A stretch of 64,000 bases of DNA from contig PBMO01000021.1 of the NCBI GenBank assembly GCA_002722595.1, positions 3,217 through 67,216 on the forward strand, in the 5' to 3' direction. Shown here one piece after another: positions 1 to 64,000 of this stretch. Positions within the stretch are counted from its first letter, which is position 1, and the number at the start of each line of letters is the position of its first letter. The notes beneath the pieces are model-generated. The model searched no databases. It had not been told where the DNA came from and saw only the letters and a list, made by a program, of their open reading frames with translations. The position numbers and the translations under genes were made by a program. This DNA is from Methanobacteriota archaeon (lineage in GTDB: Archaea; Thermoplasmatota; Poseidoniia; Poseidoniales; Thalassarchaeaceae).

Positions 1-681
1 TACGAAAGTCATGGAAAACCGGGAGATGTAATAATTTACAAGAAAAATGGCGGCAATATGACTCCTGTAATACACAGAGTTCTGATTAAAGCAGTAGCAG
101 AGCAAACAGTTTCTCCAGAAAGAAATGCTGCAGATCCTTGTATCGCCAATGAGGGCAGTTGGGATCCAATTAGTGTTGATTCTGATGGCTTACCCGGTAC
201 ATGTGTATTAACATGGAGTGTACCTGGAACAAATGTAACGAATGTGTCCAAGATTAATTTGGTCCTCGACTACTTGTGTTTGAATGGTCAGAAACTAACG
301 ATATCCGATTGGGACCCTGGGCATGCCGGTTACCTAACCTCAGGGGACAATTTGCGAACCAATGGATGCAATGTTGATCAGTATGCGGCAGTTGGGGAAA
401 CAACACATACGTGGCGGGGACTTACTGATGAATATGGACAAGCAGTGACGGCAGTTCGCGATGATTGGGTTGTTGGCGTCGCCAGTTCTGAGATTCCATG
501 GGTTGGAGCAGTGAAACTTGGTTTATCTAACAATAGCGACGAGGTTCCGGGTTCATCTTGGACAAAGTTGCTTCTAACTGCGATTGTTTTGCTAGCAATT
601 CCAGCTATTTGGGAGAAATTCGCTAATCAAATTATGGAAACCGCTCCCGAAGTTGAACAAGCCAAGGTTGAGGAAGAGTGA
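1..681 (+). CDS. Signal peptidase I, Sec11/archaeal type (S26B); 5' end cut by the window edge; C-terminal TM helix
   Basis: Frame 1 is open from nt 1 (YESHGKPGDVIIYKKNGGNMTPVIHRV...), so the listed ORF 58..681 is only the part after an internal Met. The GDxxxx...P(I/V)xHRV box is typical of Sec11/archaeal SPase I. A hydrophobic stretch LLLTAIVLLAIPAIW lies near the C-terminus. Confidence 0.55.
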   Translation, partial: YESHGKPGDVIIYKKNGGNMTPVIHRVLIKAVAEQTVSPERNAADPCIANEGSWDPISVDSDGLPGTCVLTWSVPGTNVTNVSKINLVLDYLCLNGQKLTISDWDPGHAGYLTSGDNLRTNGCNVDQYAAVGETTHTWRGLTDEYGQAVTAVRDDWVVGVASSEIPWVGAVKLGLSNNSDEVPGSSWTKLLLTAIVLLAIPAIWEKFANQIMETAPEVEQAKVEEE

Positions 682-689
682 ATACGGCC

Positions 690-2234
690 TCAGAGTCGTT
701 GGGCAACAATCAGTAACATCAATCCGAAGAACAAGAATAGACTTGTGAATGTAGAGATTCTAGCCACAGTGGCTTCCGTTTTGAGAGGGTGGGGGTCCTT
801 CGAAAATTTGTGGAAAGTACCAACTAATACCGCTAGAAAGTCTTTGAAAAGATGACCACCATCAAATGGGATAATTGGGATCAAATTAGCAATGCCTAAT
901 CCCACATTCCACCATATGAACCAAAACATAAGAGTGATTAATGCCATGATTATTGTAGTACCAAATAAGTCTCCAACAACACCGTCTGCCGCGATGTATT
1001 CCATTTCATGTGGATCCATGATTTGTCCATCATGGTCGATAGGAATCCCAATAATAACAATTGGTTGTATGGCCAAACTTACAACTTTTTGATAACCAGT
1101 AGTCCCTTCATCGAATACTCGTGGTAGGAATAATGTATCAATTCCAATGGATCCGCTTGCCATCCCAGATACTCCGAGAAAGGATTTATTCTCATCAATC
1201 CCAGCATTTTGAATATCTTCATCAGTCCAATTTTGAGAACGCAAATATTCTGCATGACTACCCAGTGTTAAAGTGATATTTCTTTGCACCCTTGTGCCAT
1301 TTTCATCAGGATGACCAAGCACTGTTAACTCCACTTCGTCACCAGGTAAGAATTTCTGAATTTCAGTACTCATTTCTTCACCCGAATGGACAGGTACACC
1401 ATTGAACTCAGTGATAATTTCCCAAGGCTGTAGACCTGCCCCATCAGCGGCAGATTCTTCTAGAATTCCAGAAGCATGAACTCCGGGGTTAACCACAGCG
1501 AGTTGTGTGGCTAATAGACCAATCATTATCCAAGCAAAGAATCCAGCATACAGATTTGTGGCAGGCGCCGCCGCAAATAGGCGCGCACGCTCTTTTCTAG
1601 GAGCTTGTAACAATTCATCATGTTGGGGTTCAACAAAGGCTCCAGCAGGAAAGGGACCGAGCATGAGTAATCCAACAGATTTGACTCTCATACCATGTGC
1701 TCTTGCCTGAAGGGCATGTGCGAATTCATGTATGACTAGAGCTCCTACGAAAGCAATGGCTGGCCACCAAAATGGAATAATTGGACTAATCCCTGGGAAT
1801 GGAATTAGTTGGCTAGCAGGAGCATCTGATTTTTCTACACCATATCTCAATGCAAGTGCAAATGATAGAATCAAGAACAGGGTAATGAATATCATTACAA
1901 TGGCACATGTCCATAACGATATCTCTCCGTATGCCCTCCAAAAGCCCCTAGGTTTTGCTACCTTCTCAATAGTGTCTTGGCCACGTTTTGTTCGCAACAT
2001 TAGCAAGGCACCAAGAACTCTGGAAGCATTCCAGCGGTCTAGGACTCCAAACCTTTCAAGTTGACTGAGGGTGATGACCCATATTCCCAGTGCTGCAAAA
2101 ATCCAGTGGATTTGATAAGCAAGAAACCCACTGATGAATAGTACAATCAGTGCCCGTCTATCACGGGCTCTCAGAGTATCGCTCACACCTTCGCCTGACC
2201 CTTCTGCTTCTTGAAGCATCGTAAGAGGCCTCAA
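690..2234 (-). CDS. Site-2 protease family (M50) intramembrane zinc metalloprotease with inserted PDZ-like region
   Basis: HExxH motif in a TM helix (LVIHEFAHALQ). Second M50 motif NLIPIIPFDGGH near the C-terminus. Multiple hydrophobic helices are present. Confidence 0.85.
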   Translation of the reverse strand: MRPLTMLQEAEGSGEGVSDTLRARDRRALIVLFISGFLAYQIHWIFAALGIWVITLSQLERFGVLDRWNASRVLGALLMLRTKRGQDTIEKVAKPRGFWRAYGEISLWTCAIVMIFITLFLILSFALALRYGVEKSDAPASQLIPFPGISPIIPFWWPAIAFVGALVIHEFAHALQARAHGMRVKSVGLLMLGPFPAGAFVEPQHDELLQAPRKERARLFAAAPATNLYAGFFAWIMIGLLATQLAVVNPGVHASGILEESAADGAGLQPWEIITEFNGVPVHSGEEMSTEIQKFLPGDEVELTVLGHPDENGTRVQRNITLTLGSHAEYLRSQNWTDEDIQNAGIDENKSFLGVSGMASGSIGIDTLFLPRVFDEGTTGYQKVVSLAIQPIVIIGIPIDHDGQIMDPHEMEYIAADGVVGDLFGTTIIMALITLMFWFIWWNVGLGIANLIPIIPFDGGHLFKDFLAVLVGTFHKFSKDPHPLKTEATVARISTFTSLFLFFGLMLLIVAQRL

Positions 2235-2258
2235 GACCTAGTGCCTCTTGGGACTAAC

Positions 2259-2438
2259 ATGGTCGAAGCGAATGAGCAACGTTGGATCCAACGTCGAATC
2301 AATACGCTATTACGTGACAGGGATGCTATTAGGCGCATGCTTGAACAAGCGGATTATTCAAAGATCAATCGTGATGTAGGCCGACAAACAGTTTCTCTTG
2401 AGAAAGTTGAAGCATTACTCGCCGGAGAGGAAATCTAA
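2259..2438 (+). CDS. Small helical hypothetical protein (59 aa from the ATG at 2259; the ORF opens at 2211)
   Basis: This ORF fills an otherwise 200-nt gap between two minus-strand genes. The predicted protein is charged and helical (MVEANEQRWIQRRINTLLRDRDAIRRMLEQ...). No recognisable motif, so coding status is uncertain. Confidence 0.35.
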   Translation: MVEANEQRWIQRRINTLLRDRDAIRRMLEQADYSKINRDVGRQTVSLEKVEALLAGEEI

Positions 2439-3067
2439 GCCCGAAATCTTTCCATCCATGTTGGAATTATATCAGGTTCAATTTCTACGACTTTCTCAGT
2501 CTGGGGCTCAATAGAAATTGCACTTTCAACCAATTTTGATAAATTCCCAGTCTCCGAATTTCTGCAAACAAGAGCTAGAAATTTATGCAATGGTAAACCC
2601 TTGTCCCAGTCAAGATGTGGCTTGCCATTTCGAGTTAGTGGTAGTTTTGGTATTCTGCGGGCAAGAGTCGATAACCGTCCAGATAGATTCGTAGTATCAA
2701 CACGAAAAATCCTCCACGAATCACCTCGGACACCTTTCAGTCTGTGCGCGTACAATGGCATAAGCCCACATTTTTCTCCAATTTCTTGCATAGCATTCAA
2801 CTGATCTTCCTTTTGACCAGATAGGTACACTTTCTTGTCAGATCTAGTTTTCACTTCAATTGGGAAACAAATATCTCCTCTAAGGGCTAACAAATCACCA
2901 CTCCCATCCATCCCAGAACCTGCCGCTCTTACTACTAGAAATGGGCGTTGGACAACTTGCATCGCATATGCCCTTTCTATTTCTGTGCATGAACGCGTAA
3001 CGGCTCTAACTCCTGCCGGAGAACCTGCAAGGACGGCGCGTAATTCTCGCTCATAATTAGACGCCAT
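2435..3067 (-). CDS. Hjc-like archaeal Holliday junction resolvase (PD-(D/E)xK nuclease) with insertion and about 75-aa C-terminal extension
   Basis: The order YERELRAVL ... VVRAAGSG ... GDLLALRG ... PIEVKTR matches the Hjc layout (ERE helix, SG loop, D, E-x-K). I start it at the ATG at 3067 (MASNYERELR...) because Hjc proteins begin a few residues before the ERE helix. The ORF is open back to 3160. Confidence 0.65.
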   Translation of the reverse strand: MASNYERELRAVLAGSPAGVRAVTRSCTEIERAYAMQVVQRPFLVVRAAGSGMDGSGDLLALRGDICFPIEVKTRSDKKVYLSGQKEDQLNAMQEIGEKCGLMPLYAHRLKGVRGDSWRIFRVDTTNLSGRLSTLARRIPKLPLTRNGKPHLDWDKGLPLHKFLALVCRNSETGNLSKLVESAISIEPQTEKVVEIEPDIIPTWMERFRA

Positions 3068-3195
3068 CGGGGCATCCGGACCATCCGCGGTTATTACGCT
3101 GTTCGCTAAAGTCCGGCGTATCAGAATCATTTCTAGAAGAAAACCGAATTTACGAATCATTTTGTCCGAAGGTTTGACTATCCTCAGTTGTACCC

Positions 3196-3957
3196 ATGGA
3201 CGTGGGTGAGATAATTGTCCGCACCGCGGATTTCCGTTTAGCCTATCGTTTACTTACTATTTTGAAATCTCGGAAAGTTCGTTGTGCGCACATAGAACAG
3301 AATGCCACACTCCCTCCCTCTACACTAGCGTGGTTAGCATCTCCAGAGGAAGTTGAAGCCGCAGCGGACCCTCATGGAATTGCTGTTACATTGGACACAG
3401 TTGAGTCATCAATCGAACATGCTCTCCGTTTAGTTTCGAAAAGTGGCACGATTCAGAATCTGACTTTCGGCATAGACCCAGGTCCTAGACCGGGTCTTGC
3501 ATGGGTGGGAGATAACCGGGTTTTGGGCTCTACACAACTCGAATCTATTGATGAAACAATTGATCGAATATGTTCATTGTCAGGAAATATTGGTCATGTT
3601 TCTCTTATTGTTCGAATTGGAGATGGTGCACGCACAATTTCGAATCGTTTGATGAATGTCTGTCTGGCGAGAGGCCTTAGGGTTGAGCGGGTCGATGAGA
3701 GGCGTACATCGATAGGTTTGCAGAGAAATCAGCATGATACTTCCGCGATTAGAATTGCAAAAATGGATGGTTCACCAGTTACACAAAAACAACCAGTATC
3801 TCCTACAATGGGGGAAGTGAAGGAAGTCCAACGATTAAGCCGCAGGTTTTCTGGTGGGCAGGTTACTATTTCTCAGAGACTTGCTCAGGCAGTTGCAGTT
3901 GGAAGAATGTCCATGGAAGAAGCAATTGGGCGTCAAATTCAGCGGATTAGTTACTGA
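3196..3957 (+). CDS. RNase H-fold protein resembling YqgF/RuvX (putative resolvase/pre-rRNA nuclease family), with extra N- and C-terminal regions
   Basis: FGIDPGPRPGLAWV (acidic first-strand motif), LIVRIGDG, VERVDERRTS and DTSAIRIA are colinear with the RuvX motifs FDFGTKSIGVA / IVGLP / HDERLST / DSASAVIIL. This is recognition from memory only. Confidence 0.5.
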   Translation: MDVGEIIVRTADFRLAYRLLTILKSRKVRCAHIEQNATLPPSTLAWLASPEEVEAAADPHGIAVTLDTVESSIEHALRLVSKSGTIQNLTFGIDPGPRPGLAWVGDNRVLGSTQLESIDETIDRICSLSGNIGHVSLIVRIGDGARTISNRLMNVCLARGLRVERVDERRTSIGLQRNQHDTSAIRIAKMDGSPVTQKQPVSPTMGEVKEVQRLSRRFSGGQVTISQRLAQAVAVGRMSMEEAIGRQIQRISY

Positions 3958-3964
3958 TTAGTGC

Positions 3965-5704
3965 TTAAACACGTCGCCTTAATTTTTCCATTAGAGCATC
4001 AGCATCTCCTAGGGAACTCAGAGTTTCTTCGATTCTTCCTACTTCGAAATTAGCTTTGGCATCGCCAACACATTTCTCACAATCTGCTCGCTCTTCATCG
4101 TTCGATTTGATTCCTGCTGCATCCAATTTCTTACGAAGTGATACCCATTCTTGGTGTACGTATTCAAGTAATTCTTTTGCATCTGCACTTGTTGAATCCA
4201 TAACATCAAGATCTGATGTCAGGCGCTCAAGTAAAGTGGCTGCATGTGACCAAGACTTTCGTTTTGTAGCAGCCTCAACGTCTTTGATTCGCTCATCCCA
4301 TAGACTAGCATCGTCATGCCCTTTCCAACGTTGCTTAATTTTCTTCTTCTGTCGAAGTGCACGTTGAACATCACCCATCGCATCTCGTTCCTTCCGGACT
4401 TCTCGAACAATACTATCAGAGAGGCCACGTGCTAAACTAAAGTCCCCATCTTCAAGATGTTTGGATGCCATTTCTAATCGCTCTTCCCAAAGACTGAGAT
4501 CTAACCCTTCTCCTTCTTCCAATATTTTTACAGCATCAGTGTAAGCATCACTGGCTCCTTCACTAGCTTCACCCAAATTATGGACATGTTCTGGTATAGT
4601 TTCAGCAATCTCTAATGCAAGTGCACAGTCCTCTCTAATTAGTGCAGCCTTAGCTTGATCCAATAAATCATGTAATTGCCTGTGCTGACTCCCCTTCAAA
4701 TTAGATATTAGATGACTTGCTTCAGTAATTTTGTCTTCAGCAGACTTCCAATATTCTAGAATTTTTAGGGCCATTTTTTTTGCTCTTCGATATAGCATCT
4801 CAGCCTCACGAAGGCTACCTAAATCACGTTCTCTGTCGCCTGCATCCATACTTCGTTGCGGCTTCTTTGCTATTGGAGCAATAGCCAATGCATCAGCAAC
4901 AGACGCTGCACACACTTTGCGAATTTCTGAGATATCTTCTGACAAAGCGATTGTGCGTTCAATATCATCACTTACTTCAGCAAGAATTCTGAAACCATGT
5001 TCAGGATCTTTGTATCCGACTTCTGAAGCATTACGACACAAACTCGAGGCTTGATCTAGCTTAACTCCATCTGCTTGAAGTTGTAGAATTTTCATCTCCA
5101 TAGCATCCAATTTTTTACTGAATTTTTTCCGCTGTTGACGATCTAAATCACCACCGAATATATCCATCAAAACTGAGATTAAACCAAGAGTGAGTATTGT
5201 TCCAGAAATCATCAGAGTATTACTTTGATATTCATTGGAAATAATCACAGCACCCCCAATCGTGAGACCCCCTAAGGTGACCACACCCCGATATCTCTGT
5301 GCATCTAGGCTTCCACGTAGATTCTTGCGTGAAGCGATTAGGCATGCAATGGATACGAAAAACATCATCCCATGACCAATTTGCACAGTACTTTCAGTCG
5401 CAACAAATTTTGCCCCAATGACTGCAATTGCAGGCCAAGCAAGACTGCTTGCGACTCCTATCCGTCCTCTGGAACGCGCATCGTAGTCAACTAGATCTTG
5501 TAACAAAAGAGATGCAGTTAGAAGCATCGCTACTGGCCCTATTCTTTCAAACAATACGGCATCACCATTTAATGCAGGCCACATATACCATGTTGCACTG
5601 CCAATGGTTGCTAGTGCGCAAGTAAGTGCCAGACTAGATACACGATTATTCTGAATCAGAATCTCATTATCAATCCGAACAGCGAGGGCATCAGCACCTT
5701 CCAT
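3965..5704 (-). CDS. Polytopic membrane protein (N-terminal about 190 aa, about 6 TM) with a long cytoplasmic all-helical C-terminal domain
   Basis: Hydrophobic helices occupy the first third. The remainder is charged and helical with recurring L..A...L..GD...A-type hairpin patterns (LDQAKAALIREDCALALEIAETI, LEMASKHLEDGDFSLARGLSDSI). No catalytic motif is seen. Confidence 0.7.
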   Translation of the reverse strand: MEGADALAVRIDNEILIQNNRVSSLALTCALATIGSATWYMWPALNGDAVLFERIGPVAMLLTASLLLQDLVDYDARSRGRIGVASSLAWPAIAVIGAKFVATESTVQIGHGMMFFVSIACLIASRKNLRGSLDAQRYRGVVTLGGLTIGGAVIISNEYQSNTLMISGTILTLGLISVLMDIFGGDLDRQQRKKFSKKLDAMEMKILQLQADGVKLDQASSLCRNASEVGYKDPEHGFRILAEVSDDIERTIALSEDISEIRKVCAASVADALAIAPIAKKPQRSMDAGDRERDLGSLREAEMLYRRAKKMALKILEYWKSAEDKITEASHLISNLKGSQHRQLHDLLDQAKAALIREDCALALEIAETIPEHVHNLGEASEGASDAYTDAVKILEEGEGLDLSLWEERLEMASKHLEDGDFSLARGLSDSIVREVRKERDAMGDVQRALRQKKKIKQRWKGHDDASLWDERIKDVEAATKRKSWSHAATLLERLTSDLDVMDSTSADAKELLEYVHQEWVSLRKKLDAAGIKSNDEERADCEKCVGDAKANFEVGRIEETLSSLGDADALMEKLRRRV

Positions 5705-5745
5705 CGCCTACGGCGATGCCTTGTCCCCCTAATAGTGGTCTGCCT

Positions 5746-7989
5746 TCAAGACTCCTCATTTCCCTCTTCTTTTTTTGAGTTTTTCAAAACGATCAACCCA
5801 ATTATTGGTGGAGCGATAATGAAAATCCACATGAGTGGAGTCATAGTAGGTTGGATTGAAAAACCAGAATCAAATTCAATAGTTGTATTATTTTCAAGTA
5901 TTATTTCAACCATTACGGGGCCAGATGACCATTCATCCACCACTAATCGATGAGTCATAGTGCCAGGGCCATCCACACTCGCTTCAACAGCTGTTAATTC
6001 ATTTGTACATGCATCAACGTAACATATTTTGAATCGGGAAACACCTTGGCCATAGTTCTCTAGGGTAACATCCAGCGCGCCATTTTCTCCAGGACCTCCC
6101 TCTCCAACTTTGATGACCTCAATGACTCGATATTTTGCGCCAAATGATGGATCTACCTCAATTGACATTGAATGAGTTCCAGTGTTGCCCGAGGTATCCG
6201 TAGCATTCACAATTAGAGTATGTGTTCCAAAATCTAGAGGCGGGAGAACAAAATTTTCTATTTCACCCCATTCACTTCCGATATCTAACTTGATGTCATC
6301 CAACCACGCCTCCCACTCCAATTCTGTGATGTTGTCAATATCGTCCCAAGATTCAGTAAGTCTAACTTCAATTGAGGATAATCCTTCCACAGGTCGATTG
6401 ATATTTCCGTAATAATTTCCATCCACAAAGATAGCAGGGCGCGGGGATGGAGCATTGTGATCTTGAACTGTGATGTCCCAATGTTGAGTCACTTTATTCC
6501 CTGCTGCATCAACCAGCTCCATTTGCAATTCATATTGAGTAAGTGATTTTTCTTGATGCCTATCGTCAATTGTCAAATGTTGTCCATTCACATGAGAGCC
6601 TTGCAAGAAAATATCGTTCCAAGCATGGTTTCCTATTCCATTATGTGTCCAACCTGTGGTTTTGTTACTAAACCACTTAATTTCAACAGGAGGTGCTGAG
6701 TCATCCCCAGCCTCCACAAATGCTGAAATTACAGAACCAGATGGGATTGTGATGCTTGAATTTCCGTGTTCTATTGCAACAACGCCTTCGATTTCTGGAT
6801 GCGTATATTCCATTTGCAGATTCCTTGTTGGGACTACTCCATCGATGTAAACATCCATTGAATGATTTGAAATCAAACCCTGAGAATCGGTGCATTCTAA
6901 TGTTAGATTCAACCAAGTGCTGGGTTCTAGGCCTAGAAACATCGGATCGATTGTGATATTATTTGATTGTGAATCGATTAATGTATTGCCGATTTGCTCA
7001 TTGGTAGAAATAGAATCATGTAGGATAAATCGACTTTGAGGTTCAACAATTGATGTATCGGTGCAATCGGATTTTATCACAGAATATTGAGAAAATGGTA
7101 GCCAAGGCAAATCCCTATTTTCTCCATGAAAGGATGCAATGGGTGCGGAATTGGTGCCCAATGCAATTGTGACATTGCCCGAGACACCAATTGCACCACG
7201 ATCAATAATGAAATCATCCGGCAAACCAGAGATGTGCTCAGATTGCGGAGAATAACGAATTTCGTATGGAGCAGGGAGAGTGATACGTAAATCGGTTTGG
7301 TCTGAAAAAGATCCTGTGATTGGTACCCAAATTAGCCGTGTTGCTCGCCCATCAGATTGGCCAGATAGATTAGCTTGTGCTGTCCATCCCCAAGTTTGAT
7401 TGTCAATATAGGCCACAACATCAGCATCGCCAGCCATATCGACTTTGTCGTAGGCACAACAATCGACATCTGTATTGTTGGTGACCCATTGCAAAAACAG
7501 ATCAGCGTCATCACTGAATTGGTTGGTAATTTGGCGGTGTATGCCGAGGTGTGGTTTTTCTAAATCAGGATGCCCGAGAGTGTTGGGGACCGAAATCGAA
7601 GATGTCCAAGTCGCATTCGTTTGTGTGGATTGTGAGATAGGTCCGCTGATGTTCAAATGTGATGAACCAGTGATTTCCAAAGGAGATTCATTTCCTACAT
7701 CTAGAAATGAGGTTGCATTAAAGTCCGCATTGAAGATTAAGGAATTATTCTGTGGAACTCCATCAATCAAACGAACCATTGTCCAATTTCCATCAGGTAG
7801 ATGCAAATTGATAGGCGTGTTGGGGTCAACTGAAGTTAAGTTGCCAGATTCATCCCAAAGCAATACTGGACCTGGTGCTTGATTGCTCCAAAGGTGGATT
7901 GTGTCACCTTCTGCCTCCACAAGCGGGAATGGTGTGATGAGTAGAATCACGACGATTATGACCGCCTTTCGCATTGAAACACCCCTCAT
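5746..7989 (-). CDS. Large secreted, C-terminally TM-anchored surface protein, probable glycoprotein
   Basis: Signal-peptide-like N-terminus (MRKAVIIVVILLITPFPLVEA). Roughly twenty N-x-S/T sequons. C-terminal TM (LMWIFIIAPPIIGLIVL) followed by KNSKKEEGNEES. The ATG at 7989 overlaps the upstream stop as ATGA; an alternative ATG lies at 7974. Confidence 0.75.
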   Translation of the reverse strand: MRGVSMRKAVIIVVILLITPFPLVEAEGDTIHLWSNQAPGPVLLWDESGNLTSVDPNTPINLHLPDGNWTMVRLIDGVPQNNSLIFNADFNATSFLDVGNESPLEITGSSHLNISGPISQSTQTNATWTSSISVPNTLGHPDLEKPHLGIHRQITNQFSDDADLFLQWVTNNTDVDCCAYDKVDMAGDADVVAYIDNQTWGWTAQANLSGQSDGRATRLIWVPITGSFSDQTDLRITLPAPYEIRYSPQSEHISGLPDDFIIDRGAIGVSGNVTIALGTNSAPIASFHGENRDLPWLPFSQYSVIKSDCTDTSIVEPQSRFILHDSISTNEQIGNTLIDSQSNNITIDPMFLGLEPSTWLNLTLECTDSQGLISNHSMDVYIDGVVPTRNLQMEYTHPEIEGVVAIEHGNSSITIPSGSVISAFVEAGDDSAPPVEIKWFSNKTTGWTHNGIGNHAWNDIFLQGSHVNGQHLTIDDRHQEKSLTQYELQMELVDAAGNKVTQHWDITVQDHNAPSPRPAIFVDGNYYGNINRPVEGLSSIEVRLTESWDDIDNITELEWEAWLDDIKLDIGSEWGEIENFVLPPLDFGTHTLIVNATDTSGNTGTHSMSIEVDPSFGAKYRVIEVIKVGEGGPGENGALDVTLENYGQGVSRFKICYVDACTNELTAVEASVDGPGTMTHRLVVDEWSSGPVMVEIILENNTTIEFDSGFSIQPTMTPLMWIFIIAPPIIGLIVLKNSKKEEGNEES

Positions 7990-8960
7990 AGACGCGCCCC
8001 ATCATCAAAGATGATGGTTGAACCAGATGAATCGATAGTTAGTGGAAGGACTTTGTACAATTTCTCCATTTTTCTACGAATTTCTTCTGAGCCTTGGAAT
8101 AGGAAAAAACCACCGCCACCAGCGCCTAGTAATTTGCCTCCGGAAGAACCCATGCCCATGCCAACAGAGTATATTTCATCAAGTGCTCCACCTGTTATCC
8201 CATCGACTAAATTGCGCTTGATTTGCCATGATGCGTCGAGAAGTTTGCCGACAATTGCGTGTTCACTGGTTTGTAATGCATGCCGGACATCGATTGCCTG
8301 TTGGCGAAGTAAATCTAAATCTGCTCTTTTTTTATCGGTAGATTCAGATTGCTTAGCCAATATATTGCTCGCTTTTCTTGTAATACCTGTGTAAACTAAG
8401 AAGTAATTGGATTTCAATGCATCTGAATCTACCTCTATTGGAGTGACGATGACTGAATTATCAGGCATAAAAGAAATCTGATTTGAACCACCAAAAGCAG
8501 CAGCATACTGATCCTGTCGCCCAATCGGTTGTCCAAGAATATCGATTTCAATTCTGCAGGCTTCTTCTGCCAATTGTGCCGCATCTGGTGTTCTTCCTGC
8601 ATAGGTATGTAACGCATTCAATAAACCAACGGTTAATGCAGAGGATGAACCGAGGCCTGTGCCACGAGAAGGAATGTCTGCGATTGTAGTAATCTCCACA
8701 CTGTGGGTAACGCCGGTCAATCGCATTGCTTCTCGGACAAGTTCATGTTCTAGTCTCTCAAAATCATCAACAATTTCGGTTTTTGAGTAACTCACTCTGA
8801 CACTATTGTCAAATCTTCTATTGACAGTGACATGTATGTGCTTAGATAACGCCATAGAAGTCACCATGCCTCCGTTTTCGCTTGTTTCATAGTAAGCTGG
8901 AAGATCAGTCCCACCTCCACAAAACGAGACGCGAACTGGCGTCCGACTGATTATCATCAA
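7986..8960 (-). CDS. GHMP-family sugar kinase (heptose-7-phosphate/fucose kinase-like)
   Basis: N-terminal RTPVRVSFCGGGTDLPAYY and GHMP motif II PSRGTGLGSSSAL. A glycine-rich C-terminal motif KLLGAGGGGF is present. Confidence 0.8.
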   Translation of the reverse strand: MMIISRTPVRVSFCGGGTDLPAYYETSENGGMVTSMALSKHIHVTVNRRFDNSVRVSYSKTEIVDDFERLEHELVREAMRLTGVTHSVEITTIADIPSRGTGLGSSSALTVGLLNALHTYAGRTPDAAQLAEEACRIEIDILGQPIGRQDQYAAAFGGSNQISFMPDNSVIVTPIEVDSDALKSNYFLVYTGITRKASNILAKQSESTDKKRADLDLLRQQAIDVRHALQTSEHAIVGKLLDASWQIKRNLVDGITGGALDEIYSVGMGMGSSGGKLLGAGGGGFFLFQGSEEIRRKMEKLYKVLPLTIDSSGSTIIFDDGARL

Positions 8961-8997
8961 CTCGCGGACTCAGCAATCCCCCTTCAAGTCCTCGGCT

Positions 8998-9016
8998 CCG
9001 ATTCCTAAGGAATCGG
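8998..9016. promoter_or_regulatory. Perfect 8+8 palindrome CCGATTCC-TAA-GGAATCGG in the divergent GHMP-kinase/pyrB intergenic region
   Basis: Read directly from the sequence. It lies about 60 nt upstream of the pyrB ATG (9076) and just upstream of an AT-rich AATAAAG element. Confidence 0.4.
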
Positions 9017-9075
9017 TCGGTTGTTCCACCCCAATGAATAAAGTCGGGAGGCGTACGAGAGGTTACGGCGAGCCT

Positions 9076-10011
9076 ATGGAAAGCGACCTCATCACAATGG
9101 CAGATTTAACTAATGAAGAGATATTATCACTTCTTGATGATGCAGAAGAATTACTCCCAGTGGCACATGGTGAGAGGTATCTCCCCCTTTTACAAGGCAA
9201 GTTATTGGCGAACATGTTCTTTGAACCAAGCACTCGCACTCGCATGTCGTTTGAAACTGCGATGAAGCGACTTGGTGGGGATGTAGTTAACCTTGGAGAC
9301 GTCAAGTCATCATCCGCGGTAAAGGGGGAAACACTCTATGACACCATGAGAATGGTTGATGGTTACTGCGACATTGCAGCACTTAGACATCCTCGTCAGG
9401 GGGCTGCTCAGTATGCTGCAGATGCTTGTGAAATCCCAATTATGAATGGAGGAGATGGAGCTGGACAACACCCAACTCAAACTCTTCTCGATTTATTCAC
9501 TATCCGCCAAGCACATGGCCGATTGGATGGTTTGAATGTTGCATTAGTGGGCGACTTAAGATATGGTCGCACAGTTCACAGTTTATCGCATGCTCTTGCA
9601 AGATTCAATAGCAGTCTAGTTTTCATTTCCCCTGAACAATTGCGGATGCCTTCCGAAATCGTTTCTGATTTGACTGCAATGGGTGCCAAAATCGAAGAAA
9701 CATCTGATCTGTATGGGTCAATAACTGATGTAGATGTGATTTACATGACTCGAATCCAAAAAGAAAGATTCCCAGATGAAGATGAATATTCTAAGGTAGC
9801 AGGAATTTACAAATTAACAGCACCTGACCTTTCTGGTGCGAAAAGTGAGATGATTGTCATGCATCCTTTACCACGTGTAAGTGAGATATCTCCGGATGTA
9901 GACTCTACTAGGCATGCTCGTTACTTTGAGCAAGCTTTCAATGGTGTAGTAGCAAGAATGGCTTTGATGTGTAGATTATTGGGTGTAGATGTTCCAAGAG
10001 GTGATGCTTGA
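9076..10011 (+). CDS. pyrB: Aspartate carbamoyltransferase catalytic subunit
   Basis: STRTR, HPTQ and HPLPR motifs are present. The start is placed at MESDLITMADLTNEEI, with GAGGT 14 nt upstream. The ORF opens at 9034. Confidence 0.93.
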   Translation: MESDLITMADLTNEEILSLLDDAEELLPVAHGERYLPLLQGKLLANMFFEPSTRTRMSFETAMKRLGGDVVNLGDVKSSSAVKGETLYDTMRMVDGYCDIAALRHPRQGAAQYAADACEIPIMNGGDGAGQHPTQTLLDLFTIRQAHGRLDGLNVALVGDLRYGRTVHSLSHALARFNSSLVFISPEQLRMPSEIVSDLTAMGAKIEETSDLYGSITDVDVIYMTRIQKERFPDEDEYSKVAGIYKLTAPDLSGAKSEMIVMHPLPRVSEISPDVDSTRHARYFEQAFNGVVARMALMCRLLGVDVPRGDA

Positions 10012-10484
10012 TGTCAGGGGGAGAAATGCGTCGTGTAACTGCGATTAACAATGGCACAGTGATAGATCACGTCCCTGCAGGCGCCGCCCTTTCAGTACTG
10101 CGAATGCTTGGAGTCTCAGAAGATCGCGCGTCCCCAGTCAGCCTTGTTATGAATGTCCCCTCTTCAAAACATGGAAGGAAGGACATCATCAAAGTTGAGG
10201 ATAGGGAACTGACTCAAGACGAATTAGACAGACTAGCCCTCATTGCCCCAAAAGCAAGTGTTGCAATTATTCGTTCATATTCTGTTGCCGAGAAGCGTGT
10301 TGTTACCATTGGAGAGGAACTTGTCAATGTTGCAAGATGCACATTCTCAAATTGTATTACTACAAATCCTCGAGAGCCGCAAGATCACCGAATCCGAGTT
10401 GTAGCCACCGAGCCACTAGAACTACGATGTAGATACTGCGGTCGGCCTCAAGAAATAGCAGACTTAGTCGAGAACCTGATTTGA
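10011..10484 (+). CDS. pyrI: Aspartate carbamoyltransferase regulatory subunit
   Basis: INNGTVIDHV near the N-terminus and the C-terminal Zn site CxxxxC...CxxC (CTFSNC...CRYCG). Its ATG overlaps the pyrB TGA as TGATG. Confidence 0.9.
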   Translation: MSGGEMRRVTAINNGTVIDHVPAGAALSVLRMLGVSEDRASPVSLVMNVPSSKHGRKDIIKVEDRELTQDELDRLALIAPKASVAIIRSYSVAEKRVVTIGEELVNVARCTFSNCITTNPREPQDHRIRVVATEPLELRCRYCGRPQEIADLVENLI

Positions 10485-11495
10485 TTATCCTGAGATCTCT
10501 TTCAACCAAGTCTGGAATGTACAAGCCTGACAAACAGGTTGACTTGAAGGTGAGCCGCAGTTTGAGCATTCTGACGCTTGACCGGATTTCCATGATTTTG
10601 GTGGATTATCGGTAGAACTCCACAGTTTTCTGATTGCGTCCATCGAGTGTACAAGCCCATGCATTGTGCCAGGGTTAGAAGCTTCCATTTCGGCCAAATA
10701 AGCTCTATGTTTCTGTCTCAACGCTCCGGTTGCATGTGGACAATCATCATGGTGTATGGGTAACCCTTCTCCAACAGCATAAGCATGAATTTCCCTCTCG
10801 GGGACCCAGCGCAATGGAACAATCCTAGGGACAAGGCCATCAAGAGGGGTTGATGTGTGGGGCGCTAATCGAATGATGCGCTCCATCTCTCCTTTCCCTA
10901 GATTCATTAGAACTGATTGTGCAGTATCATCCAAGTTATGTCCTAAAGCCATCCACTTTGCACCTACTTTATCTGCTAAGGCGTTCAAACCCTGTCTGCG
11001 GAAAACACCACAATAAGAGCATGGTTTCATACCTCGCGCCTCTTTGTGTAATTTGGATAACTGGGGCATTGATTTGACCACTGCATCCATTCTGTCGAAA
11101 CCTAGGTCTGGATATGCAATCGTTTCGAATCTTAAATTCAGAGACTCAGCAAGAGAACGAGCGCACTCCATTGACGGGGATCGATATCCATCAATTCCTT
11201 CATCAACACAACCACAAACGAGTTCAACATCTCTTCTTGATCCAACTATCTTCACCATCATATCTAAGAGAACAGCAGAATCTTTTCCACCAGAGATACA
11301 CACCAATATCACTGCGGGATTTCCATTTTCATCACGAGCATCAGACGGTAAACCAAGCTGGTTACGGAGTGCCTTTGAAACACGCTTCTTGATTGATTTT
11401 TTCAGATGAAATTGGCACAAATGCTGTCCACTGTATATTTGGTGAATCACAGCATGGTGTTCACAGCGACTACATGATTGCACATCTAATGACAT
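10485..11495 (-). CDS. PP-loop ATPase, tRNA 2-thiolation enzyme of the TtuA/NcsA family
   Basis: SGGKDS PP-loop and a GHNLDD motif. N-terminal (CSRC...CQFH) and C-terminal (CSNC...CQAC) zinc fingers are present. Confidence 0.85.
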   Translation of the reverse strand: MSLDVQSCSRCEHHAVIHQIYSGQHLCQFHLKKSIKKRVSKALRNQLGLPSDARDENGNPAVILVCISGGKDSAVLLDMMVKIVGSRRDVELVCGCVDEGIDGYRSPSMECARSLAESLNLRFETIAYPDLGFDRMDAVVKSMPQLSKLHKEARGMKPCSYCGVFRRQGLNALADKVGAKWMALGHNLDDTAQSVLMNLGKGEMERIIRLAPHTSTPLDGLVPRIVPLRWVPEREIHAYAVGEGLPIHHDDCPHATGALRQKHRAYLAEMEASNPGTMHGLVHSMDAIRKLWSSTDNPPKSWKSGQASECSNCGSPSSQPVCQACTFQTWLKEISG

Positions 11496-11552
11496 GGACG
11501 TTATTGCCGGGCGGCCACCCCTTCTTCAATTCGACCGTTAAATACATTTTAT

Positions 11553-11587
11553 TTTTTCAATTGGAAAATAGATTTTTCAATTGGAAA
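11553..11587. promoter_or_regulatory. Two exact copies of TTTTTCAATTGGAAA spaced 20 bp apart, followed by the TATA-like TTATAAATA (11596-11604)
   Basis: Read directly: copies at 11553-11567 and 11573-11587. Each has a palindromic CAATTG core. They lie in the 286-nt divergent region between the thiolase gene and the Roadblock gene. Confidence 0.45.
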
Positions 11588-11707
11588 TTAAAATATTATA
11601 AATATGTATTCCAATGGCTAATAATTGCTACGAATCATGGGTTCCAAAGTCTTGTAAAACAGTAAAACACAGTATTTTTCAGTTGGCGAATTAAATTCAC
11701 CCACCAA

Positions 11708-11727
11708 ACGGCCCCCAAAGGGGCCGT
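11708..11727 (+). other. GC-rich hairpin ACGGCCCC-CAAA-GGGGCCGT upstream of the Roadblock gene
   Basis: Perfect 8-bp stem read from the sequence, 55 nt upstream of the ATG at 11782. Function unknown; it could be a 5' leader structure or the end of a short RNA. Confidence 0.4.
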
Positions 11728-11781
11728 CAAGGGGCAAGTTCTTGAAGGCGTATTCTGCCTGAGTGAATCTTGAGGATAACT

Positions 11782-12087
11782 ATGTTGAATCGTTTGCTCT
11801 CAAATATTGAGCAAATAGACGCTTGTCTCATCACAGGTGATGGCCACCAGATTAGTGGTGAAGGTGAAGCAAACATCGATCTATTGCACCAAGCAATGAA
11901 GATGGCAGCATCGCTTGAAATAGGACAGGTTGAAGAAATGTGGTTTGAAGGTGAAGACGTTTGTACAGTCAGGACAATCAAAGGAGGTTGCAGTCTTTGG
12001 TTGAGTAGCAAAACACTTCCCGTAGGGCGTCTGAGTCATGAGGCCCGATTTCTGCAACCAGTAATAGAGGATTTAATTGAGGTGTAA
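11782..12087 (+). CDS. Roadblock/LC7 (MglB-like) domain protein
   Basis: The 101-aa protein shows the Roadblock pattern: IDACLITGDGHQISGEG...DLLHQAMKMAASL...EEMWFEGEDVCTVRTIKGGCSLWLSS...VGRLSHEARFL. GAGGAT lies 5 nt upstream of the ATG. The ORF opens at a TTG at 11770. Confidence 0.7.
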   Translation: MLNRLLSNIEQIDACLITGDGHQISGEGEANIDLLHQAMKMAASLEIGQVEEMWFEGEDVCTVRTIKGGCSLWLSSKTLPVGRLSHEARFLQPVIEDLIEV

Positions 12088-12089
12088 AA

Positions 12090-15000
12090 ATGTTTAATCT
12101 ACCCCCTGGAGATAGTGTCGACGCAGAGATCGATTTGAGCGTAGGTCAAAATCAAATACCGTTTGAAAATGGAGCAATATCTCATTTCAAACCGCGAGCA
12201 AAAACTGCTTGTGCGCATCGTTTGGTTTACGGTGGAGAAGTAGTTGGCTGGATGGCTGAAGCGGAAACTAAGCATACTTTTGTCACCGGAGATGCTGCTA
12301 AGGCAAGGTTGCTAGAACTTGCAGATTCACATGATTTACGTGCAACTGCAGTGTCATGGAACATAGCCCAATTCACCCAAGTAGCTAGGCAGATACCAGA
12401 GTCGTTCTCAGACCCCTCACATCTTGCATCACTTCTCGCTCAAGGCTCAGCAGCGTTACCAATTGACACAAAAGATCTCGCACTACTTGTAGACCGGCTA
12501 ACAGAATCGAAGGAAGTTCTTGGGGCATTAGCTTTTGAAGAAGGAGTCGTGATACATCATGCTGGTGAATTGCCATCTACGCCCGAGGACCTTGCAATTA
12601 CCGGCCAAGAACACCTCAGTGGTATATCTGAGAAATTCTCTCAGCCAGAGTCTCTATCTGCCAACTTACGTCTTGAAGGTGGACAACTGATGCTTACAGA
12701 AGCAGGGCAAGCATCTGTTGCAATTTGGTGCCGCCATGGTTCCGATGCTCAAGCAATACTTTCGAATGCGGCCACTTTAGTTGGAGATGCTGAAGAGAAT
12801 TTAGATTTGGATTCTGATGAACTTCCAGCGGGCTTCATCACCAAAGAATCGAAGTCAGGGGTCGACCAACTTCTTTCCCACCTTCGTTTAGCACACGATG
12901 ATAGGGTAACCGGATACATCACCTCTATTTCAGATACTGATGAGCCGATTTTGATTACTCTAGTAGACGGTGTGCCCAATGGAATCAGGGGTACAAGTGG
13001 AAGTGAATTGAGTGATTTAGTGCACACAATGACAACTTCATCTAGAAGGCTACAATCGCATCGATTAGAACGCCGTGCTAAATTAGGTCTGTATGGTTCG
13101 ACAGTGGAAGACTTTTCTTTGGCCCATATGGTTGATACGATATCTAATTGCAGGACTCGTTCTGATGAGAGGAAGAAACTCGTATTAGGGAGGTTAGAAA
13201 CTCTACTTGGTTTTGATTTAGGACTAGAATCGATGGAATCAGGGCGAAGGTCTTGGAAAATCCTCGAGAGCAATGCCACAACTGCTAAGGTAACTTCTGA
13301 TGAACCTGAAGAAGTGGACAATAAAACCAAATTGATGCCAGTATCCAGTGAAAAAGTGCTTACTCCTATTGCAGGAGAAATCAAGAAAAGACTGGAACAA
13401 TTGGAACACAGTCTCATATCCTTAGAGCGTGAGAAAGCAAGATTAGAGCGTGAATTAAGTGATGCTAGAGCAGCACGTGACGATGCTAGGGATGCTAAAC
13501 ATGAATTGGAAGCAGCTCTAGCAGATGCGCGAGACCAACGTAGCGAATTGCACAGAGAAATAGATGATTTATCAGCAAAGGTTAGAACCACACAGATTCA
13601 AAATGATGAGGCGAACTCAATTTCAGACAGACTTTCCAAGAGAATATCAGAATTGGAACATATGGTGGAAAAGAGGGCCGAAGAACTAGCGAGTGCATTA
13701 GGTGAATTCGATTCTCGAGAAGAACTACTTTCTGACTTGAGAGAACTATCAAATCAAGAAGCCACCATAAAGTCAGAATTGAGTGCAGCAGATGTTCGGC
13801 TAGACGAGGTACGTAAGTCACTTGACCATGACGAAAGATTACAGAGAGTATTGACAGAACAAGTGAGTGCACAACGGGATCGTCACCGCACTGGTCAGGC
13901 TGAGATTGACGAATTAGAAAGGAGAATTGAAAGTCAGCGTGCAGAATTGGCTGAACTCGATGCAGAGGGCCATGCCCATCGTCGTTTGATGGAAGAGGAG
14001 AGGGGCCGAATGATGGATTCTGAAAGGAAATCCACCATCATGCAATCTGAACTTCGGGAGATGATGGAAGAGCGTCGGTTATTACTCAGAGAACTTGGTG
14101 ATTTAGATGCGAGGAAGGCCCAATCTGAAACAGAATTACGCATGCTTCTTGAACAAGCTGAAGATTTACAGGAAGCACATGAAATGGCCCTACTTGACTT
14201 ACAGGAAGCAGATCGAATCAGGGCTCGATTAGCAGAAGAACCCCTGGCTCAAGCACTTTTGGGTGATGAACGAGGTCTTTCTAGCCTTGAACCTGTACTT
14301 GACAGAATGGCCAATGCTAGAAGTAGAGGTTACAGTATAGTATTACTCGATCGTGCAGTTGAACGTGCCTTAACCATCGTCCAACATTGTGTTGATGAGG
14401 TCGCTAAAACTCCACGACACCTTCTTTCAATGGAAGTTATGGAGTTGCTAGAAAGACAGGCACCTGAGACGGCATCAACTGTCAGAGGTCTAACTAGATG
14501 GTCAGTACAATCACGTTTGGAGCATCAACTCGCTGAAACAGTACAACATGTTGTTATTGACTTGGAAGGATTGCTAGATGAGTACGAACGTTCAGTGACG
14601 ATGCTTGCGCAAATGCAAGACGTACTCAGAGCACTAGTAGATCTTGGTCTTCCTTCTGAGGACATAAAGCCACTAGAGCGATTTAGTCACATGCCTGAAG
14701 CATTACCATACATATCAGTTGAAGTGCGTCGTTTAATTCAGAAATCTTTGGATGATATCTATCTAGATGCAGATCGACGGAATGCGGGTGATGCGGTTGG
14801 CTTGGCTGAAACTGTGGAAGTGTTAGAATCTCTTCTGAGAAGGCTGGATGTAGCAGGATTGACTGGGGAAGAACCACATGGTTCACTTTGGTCTTTCCAA
14901 AAAACAGGAAGTTTGCCATTTGAAGTGGATGGACTTGCTAGACACGAACGTCCTGAAATTAACACAGAAGCTGTTAGGCATATGAATCCGGTAGAAGACG

Positions 15001-15365
15001 TTTCACAGAGCGATATACCCATTATTCAAGGTAATATTACACCATCTGCTCCATCAACACCCACTATTGAGGAAGCAAGTTCGGCTCCTGCATCTAACTC
15101 AACTTGGCAACCAATTGAAGAAGCATCGGAATCAGACGGTGTCGATATTTCGACGAGAATATCAGTTGGATTGATTCCTTCTGACACTCCCGGTTTGACG
15201 GAAGAGGCTGCGCTGATGGCAGATATTGATATGGCTCTCGCAGAAGTTGATTCAGCATCAGATATGCGTGAAGGTACAGAAAATGGGGTGACTCCCCCTG
15301 CAGATCCGGTTAAGAGAGACGCTCTCGATGATTTAGAGCGCGAACTTTCGGACATCGATATGTGA
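12090..15365 (+). CDS. 1091-aa cytoplasmic giant with a Roadblock-like N-terminal region, about 320-aa coiled coil, helical domain and acidic disordered tail
   Basis: It starts 2 nt after the Roadblock stop, with GAGGTG upstream. The segment VLGALAFEEGVVIHHAGEL...LRLEGGQLMLTEAGQASVAIWC is Roadblock-like. An uninterrupted E/R/L/A/D heptad-like region spans nt about 13360-14330. The tail is S/T/P/D/E-rich. No TM helix or signal peptide is present. Confidence 0.8.
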   Translation: MFNLPPGDSVDAEIDLSVGQNQIPFENGAISHFKPRAKTACAHRLVYGGEVVGWMAEAETKHTFVTGDAAKARLLELADSHDLRATAVSWNIAQFTQVARQIPESFSDPSHLASLLAQGSAALPIDTKDLALLVDRLTESKEVLGALAFEEGVVIHHAGELPSTPEDLAITGQEHLSGISEKFSQPESLSANLRLEGGQLMLTEAGQASVAIWCRHGSDAQAILSNAATLVGDAEENLDLDSDELPAGFITKESKSGVDQLLSHLRLAHDDRVTGYITSISDTDEPILITLVDGVPNGIRGTSGSELSDLVHTMTTSSRRLQSHRLERRAKLGLYGSTVEDFSLAHMVDTISNCRTRSDERKKLVLGRLETLLGFDLGLESMESGRRSWKILESNATTAKVTSDEPEEVDNKTKLMPVSSEKVLTPIAGEIKKRLEQLEHSLISLEREKARLERELSDARAARDDARDAKHELEAALADARDQRSELHREIDDLSAKVRTTQIQNDEANSISDRLSKRISELEHMVEKRAEELASALGEFDSREELLSDLRELSNQEATIKSELSAADVRLDEVRKSLDHDERLQRVLTEQVSAQRDRHRTGQAEIDELERRIESQRAELAELDAEGHAHRRLMEEERGRMMDSERKSTIMQSELREMMEERRLLLRELGDLDARKAQSETELRMLLEQAEDLQEAHEMALLDLQEADRIRARLAEEPLAQALLGDERGLSSLEPVLDRMANARSRGYSIVLLDRAVERALTIVQHCVDEVAKTPRHLLSMEVMELLERQAPETASTVRGLTRWSVQSRLEHQLAETVQHVVIDLEGLLDEYERSVTMLAQMQDVLRALVDLGLPSEDIKPLERFSHMPEALPYISVEVRRLIQKSLDDIYLDADRRNAGDAVGLAETVEVLESLLRRLDVAGLTGEEPHGSLWSFQKTGSLPFEVDGLARHERPEINTEAVRHMNPVEDVSQSDIPIIQGNITPSAPSTPTIEEASSAPASNSTWQPIEEASESDGVDISTRISVGLIPSDTPGLTEEAALMADIDMALAEVDSASDMREGTENGVTPPADPVKRDALDDLERELSDIDM

Positions 15366-15375
15366 GGTATGTGCC

Positions 15376-15624
15376 TTGGCTAATTTTGAAGAAACCCTTA
15401 CTCTCAGGCAGGAGACACATGGTAAGAGTTATCCAAATTGGTTAGAGAAGATAGGTTTCGTAGTTGCGTTATCCCTCTCAATTTATTGTGGCTATTGGCT
15501 TTGGCAGAAATCTGATTTACCCGATATCATATTATGGTTCAGCACATTTTGCCTTCTCCCAATATTCACCCTTCTGTTAGGTGAAACCATCGCTAGGATG
15601 ATACATTTTTCACAGAAATCCTGA
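15376..15624 (+). CDS. Small 2-TM membrane protein (82 aa)
   Basis: TTG start with GAGGT 7 nt upstream, 10 nt after the giant gene. Two hydrophobic helices are present (IGFVVALSLSIYCGYWLW and ILWFSTFCLLPIFTLLLG). Confidence 0.5.
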   Translation: MANFEETLTLRQETHGKSYPNWLEKIGFVVALSLSIYCGYWLWQKSDLPDIILWFSTFCLLPIFTLLLGETIARMIHFSQKS

Positions 15625-15625
15625 A

Positions 15626-16882
15626 TCATGGATTCGAATTGCCTTTCTTGTTTAGAGCGGCTTCGATTAATCCAGAAACCCTTTGCCATGGTACGATATA
15701 TTTGAGTCCAGCTACAAATGTAAGGAACAGCATAGCTGAAATCACTTTACCATAAGTAAGTCGTAATTCTAATGATTCCTTAACTTGACCACTCCACTGC
15801 CCAGAACCAGTCCAACCTACAACATCAATGATGAGGTCATCGAATTTAAGGGCAAGCATTGTCACAAAACCTACTGCGAAAATCACAACGACAGTATGCT
15901 GCATATGTGTATTCAGAATACTTTGGAATTGGCGCACATATTCTGGGTCTTTCTTGCAAGATTCAGGAAGCCGGAATGCATACTCGAGAAACCTGATTGT
16001 TGCATGAGCAGTTTCAGAATATAACATCAACAAAACGGCAACAAGTAGCAATTCCCAAACTTGTCCAGAGATAAGGCCGCCAAGTGTGTCAGTTTCACCG
16101 ATTTGAGTTGGAAGTGGATTCAATCCAGGAGCATTTGGGTTACTCACACTTGAGAGAAGGGCCACGATTCCTTCGTAAGATAGAAGGGCGTACAAACCAA
16201 GGAAAACTAGAATGTATGCCATCGACCAATTAATCATCCGCTTCGATAGGCCCCAAATCCCCATCAAGCCAAATAGGACTGGAGCTAGGTAGAAAAGAAC
16301 GATTAGCAATTGGATATACACAGATAACGGCCAAATCAAATGATTAGCGTGATTGAGTGAATCATCTGCATTTCCAAAGGGCCAATATAGTTCGAATTGA
16401 GTAATCATCCCAAATGTCCATGTTAGAATGAACATTCCAGCAAGGAATAGGATCATTGAACCCAATAATGCAAGTGTAATTTTTCGTCGGCGGGCTGGTG
16501 GCTGGAAGTTCAGTGCCACCCAACCTGCTGCTATCACCATGCAGAGAATAATTGGAACGTAATAGCGTCCATCACCTTGGTTCCCTAGCCCAGTCACCCA
16601 ATTGGGTATAGGTAATTTTTCAAACGCCCCCCCTTCTGAAAAACTCATTTCAATTTGAGCAAGGGTCAGCGTATGATCTAGCGCAGGACACCATTCACCG
16701 CTAGCAATGTAATCTGGATGACAGTAACCAAAGATACGAGTTAAAGTTAGGAACAACCAGATTAGTGCAATACTTGCTACCAGTTGCAAACCAACAACTC
16801 GCCACTCCTTTCTCAGAGTGCGCAGATGAAGGGTAATTAGCCCCTCTTCCTGTTGAGCAACATCTTCTGCCATTTTCACCAC
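15626..16882 (-). CDS. Polytopic membrane protein (about 9 TM), unknown function
   Basis: Hydrophobic helices run throughout. The start lies 1 nt after the DUF58 stop. No recognisable motif. Confidence 0.7.
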   Translation of the reverse strand: MVKMAEDVAQQEEGLITLHLRTLRKEWRVVGLQLVASIALIWLFLTLTRIFGYCHPDYIASGEWCPALDHTLTLAQIEMSFSEGGAFEKLPIPNWVTGLGNQGDGRYYVPIILCMVIAAGWVALNFQPPARRRKITLALLGSMILFLAGMFILTWTFGMITQFELYWPFGNADDSLNHANHLIWPLSVYIQLLIVLFYLAPVLFGLMGIWGLSKRMINWSMAYILVFLGLYALLSYEGIVALLSSVSNPNAPGLNPLPTQIGETDTLGGLISGQVWELLLVAVLLMLYSETAHATIRFLEYAFRLPESCKKDPEYVRQFQSILNTHMQHTVVVIFAVGFVTMLALKFDDLIIDVVGWTGSGQWSGQVKESLELRLTYGKVISAMLFLTFVAGLKYIVPWQRVSGLIEAALNKKGNSNP

Positions 16883-16883
16883 C

Positions 16884-18134
16884 CTACATTTTCACCTGTA
16901 ATAACGCCTGACTAAGTTCTACATCTGGCATCCAGTCAATCACTCTTGCACCATATCCTGCAACTGCAGACAATCTGTTCTGTCTCTCCAATTTCATTAC
17001 TTCATAGGACATTCTTGGTATGCGGCTAACAAGCCGCTCATAATCAATACTTGATGGGCTTAGAACCACAACTTCGTGACCCCGTCCTGCTAAATCACGA
17101 ATTGCGTGGGGAACAGTACCATCTCCTTCAAGGCTTGATATAATGAAAACAGGGCTTCCACGACTAAATCTAGGAGCCAACGAATTAGTAACAGCCTGTA
17201 GTGGCATATCACCTTTAGGTGCTACTCCAGCTAGGCTAGATAGGACCTTGAAATACTGTTTATCCCCTCCGTCTGCTGGCAGATATGAAAGACTGTCATC
17301 ATAAACAGCCAGTGCAATAGCATCCCTTCTCTTGATAAAATATGATGCTAAACTAGCTGCGGCAACAGTTCCCATTTCGAGTGGATTTTTTAGAACAGTT
17401 CCAATTCTACTGATGTCTCGAGAATCAAGGAGGATGAATACATCAGTAACAGCATCCCGGCATTTTTCATTGACCATCATTACCCCTGTACGGGCAAATG
17501 CTTTCCAGTTGATAATCTTGAATGGATCGCCTGGAACATATTCTCTCAGCGAGTAGAATTCAGAACCCGGACCTGGAGTTCTTAGTGTCATTGCACCAGT
17601 GTACATTTTCGGTGTTCGACTGCGAATCATAGCCTCCTCTATTTCACGTACTTGTGGGAATACGATTAACCCCGAACGATGGTCAATATACATCTCTTGG
17701 CTGAATAGGTTGAACGTGTTTCTGTATCGTACAGAGACGGGGCCGAAAGAATAGTGGCCACGTAGGGGGCATCTCAGAACATAACGAATCCTAGTTGTTT
17801 CACCCGGGCCGAGATTGACTCGCATGTAGTTAAGCCCACTTCTGAGTTTCATTTCATGAGGAACATTGTCGAAGACTTCCAGTTGCTGAGTCCTTCTAAA
17901 CGAACTATTTGTGATTGCCAATTCGACATACAAATCATCACCTTTGTACAAATTGTCTGCTGATAATGTTCTAACAATCTCTAGATTTCCATGGCCAGAT
18001 ACCCATGAATTTATTGCAAGGAATGCAATGAACATGAGGCCTAATATCATCAATTGGAAGTTCGCTATCATCATACCAATGAGAACTAAGGAGATTCCAG
18101 ATGTTAGCAACAATGCTGCTTTACGGGTCCACAT
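16884..18134 (-). CDS. DUF58 family protein (vWA-like fold, two N-terminal TM helices)
   Basis: DUF58 signature LREYVPGDPFKIINWKAFARTG. N-terminal helices LLLTSGISLVLIGMMI and LMILGLMFIAFLAINSW. The ATG shares one base with the upstream TAA (TAATG). Confidence 0.8.
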   Translation of the reverse strand: MWTRKAALLLTSGISLVLIGMMIANFQLMILGLMFIAFLAINSWVSGHGNLEIVRTLSADNLYKGDDLYVELAITNSSFRRTQQLEVFDNVPHEMKLRSGLNYMRVNLGPGETTRIRYVLRCPLRGHYSFGPVSVRYRNTFNLFSQEMYIDHRSGLIVFPQVREIEEAMIRSRTPKMYTGAMTLRTPGPGSEFYSLREYVPGDPFKIINWKAFARTGVMMVNEKCRDAVTDVFILLDSRDISRIGTVLKNPLEMGTVAAASLASYFIKRRDAIALAVYDDSLSYLPADGGDKQYFKVLSSLAGVAPKGDMPLQAVTNSLAPRFSRGSPVFIISSLEGDGTVPHAIRDLAGRGHEVVVLSPSSIDYERLVSRIPRMSYEVMKLERQNRLSAVAGYGARVIDWMPDVELSQALLQVKM

Positions 18135-19849
18135 TACTTACGCCCCCACATCTTTACACGCTTCACAACAGCAACTAATTGTTCCAAACTATAATTCCGA
18201 TCTTCAAACACGAATTTGATTAATACCGGATCACCAATCATTTTCTGTAACTCTCTAGCAGGCAATGCATCGAATTCATCCCTTGTTAAGGAATTCAGGT
18301 TCCTAACCCGTGATAGCAACACTTGTTTCACTTTATTCGCCCGGCCATAATAGCCATATCGTCTTGCATCTCCAAACCCGTAGTAAATGATACTGAACAC
18401 GTGTCGCCATGGTTCGGGATCAGTTTTCTTGATGATAACTGCCTCAAATGCAATAAATAGAGCAAGGAAAAGGAACAGCATAGCCATCCAATCATTTGTA
18501 AAGTAAACAAGAACGTAGTAAATTAGGTTGTACGTGTCACCCATTGCGCTAGTTTGTTGATGTCTACTTTCATCGAATATTACCTGTTTCCCGAGCCCAG
18601 ATGTACCATTAGTGGTATCATCTCCTGTATGCATTAGAAGTGACTCAGCAATTATATCCAATACCCAACGTCGATTGTCATTCATTGGCATTTGTTGACC
18701 ATTTAGTGCACCATATCCTTCTCGATTTGTTTCCTCCCAATCATAGATTGCATTCATCAGGATTGATCCATCTGTGACGAAAATTGCGCGACCCATAGGT
18801 GGCCCATTGGGTCCTTCAGCACAGTCAGTAATGAGACAAACTTTCACAACAGTGGTAAATGGCCCCTGTTCGTCACTTTCAACACCACCTCCCTCGAAAC
18901 CGACATCACCTCGTCCGTCATCATTCGTATCAAGATATGAATCTGGACTTGAGCCACCCAAGGCATACCGCTCGTTTTCTACATCTTCTGCAGACCCCTT
19001 GTCGAATGCCGATGGAGTATTCATTAGTACGTTGTAATTTGTACTAAAGTTCCAAGTAGTCATCCCATTTTCATCAGTTTCTACGTGATGTGCACAAAGA
19101 CCAGCTTCCGCTTCCCAATCAGGGGTATCCTGGGCATTGATTGAACTATCGGGGTCAGCATCCAAGCGATTAATGATACCATCACCATCACTATCAGCGA
19201 GACATGGATGATAACCAGATGTATCGATATCGTCATAAACATAAGGATTAGTCTCATTCATCCAAACATAGTTGTAATCGAGTTCACGTGCCCAAGCCTC
19301 CTCATCATACAGTTGATGTCCACTGTAACCCAAACCAAATTGCTCAGCAAGTCCCGCTGAATATCCAAAATCATCCATTACCAATATGGTTCCGCCAGAA
19401 ATGACATATTCGACTATAGCCTGAATTTCAGTAGTAGAATACCCTTCAGACTCTGCAAAATCAATAACATCAGCATCATTGGTAAATCTCGGAAGAGAAA
19501 TAGTATCTTGTTCAACACCGGTAACGATGAACACAGTATCTTCTGGATTCTCTAATTCGCCTAAGAGTACAGGACTAGAAATCATACTTGTGGTATCAAC
19601 ATCCATTGCTTTCAAATCTTCACGAAAGGCTGAAAGATCATCCCAATCATCGTCATATGCGGACAAATGTGGGTCACTGTCTACGAGATATGAATTAGCA
19701 ACACTCAATAGCAGTAAAGCGAGCACTGCATAGAATGCTAACATCAGCCCTGCGCGCCTAGTTTTGCGGGATTTCAGAAGAGATTTCAGGTCCATTGAAC
19801 CGAATTTCATCAGAGGTCGCCCCTCACATCCTTCGGATGTGTGAACCAT
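18134..19849 (-). CDS. Bitopic membrane protein with a large extracytoplasmic acidic domain, DUF4350-like, carrying a thrombospondin-type-3-like Ca-binding motif
   Basis: N-terminal TM (LMLAFYAVLALLLLSV) and a second TM near residue 455 after VIFDESRH. The DSDGDGIINRLDADPD motif sits at nt about 19150-19200. The DUF4350 assignment is from memory of DUF58/MoxR neighbourhoods. An alternative ATG lies at 19810. Confidence 0.6.
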   Translation of the reverse strand: MVHTSEGCEGRPLMKFGSMDLKSLLKSRKTRRAGLMLAFYAVLALLLLSVANSYLVDSDPHLSAYDDDWDDLSAFREDLKAMDVDTTSMISSPVLLGELENPEDTVFIVTGVEQDTISLPRFTNDADVIDFAESEGYSTTEIQAIVEYVISGGTILVMDDFGYSAGLAEQFGLGYSGHQLYDEEAWARELDYNYVWMNETNPYVYDDIDTSGYHPCLADSDGDGIINRLDADPDSSINAQDTPDWEAEAGLCAHHVETDENGMTTWNFSTNYNVLMNTPSAFDKGSAEDVENERYALGGSSPDSYLDTNDDGRGDVGFEGGGVESDEQGPFTTVVKVCLITDCAEGPNGPPMGRAIFVTDGSILMNAIYDWEETNREGYGALNGQQMPMNDNRRWVLDIIAESLLMHTGDDTTNGTSGLGKQVIFDESRHQQTSAMGDTYNLIYYVLVYFTNDWMAMLFLFLALFIAFEAVIIKKTDPEPWRHVFSIIYYGFGDARRYGYYGRANKVKQVLLSRVRNLNSLTRDEFDALPARELQKMIGDPVLIKFVFEDRNYSLEQLVAVVKRVKMWGRK

Positions 19850-19913
19850 AGACGATTATCCTAACCTTAAGACGGTTTGGGGGAGTTGGGTGCCTTAGTA
19901 TCAGCCAACATTT

Positions 19914-20156
19914 CTAACGATTTAGGTGTATGTCCTCATCAATCGTAGCAACTTCTTCAGTTGGAATCACCAAATGTTCACCTATCACTGACCATGGGAG
20001 TAAATTAGGATCTAATCCATCATCAAGCTCTAGAAGTAGTCCAAGAATATCTCCACTTGTATCATCTAGAAACAAATCTACCACATGGCCCAAGAAATCT
20101 CCGCGATTATCAACAACCCTGCGACCGGATAGTTCCGAAGAGAATGCTGCTGGCAT
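19914..20156 (-). CDS. PRC-barrel domain protein (80 aa)
   Basis: GRRVVDNRGDFLGHVVDLFLDDTSGDILGLLLE...VIPTEEV is the classic single PRC-barrel pattern. It starts 9 nt after the cdc48 stop. Confidence 0.7.
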   Translation of the reverse strand: MPAAFSSELSGRRVVDNRGDFLGHVVDLFLDDTSGDILGLLLELDDGLDPNLLPWSVIGEHLVIPTEEVATIDEDIHLNR

Positions 20157-20165
20157 AGAATCACC

Positions 20166-22391
20166 TTAGACGCTCTCAATTCCCATCAGGGTGTCCGATT
20201 TTCGCCGGATACTTTCCAACCCACTGGTCAGTAACCCCTCGAGTTTTGTGTAGTACTCAATCATATCAGGTGTGATAGTCGGCCTCACTCGGGCAATCGC
20301 CTCTTCAAAGTGCTTTTTACTGACGGATTTTCGTTCTGCCCTCATTGCGATAAGTGCAGCTTCCCGACACACTGCTTCGACATCTGCACCAGTAAAGTTC
20401 TGCATAGAATCTGCAAGACTCTCCAGGTCAAACTTGCCCAGTGGCATATCTTTCGCATGAATTTTCAATATTTTTCTTAGGCTGGCATGGTCAGGTGGTG
20501 GGATGTGTAGGACACGTTCGAATCTACCACTCCTGAGTAATGCAGGGTCAATCATTTCTGGACGATTGGTTGCTGCAATAACTATGACGCCTTCCATCGC
20601 CTCAACTCCATCCATGCTTGACAACATTTGATTCACAACTCTATTAGATACATCACTACCTTCTCCAGAGTTCGCAGTTCTAGCTCCTGCAATTGATTCG
20701 AATTCATCAAGGAAGATGATACTAGGACTGGATTGTTTCGCTTTCTTGAACACTTCTCGGATAGCCTTCTCTGACTCACCAACCCATTTAGAAATCAATT
20801 CTGGCCCCTTTACGGTGATGAAATTCGCTTTTGCCTCGTTAGCAATTGCCTTTGCGATTAGCGTTTTACCAGTACCTGGTGCGCCAAATAGAACAATGCC
20901 TCGTGGTGGTTTTATCCCGAAATGCTCAAATCGATCCGGCATAGTCAATGGCCATTCAACACTCTCCTTTAGGCGGTCTTTGACTTCTTCTAAACCACCA
21001 ACATCATCCCAAGAAACTTCTGGGACCTCAACATAAATTTCTCGAAGGGCACTTGGTTCAATTTCACGGATTGCCAAACGGAAATCTCCCATTTGGACCT
21101 CCATCTTTTCGAGTACTTCAGGTGGGATTTCATCTTGATCTAAATCAATCTCTGGAAGGTATCGGCGAAGCGCCTTCATTGCTGCCTCACGGGTGAGACT
21201 CATGATATCTGCACCGACGAATCCATACGAATTTTCCAAAATCCATTCCATATCAAAGTCATCCGAAATTGGCATACCTCGAGTGTGTATATTCACAATC
21301 TCTCTACGACCATTCTTGTCTGGAACTCCGATTTCTAGTTCACGATCAAATCTCCCAGGTCGACGAAGGGCTTGATCAATAGCATCAGGCCTATTTGTTG
21401 CACCAATGACAACAACATTATCCCTGCCTTGCATTCCATCCATTAGAGTCAAAAGTTGTGCAACAACTCTGCGCTCAACTTCACCTGAGACATCTTCACG
21501 CTTGGGTGCGATTGAATCCAACTCATCGACGAAGATAATAGCTGGTGCATTTGAAGCAGCCTCATCAAATATTTCTCGTAGTTGCTTTTCAGATTCACCG
21601 TAGTACTTGGAAATGATTTCAGGCCCATTGATACTAGTAAAATGTGCATTCGTTTCATTAGCAACAGCCTTAGCAATCATGGTTTTACCAGTGCCAGGTG
21701 GTCCATGGAGTAAAACGCCCTTAGGCGGATCAATACCTAGTCTTCGAAATAGAATAGGATGCTTAAGTGGTAACTCAATCATCTCTCTCACTTTGAGCAA
21801 TTGGTCTCCAAGTCCCCCAATATCTTCATACATAATTGACGATACTTCTCCTGATTCCTCATCCTCAACCATTTCCTCTTTGATTACAATTTCTGTATCG
21901 GGAAGGACTCTCACTATGCCCTTAGGCCGAGTTGACACGATTGCAAACGGCAATGCTTCTGCAAAGAGTGTCATTCCAGGGATAAATATCCTATCTCCTG
22001 CAACCACTGGTCGCTTGTTTAGACCTCTTCTAGCAAAGCCTTCAATTCCTGAACCAAATTTGACTTTCTGCTGTTTTGCCATTACTGGACTTAGTATAAG
22101 CCTCTCACAATCAGAAGCTTCAACTTTGTTGATAGTAACACGGTCGCCAAGGCCAACTCCGGCATTCTTTCGAATAATCCCGTCGATGCGAATAACGCCA
22201 AGATTCGCGTCTTCTGGCCTACATCGCCAAACGATTGCTGCTGTGGTCCTCTCGCCCTTTATCTCGATAACATCTCCAGGTTTGAGTCCCAAATCATTGT
22301 CAAAAGGGACTCTTGCCCGCCCATGTCCAACATCGCTAGGTATCGCTTTTGCAACTCGCAGAGATAGTGTCTTTTCTTCATCATCAGCCAT
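20166..22391 (-). CDS. cdc48: Cdc48/VCP-like AAA+ ATPase (double-psi-barrel N domain plus D1 and D2)
   Basis: Two Walker A motifs ([16 protein letters not shown]), two Walker B motifs ([16 protein letters not shown]) and SRH regions. The start is placed at [13 protein letters not shown], with GGAGG 7 nt upstream. The ORF opens at 22442. Confidence 0.95.
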
Positions 22392-22534
22392 GTAATAGCC
22401 TCCAGAGCAAAGGGTGGATTCACTTCCCCTCCTAAAACCCATTCATTTCTTATTCTGGTTAAACCCCAGTCTGAGGGTTAGTCTTCAAGCGCCGAGATGC
22501 GAGGATTCATGATGGGGTTTGCACTCGACGAGAT

Positions 22535-24163
22535 ATGGCGCACGTCCTCTCAACAGGTTTAGAATTCCTAGAGCATAGCAATCCAAACGACTTACCCTGT
22601 GTGAAGGGTTACAATATAATCAATGGAGAACTCAAACTTTCAAGTGATGGTTCGACATTCAAATCAGTTAACCCCGCATGGTTGCAGGATTGTTTGGGTG
22701 AATTTCCACTTTCATCAGAAGCGGATGTTCATGATGCACTTCATGCCGCACGTGTTGCATTCACAGAATGGGCAGCAACACCTGCACCCACACGTGGGCA
22801 AATAATTGGCAATATGGGTCGCCTTTTGATGGAACATAAAGATGACCTCGTTCGTTTGCAGGCACGCGAAATCGGTAAAACGGTGAAGGAATGTGGTGGA
22901 GAAATTCAAGAAGCAATAGACACCTGTCTCTTCTTCCAATCTGAAGGTCGCCGCCTGTATGGTCAGACTGTGAACTCTGAACTTCCAGATAAAGAACTAT
23001 TCACATATCGTCGACCCTTGGGTGTATGTGGAATAATTAATGCTTGCAATTTCCCCTCTGCAGTACCATTTTGGAAGATGATCCCTGCAATTATGTGTGG
23101 AAACACATGTGTCTGGAAATCTCCTCAGGATTCCCCACTTCTGTCATTTGCCCTCGCACGGATAATGCATGAATCTGGTTTGCCTAACGGAGTGATCAAT
23201 CTTGTACATGGTAAAGGAAGTGGTGCAGGGCAACACTTAGTTGATGCAGTGGATAAAGGCCTAGTCAACAAAATATCGTTTACTGGAAGTACTGCGGTTG
23301 GAAAGATGATTGGAGAAGTTTGCGGTCGAAATTTGGTTTCAGCCAGTTTGGAATTAGGTGGCAAAAATCCATTGGTTATTATGCCAAGCGCAAACTTGGA
23401 TAATGCAGTTGAAGGAGCATATTGGGCCGGTTTTGGAACAGCAGGACAGCGGTGTACTAGTTTAGGCAATCTGATTATCCATGAAGAAATTTATGATGAT
23501 TTCATGGCTAAATTGATGGCCAAAGTCGAAAAGACGACTATTGGTGATTCTTTGAGAAATGATGGTGTTCTTTACGGTTCGATGTTGTCAGAAAAATATG
23601 CTGAAGATTTCCTCAAAGGAGTCGAAATGTGTGAATCTAGTGGTGCACGGAAAATCTTTGGTAACGGACGAATTTCTAATGAAAATAAACCAATAGGTTT
23701 CCTTGGTGATGCTTCCGAAGGAGTTTACATGTGGCCTCATGTTTTCGTAGATGTAAGCGAAGATATGCAATGTTTCCATGAGGAAATATTTGGCCCAGCT
23801 ATTACAGTAGTCAAGGCTAAAAATTTCGATCATGCCTTACATTTGGCTAATGCATCACCCTATGGTCTTTCTAGTGCAATTTATACAAACGACCGCCTTG
23901 AGGCTTACCGGTTTAAAACAGGCATAAAGGCAGGGATGACTGGAATAAACAATTCTACAACAGGTGCTGAGGCACATCTTCCATTTGGTGGTGTCAAAGG
24001 GTCAGGAAATGGGACTAGAGAATCTGGTATTTGGGTAATTGAAGCATATTCTTACTGGCATGCTGTAAATGATGAATTAAGTGGTAAATTGCAATTGGCT
24101 CAGATGGACGTTGATGAAATTGAAATCGAAGAAGCAGAAGTTGATTGGAGTTCTTTAGCTTGA
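22535..24163 (+). CDS. NAD(P)-dependent aldehyde dehydrogenase family protein with acidic C-terminal extension
   Basis: ELGGKNP and catalytic FGTAGQRCTS motifs; EEIFGP is also present. Substrate cannot be assigned from sequence. Confidence 0.9.
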   Translation: MAHVLSTGLEFLEHSNPNDLPCVKGYNIINGELKLSSDGSTFKSVNPAWLQDCLGEFPLSSEADVHDALHAARVAFTEWAATPAPTRGQIIGNMGRLLMEHKDDLVRLQAREIGKTVKECGGEIQEAIDTCLFFQSEGRRLYGQTVNSELPDKELFTYRRPLGVCGIINACNFPSAVPFWKMIPAIMCGNTCVWKSPQDSPLLSFALARIMHESGLPNGVINLVHGKGSGAGQHLVDAVDKGLVNKISFTGSTAVGKMIGEVCGRNLVSASLELGGKNPLVIMPSANLDNAVEGAYWAGFGTAGQRCTSLGNLIIHEEIYDDFMAKLMAKVEKTTIGDSLRNDGVLYGSMLSEKYAEDFLKGVEMCESSGARKIFGNGRISNENKPIGFLGDASEGVYMWPHVFVDVSEDMQCFHEEIFGPAITVVKAKNFDHALHLANASPYGLSSAIYTNDRLEAYRFKTGIKAGMTGINNSTTGAEAHLPFGGVKGSGNGTRESGIWVIEAYSYWHAVNDELSGKLQLAQMDVDEIEIEEAEVDWSSLA

Positions 24164-24172
24164 GGGAACCAA

Positions 24173-24730
24173 ATGGAAATTACCAGAGAAACAGTTCGAA
24201 TTGCAATGTACATTACAGGTACATTGGTTTTGGCGTCATATGTATATGGTGTTGGAAAAATGGATGACCCAAACCAGTTATGGGGCGGGATTCCTGAATC
24301 TTGGCGAACGCTGAATGTGGCATGTATGTTTATTTCCGCAGCAGGTTTTCTGATAATGTGGTGGTTCTTTCTTTACAGATGGGATGTGGCAGCAGTTGAG
24401 TCGATTCAATGGCCTTGGGCTGATGGAGGAGTAGGAGGTGGCCACAGTCGTCTGTTAATCGCTTTCTTATTGGTCACAGTACCCTCTATGTTGTGGCTGG
24501 AATTCACATCATTGCATATTCGTACTGATGGGGCATGGACTCAATGGTTGGTTATCGGGACTCTCTCTTTGGTTTGCCTAGGAAACATCCTGCTTGGTTT
24601 ACTTGCATGGAGTGCCCACAAACAAGAGATTGCCCCTGATACAATTTGGCCTGTTTTAGGCGCAATTATGCTTGCAATCCAAGTGATTATTAACGATGGA
24701 ATCCTATGGAATCTGAAATATCCTTGGTGA
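24173..24730 (+). CDS. Membrane protein (5-6 TM), unknown function
   Basis: Hydrophobic, Trp-rich helices. It starts 9 nt after the aldehyde dehydrogenase gene. Confidence 0.65.
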   Translation: MEITRETVRIAMYITGTLVLASYVYGVGKMDDPNQLWGGIPESWRTLNVACMFISAAGFLIMWWFFLYRWDVAAVESIQWPWADGGVGGGHSRLLIAFLLVTVPSMLWLEFTSLHIRTDGAWTQWLVIGTLSLVCLGNILLGLLAWSAHKQEIAPDTIWPVLGAIMLAIQVIINDGILWNLKYPW

Positions 24731-24746
24731 TTGGGGAAGCAGATAA

Positions 24747-25559
24747 TCAGATACAATATGGGCAAGAAATTGCTGGTACGTAGAGTGGAGACAATAATTC
24801 CTCTTCATTTAGTGGTTCCCTGCAAGCGAAGCAAACCTCTGCACCTGTGACATTCAATTCAGGATCCACTGCAACTCTTCGATCGAATACAAAGCAATCT
24901 CCATTCCAATGAGCCCCACCCATTTTCTCGAAATAACCTAGGATTCCACCTTCTAGTTGACGTACATCACGAAAACCTTGGTTCAACATAACAACGCTTG
25001 CCTTCTCACACCTGACTCCTCCGGTGCAAAACATGACGACAGTCTTGTCTTTGTCTAAACTTGAATTGTTAACTGCATCAGGAAAAGTTCTGAAAGTTTG
25101 AATATCAAAGTCTACAGCATTTTCAAAACTACCAATTCTAATTTCGTAATCATTGCGTGTATCTAAGACTGTGATGTCGCGCCCTTCATCCATCCATTGT
25201 TTAAATTCAGCCGGAGATATATGGGTACCGGTGAATTCAGCGGGTCTGACCTCATCCATTCCCATTGAGATAATCTCTTTTTTTAGACGAACATTCATGC
25301 GACGGAAAGCTAGTTTTTCACTATATGAAATTCTATGTGGAATCCCGAAAAAACGCTCATCTTGCTCAAGATATTGGATAAATCCATCGATTCCTTTTTG
25401 ATCGCCGCAAAGGAAGAAGTTGATCCCCTCTTTACTCAGTAAAATGGTTCCCAAAAGGTTGTTTTTTTCACAAATATCTCGAAATGGTTGACGTAATTCA
25501 TCACGATCAGGCATATCCACGAAGCGATAACCTGAAATGTTCACAAATTGTTCAGTCAA
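24747..25559 (-). CDS. trhO: Rhodanese-domain tRNA uridine(34) hydroxylase family (TrhO/YceA, UPF0176)
   Basis: ISGYRFV...LLGTILLSKEGIN N-domain and rhodanese loop CTGGVRCEKAS. The C-terminus has Cys pairs. I place the start at the TTG at 25559, 1 nt after the thermosome stop with GGAGG upstream, giving MTEQFVNISGYRF. The ORF is open to 25670, and an ATG at 25598 is the alternative. Confidence 0.8.
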   Translation of the reverse strand: MTEQFVNISGYRFVDMPDRDELRQPFRDICEKNNLLGTILLSKEGINFFLCGDQKGIDGFIQYLEQDERFFGIPHRISYSEKLAFRRMNVRLKKEIISMGMDEVRPAEFTGTHISPAEFKQWMDEGRDITVLDTRNDYEIRIGSFENAVDFDIQTFRTFPDAVNNSSLDKDKTVVMFCTGGVRCEKASVVMLNQGFRDVRQLEGGILGYFEKMGGAHWNGDCFVFDRRVAVDPELNVTGAEVCFACREPLNEEELLSPLYVPAISCPYCI

Positions 25560-25560
25560 T

Positions 25561-27138
25561 TCAATCTCCCTCCTCTCTCCAGTCTGGCTCCTGTGCATCC
25601 TGTTTAGCCCATAACACATCATCAATTCGTAAAACCGAGATGGCGGCTTCTGTAGCTCCAGAGATTGCATGTTTTGTTACACTGAGTGGCTCGGTAACAG
25701 ATACTTCTCCCATGTCTGTAATTTGCCCGGAATTTATGTCTAAACCTTGCCAAGCTGATTTTGAATCAGCCTGGGCTGCAGTTGCACGAAGCAACTCATC
25801 AATTGGATCCAAGCCTGCATTTGAAGATAGTATTCGGGGAATTGCCTCCAACGCTGCTGCAAATCCTTCGATGGCCATTTGTTCTCTACCTGGAATAGTT
25901 TCAGCGAATCGCCGCAATTGTCGTGCTAAAGCAATCTGCGAGGCCCCTCCACCAGGCAATATGTATGGTTCACGAATCAACTGACAAGCAACACCGAGCG
26001 CATCATCAAATGCTCTTTTTGCCTCCTCAAGACGTAAATCAGTCGAACCTCTAAGCACCACGGTGTTTCCACTTTTGGTTGGTCCTTCTATAATTACGTG
26101 GTCAACATTATTCCATTTTTCTTCATATATACGAGAAAACACACCAACATCCTCATCATCAATATCTCCTAAATCAAAGATAGGTCGGGAGCCTGTTGCT
26201 CTACAAATGTCTTCTAAATCCTGCCTTTCAACACGACGATATGCTAGGATTCCAGCATCTGCAAGCATGATATGTGCATCATCTTCAATGCCATCTCGGA
26301 CAATCAAACAACTGATTTTAGCAGAAACTAAATCATCAACTCTTTTTTGCAAATCAATGTTTTCTCTCTCTTGAAATGCCTTGATAGCACCCAATTGAGT
26401 AATCTTGAGGTTGGCATCAATTTCCGGTTTTCTTTTCTCTAACCCTCCATCCAATACGAGAATACGCCCTGTATCGGGTTTCATACTCATTTCGCGATGA
26501 ACTCTGGATTTTGCCAATACAATCCCTGAAACTAATTTGCTACTCATTATCGAACCAGTCCTGTGTTTAATGATTCGAGTATCTTCAGGTATTCCAGTTC
26601 CTTCTCTAATTGCTGCATTGTGTGCAAGTTCTGCTAATACATTTTGCAATCCTTGATCTCCCTTACCTGCAAGACTTGTTATTACGGTGTTAAGTGAATC
26701 ATTACTAGTTGATTTACGCGAGATATCTTTCAATACTTTTTCAATTATCGGTAGACACATTCGATAGCCAGAAGCGATTGTTGCAGGATGGATTCCCCGG
26801 TCAACTAACTCTAATGCATTTACGAGTAACTCTGCGGTTAGTATTACTGTGGATGTAGTACCGTCTCGAACCTCATCATCTTGAGCTCTTGATGTTGAAA
26901 TCAGCATTTGTGCGGTTGGATGCAGTACTTTTGCAGTTTCTAAAACGGTCACCCCGTCATTAGTTACAAGTGTACTACCATCACTTCCTAGTAACATCTT
27001 GTCTAGGCCCTTTGGGCCCAAAGTACTCCTTACAGCATCAGCTAGTGCAACAGCGGCTTCGACATTATTCCGAAGTGCCTGCCTGCCTGCAACTCGAGAT
27101 GTATCCTGGAGGACACTGTCCTGTTCATGTTGCACCAT
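25561..27138 (-). CDS. ths: Thermosome subunit (group II chaperonin)
   Basis: LGPKGLDKML, VTNDGVT and ILPGGGA motifs are present. The start is placed at the ATG at 27138 (MVQHEQDSVLQDTSRVAGRQA...), matching the usual N-terminal length. The ORF opens at 27192. Confidence 0.93.
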   Translation of the reverse strand: MVQHEQDSVLQDTSRVAGRQALRNNVEAAVALADAVRSTLGPKGLDKMLLGSDGSTLVTNDGVTVLETAKVLHPTAQMLISTSRAQDDEVRDGTTSTVILTAELLVNALELVDRGIHPATIASGYRMCLPIIEKVLKDISRKSTSNDSLNTVITSLAGKGDQGLQNVLAELAHNAAIREGTGIPEDTRIIKHRTGSIMSSKLVSGIVLAKSRVHREMSMKPDTGRILVLDGGLEKRKPEIDANLKITQLGAIKAFQERENIDLQKRVDDLVSAKISCLIVRDGIEDDAHIMLADAGILAYRRVERQDLEDICRATGSRPIFDLGDIDDEDVGVFSRIYEEKWNNVDHVIIEGPTKSGNTVVLRGSTDLRLEEAKRAFDDALGVACQLIREPYILPGGGASQIALARQLRRFAETIPGREQMAIEGFAAALEAIPRILSSNAGLDPIDELLRATAAQADSKSAWQGLDINSGQITDMGEVSVTEPLSVTKHAISGATEAAISVLRIDDVLWAKQDAQEPDWREEGD

Positions 27139-27245
27139 TGACACACGCGAGATACCGCCTTGCCTTGAATCCGCCGCTTTGCAATCCTTCATATATGACT
27201 AGACACTGGCACTATACAACCGCGGGTTAAGTAGTGGGTGTTATC

Positions 27246-27869
27246 ATGAATCAAGATGACTGGGAAGAGCAAATTCTGAAGCAGATGGTTGAAATGTTCA
27301 ATAAAATGGGTCTAGACGTTGATGAGAGCGATCTTTCACGAATGATGGAACAGATTCAATCGCAATTCGAAAGCATGGGCGTGGACCCTGAAAAAATACG
27401 TTCTGGCGAGGTCAAAATCAATCTGCAGAGTGATTTTGGCAATCTCAATGAAATGTTTGGAAAGGGAGGAATGCCTGACCTAAGTAACCTCCTCTCCAAC
27501 TTGGGTGTTGATGTCCGTATGGGTGCAGCTCCAGAGGAAGAAGCAGTCGAAGTACAGGTAGAGGATGCAGAAGAAGGAGAAGTTAGCAAAGTTCCGGTTG
27601 CTGATATGTTTGTCCAAGGCGATTCGATGAATATCACAATTGATATTTCAAGACACGACGAACTTGGTTTAGATGATTTGGAACTAAATCTGACAGGTGG
27701 AGGTTCAACCCTGCAGTTGATGCGAACAACTCAACCACGTCCACTACAGAGTTTTGAACTCCCAAAAGCCGCTGAAAGTGTTGATGGTTGGGAGTTGAAT
27801 AACGGTATACTCGATATCACACTTAAATTACAAGACAGAGAGTCTTTAGCACAAGATGGAGGAAATTGA
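27246..27869 (+). CDS. Protein with a novel acidic N-terminal half and a C-terminal HSP20/alpha-crystallin-like domain
   Basis: The C-terminal [18 protein letters not shown]...[16 protein letters not shown]...[29 protein letters not shown] follows the sHsp beta-sandwich pattern (...F.LP...v......NGiL.I.L.k). The stop lies 1 nt before the dnaK ATG. Confidence 0.6.
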
Positions 27870-27870
27870 A

Positions 27871-29760
27871 ATGGGAAAAACACCAGTAATTGGAATTGAC
27901 TTAGGAACGACTAACAGTTGCGTAGCGACCATTGAGGGTGGTGAAGCAGTTGTTATTGCAAATGCAGAAGGAGCAAGAACCACACCAAGCGTGGTGGCTT
28001 TTGCTAAAGATGGTGAACGATTAGTAGGGGTTACTGCAAAGCGCCAAGCAGTAACTAACAATGAGCGAACCTTCATCTCAGTTAAGAGAGAAATGGGATC
28101 TGATTGGAAAGAAGGTGTTGATGAGAAGGAATACACACCACAAGAGATTTCTGCATTTATCCTGCAGAAGTTGAAAGCAGATGCTGAAGCCTACCTTGGT
28201 CATGAAATCAAGCAAGCTGTAGTTACTTGCCCTGCATATTTTACTGATGCACAACGCAAGGCAACTAAGGATGCAGGTAGAATTGCGGGTCTTGAAGTTC
28301 TTCGAATTATCAACGAACCAACAGCGGCAGCATTAGCCTATGGAGTCGATAAAGAAGACGACCAAACTATCCTGGTTTTTGATTTAGGCGGTGGTACATT
28401 TGATGTATCCATTCTCGAAATTTACCAAGTCGATGGGCAACCTCAAATCGAGGTAAAAGCCACAGCAGGAAACAACCGCCTAGGTGGAGATGATTTTGAC
28501 GAGAAGATTATCCATTGGTGTGTTTCAGAATTCAAGAAGAATAGTGGCATTGATTTGTCTGGAGATAACCAAGCGATGAGTCGTCTCAAGGAAGCTGCTG
28601 AGAAGGCCAAGATTGAGTTATCTGGAACCCAAACTAGCCATATTAATCTCCCATTTATTACGATGAAAGATGGGAACCCGGAGCATCTAGATCTAAACTT
28701 GTCTCGTGCACAGTTTGATGATTTGACTGCGCCTTTAGTTGAGGCGACAATGAAACCTACACAGCGTGCGATGAAGGATGCTGGTGTTACAGCTGGTGAC
28801 ATTGACAAGATTCTTCTTGTTGGTGGAAGCACTAGGATTCCTGCAGTTCAAGCGGCAATTGAAAAAGAAACAGGAAAGGCACCATTCAAGGGAATTAACC
28901 CTGATGAAGCCGTAGCAATGGGTGCTGCACTACAGGCCGGAATTATTGTCGGTGATGAGGGTGTAACCGATGTATTACTGCTCGACGTTACGCCACTCAG
29001 TCTTGGAATTGAGACCCTCGGTGGCGTTGCCACTCCAATGATTGAACGCAACACAACCATTCCAACGCGTCGCTCTGAAGTTTTCAGTACGGCTGCAGAC
29101 AATCAGCCTGCTGTTGAAGTTCACGTTCTGCAAGGTGAGCGGAAGTTCGCCAAGGATAATGTCACACTAGGCAAATTCTTCCTAGAAGGAATCCCACAGG
29201 CGCCTCGTGGTATTCCCAAGATTGAGGTCACCTTCGATATTGATGCAAATGGTATTGTTAGTGTGTCTGCTAAAGACATGGGTACAGGCAAGGAACAATC
29301 CATTCGAATCGAGAGTGCGACCAGCCTTTCAGAAGATGAGATACAACAGAAGATTTCGGAAGCTGAGCAATTTGCTGCTGAGGATGAAGAACGTCAGAAG
29401 AAGGTCGAGTTGCGTAATACTGCAGACAATATCGTGTACCAGACACGTCGAACACTAAAGGAAGCAGGTGACAAACTCGAGGGCGAAGATACCTCAGCGG
29501 TTGAAGACAAACTCACTGAACTTGAGGCCATGATTCGAACCGATGATGGTCTCGTAGCAGATGATGATCTCGATGAAGAAGCCATTCAGGCCAAGGTCCA
29601 GGAACTCGAAGAGGCCATGCATGGCATTTCATCAAAGTTGTATGAAGCAGCCGCTGCCAACATGGCAGAGGAAGAGAGTGGTGATCACACTGGCATGGAT
29701 GGTGCTGATGATGTGGTCGATGCCGACTTCGAAGTCGTCGATGATGACAACGATGAATGA
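27871..29760 (+). CDS. dnaK: Hsp70 chaperone DnaK
   Basis: [17 protein letters not shown] and VGGSTRIP motifs are present. GGAGG lies 8 nt upstream of the ATG at 27871. Confidence 0.97.
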
Positions 29761-31239
29761 TTACTCAGTAATCAATCGATGTAGCGTTCGAACATGAATA
29801 CCAGTCGCGCCATTTGCAACCATTGCATTTGTTGAAGCACCCCATGCGGTACCAGCAATATCTAGGTGTGCCCATGGGATCTGTTCTCCATCTCGTTCCT
29901 GTACAAATTGCTTGAGGAAGCCAGCAGCAGTACAGGCTCCTCCCCACCGCCCTTTGCCCAAGTTTTGAACATCGGCGACTTTGGATCCAGTCATTTCTTT
30001 CTCAAATGCAGGTAGCAATGGCATGGGCCAAGCAATTTCATCCTCGGCATTTCCAGCCGCGTGAATTCGGGCGGACAAATCATCATTATTCGACCAAAGG
30101 CCACTGGCTTCATGCCCTAGTGCAACGACACATGCACCGGTTAGGGTTGCAAGATCGACGATATAAGATGGGTCGAGTTCTGCAGATTTCCATAAACCAT
30201 CAGCGAGTACGTTTCGACCTTCAGCATCGGTATTGAGGACTTCAATCGTCTTCCCAGAATACGTATCGATGATGTCGCCTGGGCGATATGCGCCCGCGCT
30301 TGGCATGTTTTCCGCCATGCAAGTAATTCCATTTACACGGCCTTTGTACCCACTTTCGTACAAGGCCACAAACAGTCCGAAGACCGTGGCTGATCCATGC
30401 ATGTCGAACTTCATGTCCCACATGCCAGCAGAAGGTTTGATCGAAATACCTCCTGTATCGAAAGTGATTCCTTTACCCACAATACAAGGAACTTGCTTGT
30501 TCTTATCTGTTGTCGGGTTGAGGCGGAAGAATACCATGCATGGCTTCCTCTCACTACCTTTACCTACTGCAATCACGCCATGCATGCCTTCCTTTTGCAG
30601 GCGTGCATAGTCCCAAACCTCAATTTCTACATTCGATTTATCTTTGGCCCACTCTGTTGCACGTCTCGCAAACTCCTCAGGATACATGATGTTGGCTGGT
30701 TCATTACCAAGTTCCCGAGCCATGTGAACTCCCTTCGTGATGGCTACAGATTTCGAAACCTCTGATTTCAGAATCTCTTGGTGTCGGCGACTAGCTTGGC
30801 AATCTAGACTCCAATTCTCTTGGTTCTCATCATCGTTCTTCTGCAGATATTTGTCAAAATCATAGTCACGGAGAATCATTCCTTCTGCAAACAAAGCCAT
30901 CATCGAAGTTGTCCACCCTGTGGTGAATCTTACAGTGATATTCGTACCATAGTCTTTGGAAAGTGCAGCCAAGGTTTTTGCCCCACCATCACGACATTCT
31001 TTGTCACTGGGACATTCACCCATTCCCACCAAGACAACTCGACATTCTGGTGTCCAAACACTGAGGTGCTTACCATTTTTTCCTGTAAATGATTCACTGG
31101 CAAGTGCTTCATTGACCAAACTTCGCTGTGTTCTCGACAAACCGTTCAAGGCGTTGTTTGGAGCCTTTTCTGTGCCCTCAAATAGGGGTAAAACCAGAAT
31201 ATCTCCAATGTGGCTAAATTCGCTTACGTTTGCATCCAT
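29761..31239 (-). CDS. pepA: Leucyl aminopeptidase (M17)
   Basis: VGKGITFDTGG and NTDAEGR motifs are present. Confidence 0.92.
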   Translation of the reverse strand: MDANVSEFSHIGDILVLPLFEGTEKAPNNALNGLSRTQRSLVNEALASESFTGKNGKHLSVWTPECRVVLVGMGECPSDKECRDGGAKTLAALSKDYGTNITVRFTTGWTTSMMALFAEGMILRDYDFDKYLQKNDDENQENWSLDCQASRRHQEILKSEVSKSVAITKGVHMARELGNEPANIMYPEEFARRATEWAKDKSNVEIEVWDYARLQKEGMHGVIAVGKGSERKPCMVFFRLNPTTDKNKQVPCIVGKGITFDTGGISIKPSAGMWDMKFDMHGSATVFGLFVALYESGYKGRVNGITCMAENMPSAGAYRPGDIIDTYSGKTIEVLNTDAEGRNVLADGLWKSAELDPSYIVDLATLTGACVVALGHEASGLWSNNDDLSARIHAAGNAEDEIAWPMPLLPAFEKEMTGSKVADVQNLGKGRWGGACTAAGFLKQFVQERDGEQIPWAHLDIAGTAWGASTNAMVANGATGIHVRTLHRLITE

Positions 31240-31336
31240 ATAATCACTGAACTCGCCGATTCAGTTCCGATATACAAAGGGTTGCGTCCCTGAATCCGCC
31301 CTTAATCGACGATTTCCACCAAGAAAATGCCCAAAA

Positions 31337-32668
31337 TCAAATCAAATCTTCACTTTTACGGATTCCAGCCAAACCAATTGCTAATACTGCTAGCATTGGG
31401 GATGCGAATGGGAGGAACCCCGAATCATCAGAATCCAATATCTCAACGAGATCCTCATGAATCGATTCGTTGACCCAAATACTAGCATCAATGACACGCT
31501 TTTGGTAGTACAACTCAAAGTAACCCGTGTCACTAATCGTCAAATTTGAGGTGTCGAGAGATACCTGTGTATTGTTGGTAGCATTGACTCCAAATGCTTC
31601 TGAGGTCCATTGAACGTCACCGTCAACGATGTAACGAACGGTAGCATTTGATGTACTAGCTCGCCCCAAGTTGTCGACGTCAAGAGCAATTTTATTATCC
31701 TCGACAACGAATGAATTGATGGAAAGTCTCGCTCTCCAATACCATACATTATCGATAAGATATCGCATCACATCCATCTCTTCTCCCAATCGATCCTCTA
31801 GAGATTCAAAAGAACCTGGGACAAACTGTTCATCATCAGTTTCGAACGTGAATGTTGGAAAACCCATCACTCCATATCCATAGTCCCGACTCGTGCCGCA
31901 ATTGGGATATAATCCCTGATTTGCATTTTGGATTGGAATGTCTGAGATGTTTGCATGGACATCATCTCTGATGAAGTGAAAAAGTTCCCAATCTGAGGGT
32001 TGTTCAGGCCATTTCCCCCAAGGATAGAGCATAATCCAAACCCCTGTATGCATGGTTACATACAGATCAGCATCAGGAACCTCTGTATTCATGTAAATCG
32101 AATTTGCATGTGTTTCAGATTCGCTGAATGCACTACTACCCGGTTGTGTGGTCGGACAGGTATTCCAATAATGGTCGTAATTTCGATTCAAATCGACTTG
32201 ATTGATATTCCAACGCGTATCGATATCGTTCCCATCAGGGTTGAGCATAATCAGAACGTGTATCTCTGAATTTTGTAAGACTCGGACAGCCTCCTCATCC
32301 CCATCATTCCAACCATTGATGTACCATTTAGCTGACAACCATGCGAGTGCGGTTCCCAAGTACTCATTGCCATGGTGGCCCCCATCAATGTAGATGATCT
32401 CTTTTGGACCCCCATCTGATTTTGTTTCCATTGACCAATCGGACAATCGAACCACCCAGAGAGTCTTTCCAAGTTCGGATTTACCAACATCAACTAAATC
32501 TACAATATCTGGGTTTTCATCAGCCCACTCATTGACTTCGAGTGTCATTGCAGCCCAAGTCATGTGCACATGATTATCAACAGGTTCTCCCGGCCATTCC
32601 TGTTCACCAGTAACGATTGCTGGTGTCATAATCATGACCACAAGAAACACCGCAAGCCCGCGCATCAT
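31337..32668 (-). CDS. Secreted zinc carboxypeptidase (M14) with C-terminal membrane anchor
   Basis: Signal peptide MMRGLAVFLVVMIMTPAIVTG and HxxE zinc motif (GGHHGNEY). The C-terminal SGFLPFASPMLAVLAIGLAGIRK resembles PGF-CTERM-type sorting tails, at low confidence. Confidence 0.85.
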   Translation of the reverse strand: MMRGLAVFLVVMIMTPAIVTGEQEWPGEPVDNHVHMTWAAMTLEVNEWADENPDIVDLVDVGKSELGKTLWVVRLSDWSMETKSDGGPKEIIYIDGGHHGNEYLGTALAWLSAKWYINGWNDGDEEAVRVLQNSEIHVLIMLNPDGNDIDTRWNINQVDLNRNYDHYWNTCPTTQPGSSAFSESETHANSIYMNTEVPDADLYVTMHTGVWIMLYPWGKWPEQPSDWELFHFIRDDVHANISDIPIQNANQGLYPNCGTSRDYGYGVMGFPTFTFETDDEQFVPGSFESLEDRLGEEMDVMRYLIDNVWYWRARLSINSFVVEDNKIALDVDNLGRASTSNATVRYIVDGDVQWTSEAFGVNATNNTQVSLDTSNLTISDTGYFELYYQKRVIDASIWVNESIHEDLVEILDSDDSGFLPFASPMLAVLAIGLAGIRKSEDLI

Positions 32669-32704
32669 ACCGCTGGTGTGGTGATGTGGATTTGAGATTA
32701 TGCC

Positions 32705-33616
32705 TCATTCGTTAAGCAGACAACTTAGCAAAATTGGAAGCACGATGGTCGCATCGGATTCGATAACAAATTTTGGAGTCTCAACCCCTAACTTGTCCCA
32801 ACTGATCTTTTCATTTGGGGGGGCGCCTGAGTAGCCCCCGTAGGATGGGCGAGATTCTGAAATTTGTGCAAACCATGCCCAAAGCGGCACATCTTCACCG
32901 AGATCTTGTCGCAACATGGGTACAGCACAAATGGGGAAGTCCCCGGCAATTCCTCCACCTACTTGCAGGAATCCGTTATTGGGATTTTCACGAACCCAAT
33001 CCGCCAAGGTAAGCATGTAGTGTGTGCCCCCAAGTACGGCATTGATGTTGACAGTTCCATCTATCACGCGAGCAGCAAAGATGTTGCCAAGTGTTGAATC
33101 TTCCCAACCAGGCACGAACAACGGCAAATTCAATTCTGCAGCAGCGAGAAGCCAAGAGTCAGCAGGTTCGGCATCAGCCTCAATATTTTTCACCACATCA
33201 TAGAGAAATTCATGTGGCAACCTCCCATGAGAATCTTTCCATAAAGAAACCAATTGAGATTCAACTTTTCGAATAGCATTTTCTTCCGGTAAAGTTCTAT
33301 TGGTAATTCGATTTTTCAATTGAGATTCTTCACTTGGCGAAAGGTCCCTCCAATTTGGAATGTCTCCATAATGTGAAGCTGCGATTAGTTGAAACAAATC
33401 CTCTTCCAAATTGGCACCCGTGCAACAAATCGCATGCACTTTGCCTTCTCTAATGGCTGGGGCCAAACTTCGTCCGATTTCAGCAGTACTCATGGCTCCA
33501 GCAAGTGTAATCATCAGCCGCCCATGATTTTCGACAAATTGACGCAATGATTCGGCACATCGACGTAATTCACCAGCATTGAAATGGCGAAAATGTCGAT
33601 CAACGAAATCTCGCAT
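32705..33616 (-). CDS. dys: Deoxyhypusine synthase
   Basis: The overall N-terminus (RHFNAGELRR..., LAGAMSTAE) and the VGGGIAGDF motif are typical of DHS. Confidence 0.85.
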   Translation of the reverse strand: MRDFVDRHFRHFNAGELRRCAESLRQFVENHGRLMITLAGAMSTAEIGRSLAPAIREGKVHAICCTGANLEEDLFQLIAASHYGDIPNWRDLSPSEESQLKNRITNRTLPEENAIRKVESQLVSLWKDSHGRLPHEFLYDVVKNIEADAEPADSWLLAAAELNLPLFVPGWEDSTLGNIFAARVIDGTVNINAVLGGTHYMLTLADWVRENPNNGFLQVGGGIAGDFPICAVPMLRQDLGEDVPLWAWFAQISESRPSYGGYSGAPPNEKISWDKLGVETPKFVIESDATIVLPILLSCLLNE

Positions 33617-33617
33617 A

Positions 33618-33983
33618 TTAGTCCTCCATCACAAATCGATCAATTTCGGTTCTTTGGACCAAATGAATTGTTGGAATAGAATCTACTAATTTAGCATGAA
33701 TATCATCAGCGATTCCAGCAGGATTGACATCACCGCATGTAAAACAATCCACCGCTAGGATACCTTCGTCTGCGTAGCAGTGTGCACTAACGTGACTTTC
33801 ATCGATGAGGACGACTGCTGCAAATCCAAGTGGGCTCACACTCCCATCGAAGATAGAAACATGTGCATGTACTTCCCTTGCGTTCGATTTTGCAACAGAG
33901 GATTGCAATACATCTAGCATCCAGTTTCCATTACCTCTGAATCCAGAATAGTCCAAGGTGATATGCCGCCCTTTTGATTTCAT
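33618..33983 (-). CDS. speH: Pyruvoyl-dependent S-adenosylmethionine decarboxylase proenzyme (small SpeH class; an arginine-decarboxylase paralogue is not excluded)
   Basis: Self-cleavage motif ESHVSAH in a roughly 120-aa protein. It overlaps speB by 4 nt. Confidence 0.75.
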   Translation of the reverse strand: MKSKGRHITLDYSGFRGNGNWMLDVLQSSVAKSNAREVHAHVSIFDGSVSPLGFAAVVLIDESHVSAHCYADEGILAVDCFTCGDVNPAGIADDIHAKLVDSIPTIHLVQRTEIDRFVMED

Positions 33984-34894
33984 TGTAGTCCCTCCAATTT
34001 CCGTGCGAGAAATGCTGCAGTAATTTTTGTGGCCAACATTGCAGCTGTGAATTCAGTAACGTGATTATTTGGATCGGGTACGATTTCATTGATATCGGCC
34101 CCAATCCAGTTTATTGATTTGTTAAGTGAGATTGTTTCGATAGTATCTACAATTTGCCAATATGCAAGCCCACCTGGGACGGGAGTACCTGTTGTAGGTG
34201 CATAAGCAGGATTTAATCCATCAATATCTAATGTAAGCCAAACTGGGCCATTCAGCGATGATAGGGTGCTAAGCCAAGACTTCCAATGTTCTTCTCCACC
34301 ACAGGGATTCAGAATATCTCTAGCTAACCATAAATCGACTCTTTCGTCGGATTCAGCGAACTCTACTTCCTCTCTTGAGATTGCGCGAATACCGATTTGA
34401 AGAATCTTATTTACACCTAATTCTAGAGTTCTCCGAGCGGCACAAGCATGACTATCAGGGTCTCCATTCAGATGTTCGCGTAAATCTGCATGTGCATCAA
34501 TTTGTACTATTGTTAATTCTTGCAAATCTACACGCTCTGAAACTGCTCGAATTATAGCAGGTAACATTCCGTGCTCTCCACCTAAAATTATCGGGAATCC
34601 GGATTCAAAGGATGCAACATAACGGGATATACCATCCAATTGTTCTTGTAATGTATTTCCACTTCCATCCCATGGTTTAGCAGTATGAATTGAAAATCCA
34701 CAAGGTAAATCATTTGGCAACAAAGGATCGTATAATTCCACCTGTGCTGATGCAGAAATAGTCGCAATAGGTCCATGGCATGTGCCTTGTCCATAAGATG
34801 TAGTCAATTCGTAAGGAACCGACATTACAACAACATCGGGGTCCCCGTCTAGTTGAGGAATCCCGAGAAATGCCCCTTCCTTGAATTCGGTCAC
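33980..34894 (-). CDS. speB: Agmatinase (ureohydrolase/arginase family)
   Basis: Mn-binding motifs GGEHGM, DAHADL and LTLDIDGLNP are present. Confidence 0.88.
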   Translation of the reverse strand: MTEFKEGAFLGIPQLDGDPDVVVMSVPYELTTSYGQGTCHGPIATISASAQVELYDPLLPNDLPCGFSIHTAKPWDGSGNTLQEQLDGISRYVASFESGFPIILGGEHGMLPAIIRAVSERVDLQELTIVQIDAHADLREHLNGDPDSHACAARRTLELGVNKILQIGIRAISREEVEFAESDERVDLWLARDILNPCGGEEHWKSWLSTLSSLNGPVWLTLDIDGLNPAYAPTTGTPVPGGLAYWQIVDTIETISLNKSINWIGADINEIVPDPNNHVTEFTAAMLATKITAAFLARKLEGLQ

Positions 34895-35026
34895 AGAACA
34901 GACGCGGGCAATCCATCGTTTAATGGTGACGAAACCGCATGATGTAGCCTAATTGCTAACCCAAATCGCCAACTGTTGAAATAGGGCCCCCTCCTCCCCT
35001 GTAACGTTGCCGAGGATTTTCGGCGC

Positions 35027-35443
35027 ATGGGGGAATATGAAATGGGAATGAGTTTAGCATCTCTAACTGCTGCCATTCAAACCCATATTGATCCTGATAT
35101 GGATACTGTCACTGCTGAAGGCATGGCTGAACATGCCCTTGGTTTCTTTGGTTTCTATGATCGCATCATTGACAATGCACTTGAACCAACAGATAGAAAT
35201 CTGTTTTACATGTTCCAGGATTACGATTTGTTGACAACTGAATCAGAGGAAACAACACTTTGGGATGGCCGTGAATGGCGTATTCATTATTGGAAATTTA
35301 AACCAGAAGCCGTCAATGCTTTGGAAAAGCCAAAGAAGAAAGTGATCGATGATGACCCTTATGCTGGAATATATGATGATGTTCCAGATGGATTATGGCG
35401 CACCCTTTCTGATGACGATTACGAAGAACCACTTTGGGATTAA
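35027..35443 (+). CDS. Acidic hypothetical protein (138 aa)
   Basis: Clean ORF with a D/E/W/Y-rich composition (LWDGREWRIHYWKF...DDDYEEPLWD). No recognisable motif. Confidence 0.6.
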   Translation: MGEYEMGMSLASLTAAIQTHIDPDMDTVTAEGMAEHALGFFGFYDRIIDNALEPTDRNLFYMFQDYDLLTTESEETTLWDGREWRIHYWKFKPEAVNALEKPKKKVIDDDPYAGIYDDVPDGLWRTLSDDDYEEPLWD

Positions 35444-35444
35444 G

Positions 35445-35516
35445 TGCACACGCCGAGATTTGAACTCGGGTGGTATGGTTGGGAACCATACATCATAACC
35501 ACTAGATCACGTGTGC
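35445..35516 (-). tRNA. tRNA-Gly (anticodon CCC), CCA not encoded
   Basis: Hand-folded cloverleaf. The acceptor stem GCACACG/CGTGTGC is a perfect 7 bp with discriminator A. The D-arm is ATCT/tGAT with a GG-containing loop. The anticodon stem TATGG/CCATA carries loop TT-CCC-AA. The T-arm is CCGAG-TTCAAAT-CTCGG. Confidence 0.9.
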
Positions 35517-35517
35517 A

Positions 35518-36156
35518 TCAGAATCGGCGTTTTCTATGTTGCCGTGTACAATCTACGCCGGGAAATTGGTCTTCAGTTTCACGGTACACAGTTTTCAGAT
35601 TTTTCACAAATTTCTCATCTCGGACTAAAAGAACGAAATCTTTGACACCTGGGTCTTCTTCAGCATCTAACCAACCAAGAAGGATTTCCATTGTCATTCT
35701 TGCACCTTCACGATGTGGGTACGCATAAATCCCCATTGAAAGCGGTGGACAAACCATTGTTTCAACGGTTCCCAAGGCCTTTACTTGCTCAAACATGGCT
35801 TCGTATGATTTACGAATTAATTCTCTTCGTCCTTCATCTTGACTTGGCCTCCGGCAATCTGGCCCGACTACATGAATAAGATGCTCATGTGGTAAATCAA
35901 AAGCTGAAGTCGTTACTGCAGTACCTACTGGACACGGCTGCATATTTTTTGCACGTTGTGCCTTACTAATTTCGATACACTTTTCCCGCAACTTTTCTCC
36001 AGCAGCTGTGTGCATTTTAGCATCTAAGCCTTCCCGGCCAGCTAATCTGTTGTTCGCACATGTGACTGCAACCTGTGCCTCATATCGAGTCAAATCTCCA
36101 GGTATCACACGAAGTAGTGAATGACGGCATTGCCTAGCGATGATAACGTCCGCCAT
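35518..36156 (-). CDS. Macro domain protein (ADP-ribose binding/hydrolase family)
   Basis: VTCANNRLAGREGLDAKMHTAAGEKL...CPVGTAVTTSAFDLPHEHLIHVVGP matches the macro-domain core (N..L..G.G.d..i..aaG...G.a..t.....l....iiH.vGP). The start is placed at the ATG at 36156. The ORF opens at 36192. Confidence 0.8.
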   Translation of the reverse strand: MADVIIARQCRHSLLRVIPGDLTRYEAQVAVTCANNRLAGREGLDAKMHTAAGEKLREKCIEISKAQRAKNMQPCPVGTAVTTSAFDLPHEHLIHVVGPDCRRPSQDEGRRELIRKSYEAMFEQVKALGTVETMVCPPLSMGIYAYPHREGARMTMEILLGWLDAEEDPGVKDFVLLVRDEKFVKNLKTVYRETEDQFPGVDCTRQHRKRRF

Positions 36157-36286
36157 ACTTCGACAGGGGGGGGCGGTGTGCTTTATGCCCATCGCCGATT
36201 TATGTCAATTGGATACCATTATTCAACATAATGCAGCCTCATCAAACTGCCGACATTGTCAAAAGTTGATTGATAGGGCCGAGTTT

Positions 36287-39200
36287 GTGCACCGTCGTTC
36301 GGCGATCATCCTCGCCCTTCTCTTCACGTTACAGAGTTGGTCTTCTATGCCCCTCTCTGAGGAGGAAATAATCCACTCTAGCGTAGGGGAAGAGATATCT
36401 TTTCGAGACATTGCAGTAGTTGAACCCTTTTCTCACCAAACATTCGCAGATTACAGTGATGTTGCAGTTGTAATCAATAATCAGAGTACTGAAAGTAGAA
36501 TAATCGGCACCGCATTTGCACTTGCTCGTAATATATCTCCGGAGCGTGTTTTCTTGTTAACAAATGAAAGCACACCCACTGGAGAAACCATCAACTCAAA
36601 TCAATTTACTGATTATTTCTCTAATCCGATTTCGCAGATGATTTCAGAACGGAATTTGACCGATTTGAATGTTCTTGTTACAACCAAAGGAGTCCCCCTT
36701 CGGGTCAATGGAGGAACAAATTCTCGTGCGTCATTTGATTCTGAATTAGCCCTGATTAATGGTCCCTATGCATCATCTATTTTTGCTGATTGGAATGTTA
36801 ATTCAAACTATGGTTTGGCAGCAGGAAATGAGATGAAAGCATTCGACCGAAGTGAACAAGGATACTATCTGGTCACGCGATTGACTGGCTACGATGTAGA
36901 GACCGCATTGGGTTTAATCACCAAGACGAACAACAGTTTTGGGCAACATGGATTGAGCGTTCTGGATTTGGCAACAAATAGGAATGGTTCAGGATACAAA
37001 TGGTGGAATGACCTGTTATACACAACCAATGAAACACTGACGAATATGGGATTCCCAGTCCATTTCAATCAAAATAGTACTTATGTTACCAATATGGAAA
37101 ATGTCTCGATGTATGCTGCTTGGGGAAGTAATGATGGTTCTTGGGGCAACAATCAATTGGCGAATTCTGGTTACGATACATCAGATGGAAGTTGGTCGAC
37201 AGGGTCACGATACTGGGATGGTGTTGGCCCATCATTGTCCTCTGGTGAACAGTGGTGGTGGACGCGTCAAACCGAAACAAAGAGGAATGGAAATGCAGCC
37301 ATGGAAGGTCGTCTTGAGGATGCGCCTTGTGGAGCAAACGATGCCTCGATTACAAATGGTTTGCTCGCAGAATACTTCGACAACAATGGCGTCTCTTACA
37401 ATGTGAGCACAATGGTAAACCTCTCAGGTAGAACGCCCGATTTTGTGCGTCATGAACCGAATATTGATTGGCCCTCTACACAGAGTGCTTGGACTGGTTT
37501 AGATAGCCGCTTCCTTGAGTATTGGAGTGCGCGACATAGTGGAATCATTCACATTCCAACCGCTGGTAATTGGACCTTCTATCTACGGAGTGATGATGGT
37601 TCAAAACTGTGGATTGATGACGCGGAAATAGTTGACAATCAAGGACATCACGCCATGCAAGAGAGATCAGGGACAGTTTGGCTTGATGCAGGAGAGCACC
37701 ATCTTCGTACCGAATTTTTTGAGCATGGAGGGTATGCTGGACTAGAGCTCAAATGGGAAGGGCCAGGGATCTCAAAACAAACTGTTCCAAATAACGTATT
37801 GACTCGAGGAAGTAGTTCCCCCGTCAGAGAGGCGGAGTTAATTCATCATTGGGATTTCAACGAAGTTAGCGGTGATGTTGCAAACGATTCAATCGGTTCG
37901 GCCCACCTGAATTTCACAGGAACCAATGGTTCTCAATGGCGCACTTGTGTGCTAGGTAATTGTGCATTCTTCGATGGTATAGATGATGAAGCCAGGGTCG
38001 ATGTAGATGATATGGTATCGGATTTCACAGTGAGCATGTGGATTCAGGCAAACCATAGTGGCCAATCTCGCCACTCGTCTGCAATCGCCGTGAACGATGT
38101 GGCAGGTGATGATGATTCATTCCAGTTCCAGACGAGTGGGGGGAATCCTGGGAATTGGGAATTATATCACAACAATTCGTACAGCTTTGGAACCGTTGAT
38201 CACACCGTTTGGCAACACCTTGTCGCCACATTTTCCAATGACACAATCACGCTTTACATGGATGGATTTGAGGTACTCAATCAAAGTGTGCCCAATGGTA
38301 CCGTGAATAGTATTGAAATTTACAAATTCGGTGTTAACAGAGCAGGGAATACACATTTCGCTGGCGTGATTGATGAGGTACAGATTTGGGAAACCGCCCT
38401 AAATTCTGAGGAAGTGGCAGATGTCCATGATGAAATCGTTTGGATTTGTCCATCATTCGATAGTACCAACAACTCCGTTGCTTATGTTGAACAAACTGCC
38501 AACCTTGTGGAGTCCGGCGATCCACTTGATGGCAACCACGCTTGGGTTCTTGATGGATATTCGATGAGAGAAGGATGGGTCGAAGGTGACTGGTGGTTAG
38601 AGGTAGAAACATTTGATGCAAATGGAACCACACTATCCATCAATAGGTCAGATACACGTTCCTTTTCAGATGATTGGCAAAATAGGCAACTTCGCTTCCG
38701 ACCGGGTATACAAGCAACAAGTTTCTCAGTTCGCCAAGTTGCAGAATTTTCTGACGGGACATACAACGGTTCAATTTTCTTTGATACATTGAAACTTTAT
38801 CCAATAATTCCTCATTTCACATGGTTAGATGGGAGTATCGCTGAAACTGCTGTTAGTACTGGTGGACGCACATTTGCCCTTAACTCAAGTTATGGACAAA
38901 GTTTGATTTCGGACCTACTTGATGATGGCGTTTCAGGTGTGAAGGGATATGTGTACGAACCATATCTAACGGCGGTTTCAAATCCTGAACAATTGCTTTC
39001 GTGCTATGCTGATGGGTATACAATGTCAGAATGTTATGCTGCTTCGAATACCATGCTTTCTTGGATGGGTACAGTGGTAGGGGATCCAAAAATGGCAGCT
39101 TTTGGTGATCGTTTACACGATATCAACATCTCTGATGTTTACGCACCAAACAGGCTTTCAGTTGGAGAGAATGGTACTTTAGAGGTTCTTTTAGAAAACC

Positions 39201-41422
39201 TCGCACCAGGCATTGCAAATGGTTTCCTTGAAATCCGAGACCGGCAAAATAACCTTCTTCTAGCAAATCATTCTTTGACACTTCCTGGCGGAAATGATGC
39301 AGGGAGCCGACTAATCTTGCCTGTTAATGTCACACCTGCTAGAACAGGTTTTGTAGAATTTATTGTTCGGTGGATTTCAGCAGATTCTCATCCAGAACGA
39401 ATAGTTGAGAACAATATCGCATTACTAAACATAGAGATTAATTCGAGTCCAGAAATCGACGAAAAAACATGCTCGACTTCGACTGCATCAAGAGGTGGTG
39501 TGGTGATTTGCAGGGTTGAGGTTACTGATGATTTTGGAATATCTACTGCAACATTGAATTGGCGCTATAACCAAACTAATTCTTCCTATAGTTCAATATC
39601 TGCCTCCACAAATGATGGAGGATTCACATGGACTGCTGCAATATCAATTCCAATCGATGCTCCTTTGACTAGTGTTGAGTTGCATTGGATAGTTTACGAT
39701 ATCCAAAATCTAAGTTCTGAAATCACGTGGAGTGATGCCTTCGATATTGTCGATTCTAGTGCTACATGGTATGGTGTGCATATAGGTGCAGTGGATCTTG
39801 AGCCATGGCTTGGGATATATCCTCCTGTAGAAAGTGGCGATGGATGGATTCGGGGTCGAAACCATACCATCTCCGCATGTGTGATTGATATTGATCACAA
39901 TCCAACAAATCAAGCACCATCAATACAAGTAGATGGCATTGAAATCGACACTCCTACAATATTCAGTACAAGTGGTAGCCAAACATGTTACAGAACAATC
40001 TGGTCACCCGAAGCAGGAACTCCTCTGCAAGCAGTGACGATTTCACTGTATTCAGATGGAATCGAATGGACCAATCGAACCTTAATTCCAGACGACCTTC
40101 CACCAACGGCAGTATTGTCTCTATTCGGTGAAACTTTTTTCAGTGGCGTAAATGATCATATTAGAGTGGAAATCCTTGATGAGGACGACCCTCAAACTAA
40201 CTATTCGGTCGATGTTGAAATTGAATGGCCAGGGGCAGGCACCCAATCAGTCGATTCAGAATATACCACCGCTCCCCCTGGCCTTGAGCCGGGTGATGCT
40301 CAAATCATAGCCTCCATTTCGGAAGGCAAATGGCAGGGGATGCAGTGGACATGGGATCACCCTGTATTTTTAACTCAGCCAAGTGTGAAGGTCGTCTCCA
40401 TTTGCCATGAAGGGATTTCGGCTAACCAAGTCACACGTGGTGTAAATGGAAGCAATATATGGATAGAAGTCGAAGACAGCAGATCGATTCAGAATGCCGG
40501 TATCAAATATAGCGACGGTGATGGAATTGAACATGTAATGAACTATGTTTCAATTGTCGATTCACAGCCCCCGTCGTTGTGTATATCCAATCTTAACAAA
40601 AATTCACAATACTTTGCGATACCCATAGATTCAGAAATATCAATTGGGATGAAATTGGGGCTAATTTCATACCAAATCAATGTGCAGGACATCGATTTAG
40701 TCACTGGGTTTTCTGAATCTTCAACATTTGAATTGGTGGGTTCTCCGCCAGTTATTGATTTATCTTCTATTCCTGTATCAATGGTTTCAGGAAATGAATA
40801 CACACTACGGGCCAATATTACAGACTCAGATGGAATCTCTGGGATGGAATGTTCAGTCTTAATCAAAGACGAATCTCAAATATCCCTCTTTTCAGAAATT
40901 TTCCGCCCCGAATTGGATGGCAAGTGGTCTAAACCATGGATCCCATCTGAACAACAAGAAACCAATCAAACGCTTTACTTCACATGTCTTGATGAAACAA
41001 GAGAGTCAACATCATCCGAGATAAATTTACACATTATGGAAAATCTTTCATCAATAGATGCTGAAAACAATTCTTTGCGACAAACAAACGTCGAATCAAG
41101 AATATCTCCTTATCTAGCAATTGTATTTGTAGTGGCTTTGGCTATACTTGTTGTATCTTTGATATCTATCAACAAGCGACAATTTGACGAAGAAGAAATA
41201 CTCGATGAAGAACTACCAGATGATGCTTGGTCAAAGAGTAATTCAAGCAGTACTGACGATGAGTTGTTAGAAATGGCAGGACTAGAATCTTCTACAACTG
41301 AACAATGGACGGATGAACAATTAATTGCTGCTGGTTGGACACAGGCACAGGTTGAAACATATCGAAATCAAAATCAATATGCTGAGCAAGATATCTTGAA
41401 TATTATTCAAGAAGAAGAATGA
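36287..41422 (+). CDS. Giant (about 1710 aa) surface adhesin-like protein with PA14 and LamG/ConA-like domains, Ig-like repeats, a C-terminal TM anchor and an acidic cytoplasmic tail
   Basis: GTG start giving signal peptide VHRRSAIILALLFTLQSWSS. PA14 pattern (nt about 37358-37800): GLLAEYFDNNG...WSARHSGIIHIPTAGNWTFYLRSDDGSKLWIDD...ELKWEGPG. LamG_3 pattern (nt about 37845-38430): FDGIDDEARV...FTVSMWIQ...WQHLVATFSNDTITLYMDG...FAGVIDEVQIWETALNSEEV. The TM is YLAIVFVVALAILVVSLISI. The ORF opens at 36140, which would overlap the divergent macro gene. Confidence 0.85.
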   Translation: MHRRSAIILALLFTLQSWSSMPLSEEEIIHSSVGEEISFRDIAVVEPFSHQTFADYSDVAVVINNQSTESRIIGTAFALARNISPERVFLLTNESTPTGETINSNQFTDYFSNPISQMISERNLTDLNVLVTTKGVPLRVNGGTNSRASFDSELALINGPYASSIFADWNVNSNYGLAAGNEMKAFDRSEQGYYLVTRLTGYDVETALGLITKTNNSFGQHGLSVLDLATNRNGSGYKWWNDLLYTTNETLTNMGFPVHFNQNSTYVTNMENVSMYAAWGSNDGSWGNNQLANSGYDTSDGSWSTGSRYWDGVGPSLSSGEQWWWTRQTETKRNGNAAMEGRLEDAPCGANDASITNGLLAEYFDNNGVSYNVSTMVNLSGRTPDFVRHEPNIDWPSTQSAWTGLDSRFLEYWSARHSGIIHIPTAGNWTFYLRSDDGSKLWIDDAEIVDNQGHHAMQERSGTVWLDAGEHHLRTEFFEHGGYAGLELKWEGPGISKQTVPNNVLTRGSSSPVREAELIHHWDFNEVSGDVANDSIGSAHLNFTGTNGSQWRTCVLGNCAFFDGIDDEARVDVDDMVSDFTVSMWIQANHSGQSRHSSAIAVNDVAGDDDSFQFQTSGGNPGNWELYHNNSYSFGTVDHTVWQHLVATFSNDTITLYMDGFEVLNQSVPNGTVNSIEIYKFGVNRAGNTHFAGVIDEVQIWETALNSEEVADVHDEIVWICPSFDSTNNSVAYVEQTANLVESGDPLDGNHAWVLDGYSMREGWVEGDWWLEVETFDANGTTLSINRSDTRSFSDDWQNRQLRFRPGIQATSFSVRQVAEFSDGTYNGSIFFDTLKLYPIIPHFTWLDGSIAETAVSTGGRTFALNSSYGQSLISDLLDDGVSGVKGYVYEPYLTAVSNPEQLLSCYADGYTMSECYAASNTMLSWMGTVVGDPKMAAFGDRLHDINISDVYAPNRLSVGENGTLEVLLENLAPGIANGFLEIRDRQNNLLLANHSLTLPGGNDAGSRLILPVNVTPARTGFVEFIVRWISADSHPERIVENNIALLNIEINSSPEIDEKTCSTSTASRGGVVICRVEVTDDFGISTATLNWRYNQTNSSYSSISASTNDGGFTWTAAISIPIDAPLTSVELHWIVYDIQNLSSEITWSDAFDIVDSSATWYGVHIGAVDLEPWLGIYPPVESGDGWIRGRNHTISACVIDIDHNPTNQAPSIQVDGIEIDTPTIFSTSGSQTCYRTIWSPEAGTPLQAVTISLYSDGIEWTNRTLIPDDLPPTAVLSLFGETFFSGVNDHIRVEILDEDDPQTNYSVDVEIEWPGAGTQSVDSEYTTAPPGLEPGDAQIIASISEGKWQGMQWTWDHPVFLTQPSVKVVSICHEGISANQVTRGVNGSNIWIEVEDSRSIQNAGIKYSDGDGIEHVMNYVSIVDSQPPSLCISNLNKNSQYFAIPIDSEISIGMKLGLISYQINVQDIDLVTGFSESSTFELVGSPPVIDLSSIPVSMVSGNEYTLRANITDSDGISGMECSVLIKDESQISLFSEIFRPELDGKWSKPWIPSEQQETNQTLYFTCLDETRESTSSEINLHIMENLSSIDAENNSLRQTNVESRISPYLAIVFVVALAILVVSLISINKRQFDEEEILDEELPDDAWSKSNSSSTDDELLEMAGLESSTTEQWTDEQLIAAGWTQAQVETYRNQNQYAEQDILNIIQEEE

Positions 41423-41588
41423 AATTTATTCTACTTTAACGCTAAATCATCAGGTTTCGAGGCCCTGCAAAGCATATTCTGAACTAGTCCGAAAATAGGA
41501 AAAACTGCTAATTGGGCCGCAGTATAGCGTTTAGAAAGGGGAATGCTTAAGGAGGTTCTCAGTACCGTTACCCCCAGAGGTGAACTCT

Positions 41589-41855
41589 ATGGCAGATAAG
41601 AAATATTTCGTCCTAATGCAGGGCGGTAAAGACACAGCACAAGTCTTCGCAAGCCGTCAACCACGTGGCGCGGCTTTGAAGGCGGCCACTCGTGGCCACA
41701 CTGAAATCCACCTGAGAGAGCGCGGTACCAAGCGTGTACACGTGTTCACAGGTTCGGTAACAATGGTAGACCCACCAGCTTCCGCACCAGCGTGGCTACA
41801 GGGTAAGAAGATCAAGAAAGCAAACGTGAAAAAGCAACGCGTTGAGCATCTTTGA
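41589..41855 (+). CDS. Chromosomal protein MC1 (non-histone archaeal chromatin protein)
   Basis: KYFVLMQGG...FASRQPRGAALKAATRG...IHLRERGTKRVHVF...PAW...VKKQRVEHL is colinear with Methanosarcina MC1 (RNFVLRD...FTGKQPRQAALKAANRG...IRLRERGTKKVHVF...PAWM...VKKERIEKL). GAGGTGA lies 5 nt upstream of the ATG. Confidence 0.88.
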   Translation: MADKKYFVLMQGGKDTAQVFASRQPRGAALKAATRGHTEIHLRERGTKRVHVFTGSVTMVDPPASAPAWLQGKKIKKANVKKQRVEHL

Positions 41856-41900
41856 ACAGTTCTTAGCAAGGTCAACCAAACACAAGATGACACACAAATC

Positions 41901-41936
41901 CGTCCGAGGCACAACGTGCCTCGGGCGGTTTTTTTT
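41901..41936 (+). terminator. Hairpin plus T8 terminator downstream of the MC1 gene
   Basis: CGTCCGAGGCAC-AAC-GTGCCTCGGGCG (9 perfect bp, extendable to 12 with one G-U pair) is followed immediately by TTTTTTTT. It sits in the convergent gap between the MC1 gene and sdhB. Confidence 0.7.
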
Positions 41937-41950
41937 GTTTCCAATTAAAT

Positions 41951-42715
41951 CTATTTTCGCAACCCAATTTTCTTTGCTAGTATTGCAATTGGGTCATAAT
42001 ATTCAGTGATGACTCTTTCTTTGAGTGGAATGATTGCGTTGTCTGTAATATTGATGCCAGCAGGGCATACTTCTGTACAGCAACGAGTGATGTTACAGTA
42101 CCCTAGTCCATAATCATCTTTGATTAATTCTAATCGATTATCTTGGTCCATAGGGTGCATCTCAAGATTGGCTAGACGAACAAAGAATCTTGGGCCTGCA
42201 AACTCATCAAACAGTTGATGTTCACGCATTACGTGACAAGTGTTTACACAGAGCATGCATTCAATGCAAGCCCGGAACTCTTGCACACGATCTGCTTCTT
42301 TTTGATCAAATTCCCAATCCATTTCATCAGGGCCGTTTAACGGTGGTATGGTTTTATTCAGGTCATAGGCCCATTGTAAATCTGTCACAAGGTCCTTAGT
42401 TAGCGGGAATGCTTGCATCGGCTTTACAACAACAGGTGTATTTTCAGGAGTTTCTTCCATTATTTCTTCCATACGAGTCATGCACATTAATCGCGGTTTA
42501 CCATTGACTTCAGCACTGCAAGATCCACACTTTCCAGCCTTACAATTCCACCTGCAAGAAATATCTGGTGCGTGTTCGGCTTGAATTTTGTGAACGACAT
42601 CAAGAACAACCATTCCCTCATCCATCTCTACAGTGTAATCTACCATCTCCCCAACTGGATTCCCGTCTTCATTCGGTTCGCCACGGAAAATTCGGAATGT
42701 CACATCTTCAGTCAT
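41951..42715 (-). CDS. sdhB: Succinate dehydrogenase/fumarate reductase iron-sulfur subunit
   Basis: Cys clusters CRWNCKAGKCGSC, CIECMLCVNTC and CNITRCCTEVCP are present. The ATG at 42715 lies 1 nt after the sdhA TGA. Confidence 0.92.
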   Translation of the reverse strand: MTEDVTFRIFRGEPNEDGNPVGEMVDYTVEMDEGMVVLDVVHKIQAEHAPDISCRWNCKAGKCGSCSAEVNGKPRLMCMTRMEEIMEETPENTPVVVKPMQAFPLTKDLVTDLQWAYDLNKTIPPLNGPDEMDWEFDQKEADRVQEFRACIECMLCVNTCHVMREHQLFDEFAGPRFFVRLANLEMHPMDQDNRLELIKDDYGLGYCNITRCCTEVCPAGINITDNAIIPLKERVITEYYDPIAILAKKIGLRK

Positions 42716-42716
42716 G

Positions 42717-44552
42717 TCACTCTTCCTCCTCGTGCAAATCTTCAGCATCCAATAATTCTTTCAGGCGAGCAGGAATTGGTGGATACTTTCTGTGAGTCAT
42801 TTCCATTTCTCCAGAACTATTCATTATAATCACACTGTTTATTTTACCCCAATGTTTGTAGTCAGGTGAAGGGAAATCCAGACGTGTGTGGCCACCGCGA
42901 CTTTCTTCTCTTGCTAGTGCTGCAAGGGCACACATTTTGCTGATATCAATCATTGCACCTATCTCCAAAGCTTGATGCCATCCTGGGTTGTAAATACGGC
43001 TTCCACCAGGGGAAGTAGTAGCTTCCCTTTCTCGGAATTTTTCTAAATCCTCAAGCGCTTCTTTTAATTGATGACCCTGTCGTATAATTCCAACTTTTTC
43101 TTGCATCATATCCCGTAAATCTTCGACCACTTTGGCAGGGTTTTCTCCATCATTACGGGAAAGGGGAGCAAGTGTTTCTGCAATCACTTTAGAGATTTCA
43201 TCTTCATCCAAATCTGCGAACCCATCAATTTCAGCAGCGGCTTCAGCGGCATACTGCCCTGCTCGCTTTCCAAATGTAATCAAATCTGATAATGAATTAC
43301 CACCTAGTCGGTTGGCACCATGCAAACCAGTTGCGGCTTCACCTGCTGCAAACAATCCAGGCACAGTGGATTCCTGCGTCACGGGGTCGACTTTGACTCC
43401 GCCCATCACATAGTGAGCAGTGGGTCCAACTTCCATTGGTTCTTTGGTAATATCGACTGCAGCAAGTTCCATGAATTGATGATACATACCTGGTAATTTT
43501 TTCTTCACTTGCTCCTCAGGTCTCCATGAGATATTTAGGTAGGCTCCACCATGTTTGGAGGCACGACCAGCTTCTCGTTCGGAATTAATTGCCTTGGCAA
43601 CAACATCTCTTGTTAGAAGTTCAGGGGGACGACGAGCAGTGGGCGTCTCATCAGCGACAATTGAGTTCACCCAATCCATTGCTTCATCTTCTGTATCTGC
43701 GAATTCTTCCCGATACATTTCTGGAACGTAGTTGAACATAAATCTCTCTCCTTCTGAATTAGTAAGCATACCACCCTCTCCACGGACACCTTCTGTAACG
43801 AGAATTCCACGTACGCTAGGTGGCCAGATCATACCGGTCGGATGAAATTGTACAAACTCCATGTCCCCCATTTCTGCTCCAGCCCAATATGCAAGGGCAT
43901 GACCTTCTCCAGTATATTCCCAAGACCCTGAACATACGGCCCAACAACGTGTAATCCCTCCAGTTGCAAGAACGGTTGTTTTGGCCTTGAAAACATGCAG
44001 AGAACCGTCAACGCGATTGTAAGCAAAACAGCCCGAGACTCGCCCCTCGGTCTTGAACAAATGGCGTACAGTATATTCCATGAATACTTCCATTCCGGTA
44101 TGTATGCCTCTCTCTTGGAGAGTACGAATCAATTCCAATCCAGTAGCATCTCCTATGTGTGCCAGTCGAGGATATGTATGGCCACCAAAATTTCGTTGGT
44201 TTGTTAATCCATTAGGTGTTCTGTCAAAGATAGCGCCCCACTGTTCTAGTTCGCGAATCCGATCTGGACTTTCTTTCGCATGAATCTCAGCCATTCTCCA
44301 ATCGCCAAGATATTTGCCTCCTTTCATAGTGTCACGAAAATGCGTTTGCCAAGAATCTCGAGGGTCCTTGTTAGCTAAGGCTGCTGCTGCCCCACCTTCT
44401 GCCATTACTGTATGGGCTTTACCCAACATCGATTTACAAACAACTGCAACTGATGCACCTAACCTAGTGGCCTCTATCGCAGCTCTAAGCCCCGCACCTC
44501 CAGCACCAATAATTACAACATCGAACTCATGAGTTGTATATTCTTCAGTCAA
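42717..44552 (-). CDS. sdhA: Succinate dehydrogenase/fumarate reductase flavoprotein subunit
   Basis: [16 protein letters not shown], the FHPTG (histidyl-FAD) motif, HYVMGG and LGGNSL are present. I place the start at the TTG at 44552 ([13 protein letters not shown]), 1 nt after the upstream TAG with a G-rich motif upstream. The ORF opens at 44630. Confidence 0.93.
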
Positions 44553-44553
44553 T

Positions 44554-45414
44554 CTAAGCACCCCCCCAGAGGACAATGTCAGTCCAACCAAAAATCGGAT
44601 CAGTGCATGCGTAAACGTAGAAATCTGCAAACATCACAACAAAGAGTGAGTACAAGGCCCAATCTTTGTGATGCTCATTGAGTTTGGTGCTAAATTTCCA
44701 TAGTTTATACTTCAACTTAGCCATTCCAGAAGAGGTCCAATCATTGGCACCTCCTCCAACAACGTGTCTGAAAGCATGGCAACCAAGAGTATACCCTGTA
44801 AGCATGAATACATTCAGAAGAAGAATCAGAGATCCAACAGAGATTCCGTATGTGTGTGCATGAGTTATTGGGTCATGGAAATTGATTGATAGCCATACAT
44901 CATAGGATAAAATCGGTAAGTATGCTAATGCAGCATACATGAAATATCGATGTAGGTTTTGAAAAATTAGTAAACCAGTTTCACCAGAGTAGGCATTCCA
45001 CGGTTTGCTTACTGCACAGGCTGTTGGGTGCTGGAAGAATGCCCGATAGTACGCTTTTCGGTAATAGTAGCAGGTTCCACGAAATCCAGCAGGAAATATC
45101 AGGATGAACATTGCAGGTGAAAGCCACCAAATTGATTCAGGCATCCAACTATGTTCATCAGGAATGATAAGGGGACTAAATAGCGGGCTCAAGACGTGAC
45201 TATGATTCGATTCAATTGCCATTGTCTGGGCGCCAGCAGAACGCCCGAAATCACTGAAAATCCAGAAATCAGCCTCCATGAATCCTCTCCATGTAGCGTA
45301 AACAACCATCAGGCCCAGATAGGAGGCCATGGCTACAGGACCTTTCCACCATTGGTCGATTCGGTCAGTCTTACCGAACCCTTTTTTCATTGGTAAAGAG
45401 ATTTTGTCCCCCAA
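44554..45414 (-). CDS. Putative single-subunit membrane anchor/cytochrome b of succinate dehydrogenase (b558-like, about 5 TM)
   Basis: It lies immediately upstream of sdhA and is tightly coupled to it. It is a polytopic protein with conserved-looking His residues in helices. The assignment rests on position and topology only. Confidence 0.5.
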
Positions 45415-45486
45415 CGCATAACAGCCCCATCCTACCTGTCAAGGTAACCCCTCCATATAGTTGCGTTTGAAATCATTAGGATTCAT

Positions 45487-45612
45487 ATGTGTGGGACTAT
45501 ACCGCTAATCATGTTCGATGATGTCCTTTCCATTTGTACGGAATGTGGATTCATGCCTGGAGCATATATTCCTGGCATGCCTTGCCCAGAATGTGGAGCA
45601 CTGATTCTTTGA
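45487..45612 (+). CDS. Small zinc-ribbon protein (41 aa), below the ORF-track size cutoff
   Basis: Hand translation gives MCGTIPLIMFDDVLSICTECGFMPGAYIPGMPCPECGALIL. Two knuckles, CTEC-G and CPEC-G, are 12 residues apart. It lies in the divergent intergenic region between the SDH anchor gene and the hydrolase gene. Confidence 0.4.
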   Translation: MCGTIPLIMFDDVLSICTECGFMPGAYIPGMPCPECGALIL

Positions 45613-45663
45613 TGACCATTCCATAGGGTCTCATTGATAATCCGAAGGCTCTTCGCGTGTTTT

Positions 45664-47682
45664 ATGTCCGGACAAAAGGTTGCATTTGTACTAGTATTGA
45701 TGATGCTTTTACCAGGTTGTATGGGAGGGGAATCTTCCGATTCTGACACCTCAGAAATTGTCACGCCTGATGACATTGACCCAATACCAGCTCAAACGAT
45801 TAATGTTGAAAGCACAAGTGGATGTGATAATCTCAACCCAATTCATTGCATGTTGCCATTCCCATCATCGGCATTCTTGAAAGATGACAACACCACAATA
45901 ACTGGGTTGCGAGTGGATTATGCACCAAACACATTGCCAGTCTCTGGAACGCTGACCAACCAAGGTGGAAATGTTCAGATTGATTCATTAAACAGGTTAG
46001 ATGGAATGAGCCCATCAACTCAGATTATGACTGCTTTTAGCACTCTTCCTAATCTTACAGGTGTCGCAGATCAATACAACATAGGCCAGTCTTTAGAAAC
46101 TGGACATTCGACGACTCTGTTGAATTTAGACACTGGTGAAAGGTTACCCCATTGGGTTGAGCTTGATGCACGTGCAGATTCGGAATCCGAGACAATAGTA
46201 TTCATTCGCACTCTCAATTCATTAGACCCTAACACAAATTATGGCGTTGGTATTTCAGGTATGGGTGTTTCACCATCGGATGCATTCCAAGCTATATTGG
46301 ATGGTGTAGAGACCAACGCAATCGATGTCGAGAATCGTCGAGAGTCACTGAATTTGTTAATCGAAGAAATGGAAAAGGTAGGGCACCCTGTTGCAGATTT
46401 GAAGGCTGCATGGACCTTTCACACAGCATCTCTGGATTCAATTCTTGGCGGAACTCTATCAATGAGAGAAGATGCTTTGCAACGTCTCGGTGACGGTGGC
46501 ATCAATTGCACTGTAACAAATGTAGAAGAGAACTGGATTGATGATACTGATTCTGACTTCAGATTGATTGAAGGTACATACACGGTCCCTCAATATGTAG
46601 AACGTCAAGTGCTTCCAAGTCTACTGAGTCGTGATGCAAATGGCACCCCTCAATTTGTAGAGAACGCAGAGATTCCTTTCACATTAGTCATTCCGAAGAT
46701 AATTGCTGACAATAATGAGAGTGCCCCTCTCGTGGTATTTGGACATGGTTTCCTAGGCGATGGACGTTCGACAAAAGGCTACACAATTGGTTGGGCTCAA
46801 GAGTATCAGGTTGCAATGATTTCTACAGATATTGCTGGGTGGTCCGGTGCCGATATGGATACGATATTCATGGGCCTTGGAGACCCATCCTACTTCGAGC
46901 ATCAATCTGATAGATTACAACAAATGCTAATCAATCAAATGGCTATGGCTAGAACTTTCAAGGGCGTATGTAGTGATTTGGCCGATATGTTTCACAATGG
47001 TACCAATCTTGTAGATAGTTCCGATGTCCACTACATGGGTTATTCATTGGGCGGGATCTATGGCGCAAGTATTACAGCGTTTTCTCCTGACATAGATCGT
47101 GCGGCTCTGTGGGTTGGGGGCTCTGGTTTTTCATCATTCATTGAACGGAGTACCAACTATGCCAGATTCTCAGATCCATTCAAAGTATCTCAAGCATATA
47201 CAGAGAGAAACGATCGTGCGTTGTTGATTGCAGTCTGCCAACAGATGTGGGATGCATCTGATGCTGAAACCTGGCTGAGATTCTCTCAGGAAGGATATGG
47301 TGATGACATACAATCATTCAATTTCTTGTCGACTATATCGGTCAATGATGCTCAGGTCCCAGGATTATCTGCTGATCGCTCAGCCCGGACTGCAGGTGTT
47401 CCGTTACTGAATGGTTCTATGCGAATGCCCTATGGAATTACCGTAGCCGATGGTCCAATCAATGGTTCAGCCATTGTTTACTGGGATGGTGGTTATGCTG
47501 ACATGCCATCAACGAATGCTGCGCCACCCATTGGGGACGCAGGTAAGGCACACAATGAGATTGCACCCATTATCCAAGTGAATTCAATGGTTGGCGATTT
47601 CTTGAATACTGGTATCATAAATGATACATGTAACGGAAGTTGCACATTCGATTATAACACCGATAGCGTTGAAGGGTTCTAG
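45664..47682 (+). CDS. Secreted alpha/beta-hydrolase (lipoprotein-like signal), esterase/peptidase of unknown specificity
   Basis: N-terminal MSGQKVAFVLVLMMLLPGC resembles a lipobox. The nucleophile elbow is GYSLGG. VVFGHGF lies upstream of it. The ORF opens at a TTG at 45634. Confidence 0.75.
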   Translation: MSGQKVAFVLVLMMLLPGCMGGESSDSDTSEIVTPDDIDPIPAQTINVESTSGCDNLNPIHCMLPFPSSAFLKDDNTTITGLRVDYAPNTLPVSGTLTNQGGNVQIDSLNRLDGMSPSTQIMTAFSTLPNLTGVADQYNIGQSLETGHSTTLLNLDTGERLPHWVELDARADSESETIVFIRTLNSLDPNTNYGVGISGMGVSPSDAFQAILDGVETNAIDVENRRESLNLLIEEMEKVGHPVADLKAAWTFHTASLDSILGGTLSMREDALQRLGDGGINCTVTNVEENWIDDTDSDFRLIEGTYTVPQYVERQVLPSLLSRDANGTPQFVENAEIPFTLVIPKIIADNNESAPLVVFGHGFLGDGRSTKGYTIGWAQEYQVAMISTDIAGWSGADMDTIFMGLGDPSYFEHQSDRLQQMLINQMAMARTFKGVCSDLADMFHNGTNLVDSSDVHYMGYSLGGIYGASITAFSPDIDRAALWVGGSGFSSFIERSTNYARFSDPFKVSQAYTERNDRALLIAVCQQMWDASDAETWLRFSQEGYGDDIQSFNFLSTISVNDAQVPGLSADRSARTAGVPLLNGSMRMPYGITVADGPINGSAIVYWDGGYADMPSTNAAPPIGDAGKAHNEIAPIIQVNSMVGDFLNTGIINDTCNGSCTFDYNTDSVEGF

Positions 47683-47879
47683 CGAAATTTTCGAGACGAC
47701 GGGGCAACCTTCGGTTGCTTCCTTTTTCCTCTTGTCGTCATTGGAGTTTCTCGGAAATCCCATGGATTTGTTTGCTTCCAACTATTGCGATTCCTCTTGA
47801 GTTCTCGAACTGCTAGAATGAATACAAATAGTGTACAAACTGCTACTAAAATTACAATAATGCCCATTGTCGAAATCAT
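47679..47879 (-). CDS. Small single-TM protein (66 aa) with a basic C-terminal tail
   Basis: The ATG overlaps the upstream TGA as ATGA. The TM is MGIIVILVAVCTLFVFILAV, followed by a K/R-rich tail. The upstream part of track ORF 47679..48068 overlaps the previous gene out of frame. Confidence 0.45.
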   Translation of the reverse strand: MISTMGIIVILVAVCTLFVFILAVRELKRNRNSWKQTNPWDFRETPMTTRGKRKQPKVAPSSRKFR

Positions 47880-48328
47880 GCTGTCATCTCCTGTTTCTTC
47901 GTTTCTATTTCGTGAGTAATTGACATCCCTAGTAGAACTCCTAATGGAGCCACCATCATGCAAAGCAGCAATGTTGGCATTGACACCCAAATTGGTTTTT
48001 CGGTAGTATTCATTCGTTTCCAAATCCATCTGCCTGCTAAGGTATCTAGAGCCAGCATGTGTAACCAAGCGAGCATAATTGTTGTATCATCATCAAACAT
48101 CTCAAGGACGATTTCTGGAGTGGGCATTTGTGTTCCTAATAACAGAAAAATATCCAGCAAGTTTGGTATTACAAGTAGTACATATGGCACAGTCAATGGG
48201 GCGATACAATACCACGGATTACCCAATAATTTCGCTGTAATTTCATGCTTAGGCAAGAACCACATCAGCATCCAAAATGGGAGTATAAGAATACTTGAAA
48301 TCCAGAATAACACGGTCATGGTTGACAT
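47876..48328 (-). CDS. ABA4-like / DUF4281 membrane protein (4 TM)
   Basis: A roughly 150-aa membrane protein with the pattern FWISSILILPFWMLMWFLPKH...LLGNPWY...AWLHMLALDTLAGRWIW, typical of DUF4281. It starts 9 nt after crtI. Confidence 0.6.
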   Translation of the reverse strand: MSTMTVLFWISSILILPFWMLMWFLPKHEITAKLLGNPWYCIAPLTVPYVLLVIPNLLDIFLLLGTQMPTPEIVLEMFDDDTTIMLAWLHMLALDTLAGRWIWKRMNTTEKPIWVSMPTLLLCMMVAPLGVLLGMSITHEIETKKQEMTA

Positions 48329-48337
48329 AATAACACC

Positions 48338-49924
48338 TCAATTTGCATTTATTTTCCTAATTGATTTCGGTTTTCTAACGGTTGGGAACCAAGTATCTAC
48401 TCCATTCCAATCAGGTACAATACCTAGATCTGCACAAATTAGTTTACTTGATATTCTTCCACTTTCATATATCGTAGGTAATCCACTTCCTGGATGAGTC
48501 CCTCCTCCAACAATGTATACATTTTCAAATTCTTCAAACCGATTATTTGGCCGCATCCAAAGCATTTGAGTTATGTTATGTGTGAGGTTGAAAACAGCTC
48601 CTCTGTAGATACTTCTTTCTCCCCAATCATCCGGTGTGACAATAGTTTCCGATACAATGTGTTCTTCAACATCCTCGAATCCTAGTTTTTCCATCTGTCG
48701 AATGACAATGTCACGATATTCCATTTTCATTGAGTTCCAATCAATATCATGTTTTGTATTGGGTACTGGTACCAGAACATACAGTGTCGATTTCCCTTCT
48801 GGTGCCAATGTATTATCCGTCACACAAGCATTTTGCACATATATCGAGGGGTCCTCCCAAGGCACATCTCCGCCAACAATGGCATCAAGATTAGATTCGT
48901 AGTCCTTTGCAGCATATATCTGGTGATGTGGTTGCTGATCATACAATTTGTCCATTCCCAGATACAGCATGAATGTTGAACAGGAGTACCCCTTCTTCTC
49001 GAGTTTTTTATTACTCCATTTTCTCCTTCTTTTATCTGGAACCAAACCCTTCATCGCAGTAGCAAAATCAGCATTCACTACAATTTTGTCTGCAGTGTAA
49101 ACACCTTGTGCAGTTCTTACACCTGAAACCTTCTTACTATTTCCTTCAAAGACAATCTCTTCGACCTTTTCTCCTAGCTGTATTTTGACACCCATTTCTT
49201 TAGCAATATCTGCCATTCGTTCAGATATTGCACCTAGCCCCCCCTCTGTGTGAAATACTCCATGGGCATACTCTAGGTACGATAAAATTGTGAATAAGGA
49301 GGGCGCATGAAATGGACTCATGCCCAGATATTTTGTCTGAAAACTCATGGCTAACCGGATTCTAGGATCGGGAAATATTCGTTGGAGATCAGTTGCCACC
49401 GATCTCCATGGCCTTAGTACCGTAGCAGCGCTGAATGCTCTTTTACTGAATACGTTAGTTATTGAATTCCACGGTGTTTGTAAAGTTGATTTAGCTCGAT
49501 TGAGTTTTTTCCGATTGTCTTCAATGTACTTTTGGAAACCCTTTGCATTTACTTCACCAGAAAGCTCACGAACCCTTTCAGTCATTAATTCCAAATCACA
49601 GGTGGCATCAATATGCCCCCCGGCTCCAAAAACCAAGCGATAATTCGGATCAATTGGTATCAATCCCAAGTCCTTATGCGCATCTCTGCCTATTGCCTGA
49701 AAAATTTCTTCAATAATTTCAGGGAAGTGGAAAAAGGTAGGCCCATTATCGAATTTGAAACCATCTTTTTCCCAAACATGAGTTCGGCCACCAACGAAAT
49801 TTTCTTTCTCAAGTATTGTCACATCTATGCCTGATTTAGCAAGTAGCAATGCAGATGCTAGACCACCTGGTCCGGCTCCAACGATGATTACCTTTGGTTT
49901 TGCATCATCGGACATATTACTCAA
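48338..49924 (-). CDS. crtI: Phytoene desaturase family FAD oxidoreductase (CrtI/CrtD-like)
   Basis: N-terminal dinucleotide fold VIIVGAGPGGLASALLLAKSG...LEKENFVGGR. C-terminal VGGGTHPGSGLP motif. Confidence 0.85.
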   Translation of the reverse strand: MSNMSDDAKPKVIIVGAGPGGLASALLLAKSGIDVTILEKENFVGGRTHVWEKDGFKFDNGPTFFHFPEIIEEIFQAIGRDAHKDLGLIPIDPNYRLVFGAGGHIDATCDLELMTERVRELSGEVNAKGFQKYIEDNRKKLNRAKSTLQTPWNSITNVFSKRAFSAATVLRPWRSVATDLQRIFPDPRIRLAMSFQTKYLGMSPFHAPSLFTILSYLEYAHGVFHTEGGLGAISERMADIAKEMGVKIQLGEKVEEIVFEGNSKKVSGVRTAQGVYTADKIVVNADFATAMKGLVPDKRRRKWSNKKLEKKGYSCSTFMLYLGMDKLYDQQPHHQIYAAKDYESNLDAIVGGDVPWEDPSIYVQNACVTDNTLAPEGKSTLYVLVPVPNTKHDIDWNSMKMEYRDIVIRQMEKLGFEDVEEHIVSETIVTPDDWGERSIYRGAVFNLTHNITQMLWMRPNNRFEEFENVYIVGGGTHPGSGLPTIYESGRISSKLICADLGIVPDWNGVDTWFPTVRKPKSIRKINAN

Positions 49925-49965
49925 AGGGTATTGAACGACTTATAAGGGGGCGTTTTTCATCTAAT

Positions 49966-51201
49966 CTAAAATTGGCTTGGTATTTTCAAACCAGTTCTAA
50001 ATTCTTTCAAATACGGCCCCATAGATTCGATCAATTTTACATTGGGGTGGGTACGAATAACTAAGCCATCCATATACATCAATGCTCGAATGATTGGAAA
50101 CGCCTCTTCACCGAAGTCAGCCTTTGCAATTTCAACAGCGGCTCTTACCGTTTTCATCATAATTCGGGTCAGACTTTGTTCCCCAACAGATTTTGTTTCA
50201 AAGTCAGAATATATTTCTCCCATTTTCCTGCGAAATTTGACAATTCTCTTTTCACTAAGTTCAGAGTCAGACATCTTCATCAAAGATTCATATGCGGCGT
50301 CATATTCACGTTTGGCTAGATTGTCAAAGAAGTTGAAAAGTGATAAACTGATTTTTTTGGGTGCATGACATATCGCCCCATTATCAATGAATACAAAATT
50401 ACCTTGCTTATCGATGATACAATTGCCGGGATGCAAGTCGCCATGGAACGTACCCACGCCAAAAAGAAAAGCACCATGTATTCTGAATAGATCGAGGAGT
50501 GTTTGCCAAGATAGTGATTTTTCATCAATGCCTTTCTCAAGAGAAGTACCCTCAATGTATTCTGAAACAAGAACATATTCATTTGATAATTCCTTCCAAT
50601 ATTTTGGGAATCTCAACTTTGGCATAGGGAAATCATCAGAAATAGACGTTTGAATTTCTTTCAGTTCTTCAGCCCCCTTTATCTCGTTTCGCAAGTCCAG
50701 TTCTCTTGTAGTGTAATCAGAAACGTGATTTAGCAGAGCTATTGGGTTTCCAACGCGTCGTAGTTTCGGATATACAAGCATAATGATTCGCAACCACCTT
50801 CTCATACGTCGGACGTCTCTTCTGAATTCATCTGCGGATTGATTTTTGATTACTTTGACAACAACATCTTCTCCGGATTTTAATTTAGCACGATGGACTT
50901 GACCAACGGATGCAGATGCCAGTGGGGTTTCATCTATGGATTCAAATGCCTCTCGAAATCCGATAGGCGCCTTCCTATCGATTCCAATGAATACGTCTTC
51001 TGCCGGAATTTGTGAGGCATTTTGATACAAAGTTTGCAATTGTTGACATTTTTCATCGCTAAGTATATCCGACCTTAGAGCAAAAATTTGAGTTAATTTA
51101 ACCGCCAACAAACCTTGCCTTTGAATCCAATCCAAATCAGCTGGTCGATCCCTAAGAATCTGGCGCATGAAACGTAAGAATGTCAGTAGACGCATGTTCA
51201 C
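49966..51201 (-). CDS. ABC1/UbiB-family atypical protein kinase
   Basis: ASASVGQVHRAKL...VVVKV and catalytic HGDLHPGN are present. It overlaps the upstream regulator gene by 4 nt. Confidence 0.85.
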   Translation of the reverse strand: MNMRLLTFLRFMRQILRDRPADLDWIQRQGLLAVKLTQIFALRSDILSDEKCQQLQTLYQNASQIPAEDVFIGIDRKAPIGFREAFESIDETPLASASVGQVHRAKLKSGEDVVVKVIKNQSADEFRRDVRRMRRWLRIIMLVYPKLRRVGNPIALLNHVSDYTTRELDLRNEIKGAEELKEIQTSISDDFPMPKLRFPKYWKELSNEYVLVSEYIEGTSLEKGIDEKSLSWQTLLDLFRIHGAFLFGVGTFHGDLHPGNCIIDKQGNFVFIDNGAICHAPKKISLSLFNFFDNLAKREYDAAYESLMKMSDSELSEKRIVKFRRKMGEIYSDFETKSVGEQSLTRIMMKTVRAAVEIAKADFGEEAFPIIRALMYMDGLVIRTHPNVKLIESMGPYLKEFRTGLKIPSQF

Positions 51202-52598
51202 TCCTGCATTTCAATGAGATCATGTTCTTGAAAAATTAGATAATATCTACTAAATTCACCATCCACTCCATCCTCTCTGCGGATTGTTACGTTGTCCCCA
51301 TCAGAATAACGAGTCTCGAGAACACCTCCAATAATTCCATCATCAAGTTCAGCTAATGGCAAAGAATCGTCGGATTCATTTTCTTGCTTTTGCAAATATA
51401 CTTTGACATGAAAAGTGGGGTCTAACTCATAATCCAGTTCTCCCAAACCTGCATGCTCCCACCAATCCATCATCTCGTTCAAGAACTCCACATGCCCCTC
51501 AATTGCACGTAGACTGAAAGCCAACTCCCTTCCGATCCTATTTCCAACCTGTCTTAGGATGCTACCAATGTCAATCCCCAGAGCCCGAAGATTCTCTAAT
51601 TTTCCACCTTGTAATGCAAGTCTAGCATCATTAAGTTCGTGACCAGATGCAAGGAATGATTGTGGATCAAATGGTGTATCCTTATCAGGTAATTCTCCAG
51701 ATAGACCCAAGGCGTTTCTGAATGTGTCTAGAAATGATCCCTCTCCGACAGTCAATCGCAAAGGATCAACGATTCTTTCCTCTGTGAATCGGACTTTCGC
51801 AACATCAAAATCTACCGCATCATCCCAGATAGCTTCAACAAGATTAGACTGGTTCGCAGCAAACGAATTTGATTCGATTACTAATGCAGCATCTTCCCTC
51901 CCCCTTCCAACTGGGTTTTCTTCAACCTGTAAAAATTGAATGACCTCAGATTGATCCATCAATGCACCAAGAGAGCTGACATCATCTGAGTGTCTCACCC
52001 CTATTGAATCATCCAACTCATTGAAGAATCTAACAGTACGGCGATCTAGTTGAGCAAGAACGTTGACAACAACCCCTCTTTGTGCAGCAGAATTGACTTC
52101 CGCCAGTGCATCAGATCTACACAGGTGCAATATCCCGAATTGGCCGAGAAGTAACACGAGTCTTTCTTCAGCATCCAGAGCCATCTTTTTGATGCGATTG
52201 AAGATGTGTACTCTTTCCTTTAAAACTGCAAATCGGGGTTCGAGTGATGACGCTTGTTCCTTCTTACCCTTTTTCTGCATCGGGCTATTTCCAGATTCTA
52301 ATTCGGCTAATCCAGACTCTGTGCGTTTGAGTTTCAATCTCTGCATATCTATCAATTTACGAATAACTGCATCGACAGAATCACAACTAAATTTCATAGG
52401 TTTCTCTGCAGAAACAACGACAATACCAATTTCTTGTAAACGAGAAAGAGAATTGTACGCATCAAGGCGAGTAGTTCCAAGTTCTTTCGCCAATTCACTT
52501 GCCCGCATTCGTTCGTTTGCGGAGAGGATAAGAATAGCCTCTGCTTCTCTTGGTGTGAGGCCTGCATCGACTAAGACTTGTTGCCAAGACATCCTCAA
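51198..52598 (-). CDS. TrmB-family winged-helix transcriptional regulator with a roughly 370-aa uncharacterised C-terminal region
   Basis: The N-terminal GLTPREAEAILILSANERMRASELAKELGTTRLDAYNSLSRLQEIGIVV follows the TrmB HTH pattern. The rest has no motif I recognise. Confidence 0.7.
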   Translation of the reverse strand: MRMSWQQVLVDAGLTPREAEAILILSANERMRASELAKELGTTRLDAYNSLSRLQEIGIVVVSAEKPMKFSCDSVDAVIRKLIDMQRLKLKRTESGLAELESGNSPMQKKGKKEQASSLEPRFAVLKERVHIFNRIKKMALDAEERLVLLLGQFGILHLCRSDALAEVNSAAQRGVVVNVLAQLDRRTVRFFNELDDSIGVRHSDDVSSLGALMDQSEVIQFLQVEENPVGRGREDAALVIESNSFAANQSNLVEAIWDDAVDFDVAKVRFTEERIVDPLRLTVGEGSFLDTFRNALGLSGELPDKDTPFDPQSFLASGHELNDARLALQGGKLENLRALGIDIGSILRQVGNRIGRELAFSLRAIEGHVEFLNEMMDWWEHAGLGELDYELDPTFHVKVYLQKQENESDDSLPLAELDDGIIGGVLETRYSDGDNVTIRREDGVDGEFSRYYLIFQEHDLIEMQE

Positions 52599-53077
52599 GC
52601 CCCCTGAGTTACGGTACTCAATGAGTCAAGAATTCTAGCAACATGTCGTCGTGGTCTAAATAACCAATCATAACAATAGTGAATTGTGCGATCTGGACCA
52701 ATAACAAATGATGACTTGGCAGGAAATCTACCCAGGAATATTGGTACACCGTAAGCATTAGCCACAGCACGATTTTCATCGGAAAGAATTGGAAATGGTA
52801 AATCCAGTTGCTGCTTGAATTCTTCATGATCTCTAGTTGGTTGTTGACTAATTCCGATAATTTCAACAGGTGGTGTCAATGATTGAAACAAGTCATATTG
52901 TTCCTTGAAAGTTAAACAACCTCTCTTGCAAGTGGGAGAACCATCCCTAGCATAGAAGAACAAAACCTTCCATGCGCCATCTAAATCAGATAAACTAAAT
53001 GATTCGCCATCTGATGTAGGCAAGGTGAAGTCAGGTGCCTTTTGCCCAGTCAAAGATGATGCCATTAATTCTCCCAA
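52595..53077 (-). CDS. bcp: Bcp/PrxQ-like thiol peroxidase (thioredoxin fold)
   Basis: APDFTLPTSDG...VLFFYARDGSPTCKRGC shows the AhpC/TSA layout with a peroxidatic Cys and a nearby second Cys. It overlaps the TrmB-like gene by 4 nt. Confidence 0.75.
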   Translation of the reverse strand: MGELMASSLTGQKAPDFTLPTSDGESFSLSDLDGAWKVLFFYARDGSPTCKRGCLTFKEQYDLFQSLTPPVEIIGISQQPTRDHEEFKQQLDLPFPILSDENRAVANAYGVPIFLGRFPAKSSFVIGPDRTIHYCYDWLFRPRRHVARILDSLSTVTQGA

Positions 53078-53232
53078 CCTGAAACTACGTGTAAGTCAAC
53101 CGATGCAATAGTCAGAGTGACATCTCCACGCCCTACTGTTTATTCGACCATACTTTAGTTGATAAACACATGTTGAATGTCACGATTGCATCTAAACAGC
53201 GCATTATAACTGTAGGTTGACGATAATTCGCC

Positions 53233-53709
53233 ATGCGCACGATAGATGCTGACCTTGGTGTGGCAGCAATCGTGGTCCAAGATGGGGGGATATTGCTAGT
53301 CCAGGAAGGTCAGGGTTTGCATCAGGGACATTGGGGTCTACCGAAAGGTTTCGTAGAACCAGGAGAATTGCCAGCGAATGCAGTTATCAGAGAACTATAC
53401 GAAGAATGTGGCCTCACTGGTACAATAACCGGCTTAATTGGGATTAGAGAAGCACTTAGAGATTCGAATCCATGCGTGTTTATAGCCTATCAAGTGTATT
53501 CTCCAACCGATAATTTACGTCCTAATCTCGATGAAATATCTGCGGCTAGATTTTTCAAATTGGATGAGCTATCTGAATTGAGATGGATTAGTGATGCAAT
53601 GTATCTTCTTGCCAAATCTGGGCTTGAAGCGAGTGGACTCACATCTTCAATAGATTTCACATCCAAATTGGATTATCCATACCTCGTTCATCTATGTGGG
53701 GAGGCTTAA
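53233..53709 (+). CDS. Nudix hydrolase
   Basis: A complete Nudix box is present: GFVEPGELPANAVIRELYEECGL. Confidence 0.88.
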   Translation: MRTIDADLGVAAIVVQDGGILLVQEGQGLHQGHWGLPKGFVEPGELPANAVIRELYEECGLTGTITGLIGIREALRDSNPCVFIAYQVYSPTDNLRPNLDEISAARFFKLDELSELRWISDAMYLLAKSGLEASGLTSSIDFTSKLDYPYLVHLCGEA

Positions 53710-53713
53710 TTTC

Positions 53714-55237
53714 ATGAAACCAATTAGTGGAGATAGGATTCATGTTCTCAATGAACATGACATCGATACTAATGGCGATTTTGTCCTATATTGGATGATT
53801 GCAAACCGTCGTATACATTACAATCCTAGTTTACAACATGCCATTTCGATGTCATTTGAATTAAAAAAACCACTAATTGTTTTGGAAGCAATTTCAACCA
53901 GGCATCAATATGCTAGTGATCGAATATTGACTTTCATGATCCAAGGTATGCTTGAAAATCAGCAACAGTTTTCGGCTCATGATATCCGATATATTCCGTG
54001 GGTATCCACTCCCATCCAATCAGGCACTGGTTTATTGGAAAGAATTTCCGAAAAAGCAGCGATTGTTGTAACAGATTTATTTCCAACATATCATCCAAGG
54101 AAAGTGGTTGAATCTGCAAAGAAGAAAGTCAAAGTGAGATTCGAGGCAATTGATGGTAACGGATATCTCCCCCTCTCGATTGGAAACAAAGCATTCCCAA
54201 CTGCTCATTCTTTCCGCAGACACTTGCACGATCACTTTATTCAAAATTGGGAGGACATTCCCCTGGAGAATCCAATCCCAACAGAACATGCATTGTCAAT
54301 CCCCGAAGAACATTATCAGGAAATATTGAGTTCCAGCTCTATTGAACCTACACCATTAGAATGGATTTGGCGGGTTTGCCAAGGTGGTACTATTGGCCAA
54401 ACTGCTTTAGCAGCCTTGGAAATAGATCATTCAGTAAGTGCGGTCAAGTCTTACGAAGGTGGTCGTTCGAGTGCACTCATTCGTCTGGCCAGATTTATGG
54501 AGGATGGACTTAGAAGATATCACACAGATAGGAATGATTTGGTTCGTTGCGCTGCTAGTGGTTTATCTCCTTGGTTTCATTTTGGACACCTCTCAACAAT
54601 TGAAGTAATCATGCAGATACTCAAACGCGAGGATTGGGATCCAAATATGATAGATCCTAGTAGACGAGGCTCTCGTTCAGGTTGGTGGGGTCTTCCAGAG
54701 CCTGTTGAATCATTCCTCGATCAGATAATTACTTGGAGAGAACTAGGTTTCAATTTCGCCCATTATAGAGAAGATCACACCTCTATTGAATCCATACCAG
54801 AATGGGCCAAGAAATCTCTTAAGGAACATCATCAAGATCCCCGTCAAAGTTATACCTTTGAACAAATTGAAAATGCAGAAACTGAAGATGAACTGTGGAA
54901 TGCAGCACAACGACAATTGATGAGAGTCGGCATAATCCACAATTACTTGCGGATGGTATGGGGTAAGAGAATCCTAGAATGGGCGCCTAATGCAGAGACT
55001 GCTGCAGATTGGATGAAATATCTCAATGACAAATGGGCTCTAGATGGAAGAGATCCTAATTCTTACACAGGAATATTTTGGGTACTAGGCAGACATGATC
55101 GGGCATGGGGGCCTGAAAGGCCGATTTTTGGTAAAGTTCGATACATGTCTTCTGCAAATACTGCGAGGAAATTGAAAGTAGATGGATATCTGAATCGATG
55201 GGCTAGAGATGCGCTCCATTCTAATGATTACCCGTGA
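53714..55237 (+). CDS. phr: Class II CPD photolyase
   Basis: SPWFHFGHLS, HNYLRMVWGKRILEW and DPNSYTGIFWVLGRHDRAWGPERPIFGKVRYMS are characteristic of class II photolyases. The ATG at 53714 has GGGGAGG upstream. The ORF opens at a GTG at 53696. Confidence 0.92.
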   Translation: MKPISGDRIHVLNEHDIDTNGDFVLYWMIANRRIHYNPSLQHAISMSFELKKPLIVLEAISTRHQYASDRILTFMIQGMLENQQQFSAHDIRYIPWVSTPIQSGTGLLERISEKAAIVVTDLFPTYHPRKVVESAKKKVKVRFEAIDGNGYLPLSIGNKAFPTAHSFRRHLHDHFIQNWEDIPLENPIPTEHALSIPEEHYQEILSSSSIEPTPLEWIWRVCQGGTIGQTALAALEIDHSVSAVKSYEGGRSSALIRLARFMEDGLRRYHTDRNDLVRCAASGLSPWFHFGHLSTIEVIMQILKREDWDPNMIDPSRRGSRSGWWGLPEPVESFLDQIITWRELGFNFAHYREDHTSIESIPEWAKKSLKEHHQDPRQSYTFEQIENAETEDELWNAAQRQLMRVGIIHNYLRMVWGKRILEWAPNAETAADWMKYLNDKWALDGRDPNSYTGIFWVLGRHDRAWGPERPIFGKVRYMSSANTARKLKVDGYLNRWARDALHSNDYP

Positions 55238-55246
55238 GGTTTGGAT

Positions 55247-56620
55247 ATGAAATTTGAATATGAAACTCGGACAGAAACACCCCGTCATGAAGTGTTTAAC
55301 TGGTTCGAAAGAAAGGGCTCATTCATCCGATTAATGCCTCCTTGGGAAGTAGCAGATTTAGTCAGTTCAGATGACAGTTTAGAAGACGGTGCAAAACGTA
55401 TTTTCCGTTTTCCAATGGGTCCGATAAAAATGACTTGGGTTGCTGAACATACAGGATATAATCCTCCCGAAAAATTCGAAGATGTAATGAAAAAGGGTCC
55501 ATTCAGTAGTTGGCACCATGTACATCGTTTTGTCGATACGGGTGGTTCGACAATTGTGCAGGAAAACATCGATTACAAATTACCACTCGGAGTTCTCGGT
55601 AGAGTATTTGGTTCACGTATGGTTCGCAAGCGTTTAGATCGCATGTTCAAAGCTAGAGAAGTAAGATTGATTCGTGATCTTGAAAGACACTCGGATTTTT
55701 CTCATATATCAAGAAAAAAGATACTCATTGCAGGGTCTTCAGGACTAATTGGTACACAATTAGTAGCATTTTTAGATACAGGGGGGCATGATGTTTGGCG
55801 CCTAGTTCGTCGCAGAATAAAGGATGGGGAGAAAGAGATTTTTTGGAATCCAGACACTGGAGAAATAGATCCCACAGATATTGAGGGTTTTGATATCGTA
55901 ATACATCTTGGAGGCGCGGGTATTGGAGACAAAAGGTGGTCGAAGAAACGCAAAGAGCTGATTGTTTCGTCCCGGAAAAACTCGACCACACTTTTATCCG
56001 ATACACTGAGTAGTCTTGAGAAAAAACCTGAAGTTTTCCTAATTGCAAGCGCAATTGGTTACTATGGCGATAGAGGAGACGAAATTTTAACCGAGAAAAG
56101 CCCACATGGGGAAGGATTCCTAACTGAAACAGTTCTTGCTTGGGAAGATTATTCACAGTCTGCCCGAAAATCAGGAATACGTGTAATCAAGATAAGAAAT
56201 GGGATAGTACTCTCTGCAATAGGAGGGGCACTCGGCAGAATGCTCTTGCCATGGAAAATGGGTGGAGGCGGACGTATTGGAAATGGGAAACAGTGGATGT
56301 CATGGATATCAATGGATGATGAAATTTATGCGATCCACCATTTGATTATGAGCAAAGAAACCGAAGGTGCATACAATTTGACAGCCCCTAATCCTGCTAG
56401 GCAGAAAGTATTCGCAAAAGTTCTCGGAAAAGTATTGAGGCGTCCTGCATTTGCCCCAATTCCAAAAATCTCCATGCGTATTTTGTTTGGGGAGTTAGCA
56501 GGTCCGTTATTGTTCGAAGGTCAACATGTACTACCCAGTCGTTTGCAACAATCTGGCTACCAATTTGTCCATGAAAAACTCGAACAGGCACTTCGTGATA
56601 CTCTTGGTGTTTGGAGATGA
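55247..56620 (+). CDS. Fusion of an SRPBCC (START/polyketide-cyclase-like) domain and a TIGR01777-type NAD-binding epimerase-family domain with DUF1731 C-terminus
   Basis: The N-terminal roughly 140 aa are SRPBCC-like. They are followed by ILIAGSSGLIGTQLVAFL (Rossmann fold). The C-terminal GQHVLPSRLQQSGYQFVHEKLEQALRD is typical of YfcH/TIGR01777. GAGGT lies 6 nt upstream of the ATG. Confidence 0.75.
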   Translation: MKFEYETRTETPRHEVFNWFERKGSFIRLMPPWEVADLVSSDDSLEDGAKRIFRFPMGPIKMTWVAEHTGYNPPEKFEDVMKKGPFSSWHHVHRFVDTGGSTIVQENIDYKLPLGVLGRVFGSRMVRKRLDRMFKAREVRLIRDLERHSDFSHISRKKILIAGSSGLIGTQLVAFLDTGGHDVWRLVRRRIKDGEKEIFWNPDTGEIDPTDIEGFDIVIHLGGAGIGDKRWSKKRKELIVSSRKNSTTLLSDTLSSLEKKPEVFLIASAIGYYGDRGDEILTEKSPHGEGFLTETVLAWEDYSQSARKSGIRVIKIRNGIVLSAIGGALGRMLLPWKMGGGGRIGNGKQWMSWISMDDEIYAIHHLIMSKETEGAYNLTAPNPARQKVFAKVLGKVLRRPAFAPIPKISMRILFGELAGPLLFEGQHVLPSRLQQSGYQFVHEKLEQALRDTLGVWR

Positions 56621-56624
56621 GAGA

Positions 56625-57092
56625 ATGGATACTCATGCGTTTTGGATCGGCGAAAAATTCCCTGATTTCTCTTTAAAAGACGATTCTGACGGTATTTATT
56701 CAAAAGCAGATTTACTTGGTGATTGGTCTGTAATATTCTTCTACCCTAAAGATGGTTCACCAGGGTGCACCATTGAGTCCTGTTTTTTCCGTGACAAACA
56801 ATCGAAAATAGAAAGCCTTGGCGCCAAAATAATCGGCATATCGGCGGATTCAGTTTCCCGTCATCAGAAATTCAAAGAAAAGCATAACATCCAATTTAAA
56901 TTACTCAGCGACCCTCAGAATCGTCTGCCAAAAAAGCTGCGCCTAAAACGGACACTTGGCTTCATGCGCGCCCGAGTCACCTTTGTTGTTGATCCTGAAG
57001 GAGTCATTCAGGCAACGACAACATCACAATTTAACCCAATCAAACACGTAACTAGGACAATACGCCAATTGAGAAAATTAACCTCAAATTAG
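56625..57092 (+). CDS. bcp: Bcp/PrxQ-like thiol peroxidase (second copy)
   Basis: FPDFSLKDD...VIFFYPKDGSPGCTIESC is present. The ATG lies 4 nt after the previous stop. Confidence 0.8.
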   Translation: MDTHAFWIGEKFPDFSLKDDSDGIYSKADLLGDWSVIFFYPKDGSPGCTIESCFFRDKQSKIESLGAKIIGISADSVSRHQKFKEKHNIQFKLLSDPQNRLPKKLRLKRTLGFMRARVTFVVDPEGVIQATTTSQFNPIKHVTRTIRQLRKLTSN

Positions 57093-58096
57093 GCAGTTAT
57101 TGACCAGATACCCAATGCACTGAGGGCGAATCTGATTTTTCTCATGAAGCCTAACTTTATTCGTGAAGATAGTACATCTCCTTCTCGGCGTTCCACCTCA
57201 TTCAAGATTTCTCCATAGACAATGCACATCATTTCTGGAGATTTTCGAGCCTTACGATCAAGAAGTGGTAATAGACGCATGGCATTGTCTCGATGGGTCT
57301 TTGCTCTGTGGACATAATGGCGCATGAAATTTTGCCACCTAGTTGTTCTAGCTAGAGCAGGGTCACTTAATTCTTTGATATCTATGTCAAATCTTGATAA
57401 TTCATCCATTGGAAGATAAACGCGTCCACGTGCGAGATCCTCATCAATATCGCGAAGAACATTTACCATTTGGAGGAAAATACCCATTTCTTCGGCATGT
57501 TCTCGTGCATTTGGATCAGTGTAACCATAAATCTCAATGAGAGAGAGTCCTACAGTCGATGCAACTTTGAAACAATATGAACGCATTTCCTCAAAAGTTC
57601 GATATTCAGTAGGGAATAAATCATCAGCCATACCTTCAAGCAATGTCCTCAAATCATCAATCCGAACTGAGAACTTCTCGATAGTATCTTGTAATGCAAT
57701 GAAGATTGGAGAATACACTTCCTTCCCATTTTCAATTAAGTTCAAGTTTTCATGGAACCACAATAGTGCTCTTACCCTCCGGACGAAATCATCTGATTGA
57801 TGTGATTCACATTGCCTATCTACAATCATTTGCAAAGCAGTATTTTCAGCTCTTTCATCAAGGTGTGATAAATCTACATCTGGCTGCCAATCACCATCGA
57901 CTATGTCATCTGCTCGTCGACAAAAAGCGTATAGTGCGAATACGGATTTTCTCCTTTCTTCATCAAGATAGCGAAATGAGCGCATGAATGATGTTGATGC
58001 AGAACGAGTGATATTCTCACACACGGTATAGGCCTGCGTAATTATTTTTTGACGAGATTCTAAACGAGAATCTGAATCCAAAAACGCCGAAGCCAT
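57089..58096 (-). CDS. crtB: Phytoene synthase (squalene/phytoene synthase family)
   Basis: YAFCRRADDIVDG and the second Asp-rich motif LRDIDEDLARGRVYLP are present. Confidence 0.9.
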   Translation of the reverse strand: MASAFLDSDSRLESRQKIITQAYTVCENITRSASTSFMRSFRYLDEERRKSVFALYAFCRRADDIVDGDWQPDVDLSHLDERAENTALQMIVDRQCESHQSDDFVRRVRALLWFHENLNLIENGKEVYSPIFIALQDTIEKFSVRIDDLRTLLEGMADDLFPTEYRTFEEMRSYCFKVASTVGLSLIEIYGYTDPNAREHAEEMGIFLQMVNVLRDIDEDLARGRVYLPMDELSRFDIDIKELSDPALARTTRWQNFMRHYVHRAKTHRDNAMRLLPLLDRKARKSPEMMCIVYGEILNEVERREGDVLSSRIKLGFMRKIRFALSALGIWSITA

Positions 58097-58176
58097 AGGC
58101 TTCGTTCATCCTCCTCACTTATGAAGGGCTGTTTTGTTCAACGATGTCATATCGTATAGTGTGAGGATGCACCACT

Positions 58177-59082
58177 TCATCCTTTGAGCCCTTTAATCAT
58201 GGTATCAACCATTTTATCAAGATCAAATTCAGGTTTCCAGCCCCATTCCAATCGTGCAACTTCGTCTTCAATTTCATCAGGCCAAGAATCAGCATAATTT
58301 TGTCGAATATCAGGCGTGAACGTACAGGTAAAGTCTGGTAAATGGCGTTGAATACTCCCAACTAATTCTTTTGCTGTAAATGAACAACCCGCTATATTGT
58401 AGCCACCTCTTGCCGCACCTAATTTTTCCATAGGGATGTCCATTAATTCCAATGTGGCGCGAATTGCATCATCCATGTACATCATTGGTAATCGAGTGTC
58501 TTCTCGCACAAAACAGTCATAGTGTCCATCCTTCAAAGCAGCATGGAATATTTCCACAGCATAGTCGGTAGTACCCCCTCCTGCAGGCGCTTTGTAGGAT
58601 ACTAACCCTGGATATCGAATACCTCGCATATCTATTCCAGAGGTAATTGCCATTTGTTCACCAACCACCTTTGTTTTACCATATATTGTCGCTGGGTTAA
58701 GAGGAGTTACTTGCGGTGCAATCTTTGGACAATCAGGTCCAAAAACTGCGATTGATGATGGAGAAAATAAACGACAATCGTATTTCTTTGCAATTTCAAC
58801 AACATTCTCTAATCCTACAACATTAATGTCCCAGCATAATTCAGGATTTTTTTCTCCTGTTGCCGAAAGCAAAGCTGCGAGGTGATAAATCTCTGACACA
58901 TTTTCCTCACGAACCAGATAATCAATACCCTCTAAATCCAGAACATTTAGTACTCGACAATCATCATTTTCACGGACATCAGTTGGTATAACTGCATCAT
59001 ATCCGTGCACATTTCGTAAGGCCGTGACCAATTCCGTCCCGATTTGCCCAAGGGCGCCGGTGACAAGAATGCGCTTACCCAT
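58177..59082 (-). CDS. NAD-dependent epimerase/dehydratase-family SDR, most like the UDP-galactose-4-epimerase-like L-threonine 3-dehydrogenases
   Basis: ILVTGALGQIGTEL and YxxxK (YGKTK) are present. The overall length and N-terminus resemble SDR-type TDH, but the substrate call is tentative. The ORF opens at 59127. Confidence 0.7.
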   Translation of the reverse strand: MGKRILVTGALGQIGTELVTALRNVHGYDAVIPTDVRENDDCRVLNVLDLEGIDYLVREENVSEIYHLAALLSATGEKNPELCWDINVVGLENVVEIAKKYDCRLFSPSSIAVFGPDCPKIAPQVTPLNPATIYGKTKVVGEQMAITSGIDMRGIRYPGLVSYKAPAGGGTTDYAVEIFHAALKDGHYDCFVREDTRLPMMYMDDAIRATLELMDIPMEKLGAARGGYNIAGCSFTAKELVGSIQRHLPDFTCTFTPDIRQNYADSWPDEIEDEVARLEWGWKPEFDLDKMVDTMIKGLKG

Positions 59083-59204
59083 ATACATAGTCAATTTTTG
59101 ACGATACTTGAACATGGGGGAGACCACGTCAAGGAGTCATGAACAAGTTCATCCGGGCGAATGTTCATAGGCATGACTCACTTCATGTAAACCCCGTTGA
59201 TGGC

Positions 59205-60857
59205 ATGAAGTACGTCGTAGTGTCGGGCGGAGTCCTTAGTGGGATTGGAAAAGGGGTAACGGCCTCAAGCATAGGTGTGTTGCTGAAATCAATGGGCCTT
59301 CGAGTCACTGCGATAAAGATTGATCCATATTTGAATAGTGATGCTGGGACCATGAGTCCGTTTGAACATGGTGAAGTGTTTGTGCTCGATGATGGCGGCG
59401 AAGTAGATTTAGACTTGGGTAATTACGAGCGGTTCTTAGATATTCGACTTGGTCGAGATAACAATCTAACAACTGGAAAAGTTTACTCTGGAGTAATCGA
59501 ACGTGAGCGAAGAGGAGATTATCTTGGAAAAACCGTTCAGGTAGTCCCCCACATTACCGATGAGATTCAAAATTGGGTTGAAAGGGTTGCTGCTCAATCT
59601 ACTGATGGTTCGGGCGAGACACCCGATGTGTGTGTAATTGAGCTTGGAGGAACGGTTGGCGACATCGAGAGTGCACCATTTGTAGAGGCACTTCGACAGT
59701 TCCAATTTAGGGTTGGCCGAGAAAACATGTGTTTATTCCATGTTTCATTGGTTCCTGTAATTGGAGTAGTTGGTGAACAAAAAACAAAGCCCACTCAGCA
59801 CACAGTTAAGGAACTAAGAGCAGCAGGCTTAGCACCTGACTTCCTCGTTTGTCGAAGTAGCGAACCCCTACTTTCAGAAGTTAAGGAGAAATTATCCTCT
59901 TTTTGTCATGTTGAACCCTCAAATGTGTATAGTGCCCATGATGTTCCAAACATCTACCATGTTGCTCTAATGCTTGATGAACAAGGAGTCACATCGAAAC
60001 TATCGGATAGATTGGGACTACCACTTCCCGCTTCACGACCAGTTCTTGATTCATGGAGAAAAATGGCAGAAAGAGTAGATAATTTGGATAAAGATGTCCG
60101 AATTTCTATGGTTGGTAAGTACACTGGACTGTCTGATTCCTATCTCAGTGTAATCAAGGCATTACAACATTCTGCGTTTAATGCTGGTGCGCGAATCAAT
60201 ATCGATTGGGTCGAAGCCGAATATCTTGAACCTCACCAAGAAAAGTCGAATCCAGAGAAATATGCGGCTTATTGGCAAATGATCAAAGATTCCGATGGAG
60301 TGTTGGTCCCAGGTGGCTTTGGCAATCGTGGTGTAGAAGGCAAGATGTGTGCTGCACGCTATTGTCGAGAAACCGGTAAACCTTACCTAGGCATCTGCCT
60401 AGGTTTACAAATTGCAGTGATTGACTTCGCACGTGACGTTCTTGGCAAGGTGGGGGCCAATAGTACCGAATTCGATGAAGACACACCTCACCCGACAGTC
60501 ATTTTCATGCCTGAAGGTAGCCGTACCCACATGGGTGGAACCATGCGATTAGGAAGCCGTCAAACCAATCTACAAACTGAAGATTGTGACGCATACCGTC
60601 TATATGGTGGTGAGATGGAAATCCACGAGCGACATCGCCACAGATACGAAGTCAATCCAGATATGGTTGACGAGTTAGAAGCCGCAGGTCTGCGATTTGT
60701 TGGTAAAGACACCGAAGGAGAACGTATGGAAATAATCGAACTCACTGGACACCCCTATTTCTTCGCGACTCAGTATCACCCGGAATTCAAGAGTCGACCT
60801 AATCGCCCGAGCCCACCATTTGTGGGACTCATTGAAGCAGCACTGAACGCACAATAG
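59205..60857 (+). CDS. pyrG: CTP synthase
   Basis: [17 protein letters not shown] is the N-terminus. GICLGLQ carries the glutamine amidotransferase Cys, and HRHRYEVN is present. The ORF opens at 59139. Confidence 0.96.
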
Positions 60858-60861
60858 ATTT

Positions 60862-61113
60862 TCACTGTCGATCAATTTCTGGGACGGGGCAGGGTAACGG
60901 GTCACATTCACAAGTTTTCAGAACAATTGCTTGAAGAAATAGTGGTTTTCCATCAACATCATTTGTTCTTTGAATCCCACCCTGTGGCCGCCAGCCCTCA
61001 GAAAGCTTGTCGTTTACGAGTGAAATAAGGCCTTGGTTAACCATAGATGGCCAATTGGCAACCCCAAGTGGTTTATCTTCCATATGATTTGCAGTGATTA
61101 TGTTATATCGCAT
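60862..61113 (-). CDS. DUF1737-like small protein (83 aa)
   Basis: Y.IIT...VNDKLSEGWRPQGGI...LQAIVLK matches my memory of the DUF1737 pattern (Y.iv...vn..l.eGW.P.GG....QAm). This is tentative. Confidence 0.45.
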   Translation of the reverse strand: MRYNIITANHMEDKPLGVANWPSMVNQGLISLVNDKLSEGWRPQGGIQRTNDVDGKPLFLQAIVLKTCECDPLPCPVPEIDRQ

Positions 61114-61147
61114 AGGAGTGGACCTAGATTCCGACTTACTTGAACCC

Positions 61148-62266
61148 TTACTCTACAGCCACCCGAAGAAGTCGAGTTGTTCGATATCCCTGTAGAACCT
61201 TGAGATATTTCTTGGTCTGAAATTCAGCATCCAAGTTAGTATCTCCTGTATCTATTCTCAATTGATTAACAGTCAACATTTTTGCAGGCGTGACTACACC
61301 CATAACAGCCTCAATCCCAATCGCTCGCAATACGTCCGGGGATAGTTGTAAATTCCCGCGACCCAAGAGAAACCCTTGTCCTCCCATTGGAGAAACCAAT
61401 AGTGTACACTCTCCCTTGTGGTTGGAGATCAGTTTCAATAAAGATTCTTCATTTAGATCAGTTCCAATTTGTTTTCCCCCGATTGTTGCATCGATTCCGA
61501 GTAAAGTTGGGGCAAAACCAATTCCCTCTCCAATAGTTCGCAACGTCCCCCCTGAACCCCAGATGACTAAACGTTCAGAATCTTCAACGAACACTTCCCG
61601 AATATGATCCCCGAGAGCCTCCAGAACTTCATCCTCTTCAGTCGCCTGCACACGCATCTTTGCACCTTGCATCCAACGAGGACTTGCCGGCATCATAGCC
61701 TCCCCATACATTCGAACAGACCAGCGACCTTGACGATACACTTCTTCATCCAGATCCATCACCTCGGTTCGAGCCAATAGCAAATCTCCTTCCAGCCAAG
61801 CGATTAGCACTTCAGCTGCAGCGTTTGGCGATGCTGCAAAACAACCACTGTGCATTTTGACTCCTCCCGGGACTCCAATAATCGGCAAATCTGGGTCACT
61901 CAATGCCTCGACAATGTCTCTAGTTGTGCCATCTCCCCCGGCATATAGCAATAATTCAATATCAGAATCGCACAATGATTTGACAGCCTCTTGAGTAGTT
62001 TGAGCAGAGGTCCTTTTTGGTGTTTCAAAGATTACAGTATGGTCAATAGGGCACCAATTTGAGCCCATATTCCCTGAACAAGTTAAAATCTCAACATCCT
62101 CTAATCTGTCATGGCACCGCTGTAATGCTAACATCATACGTGGTCCAGAACGATCCTCTGCACCGGCGGCTCTTGCTTCATCTGCCCGTCCATCACTGCC
62201 TTTGAATCCAAGCCGACCACCAAGTCCGGCATCTGGATTCACAATCATGCCTATGCGGCGGGCCAT
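61148..62266 (-). CDS. ATP-NAD kinase-like protein (COG3199/AcoX-like family)
   Basis: IGMIVNPDAG...LLLYAGGDGTTRD...IIGVPGGVKMHSG is the NAD-kinase/DAG-kinase fold signature. The start is placed at the ATG at 62266. The ORF opens at 62281. Confidence 0.7.
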   Translation of the reverse strand: MARRIGMIVNPDAGLGGRLGFKGSDGRADEARAAGAEDRSGPRMMLALQRCHDRLEDVEILTCSGNMGSNWCPIDHTVIFETPKRTSAQTTQEAVKSLCDSDIELLLYAGGDGTTRDIVEALSDPDLPIIGVPGGVKMHSGCFAASPNAAAEVLIAWLEGDLLLARTEVMDLDEEVYRQGRWSVRMYGEAMMPASPRWMQGAKMRVQATEEDEVLEALGDHIREVFVEDSERLVIWGSGGTLRTIGEGIGFAPTLLGIDATIGGKQIGTDLNEESLLKLISNHKGECTLLVSPMGGQGFLLGRGNLQLSPDVLRAIGIEAVMGVVTPAKMLTVNQLRIDTGDTNLDAEFQTKKYLKVLQGYRTTRLLRVAVE

Positions 62267-62295
62267 GTCTGCGCCAAGCAATTGGAGGGCATCAA

Positions 62296-62314
62296 TCCTG
62301 CCCTAGGGGCAGGA
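62296..62314. other. GC-rich hairpin TCCTGCCC-TAG-GGGCAGGA
   Basis: 8-bp stem read directly from the sequence. It lies in the divergent intergenic region, 48 nt upstream of the ATG at 62362. Confidence 0.35.
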
Positions 62315-62361
62315 CCCCATGAAGCCACATATTTCAAGGGGTAGAGTAGGAGTCGAAGTAC

Positions 62362-63453
62362 ATGGCGGACGAGGACCTCGACACGATTGAGAACATCTTC
62401 GCCAAAGACATGGATAGGCTTCTAGCTGCCAGAGAAGAGTTGGACAGCGCTCCTCCAGAGGAACCGGAATCAGTTGCAGATGCTTTTGAAATAGCAACTA
62501 CGCCACTTCCACCCGGCCCTCCTACTCCAGATCCTTTGACGCCCCCAACTGGACCTCCATCACCACCTCCTGGCCCCCCAGAATCAGATCCTCTGTTAGC
62601 CCCACTAGGGCTTCCATCTGCACCTGCAAGTCAGCCTACTTCTGCTCCCCCACCTGGCGTATTTGGAGCTCCACCTGGGCCACCTCCTAGTGGCCCTCCA
62701 TCATCGCCACCAGGCCCTCCATCTGCACCGCCGATGGATGCGATGCCTCCCGGTCCACCCGCGCCTCCATCTGCACCGCCGATGGATGCGATGCCTCCCG
62801 GTCCACCAGGTCCTCCATCTGCACCATCGATGGATGCGATGCCTCCCGGCCCACCAGGTCCTCCATCTGCACCGTCGATGGATGCGATGCCCCCCGGTCC
62901 ACCAGGTCCTCCATCTGCACCGCCGATGGATTTGCTCCTCCAAGGTGAACCCACTTCAATCACAGATATTTCTCAATTAGTAAATGAGATGGATAATGAA
63001 ATGTCTGATGCACCAGATCTATCTTCAGAATCACATATGGATGCATTGCTATCTGCAATGCCCTCAAGCCCCCCTCTAGTCGAAGAGATTTCAGAAGCCC
63101 CGCCTTCAACCCTCACTGATCACTTTGAAGAACCAGGTCCAGTTATACCAACCACTCCTCGCTTTGACAGAGTTGACATTGACTCATGGGATTCGAATTG
63201 GGGTGAAGATTGGAAGGAGGATGCCAGTGTGTTTGTTTCCGAAGATACGGGGCAGGTTCCAGCAGCTGTTCAAGACGATGTTGAATGGGACTCAGAAGCG
63301 GGCAGTGAACAGGAATTACAAATTGAAGAATCTCTCCCCAATAAATCTACTTTGAACCGTATGAAGAAGGCTGAATTGGTTTCTCTAGCAGAAAGTCATG
63401 GAGTAGAAGCCACTGGTACAAAAGCGCAAATCATCGAGCGTCTGCTATCTTGA
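62362..63453 (+). CDS. Cytoplasmic proline-rich repeat protein with a C-terminal SAP/HeH (Rho-N-like) DNA/RNA-binding motif
   Basis: No signal peptide or TM helix. About 190 aa are PPGPP-rich, including five MDAMPPGPPGPPSAP units, followed by an acidic linker. The C-terminal LNRMKKAELVSLAESHGVEATGTKAQIIERLLS fits the SAP pattern (L..lkv.EL...l...Gl...G.K..LI.RL). Confidence 0.75.
   Translation: MADEDLDTIENIFAKDMDRLLAAREELDSAPPEEPESVADAFEIATTPLPPGPPTPDPLTPPTGPPSPPPGPPESDPLLAPLGLPSAPASQPTSAPPPGVFGAPPGPPPSGPPSSPPGPPSAPPMDAMPPGPPAPPSAPPMDAMPPGPPGPPSAPSMDAMPPGPPGPPSAPSMDAMPPGPPGPPSAPPMDLLLQGEPTSITDISQLVNEMDNEMSDAPDLSSESHMDALLSAMPSSPPLVEEISEAPPSTLTDHFEEPGPVIPTTPRFDRVDIDSWDSNWGEDWKEDASVFVSEDTGQVPAAVQDDVEWDSEAGSEQELQIEESLPNKSTLNRMKKAELVSLAESHGVEATGTKAQIIERLLS
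62707..62931 (+). repeat. Coding tandem repeat, 48-bp unit x about 4.7 copies
   Basis: Units begin at 62707, 62755, 62803, 62851 and 62899 (CCACCAGGYCCTCCATCTGCACCRYCGATGGATGCGATGCCYCCCGGY). They are in frame and encode PPGPPSAP(P/S)MDAMPPG. Confidence 0.9.
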
Positions 63454-63488
63454 ACGTGTTTCTTGCCATCGCCTTGATATGCAATATT

Positions 63489-63505
63489 CGGCCCCGTAGG
63501 GGCCG
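63489..63505 (+). other. GC-rich hairpin CGGCCCC-GTA-GGGGCCG between the SAP-protein gene and thrS
   Basis: 7-bp stem read directly from the sequence. It lies 36 nt after the upstream stop and is followed by GGAGG and the thrS GTG. The stem sequence is nearly identical to the hairpin at 11708-11727. Confidence 0.4.
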
Positions 63506-63519
63506 TAGGAGGTTAGTAC

Positions 63520-64000
63520 GTGCTCAACATCACAGTCGGTAAGGACGCAATCCATGAGTATGCAGATGGCACCACCGCAGGTGAAGTTATCCGCAACGTT
63601 CATGGAAAGAAATCAGGTGCAGTAGCCGCACTTATCGATGGAATACAACACGATTTCAGTCATGTATTGAGTGATGGACAAACAGTTGAACCAATACTGT
63701 CCGATTCAGAAGAAGGTTTGTACATACTCCGCCATTCTTGCGCTCACTTACTGGCTCAAGCAGTTGTTGAGATATTTCCAGAAGCAAAACCTACCATCGG
63801 GCCGCCAATTGAAAATGGGTTTTACTACGATTTCTGCATGAATCCTATTTCAGATGAAGACTTAAGGAAAATCGAGAAGCGTATGAAAGAAATTGTCAAA
63901 TCTAATATTCCAGTTCAGAGAGAAGAGTATGGTAACGAAACATTGCGAGGAATGTTTGCGAGCAATCCGTTCAAGATTGAAATAATGGACGACAAAATAG
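63520..64000 (+). CDS. thrS: Threonyl-tRNA synthetase, N-terminal part (TGS and editing domain start); 3' end cut by the window edge
   Basis: Hand translation from the GTG at 63520 gives VLNITVGKDAIHEYADGTTAGEV...ILRHSCAHLLAQAVVEIFPEAKPTIGPPIENGFYYDF. GGAGG lies 7 nt upstream. It is absent from the ORF track because no stop codon falls inside the window. Confidence 0.9.
   Translation, partial: MLNITVGKDAIHEYADGTTAGEVIRNVHGKKSGAVAALIDGIQHDFSHVLSDGQTVEPILSDSEEGLYILRHSCAHLLAQAVVEIFPEAKPTIGPPIENGFYYDFCMNPISDEDLRKIEKRMKEIVKSNIPVQREEYGNETLRGMFASNPFKIEIMDDKI

Follow-up and report, generated by a model that had tools for sequence, protein, structure and literature searches.

A Poseidoniales-specific operon that may encode a Ragulator-like, membrane-anchored scaffold built on Roadblock modules

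An undescribed operon in Poseidoniales

A Poseidoniales-specific operon is proposed here, as the likeliest of the readings considered, to encode a Ragulator-like scaffold complex that is built on Roadblock modules and anchored in the membrane. In Ragulator, an extended anchor protein holds Roadblock heterodimers at the membrane (PMC10933270). The components of such a complex, two Roadblock modules and a protein with two transmembrane segments (2-TM), are present in the archaeal operon, and their assembly is what is proposed. The small Roadblock-giant-82-aa gene triplet, an undescribed operon, is laid out as follows in the window (the whole 64-kb stretch of DNA that was analysed):

11772-11775, + strand, GAGG Shine-Dalgarno motif of the small Roadblock gene
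11782-12087, + strand, small Roadblock/LC7 gene (101 aa, ATG start)
12090-15365, + strand, giant-protein gene (1091 aa, ATG start)
15376-15624, + strand, 82-aa membrane-protein gene (TTG start)

The three ORFs, with gaps of 2 nt between the small and giant genes and 10 nt between the giant and 82-aa genes, lie exactly where the preliminary description of this DNA had placed them. The GAGGTG in attGAGGTGtaaaaATG falls within the final two codons of the small Roadblock gene and is 5 nt upstream of the giant ATG, and tGAGGTatgtgccTTG is found directly upstream of the 82-aa ORF. An alternative TTG start of the small gene occurs at 11770. The tight coupling claimed from these gaps is borne out elsewhere, as 70 of the 72 loci that have the small gene show a small-to-giant gap of 0-9 nt; the exceptions are L022 (20 nt) and L017, an unreliable estimate in which the giant ORF is interrupted.

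The region upstream of the operon contains several elements:

11553-11587, no strand assigned, two copies of TTTTTCAATTGGAAA with 20-nt spacing and a CAATTG palindrome in each, in the divergent TtuA/operon intergenic region
11674-11700, + strand, promoter-like box ATTTTTCAGTTGGCGAATTAAATTCAC, BRE/TATA-like (locus alignments)
11709-11726, + strand, GC-rich hairpin/palindrome (C)GGCCCC-CAAA-GGGGCC(G)
11735-11747, + strand, conserved box CAAGTTCTTGAAG, 35-42 nt upstream of the start codon in all clades

Both CAATTG cores are kept in 13 MGIIb loci, and the TTTTTCAATTGGAAA copies are candidate transcription-factor sites. In alignments, the CAGTTGG core of the ATTTTTCAGTTGGCGAATTAAATTCAC box is retained order-wide, and the box is a putative promoter. 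The hairpin arms show compensatory changes between clades, with at least 10 distinct arm sequences among 71 loci, over which the mean z is -3.1 relative to shuffles; the window holds 2 copies against 0 expected by chance, and a comparison with Rfam gave no match.

Distribution and synteny

Throughout Poseidoniales (241 species genomes), the triplet is conserved in both MGIIa and MGIIb, which bears out the neighbourhood conservation required by the earlier proposal. Among 81 related loci spanning MGIIa and MGIIb, the small gene is present in 72, and eight of the nine loci that miss it are cut at or just upstream of the giant 5' end. In the ninth, L051, the small gene is reduced to a 38-codon remnant beside an intact giant, which suggests that the small protein may be dispensable, or may reflect an error in that MAG. 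The TM gene is present in 76 of the 81 loci and missing where loci end at the 3' side. A block consisting of TtuA, the small-giant-TM triplet and mem418-DUF58-p571-PRC-CDC48 is retained in MGIIa and MGIIb, while distal genes vary. Because gene order is conserved across this whole region, the conserved neighbourhood of the triplet carries less weight than it would where genes are frequently rearranged.

The giant family was undetected outside Poseidoniales in a HMMER protein search and among the 80 best genome loci, which come from Poseidoniales MAGs, from unclassified marine (eury)archaeal MAGs and, in one case, from a contig assigned to a bin of the bacterium Yoonia. When the N-terminal profile of the giant was run exhaustively with HMMER over 1.84 billion representative proteins, just 56 matches were returned. 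They either measure 1020-1090 aa and align along the full N-terminal profile or are shorter, in which case they are most simply read as fragments. The preliminary description had missed this confinement to a single order.

The small Roadblock protein and its membrane-protein neighbour

The small protein is a true Roadblock/LC7 protein by its fold and its orthologues. The 101-aa window copy itself has no Pfam match at E<=10, and PF03259 was found in 10 of 17 diverse orthologues (best 8.4e-8), so that this profile is a feature at the family level only; the Roadblock/LC7 assignment first made for the window copy stands on this orthologue evidence and on structure. Compared with the PDB, the family profile matched a Thorarchaeota Roadblock (7f8m, 5.5e-11), 7yh1 (1.9e-6) and MglC (1.4e-4), an MglB paralogue that is itself no GAP, with MglB at about 0.01. 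The best AF2 model (pLDDT 90.4, the remaining four reaching only 44-67) displays the a-b-b-a-b-b-b-a topology of the Roadblock fold (H-E-E-H-E-E-E-H) and resembles LAMTOR, MglB, MglC and Asgard Roadblock structures. Almost all of the top Foldseek matches listed are Roadblock-superfamily structures (TM 0.6-0.78).

The 2-TM partner described earlier is real: two hydrophobic segments are present in the 82-aa protein and likewise in 68 of 77 family members, and TM segments were found in neither the small protein nor the giant. It carries a conserved N-terminal motif, L.GR.E..G..YP..LE, and a weak, sub-threshold match to DUF6768. Its gene adjacency makes it a candidate membrane anchor.

Architecture of the giant protein

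The four-part architecture originally outlined for the giant, with a putatively helical third part, holds and shows the following features:

12090-12404, + strand, residues 1-105, invariant N-terminus MF.LP.G, then beta-rich domain A (b-b-b-b-a-b-a)
12468-12794, + strand, residues 127-235, domain B, canonical Roadblock/LC7 (a-b-b-a-b-b-b-a; AF2, Foldseek, Pfam, profile)
12816-13109, + strand, residues 243-340, domain C (b-a-b-b-b-a; AF2 topology, low confidence)
13368-14240, + strand, residues 427-717, coiled coil (Pro-free span, heptad-type periodicity)
14241-14969, + strand, residues 718-960, orphan C-terminal domain (~240 residues)
14970-15314, + strand, residues 961-1075, variable-length acidic linker, S/T/P/D/E-rich
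15315-15365, + strand, residues 1076-1091 and stop codon, C-terminal amphipathic peptide

The AF2 model of the N-terminal part has a mean pLDDT of 60, with block values of 53-59 over residues 1-20 and 75-85 over residues 21-100. Residues ~127-235 are a Roadblock/LC7 domain, confirming the internal Roadblock-like segment that had been suspected. In addition to its AF2 topology, this segment has 94 Foldseek matches at E<=1e-3, those listed being almost all Roadblock (target TM up to 0.82); two Pfam searches of orthologues found PF03259 in 4 of 13 and in 3 of 12, respectively, and CvnB5 (PDB 3leq) is the best match of the giant profile for this domain among solved structures (2.9e-4). No profile similarity between the small-protein family and the giant Roadblock domain was detected by hhalign. 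Domain C (block pLDDT 31-69), which gave no match at the sequence level, is tentatively considered a possible truncated Roadblock-like module. Once phylogeny was regressed out, the small protein showed its highest residual-distance correlations with domain C (0.47), then B (0.42), and the TM protein with domain A (0.39), then the small protein (0.38); these values are a suggestive hint at co-evolution of the operon proteins.

The coiled coil is present, but at ~290 residues (its Pro-free span) it is somewhat shorter than the ~320 aa initially claimed. Its 291 residues without Pro show a strong 3.5-residue hydrophobic periodicity and are rich in E (17%), L (14%) and R (14%); Gly-containing breaks are conserved at about residues 538 (ALGEF) and 670 (RELGDLDAR). 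Long coiled coils of similar composition are found in SMC and Rad50, and the giant weakly matches NCBIfam SMC, Rad50 and ASRP models and the PADLOC LmuB/JetC models, while JGI labels one orthologue a 'predicted nucleic acid-binding Zn-ribbon protein'. It is nonetheless extremely improbable that the giant takes part in chromosome organisation as a coiled-coil protein of an SMC/Rad50-like or nucleoid-associated type. These matches are confined to residues ~420-848, mostly coiled coil, and score at most 34 bits against cut-offs of 300-1087. The giant has no hinge, no Walker motifs and no P-loop, and its whole-length profile finds no ATPase head in Pfam or the PDB. An SMC/Rad50 identity is thus effectively refuted, and the giant is no ATPase fragment of that type. 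Nucleoid positioning, which had been suggested as a function, is also unlikely for a giant whose net charge is about -83 and whose folded parts are all acidic or neutral (C-terminal domain, -17). A role as an anti-phage defence protein was rejected as well, the PADLOC matches being weak and restricted to the coiled coil, and the gene belonging to the syntenic core of the order, not to a variable island. The three outcomes named beforehand as fatal to the original proposal (no Robl_LC7 match, no conserved neighbours, an SMC/Rad50 fragment) were none of them what was found, the small protein of the window being recognised as Roadblock only by its fold and its orthologues.

The C-terminal domain contains the motifs LLDRAVER.L, TPR.LLS, VRGLTRWSVQ, RPEALP and LW.FQ..G.LP.E. 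It has no Pfam or PDB match, and a k-mer profile search with it turned up nothing but fragments from this Poseidoniales family. The MGIIb and MGIIa sequences are 55% identical over this domain and 37% over the whole giant. The domain and the end peptide (54% identity across families) are the slowest-evolving parts, and among the folded parts the small protein (21%) and the giant Roadblock domain (26%) evolve fastest. The intervening linker, with 13% identity, numerous indels and a net charge of -17, is the variable acidic tail described previously and is presumed to be disordered. The end peptide, (R/D).AL..LE..L(S/A)DL(D/E)-hydrophobic-COOH, is present in all 61 full-length giants and is a candidate docking motif. 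Neither this peptide closing the acidic tail nor the concentration of the strongest constraint on it and the C-terminal domain, instead of the Roadblock modules, had been noticed before.

The conserved end peptide also bears on a rather improbable alternative, in which the giant is an adaptor or substrate recruiter for adjacent AAA+ machinery and the peptide docks on CDC48 or another member of its cluster. That equally conserved, convergent cluster comprises a 418-aa membrane protein, DUF58, a DUF4350-like protein, a PRC-barrel protein and CDC48. Retention of the TtuA-to-CDC48 block amid varying distal genes, and the 1-nt gap between the two convergent units, are consistent with such a link. 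However, convergent units are not co-transcribed, and their conserved adjacency may merely reflect low rearrangement in a compact genome; to our knowledge, the peptide fits no known CDC48-binding motif.

Is a GTPase involved?

The characterised prokaryotic Roadblock proteins MglB and CvnB work with small GTPases, and of 449 MglA genes, 390 have a coupled MglB gene (PMC4316618). A second alternative, which is unlikely, holds that the operon encodes a GTPase-regulator module whose Roadblock pair serves an MglA-, Arf- or Rag-like small GTPase, encoded elsewhere in the genome, as its GAP, GEF or docking platform, while effector functions or localisation would fall to the coiled coil and the C-terminal domain. 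It overlaps the scaffold proposal, the sole difference being that a GTPase is required. The Roadblock/LC7 identity of both modules argues for it, as do the precedent of MglB and CvnB and the weak profile matches to MglC, CvnB5 and MglB. The genomic context argues against it. A Walker A scan of the 64-kb window found real motifs only in CDC48 (two), and Pfam identified no GTPase family in any window ORF of at least 120 aa, confirming the earlier statement that no small P-loop GTPase is encoded there. No ORF with G1, G3 and G4 motifs occurs in a total of about 1 Mb of flanking sequence from the 81 related loci; an MglA-family GTPase within a few genes, as expected of an MglB-type system, is thus found neither in the window nor in these flanks.

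The significance previously attached to the absent neighbour was overstated. In a survey of 1,611 genomes, 328 of 749 MglB homologues (44%) were 'orphans' without a coupled GTPase (PMC4316618). Orphan Roadblock genes are therefore common, and a missing neighbouring GTPase is unremarkable in itself. Some Roadblock or longin proteins also have roles unrelated to GTPases, which, like the uncoupled homologues, weighs against the need for one here.

Comparison with known systems

Among solved structures, the Asgard Roadblocks (Thor-RB 7f8m, MK-D1 RB 7yh1, 9jue) are closest to the small protein by both profile and fold. These are homodimeric scaffolds, but they are encoded by stand-alone genes in GTPase-rich hosts and have no link to a coiled-coil giant or 2-TM gene. 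MglB and MglC (with RomY) of the Myxococcus xanthus/Thermus polarity module are similarly small prokaryotic Roadblock proteins; the GTPase MglA is the coupled partner of MglB, whereas no GTPase lies near the Poseidoniales operon, and neither MglB nor MglC is fused to a coiled-coil giant. The Streptomyces conservon (CvnA-D), whose CvnB5 best matches the giant Roadblock domain in sequence, is a membrane-associated complex that contains a sensor kinase-like membrane protein and the GTPase CvnD, both absent from the Poseidoniales operon. In layout, the giant resembles FrzS/AglZ-type polarity proteins of Myxococcus, in which a small N-terminal regulatory domain precedes a very long coiled coil. That domain is a receiver domain and not a Roadblock, and we know of no sequence relationship beyond the similar layout.

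Ragulator (LAMTOR1-5) combines paired Roadblock subunits, an extended membrane anchor and the role of a recruitment platform, pairing and anchoring being what we infer for the Poseidoniales proteins. LAMTOR2/p14 chains top the Foldseek matches listed for both the small protein and the giant Roadblock domain, and Ragulator has truncated and full Roadblock modules together, the former perhaps paralleled by domain C. Homology is limited to the shared fold, at 10-20% identity. The Ragulator anchor is a lipidated wrap-around peptide, whereas the candidate anchor in Poseidoniales is a 2-TM protein; the operon further encodes a coiled coil of 290 residues and an orphan domain, and no Rag-like GTPase is known as its partner.

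A possible membrane-anchored scaffold

Dimerisation through helix alpha-2 and the edge of the beta-sheet is characteristic of Roadblock/LC7 proteins, and the solved domains (MglB2, LAMTOR2/3, Asgard Roadblock) are dimeric, so the small protein probably pairs with the Roadblock domain of the giant or with its Roadblock-like domain C. The small protein could instead form a homodimer, or pairing could take place inside the giant, between domains B and C. The cytoskeletal or polarity scaffold envisaged in the preliminary description is conjectural. The Roadblock platform might regulate an NTPase encoded at another place in the genome. In the Ragulator-like scaffold proposed here, the coiled coil would dimerise the giant and, as a rod or spacer, span up to ~40 nm. 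The 2-TM protein would tie the assembly to the cytoplasmic membrane, as LAMTOR1 does for the Roadblock dimers of Ragulator, and the slowly evolving C-terminal domain and end peptide would recruit a conserved cellular partner.

Gene organization and genomic setting

The window, from a Thalassarchaeaceae (Marine Group IIb, MGIIb) archaeon, is ordinary chromosomal DNA, with genes including pyrBI, ttuA, CDC48, thermosome, DnaK, sdhAB, and CTP synthase, and the base composition across the operon region shows nothing unusual. The three ORFs lie exactly where the preliminary description placed them.

Features of the operon region (window coordinates)
11553-11587, direct repeat TTTTTCAATTGGAAA, two copies, 20 nt apart, between ttuA and the divergently oriented operon
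11674-11747 (and equivalent positions in the related loci L001-L081), leader composed of a box, a hairpin, and a second box
11782-12087, plus strand, small Roadblock gene, 101 aa
12090-15365, plus strand, giant gene, 1091 aa
15376-15624, plus strand, transmembrane (TM) gene, 82 aa, TTG start
15626-22442, minus strand, convergent cluster encoding a 418-aa polytopic membrane protein, DUF58, a 571-aa DUF4350-like protein, an 80-aa PRC-barrel protein, and CDC48

At the junction of the small and giant genes, attGAGGTGtaaaaATG, a GAGGTG motif falls within the small gene's final two codons, 5 nt ahead of the giant start; 3' of the giant stop, GAGGT is followed by the TTG start of the TM gene 10 nt on. 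Related genomes keep these neighbors together, as a conserved operon would require. Among 81 related loci the small gene is directly upstream of the giant in 72, with a gap of 0-9 nt in 70 of them, and the TM gene is directly downstream in 76, the misses being loci cut at their 3' end. In eight of the nine loci lacking the small gene, the sequence is truncated at the giant's 5' end or shortly before it. The real exception is L051 (1866-2889), in which a methyltransferase-like gene stands between ttuA and the operon and the small gene is a 38-codon remnant next to a 1024-aa giant resembling the homolog P0077; the remnant reflects either natural loss or an artefact of the metagenome-assembled genome (MAG). 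An apparent small-giant fusion, P0044 (574-kb ENA contig, …EDLIEGVTMFNLPPG…), stops in frame again 20 residues into the giant and is best explained as an assembly artefact: the long-read contig would carry a 1-nt indel.

The block common to both families, MGIIa and MGIIb, consists of ttuA (minus), the operon (plus), and the convergent CDC48 cluster (minus), with variable genes further out. The cluster, which we take to resemble a MoxR-type accessory set with CDC48 adjoining in place of MoxR, abuts the operon with a 1-nt gap; no family was assigned to its 418-aa membrane protein. The giant could possibly serve as an adaptor for this CDC48/DUF58 cluster, for which conserved adjacency is the sole argument. 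Elsewhere in the window (36140-41422), a 1760-aa ORF with PA14 and Laminin_G_3 (concanavalin-like) domains probably encodes a large surface adhesion or glycan-binding protein typical of Marine Group II (MGII).

Restriction to the order Poseidoniales

An exhaustive HMMER search of 1.84 billion representative proteins with a profile of the giant's N-terminal 400 residues returned only 56 proteins. The long ones (1020-1090 aa) align over the entire profile; for the shorter ones, the simplest reading is that they are fragments. Neither this search nor a C-terminal k-mer profile search found anything outside the Poseidoniales family. When one genome per GTDB species was scanned, relatives appeared in 241 genomes. 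The best 80 of these come from Poseidoniales MAGs or from marine (eury)archaeal MAGs that are unclassified, plus one contig binned as Yoonia, and include Thalassarchaeaceae at 42-79% identity and Poseidoniaceae at 37-40%. The window giant itself is 100% identical to a protein of a ‘Candidatus Thermoplasmatota’ MAG. The contig binned as the bacterium ‘Yoonia sp.’ (L058, CAXRJJ010000006.1) holds the full Poseidoniales operon with its syntenic neighbors and is almost certainly mis-binned.

The small Roadblock protein

That the small protein belongs to the Roadblock/LC7 family is sound, on the strength of its fold, the Pfam matches of its orthologs, and family-profile matches rather than of any Pfam match to the window copy. 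Pfam gave no match for that copy or for 17 close relatives, and a profile built from close relatives matched no PDB sequence. The AF2 model has the Roadblock topology a-b-b-a-b-b-b-a, with a pLDDT of 90.4 in the best model and only 44-67 in the other four, owing to a shallow alignment. Nearly all of the top Foldseek matches in the PDB are Roadblock-superfamily chains (E from 2e-4 up, TM 0.6-0.78), including LAMTOR2/p14, a Streptomyces Roadblock, Asgard Roadblocks, MglC, and MglB. Among orthologs gathered across the order, 10 of 17 diverse sequences match PF03259 (best 8.4e-8), and the family profile matches solved structures of a Thorarchaeota Roadblock (5.5e-11) and an MK-D1 Roadblock (1.9e-6), more weakly those of MglC (1.4e-4), CvnB5 (7e-3), and MglB (about 0.01). 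The protein of the window's own MGIIb clade is a divergent, shortened version, at 101 aa vs 107-116 aa elsewhere.

Domain architecture of the giant

AF2 resolves residues 1-420 of the giant into three alpha/beta modules (mean pLDDT 60, folded cores about 75-85).

N-terminal modules of the giant (AF2)
Residues 27-101, domain A, b-b-b-b-a-b-a
Residues 127-230, domain B, canonical Roadblock a-b-b-a-b-b-b-a
Residues 249-314, domain C, b-a-b-b-b-a, low confidence

The Roadblock-like segment proposed for this region corresponds to domain B. Besides its topology, Foldseek gives 94 PDB matches at E<=1e-3, the top ones listed being nearly all Roadblock proteins; PF03259 is matched in 4 of 13 and 3 of 12 giant orthologs in two sets; and the full-length family profile matches CvnB5 at 2.9e-4 over profile positions 132-237. 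An hhalign comparison detected no similarity between the small family and domains A, B, C, and D or the C-terminal domain (probability <=1.2%), a null that is uninformative because the small family and domain B each separately match Roadblock profiles. The modeled domain C may be a truncated Roadblock of the sort seen in LC7/LAMTOR4-5. Residues 245-300 looked similar to DUF4388/PATAN, but no giant scanned has such a Pfam match (E<=1 or E<=0.1), and that reading was dropped.

Residues 427-717 are a coiled coil: a 291-residue stretch without proline (17% E, 14% L, 14% R, 11% A), whose hydrophobic 3.5-residue periodicity is three- to fivefold stronger than in the remainder of the giant, with conserved glycine-containing breaks near residues 538 and 670. 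The giant is not an SMC/Rad50 fragment, an identity that would have undone the preliminary description. It has no Walker A motif, and the SMC, Rad50, and ASRP models cover mostly the coiled coil, scoring <=34 bits vs cut-offs of 300-1087. Its net charge of about -83, with each folded part acidic or neutral, argues against DNA binding. Beyond the coiled coil, residues 718-960 make up an orphan domain, rich in invariant positions, that has no relative in Pfam or the PDB, and residues 961-1075 vary in both length and sequence. The last 16 residues are again conserved, (R/D).AL..LE..L(S/A)DL(D/E)(L/M/I/F), ending acid-hydrophobic-COOH. A MIT-interacting motif (MIM1) fits the +4/+3 leucine spacing of this peptide, but the arginine is out of register and non-conserved and the ending is acid-hydrophobic rather than basic; the peptide is treated only as a generic amphipathic docking peptide.

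The TM protein and rates of evolution

Two hydrophobic segments are present in the window 82-aa protein and in 68 of 77 family members; segments of this type are absent from the small and giant proteins. Its N-terminal ~25 residues hold the conserved motif L.GR.E..G..YP..LE. Comparison with MGIIa (Poseidoniaceae) reveals uneven rates among the parts of the operon.

Identity of each part, window vs MGIIa
C-terminal domain of giant, 55%
Terminal peptide of giant, 54%
Coiled coil of giant, 41%
Domain A of giant, 38%
Domain C of giant, 31%
TM protein, 28%
Roadblock domain B of giant, 26%
Small Roadblock protein, 21%
Linker of giant, 13%

With coiled-coil and C-terminal distances regressed out as a proxy for phylogeny, the residual distances of the small protein correlate most strongly with domains C (0.47) and B (0.42), and those of the TM protein with domain A (0.39) and the small protein (0.38); these values fit co-evolving contacts but, since the distance pairs are not independent, are weak evidence for them.

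A conserved leader upstream of the operon

A stretch of about 110 nt ahead of the small gene is conserved across the whole order. Within this leader lie a BRE/TATA-like box (core CAGTTGG), a GC-rich hairpin or palindrome, and a CAA..TTCTTGAAG box fixed at 35-42 nt from the small gene's ATG. The hairpin arms vary from clade to clade (CGGCCCC/GGGGCCG, TCCCCCC/GGGGGGA, CGTCC/GGACG, CGCCC/GGGCG, and others), with changes that are fully compensatory (71 loci, mean z -3.1). No Rfam family matched the leader, and RNAalifold found no structure because the hairpins are not in register in the MAFFT alignment; per-sequence folding was substituted. The leader may act as a new cis-regulatory RNA or as an operator, the choice between RNA and DNA roles for the hairpin depending on the transcription start.

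Two copies of the hairpin pattern are present in the window, whereas chance would predict 0. The second copy, GGCCCCgtaGGGGCC (63490-63504), is 37 nt past the stop of a SAP-domain ORF and has a GGAGG motif directly downstream; it lies 15 nt ahead of the GTG at 63520, which is the likely start of an ORF that resembles threonyl-tRNA synthetase (weak TGS match) and runs off the window end. The SAP-domain ORF (62362-63453) encodes a 363-aa protein in which extended Pro-rich tandem repeats (PPGPPSAPPMDAM...) are combined with a SAP domain at the C-terminus (27.6 bits, Pfam cut-off 23.9), an unusual combination for an archaeon. Further upstream of the operon, each TTTTTCAATTGGAAA copy contains a CAATTG palindrome, and both cores are kept in aligned related MGIIb loci; the repeats are likely candidate transcription-factor sites.

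Possible function and significance

As had been noted, the 64-kb window encodes no small GTPase, and none turned up in the roughly 1 Mb that flanks the 81 loci; a partner could be encoded elsewhere in a Poseidoniales genome. The lack of a neighboring GTPase is not exceptional: 328 of 749 MglB homologs in a large survey were uncoupled from one, none of them characterized at that time (PMC4316618). The operon would add a case to the question, posed in 2014, of the role of such ‘orphan’ Roadblock/MglB proteins.

In the mechanism we infer, the small protein would pair with either the Roadblock or the Roadblock-like module of the giant, the coiled coil would dimerize and space the complex, the 2-TM protein would hold it at the membrane, and the slowly evolving C-terminal domain and peptide may bind a conserved partner. 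Ragulator is closest in logic, its Roadblock heterodimers being kept at the membrane by LAMTOR1; the closest proteins in sequence are stand-alone Asgard Roadblock proteins, CvnB, MglC, and MglB. A bolder proposal, which we regard as improbable, is that Poseidoniales own a lineage-specific, GTPase-independent, Ragulator-like membrane scaffold made of a Roadblock heterodimer, a ~40-nm coiled-coil rod, and a 2-TM anchor; through the orphan domain and terminal peptide it would organize a conserved cellular process, with division-site, envelope, or organelle-like positioning as examples.

The Roadblock fold is familiar, as are orphan Roadblock genes, and the operon by itself overturns nothing; Roadblock domains are common in archaea, and the operon's function is one that we infer. 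What is new is the architecture of Roadblock, Roadblock-like module, 290-residue coiled coil, orphan domain, and terminal peptide with dedicated Roadblock and 2-TM partners, together with the operon's status as a signature of the order. All sources that name these proteins call them ‘hypothetical’, save one coiled-coil-driven JGI label, and nothing relevant came from literature searches that paired Poseidoniales or Marine Group II with Roadblock or small GTPases.

Poseidoniales, the dominant planktonic euryarchaea of surface waters, rank among the most abundant archaea of the sunlit ocean. No member is known to have been brought into pure culture, so genomes alone are the source of what is inferred about their cell biology. 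An order-specific large gene in at least 241 Poseidoniales species genomes, uniting a eukaryote-style scaffolding fold, a long coiled coil, and a membrane partner, offers a concrete entry point to that biology. If true, the GTPase-independent scaffold would represent a novel type of cytoskeletal or positioning system in archaea, perhaps under the control of the conserved structured leader.
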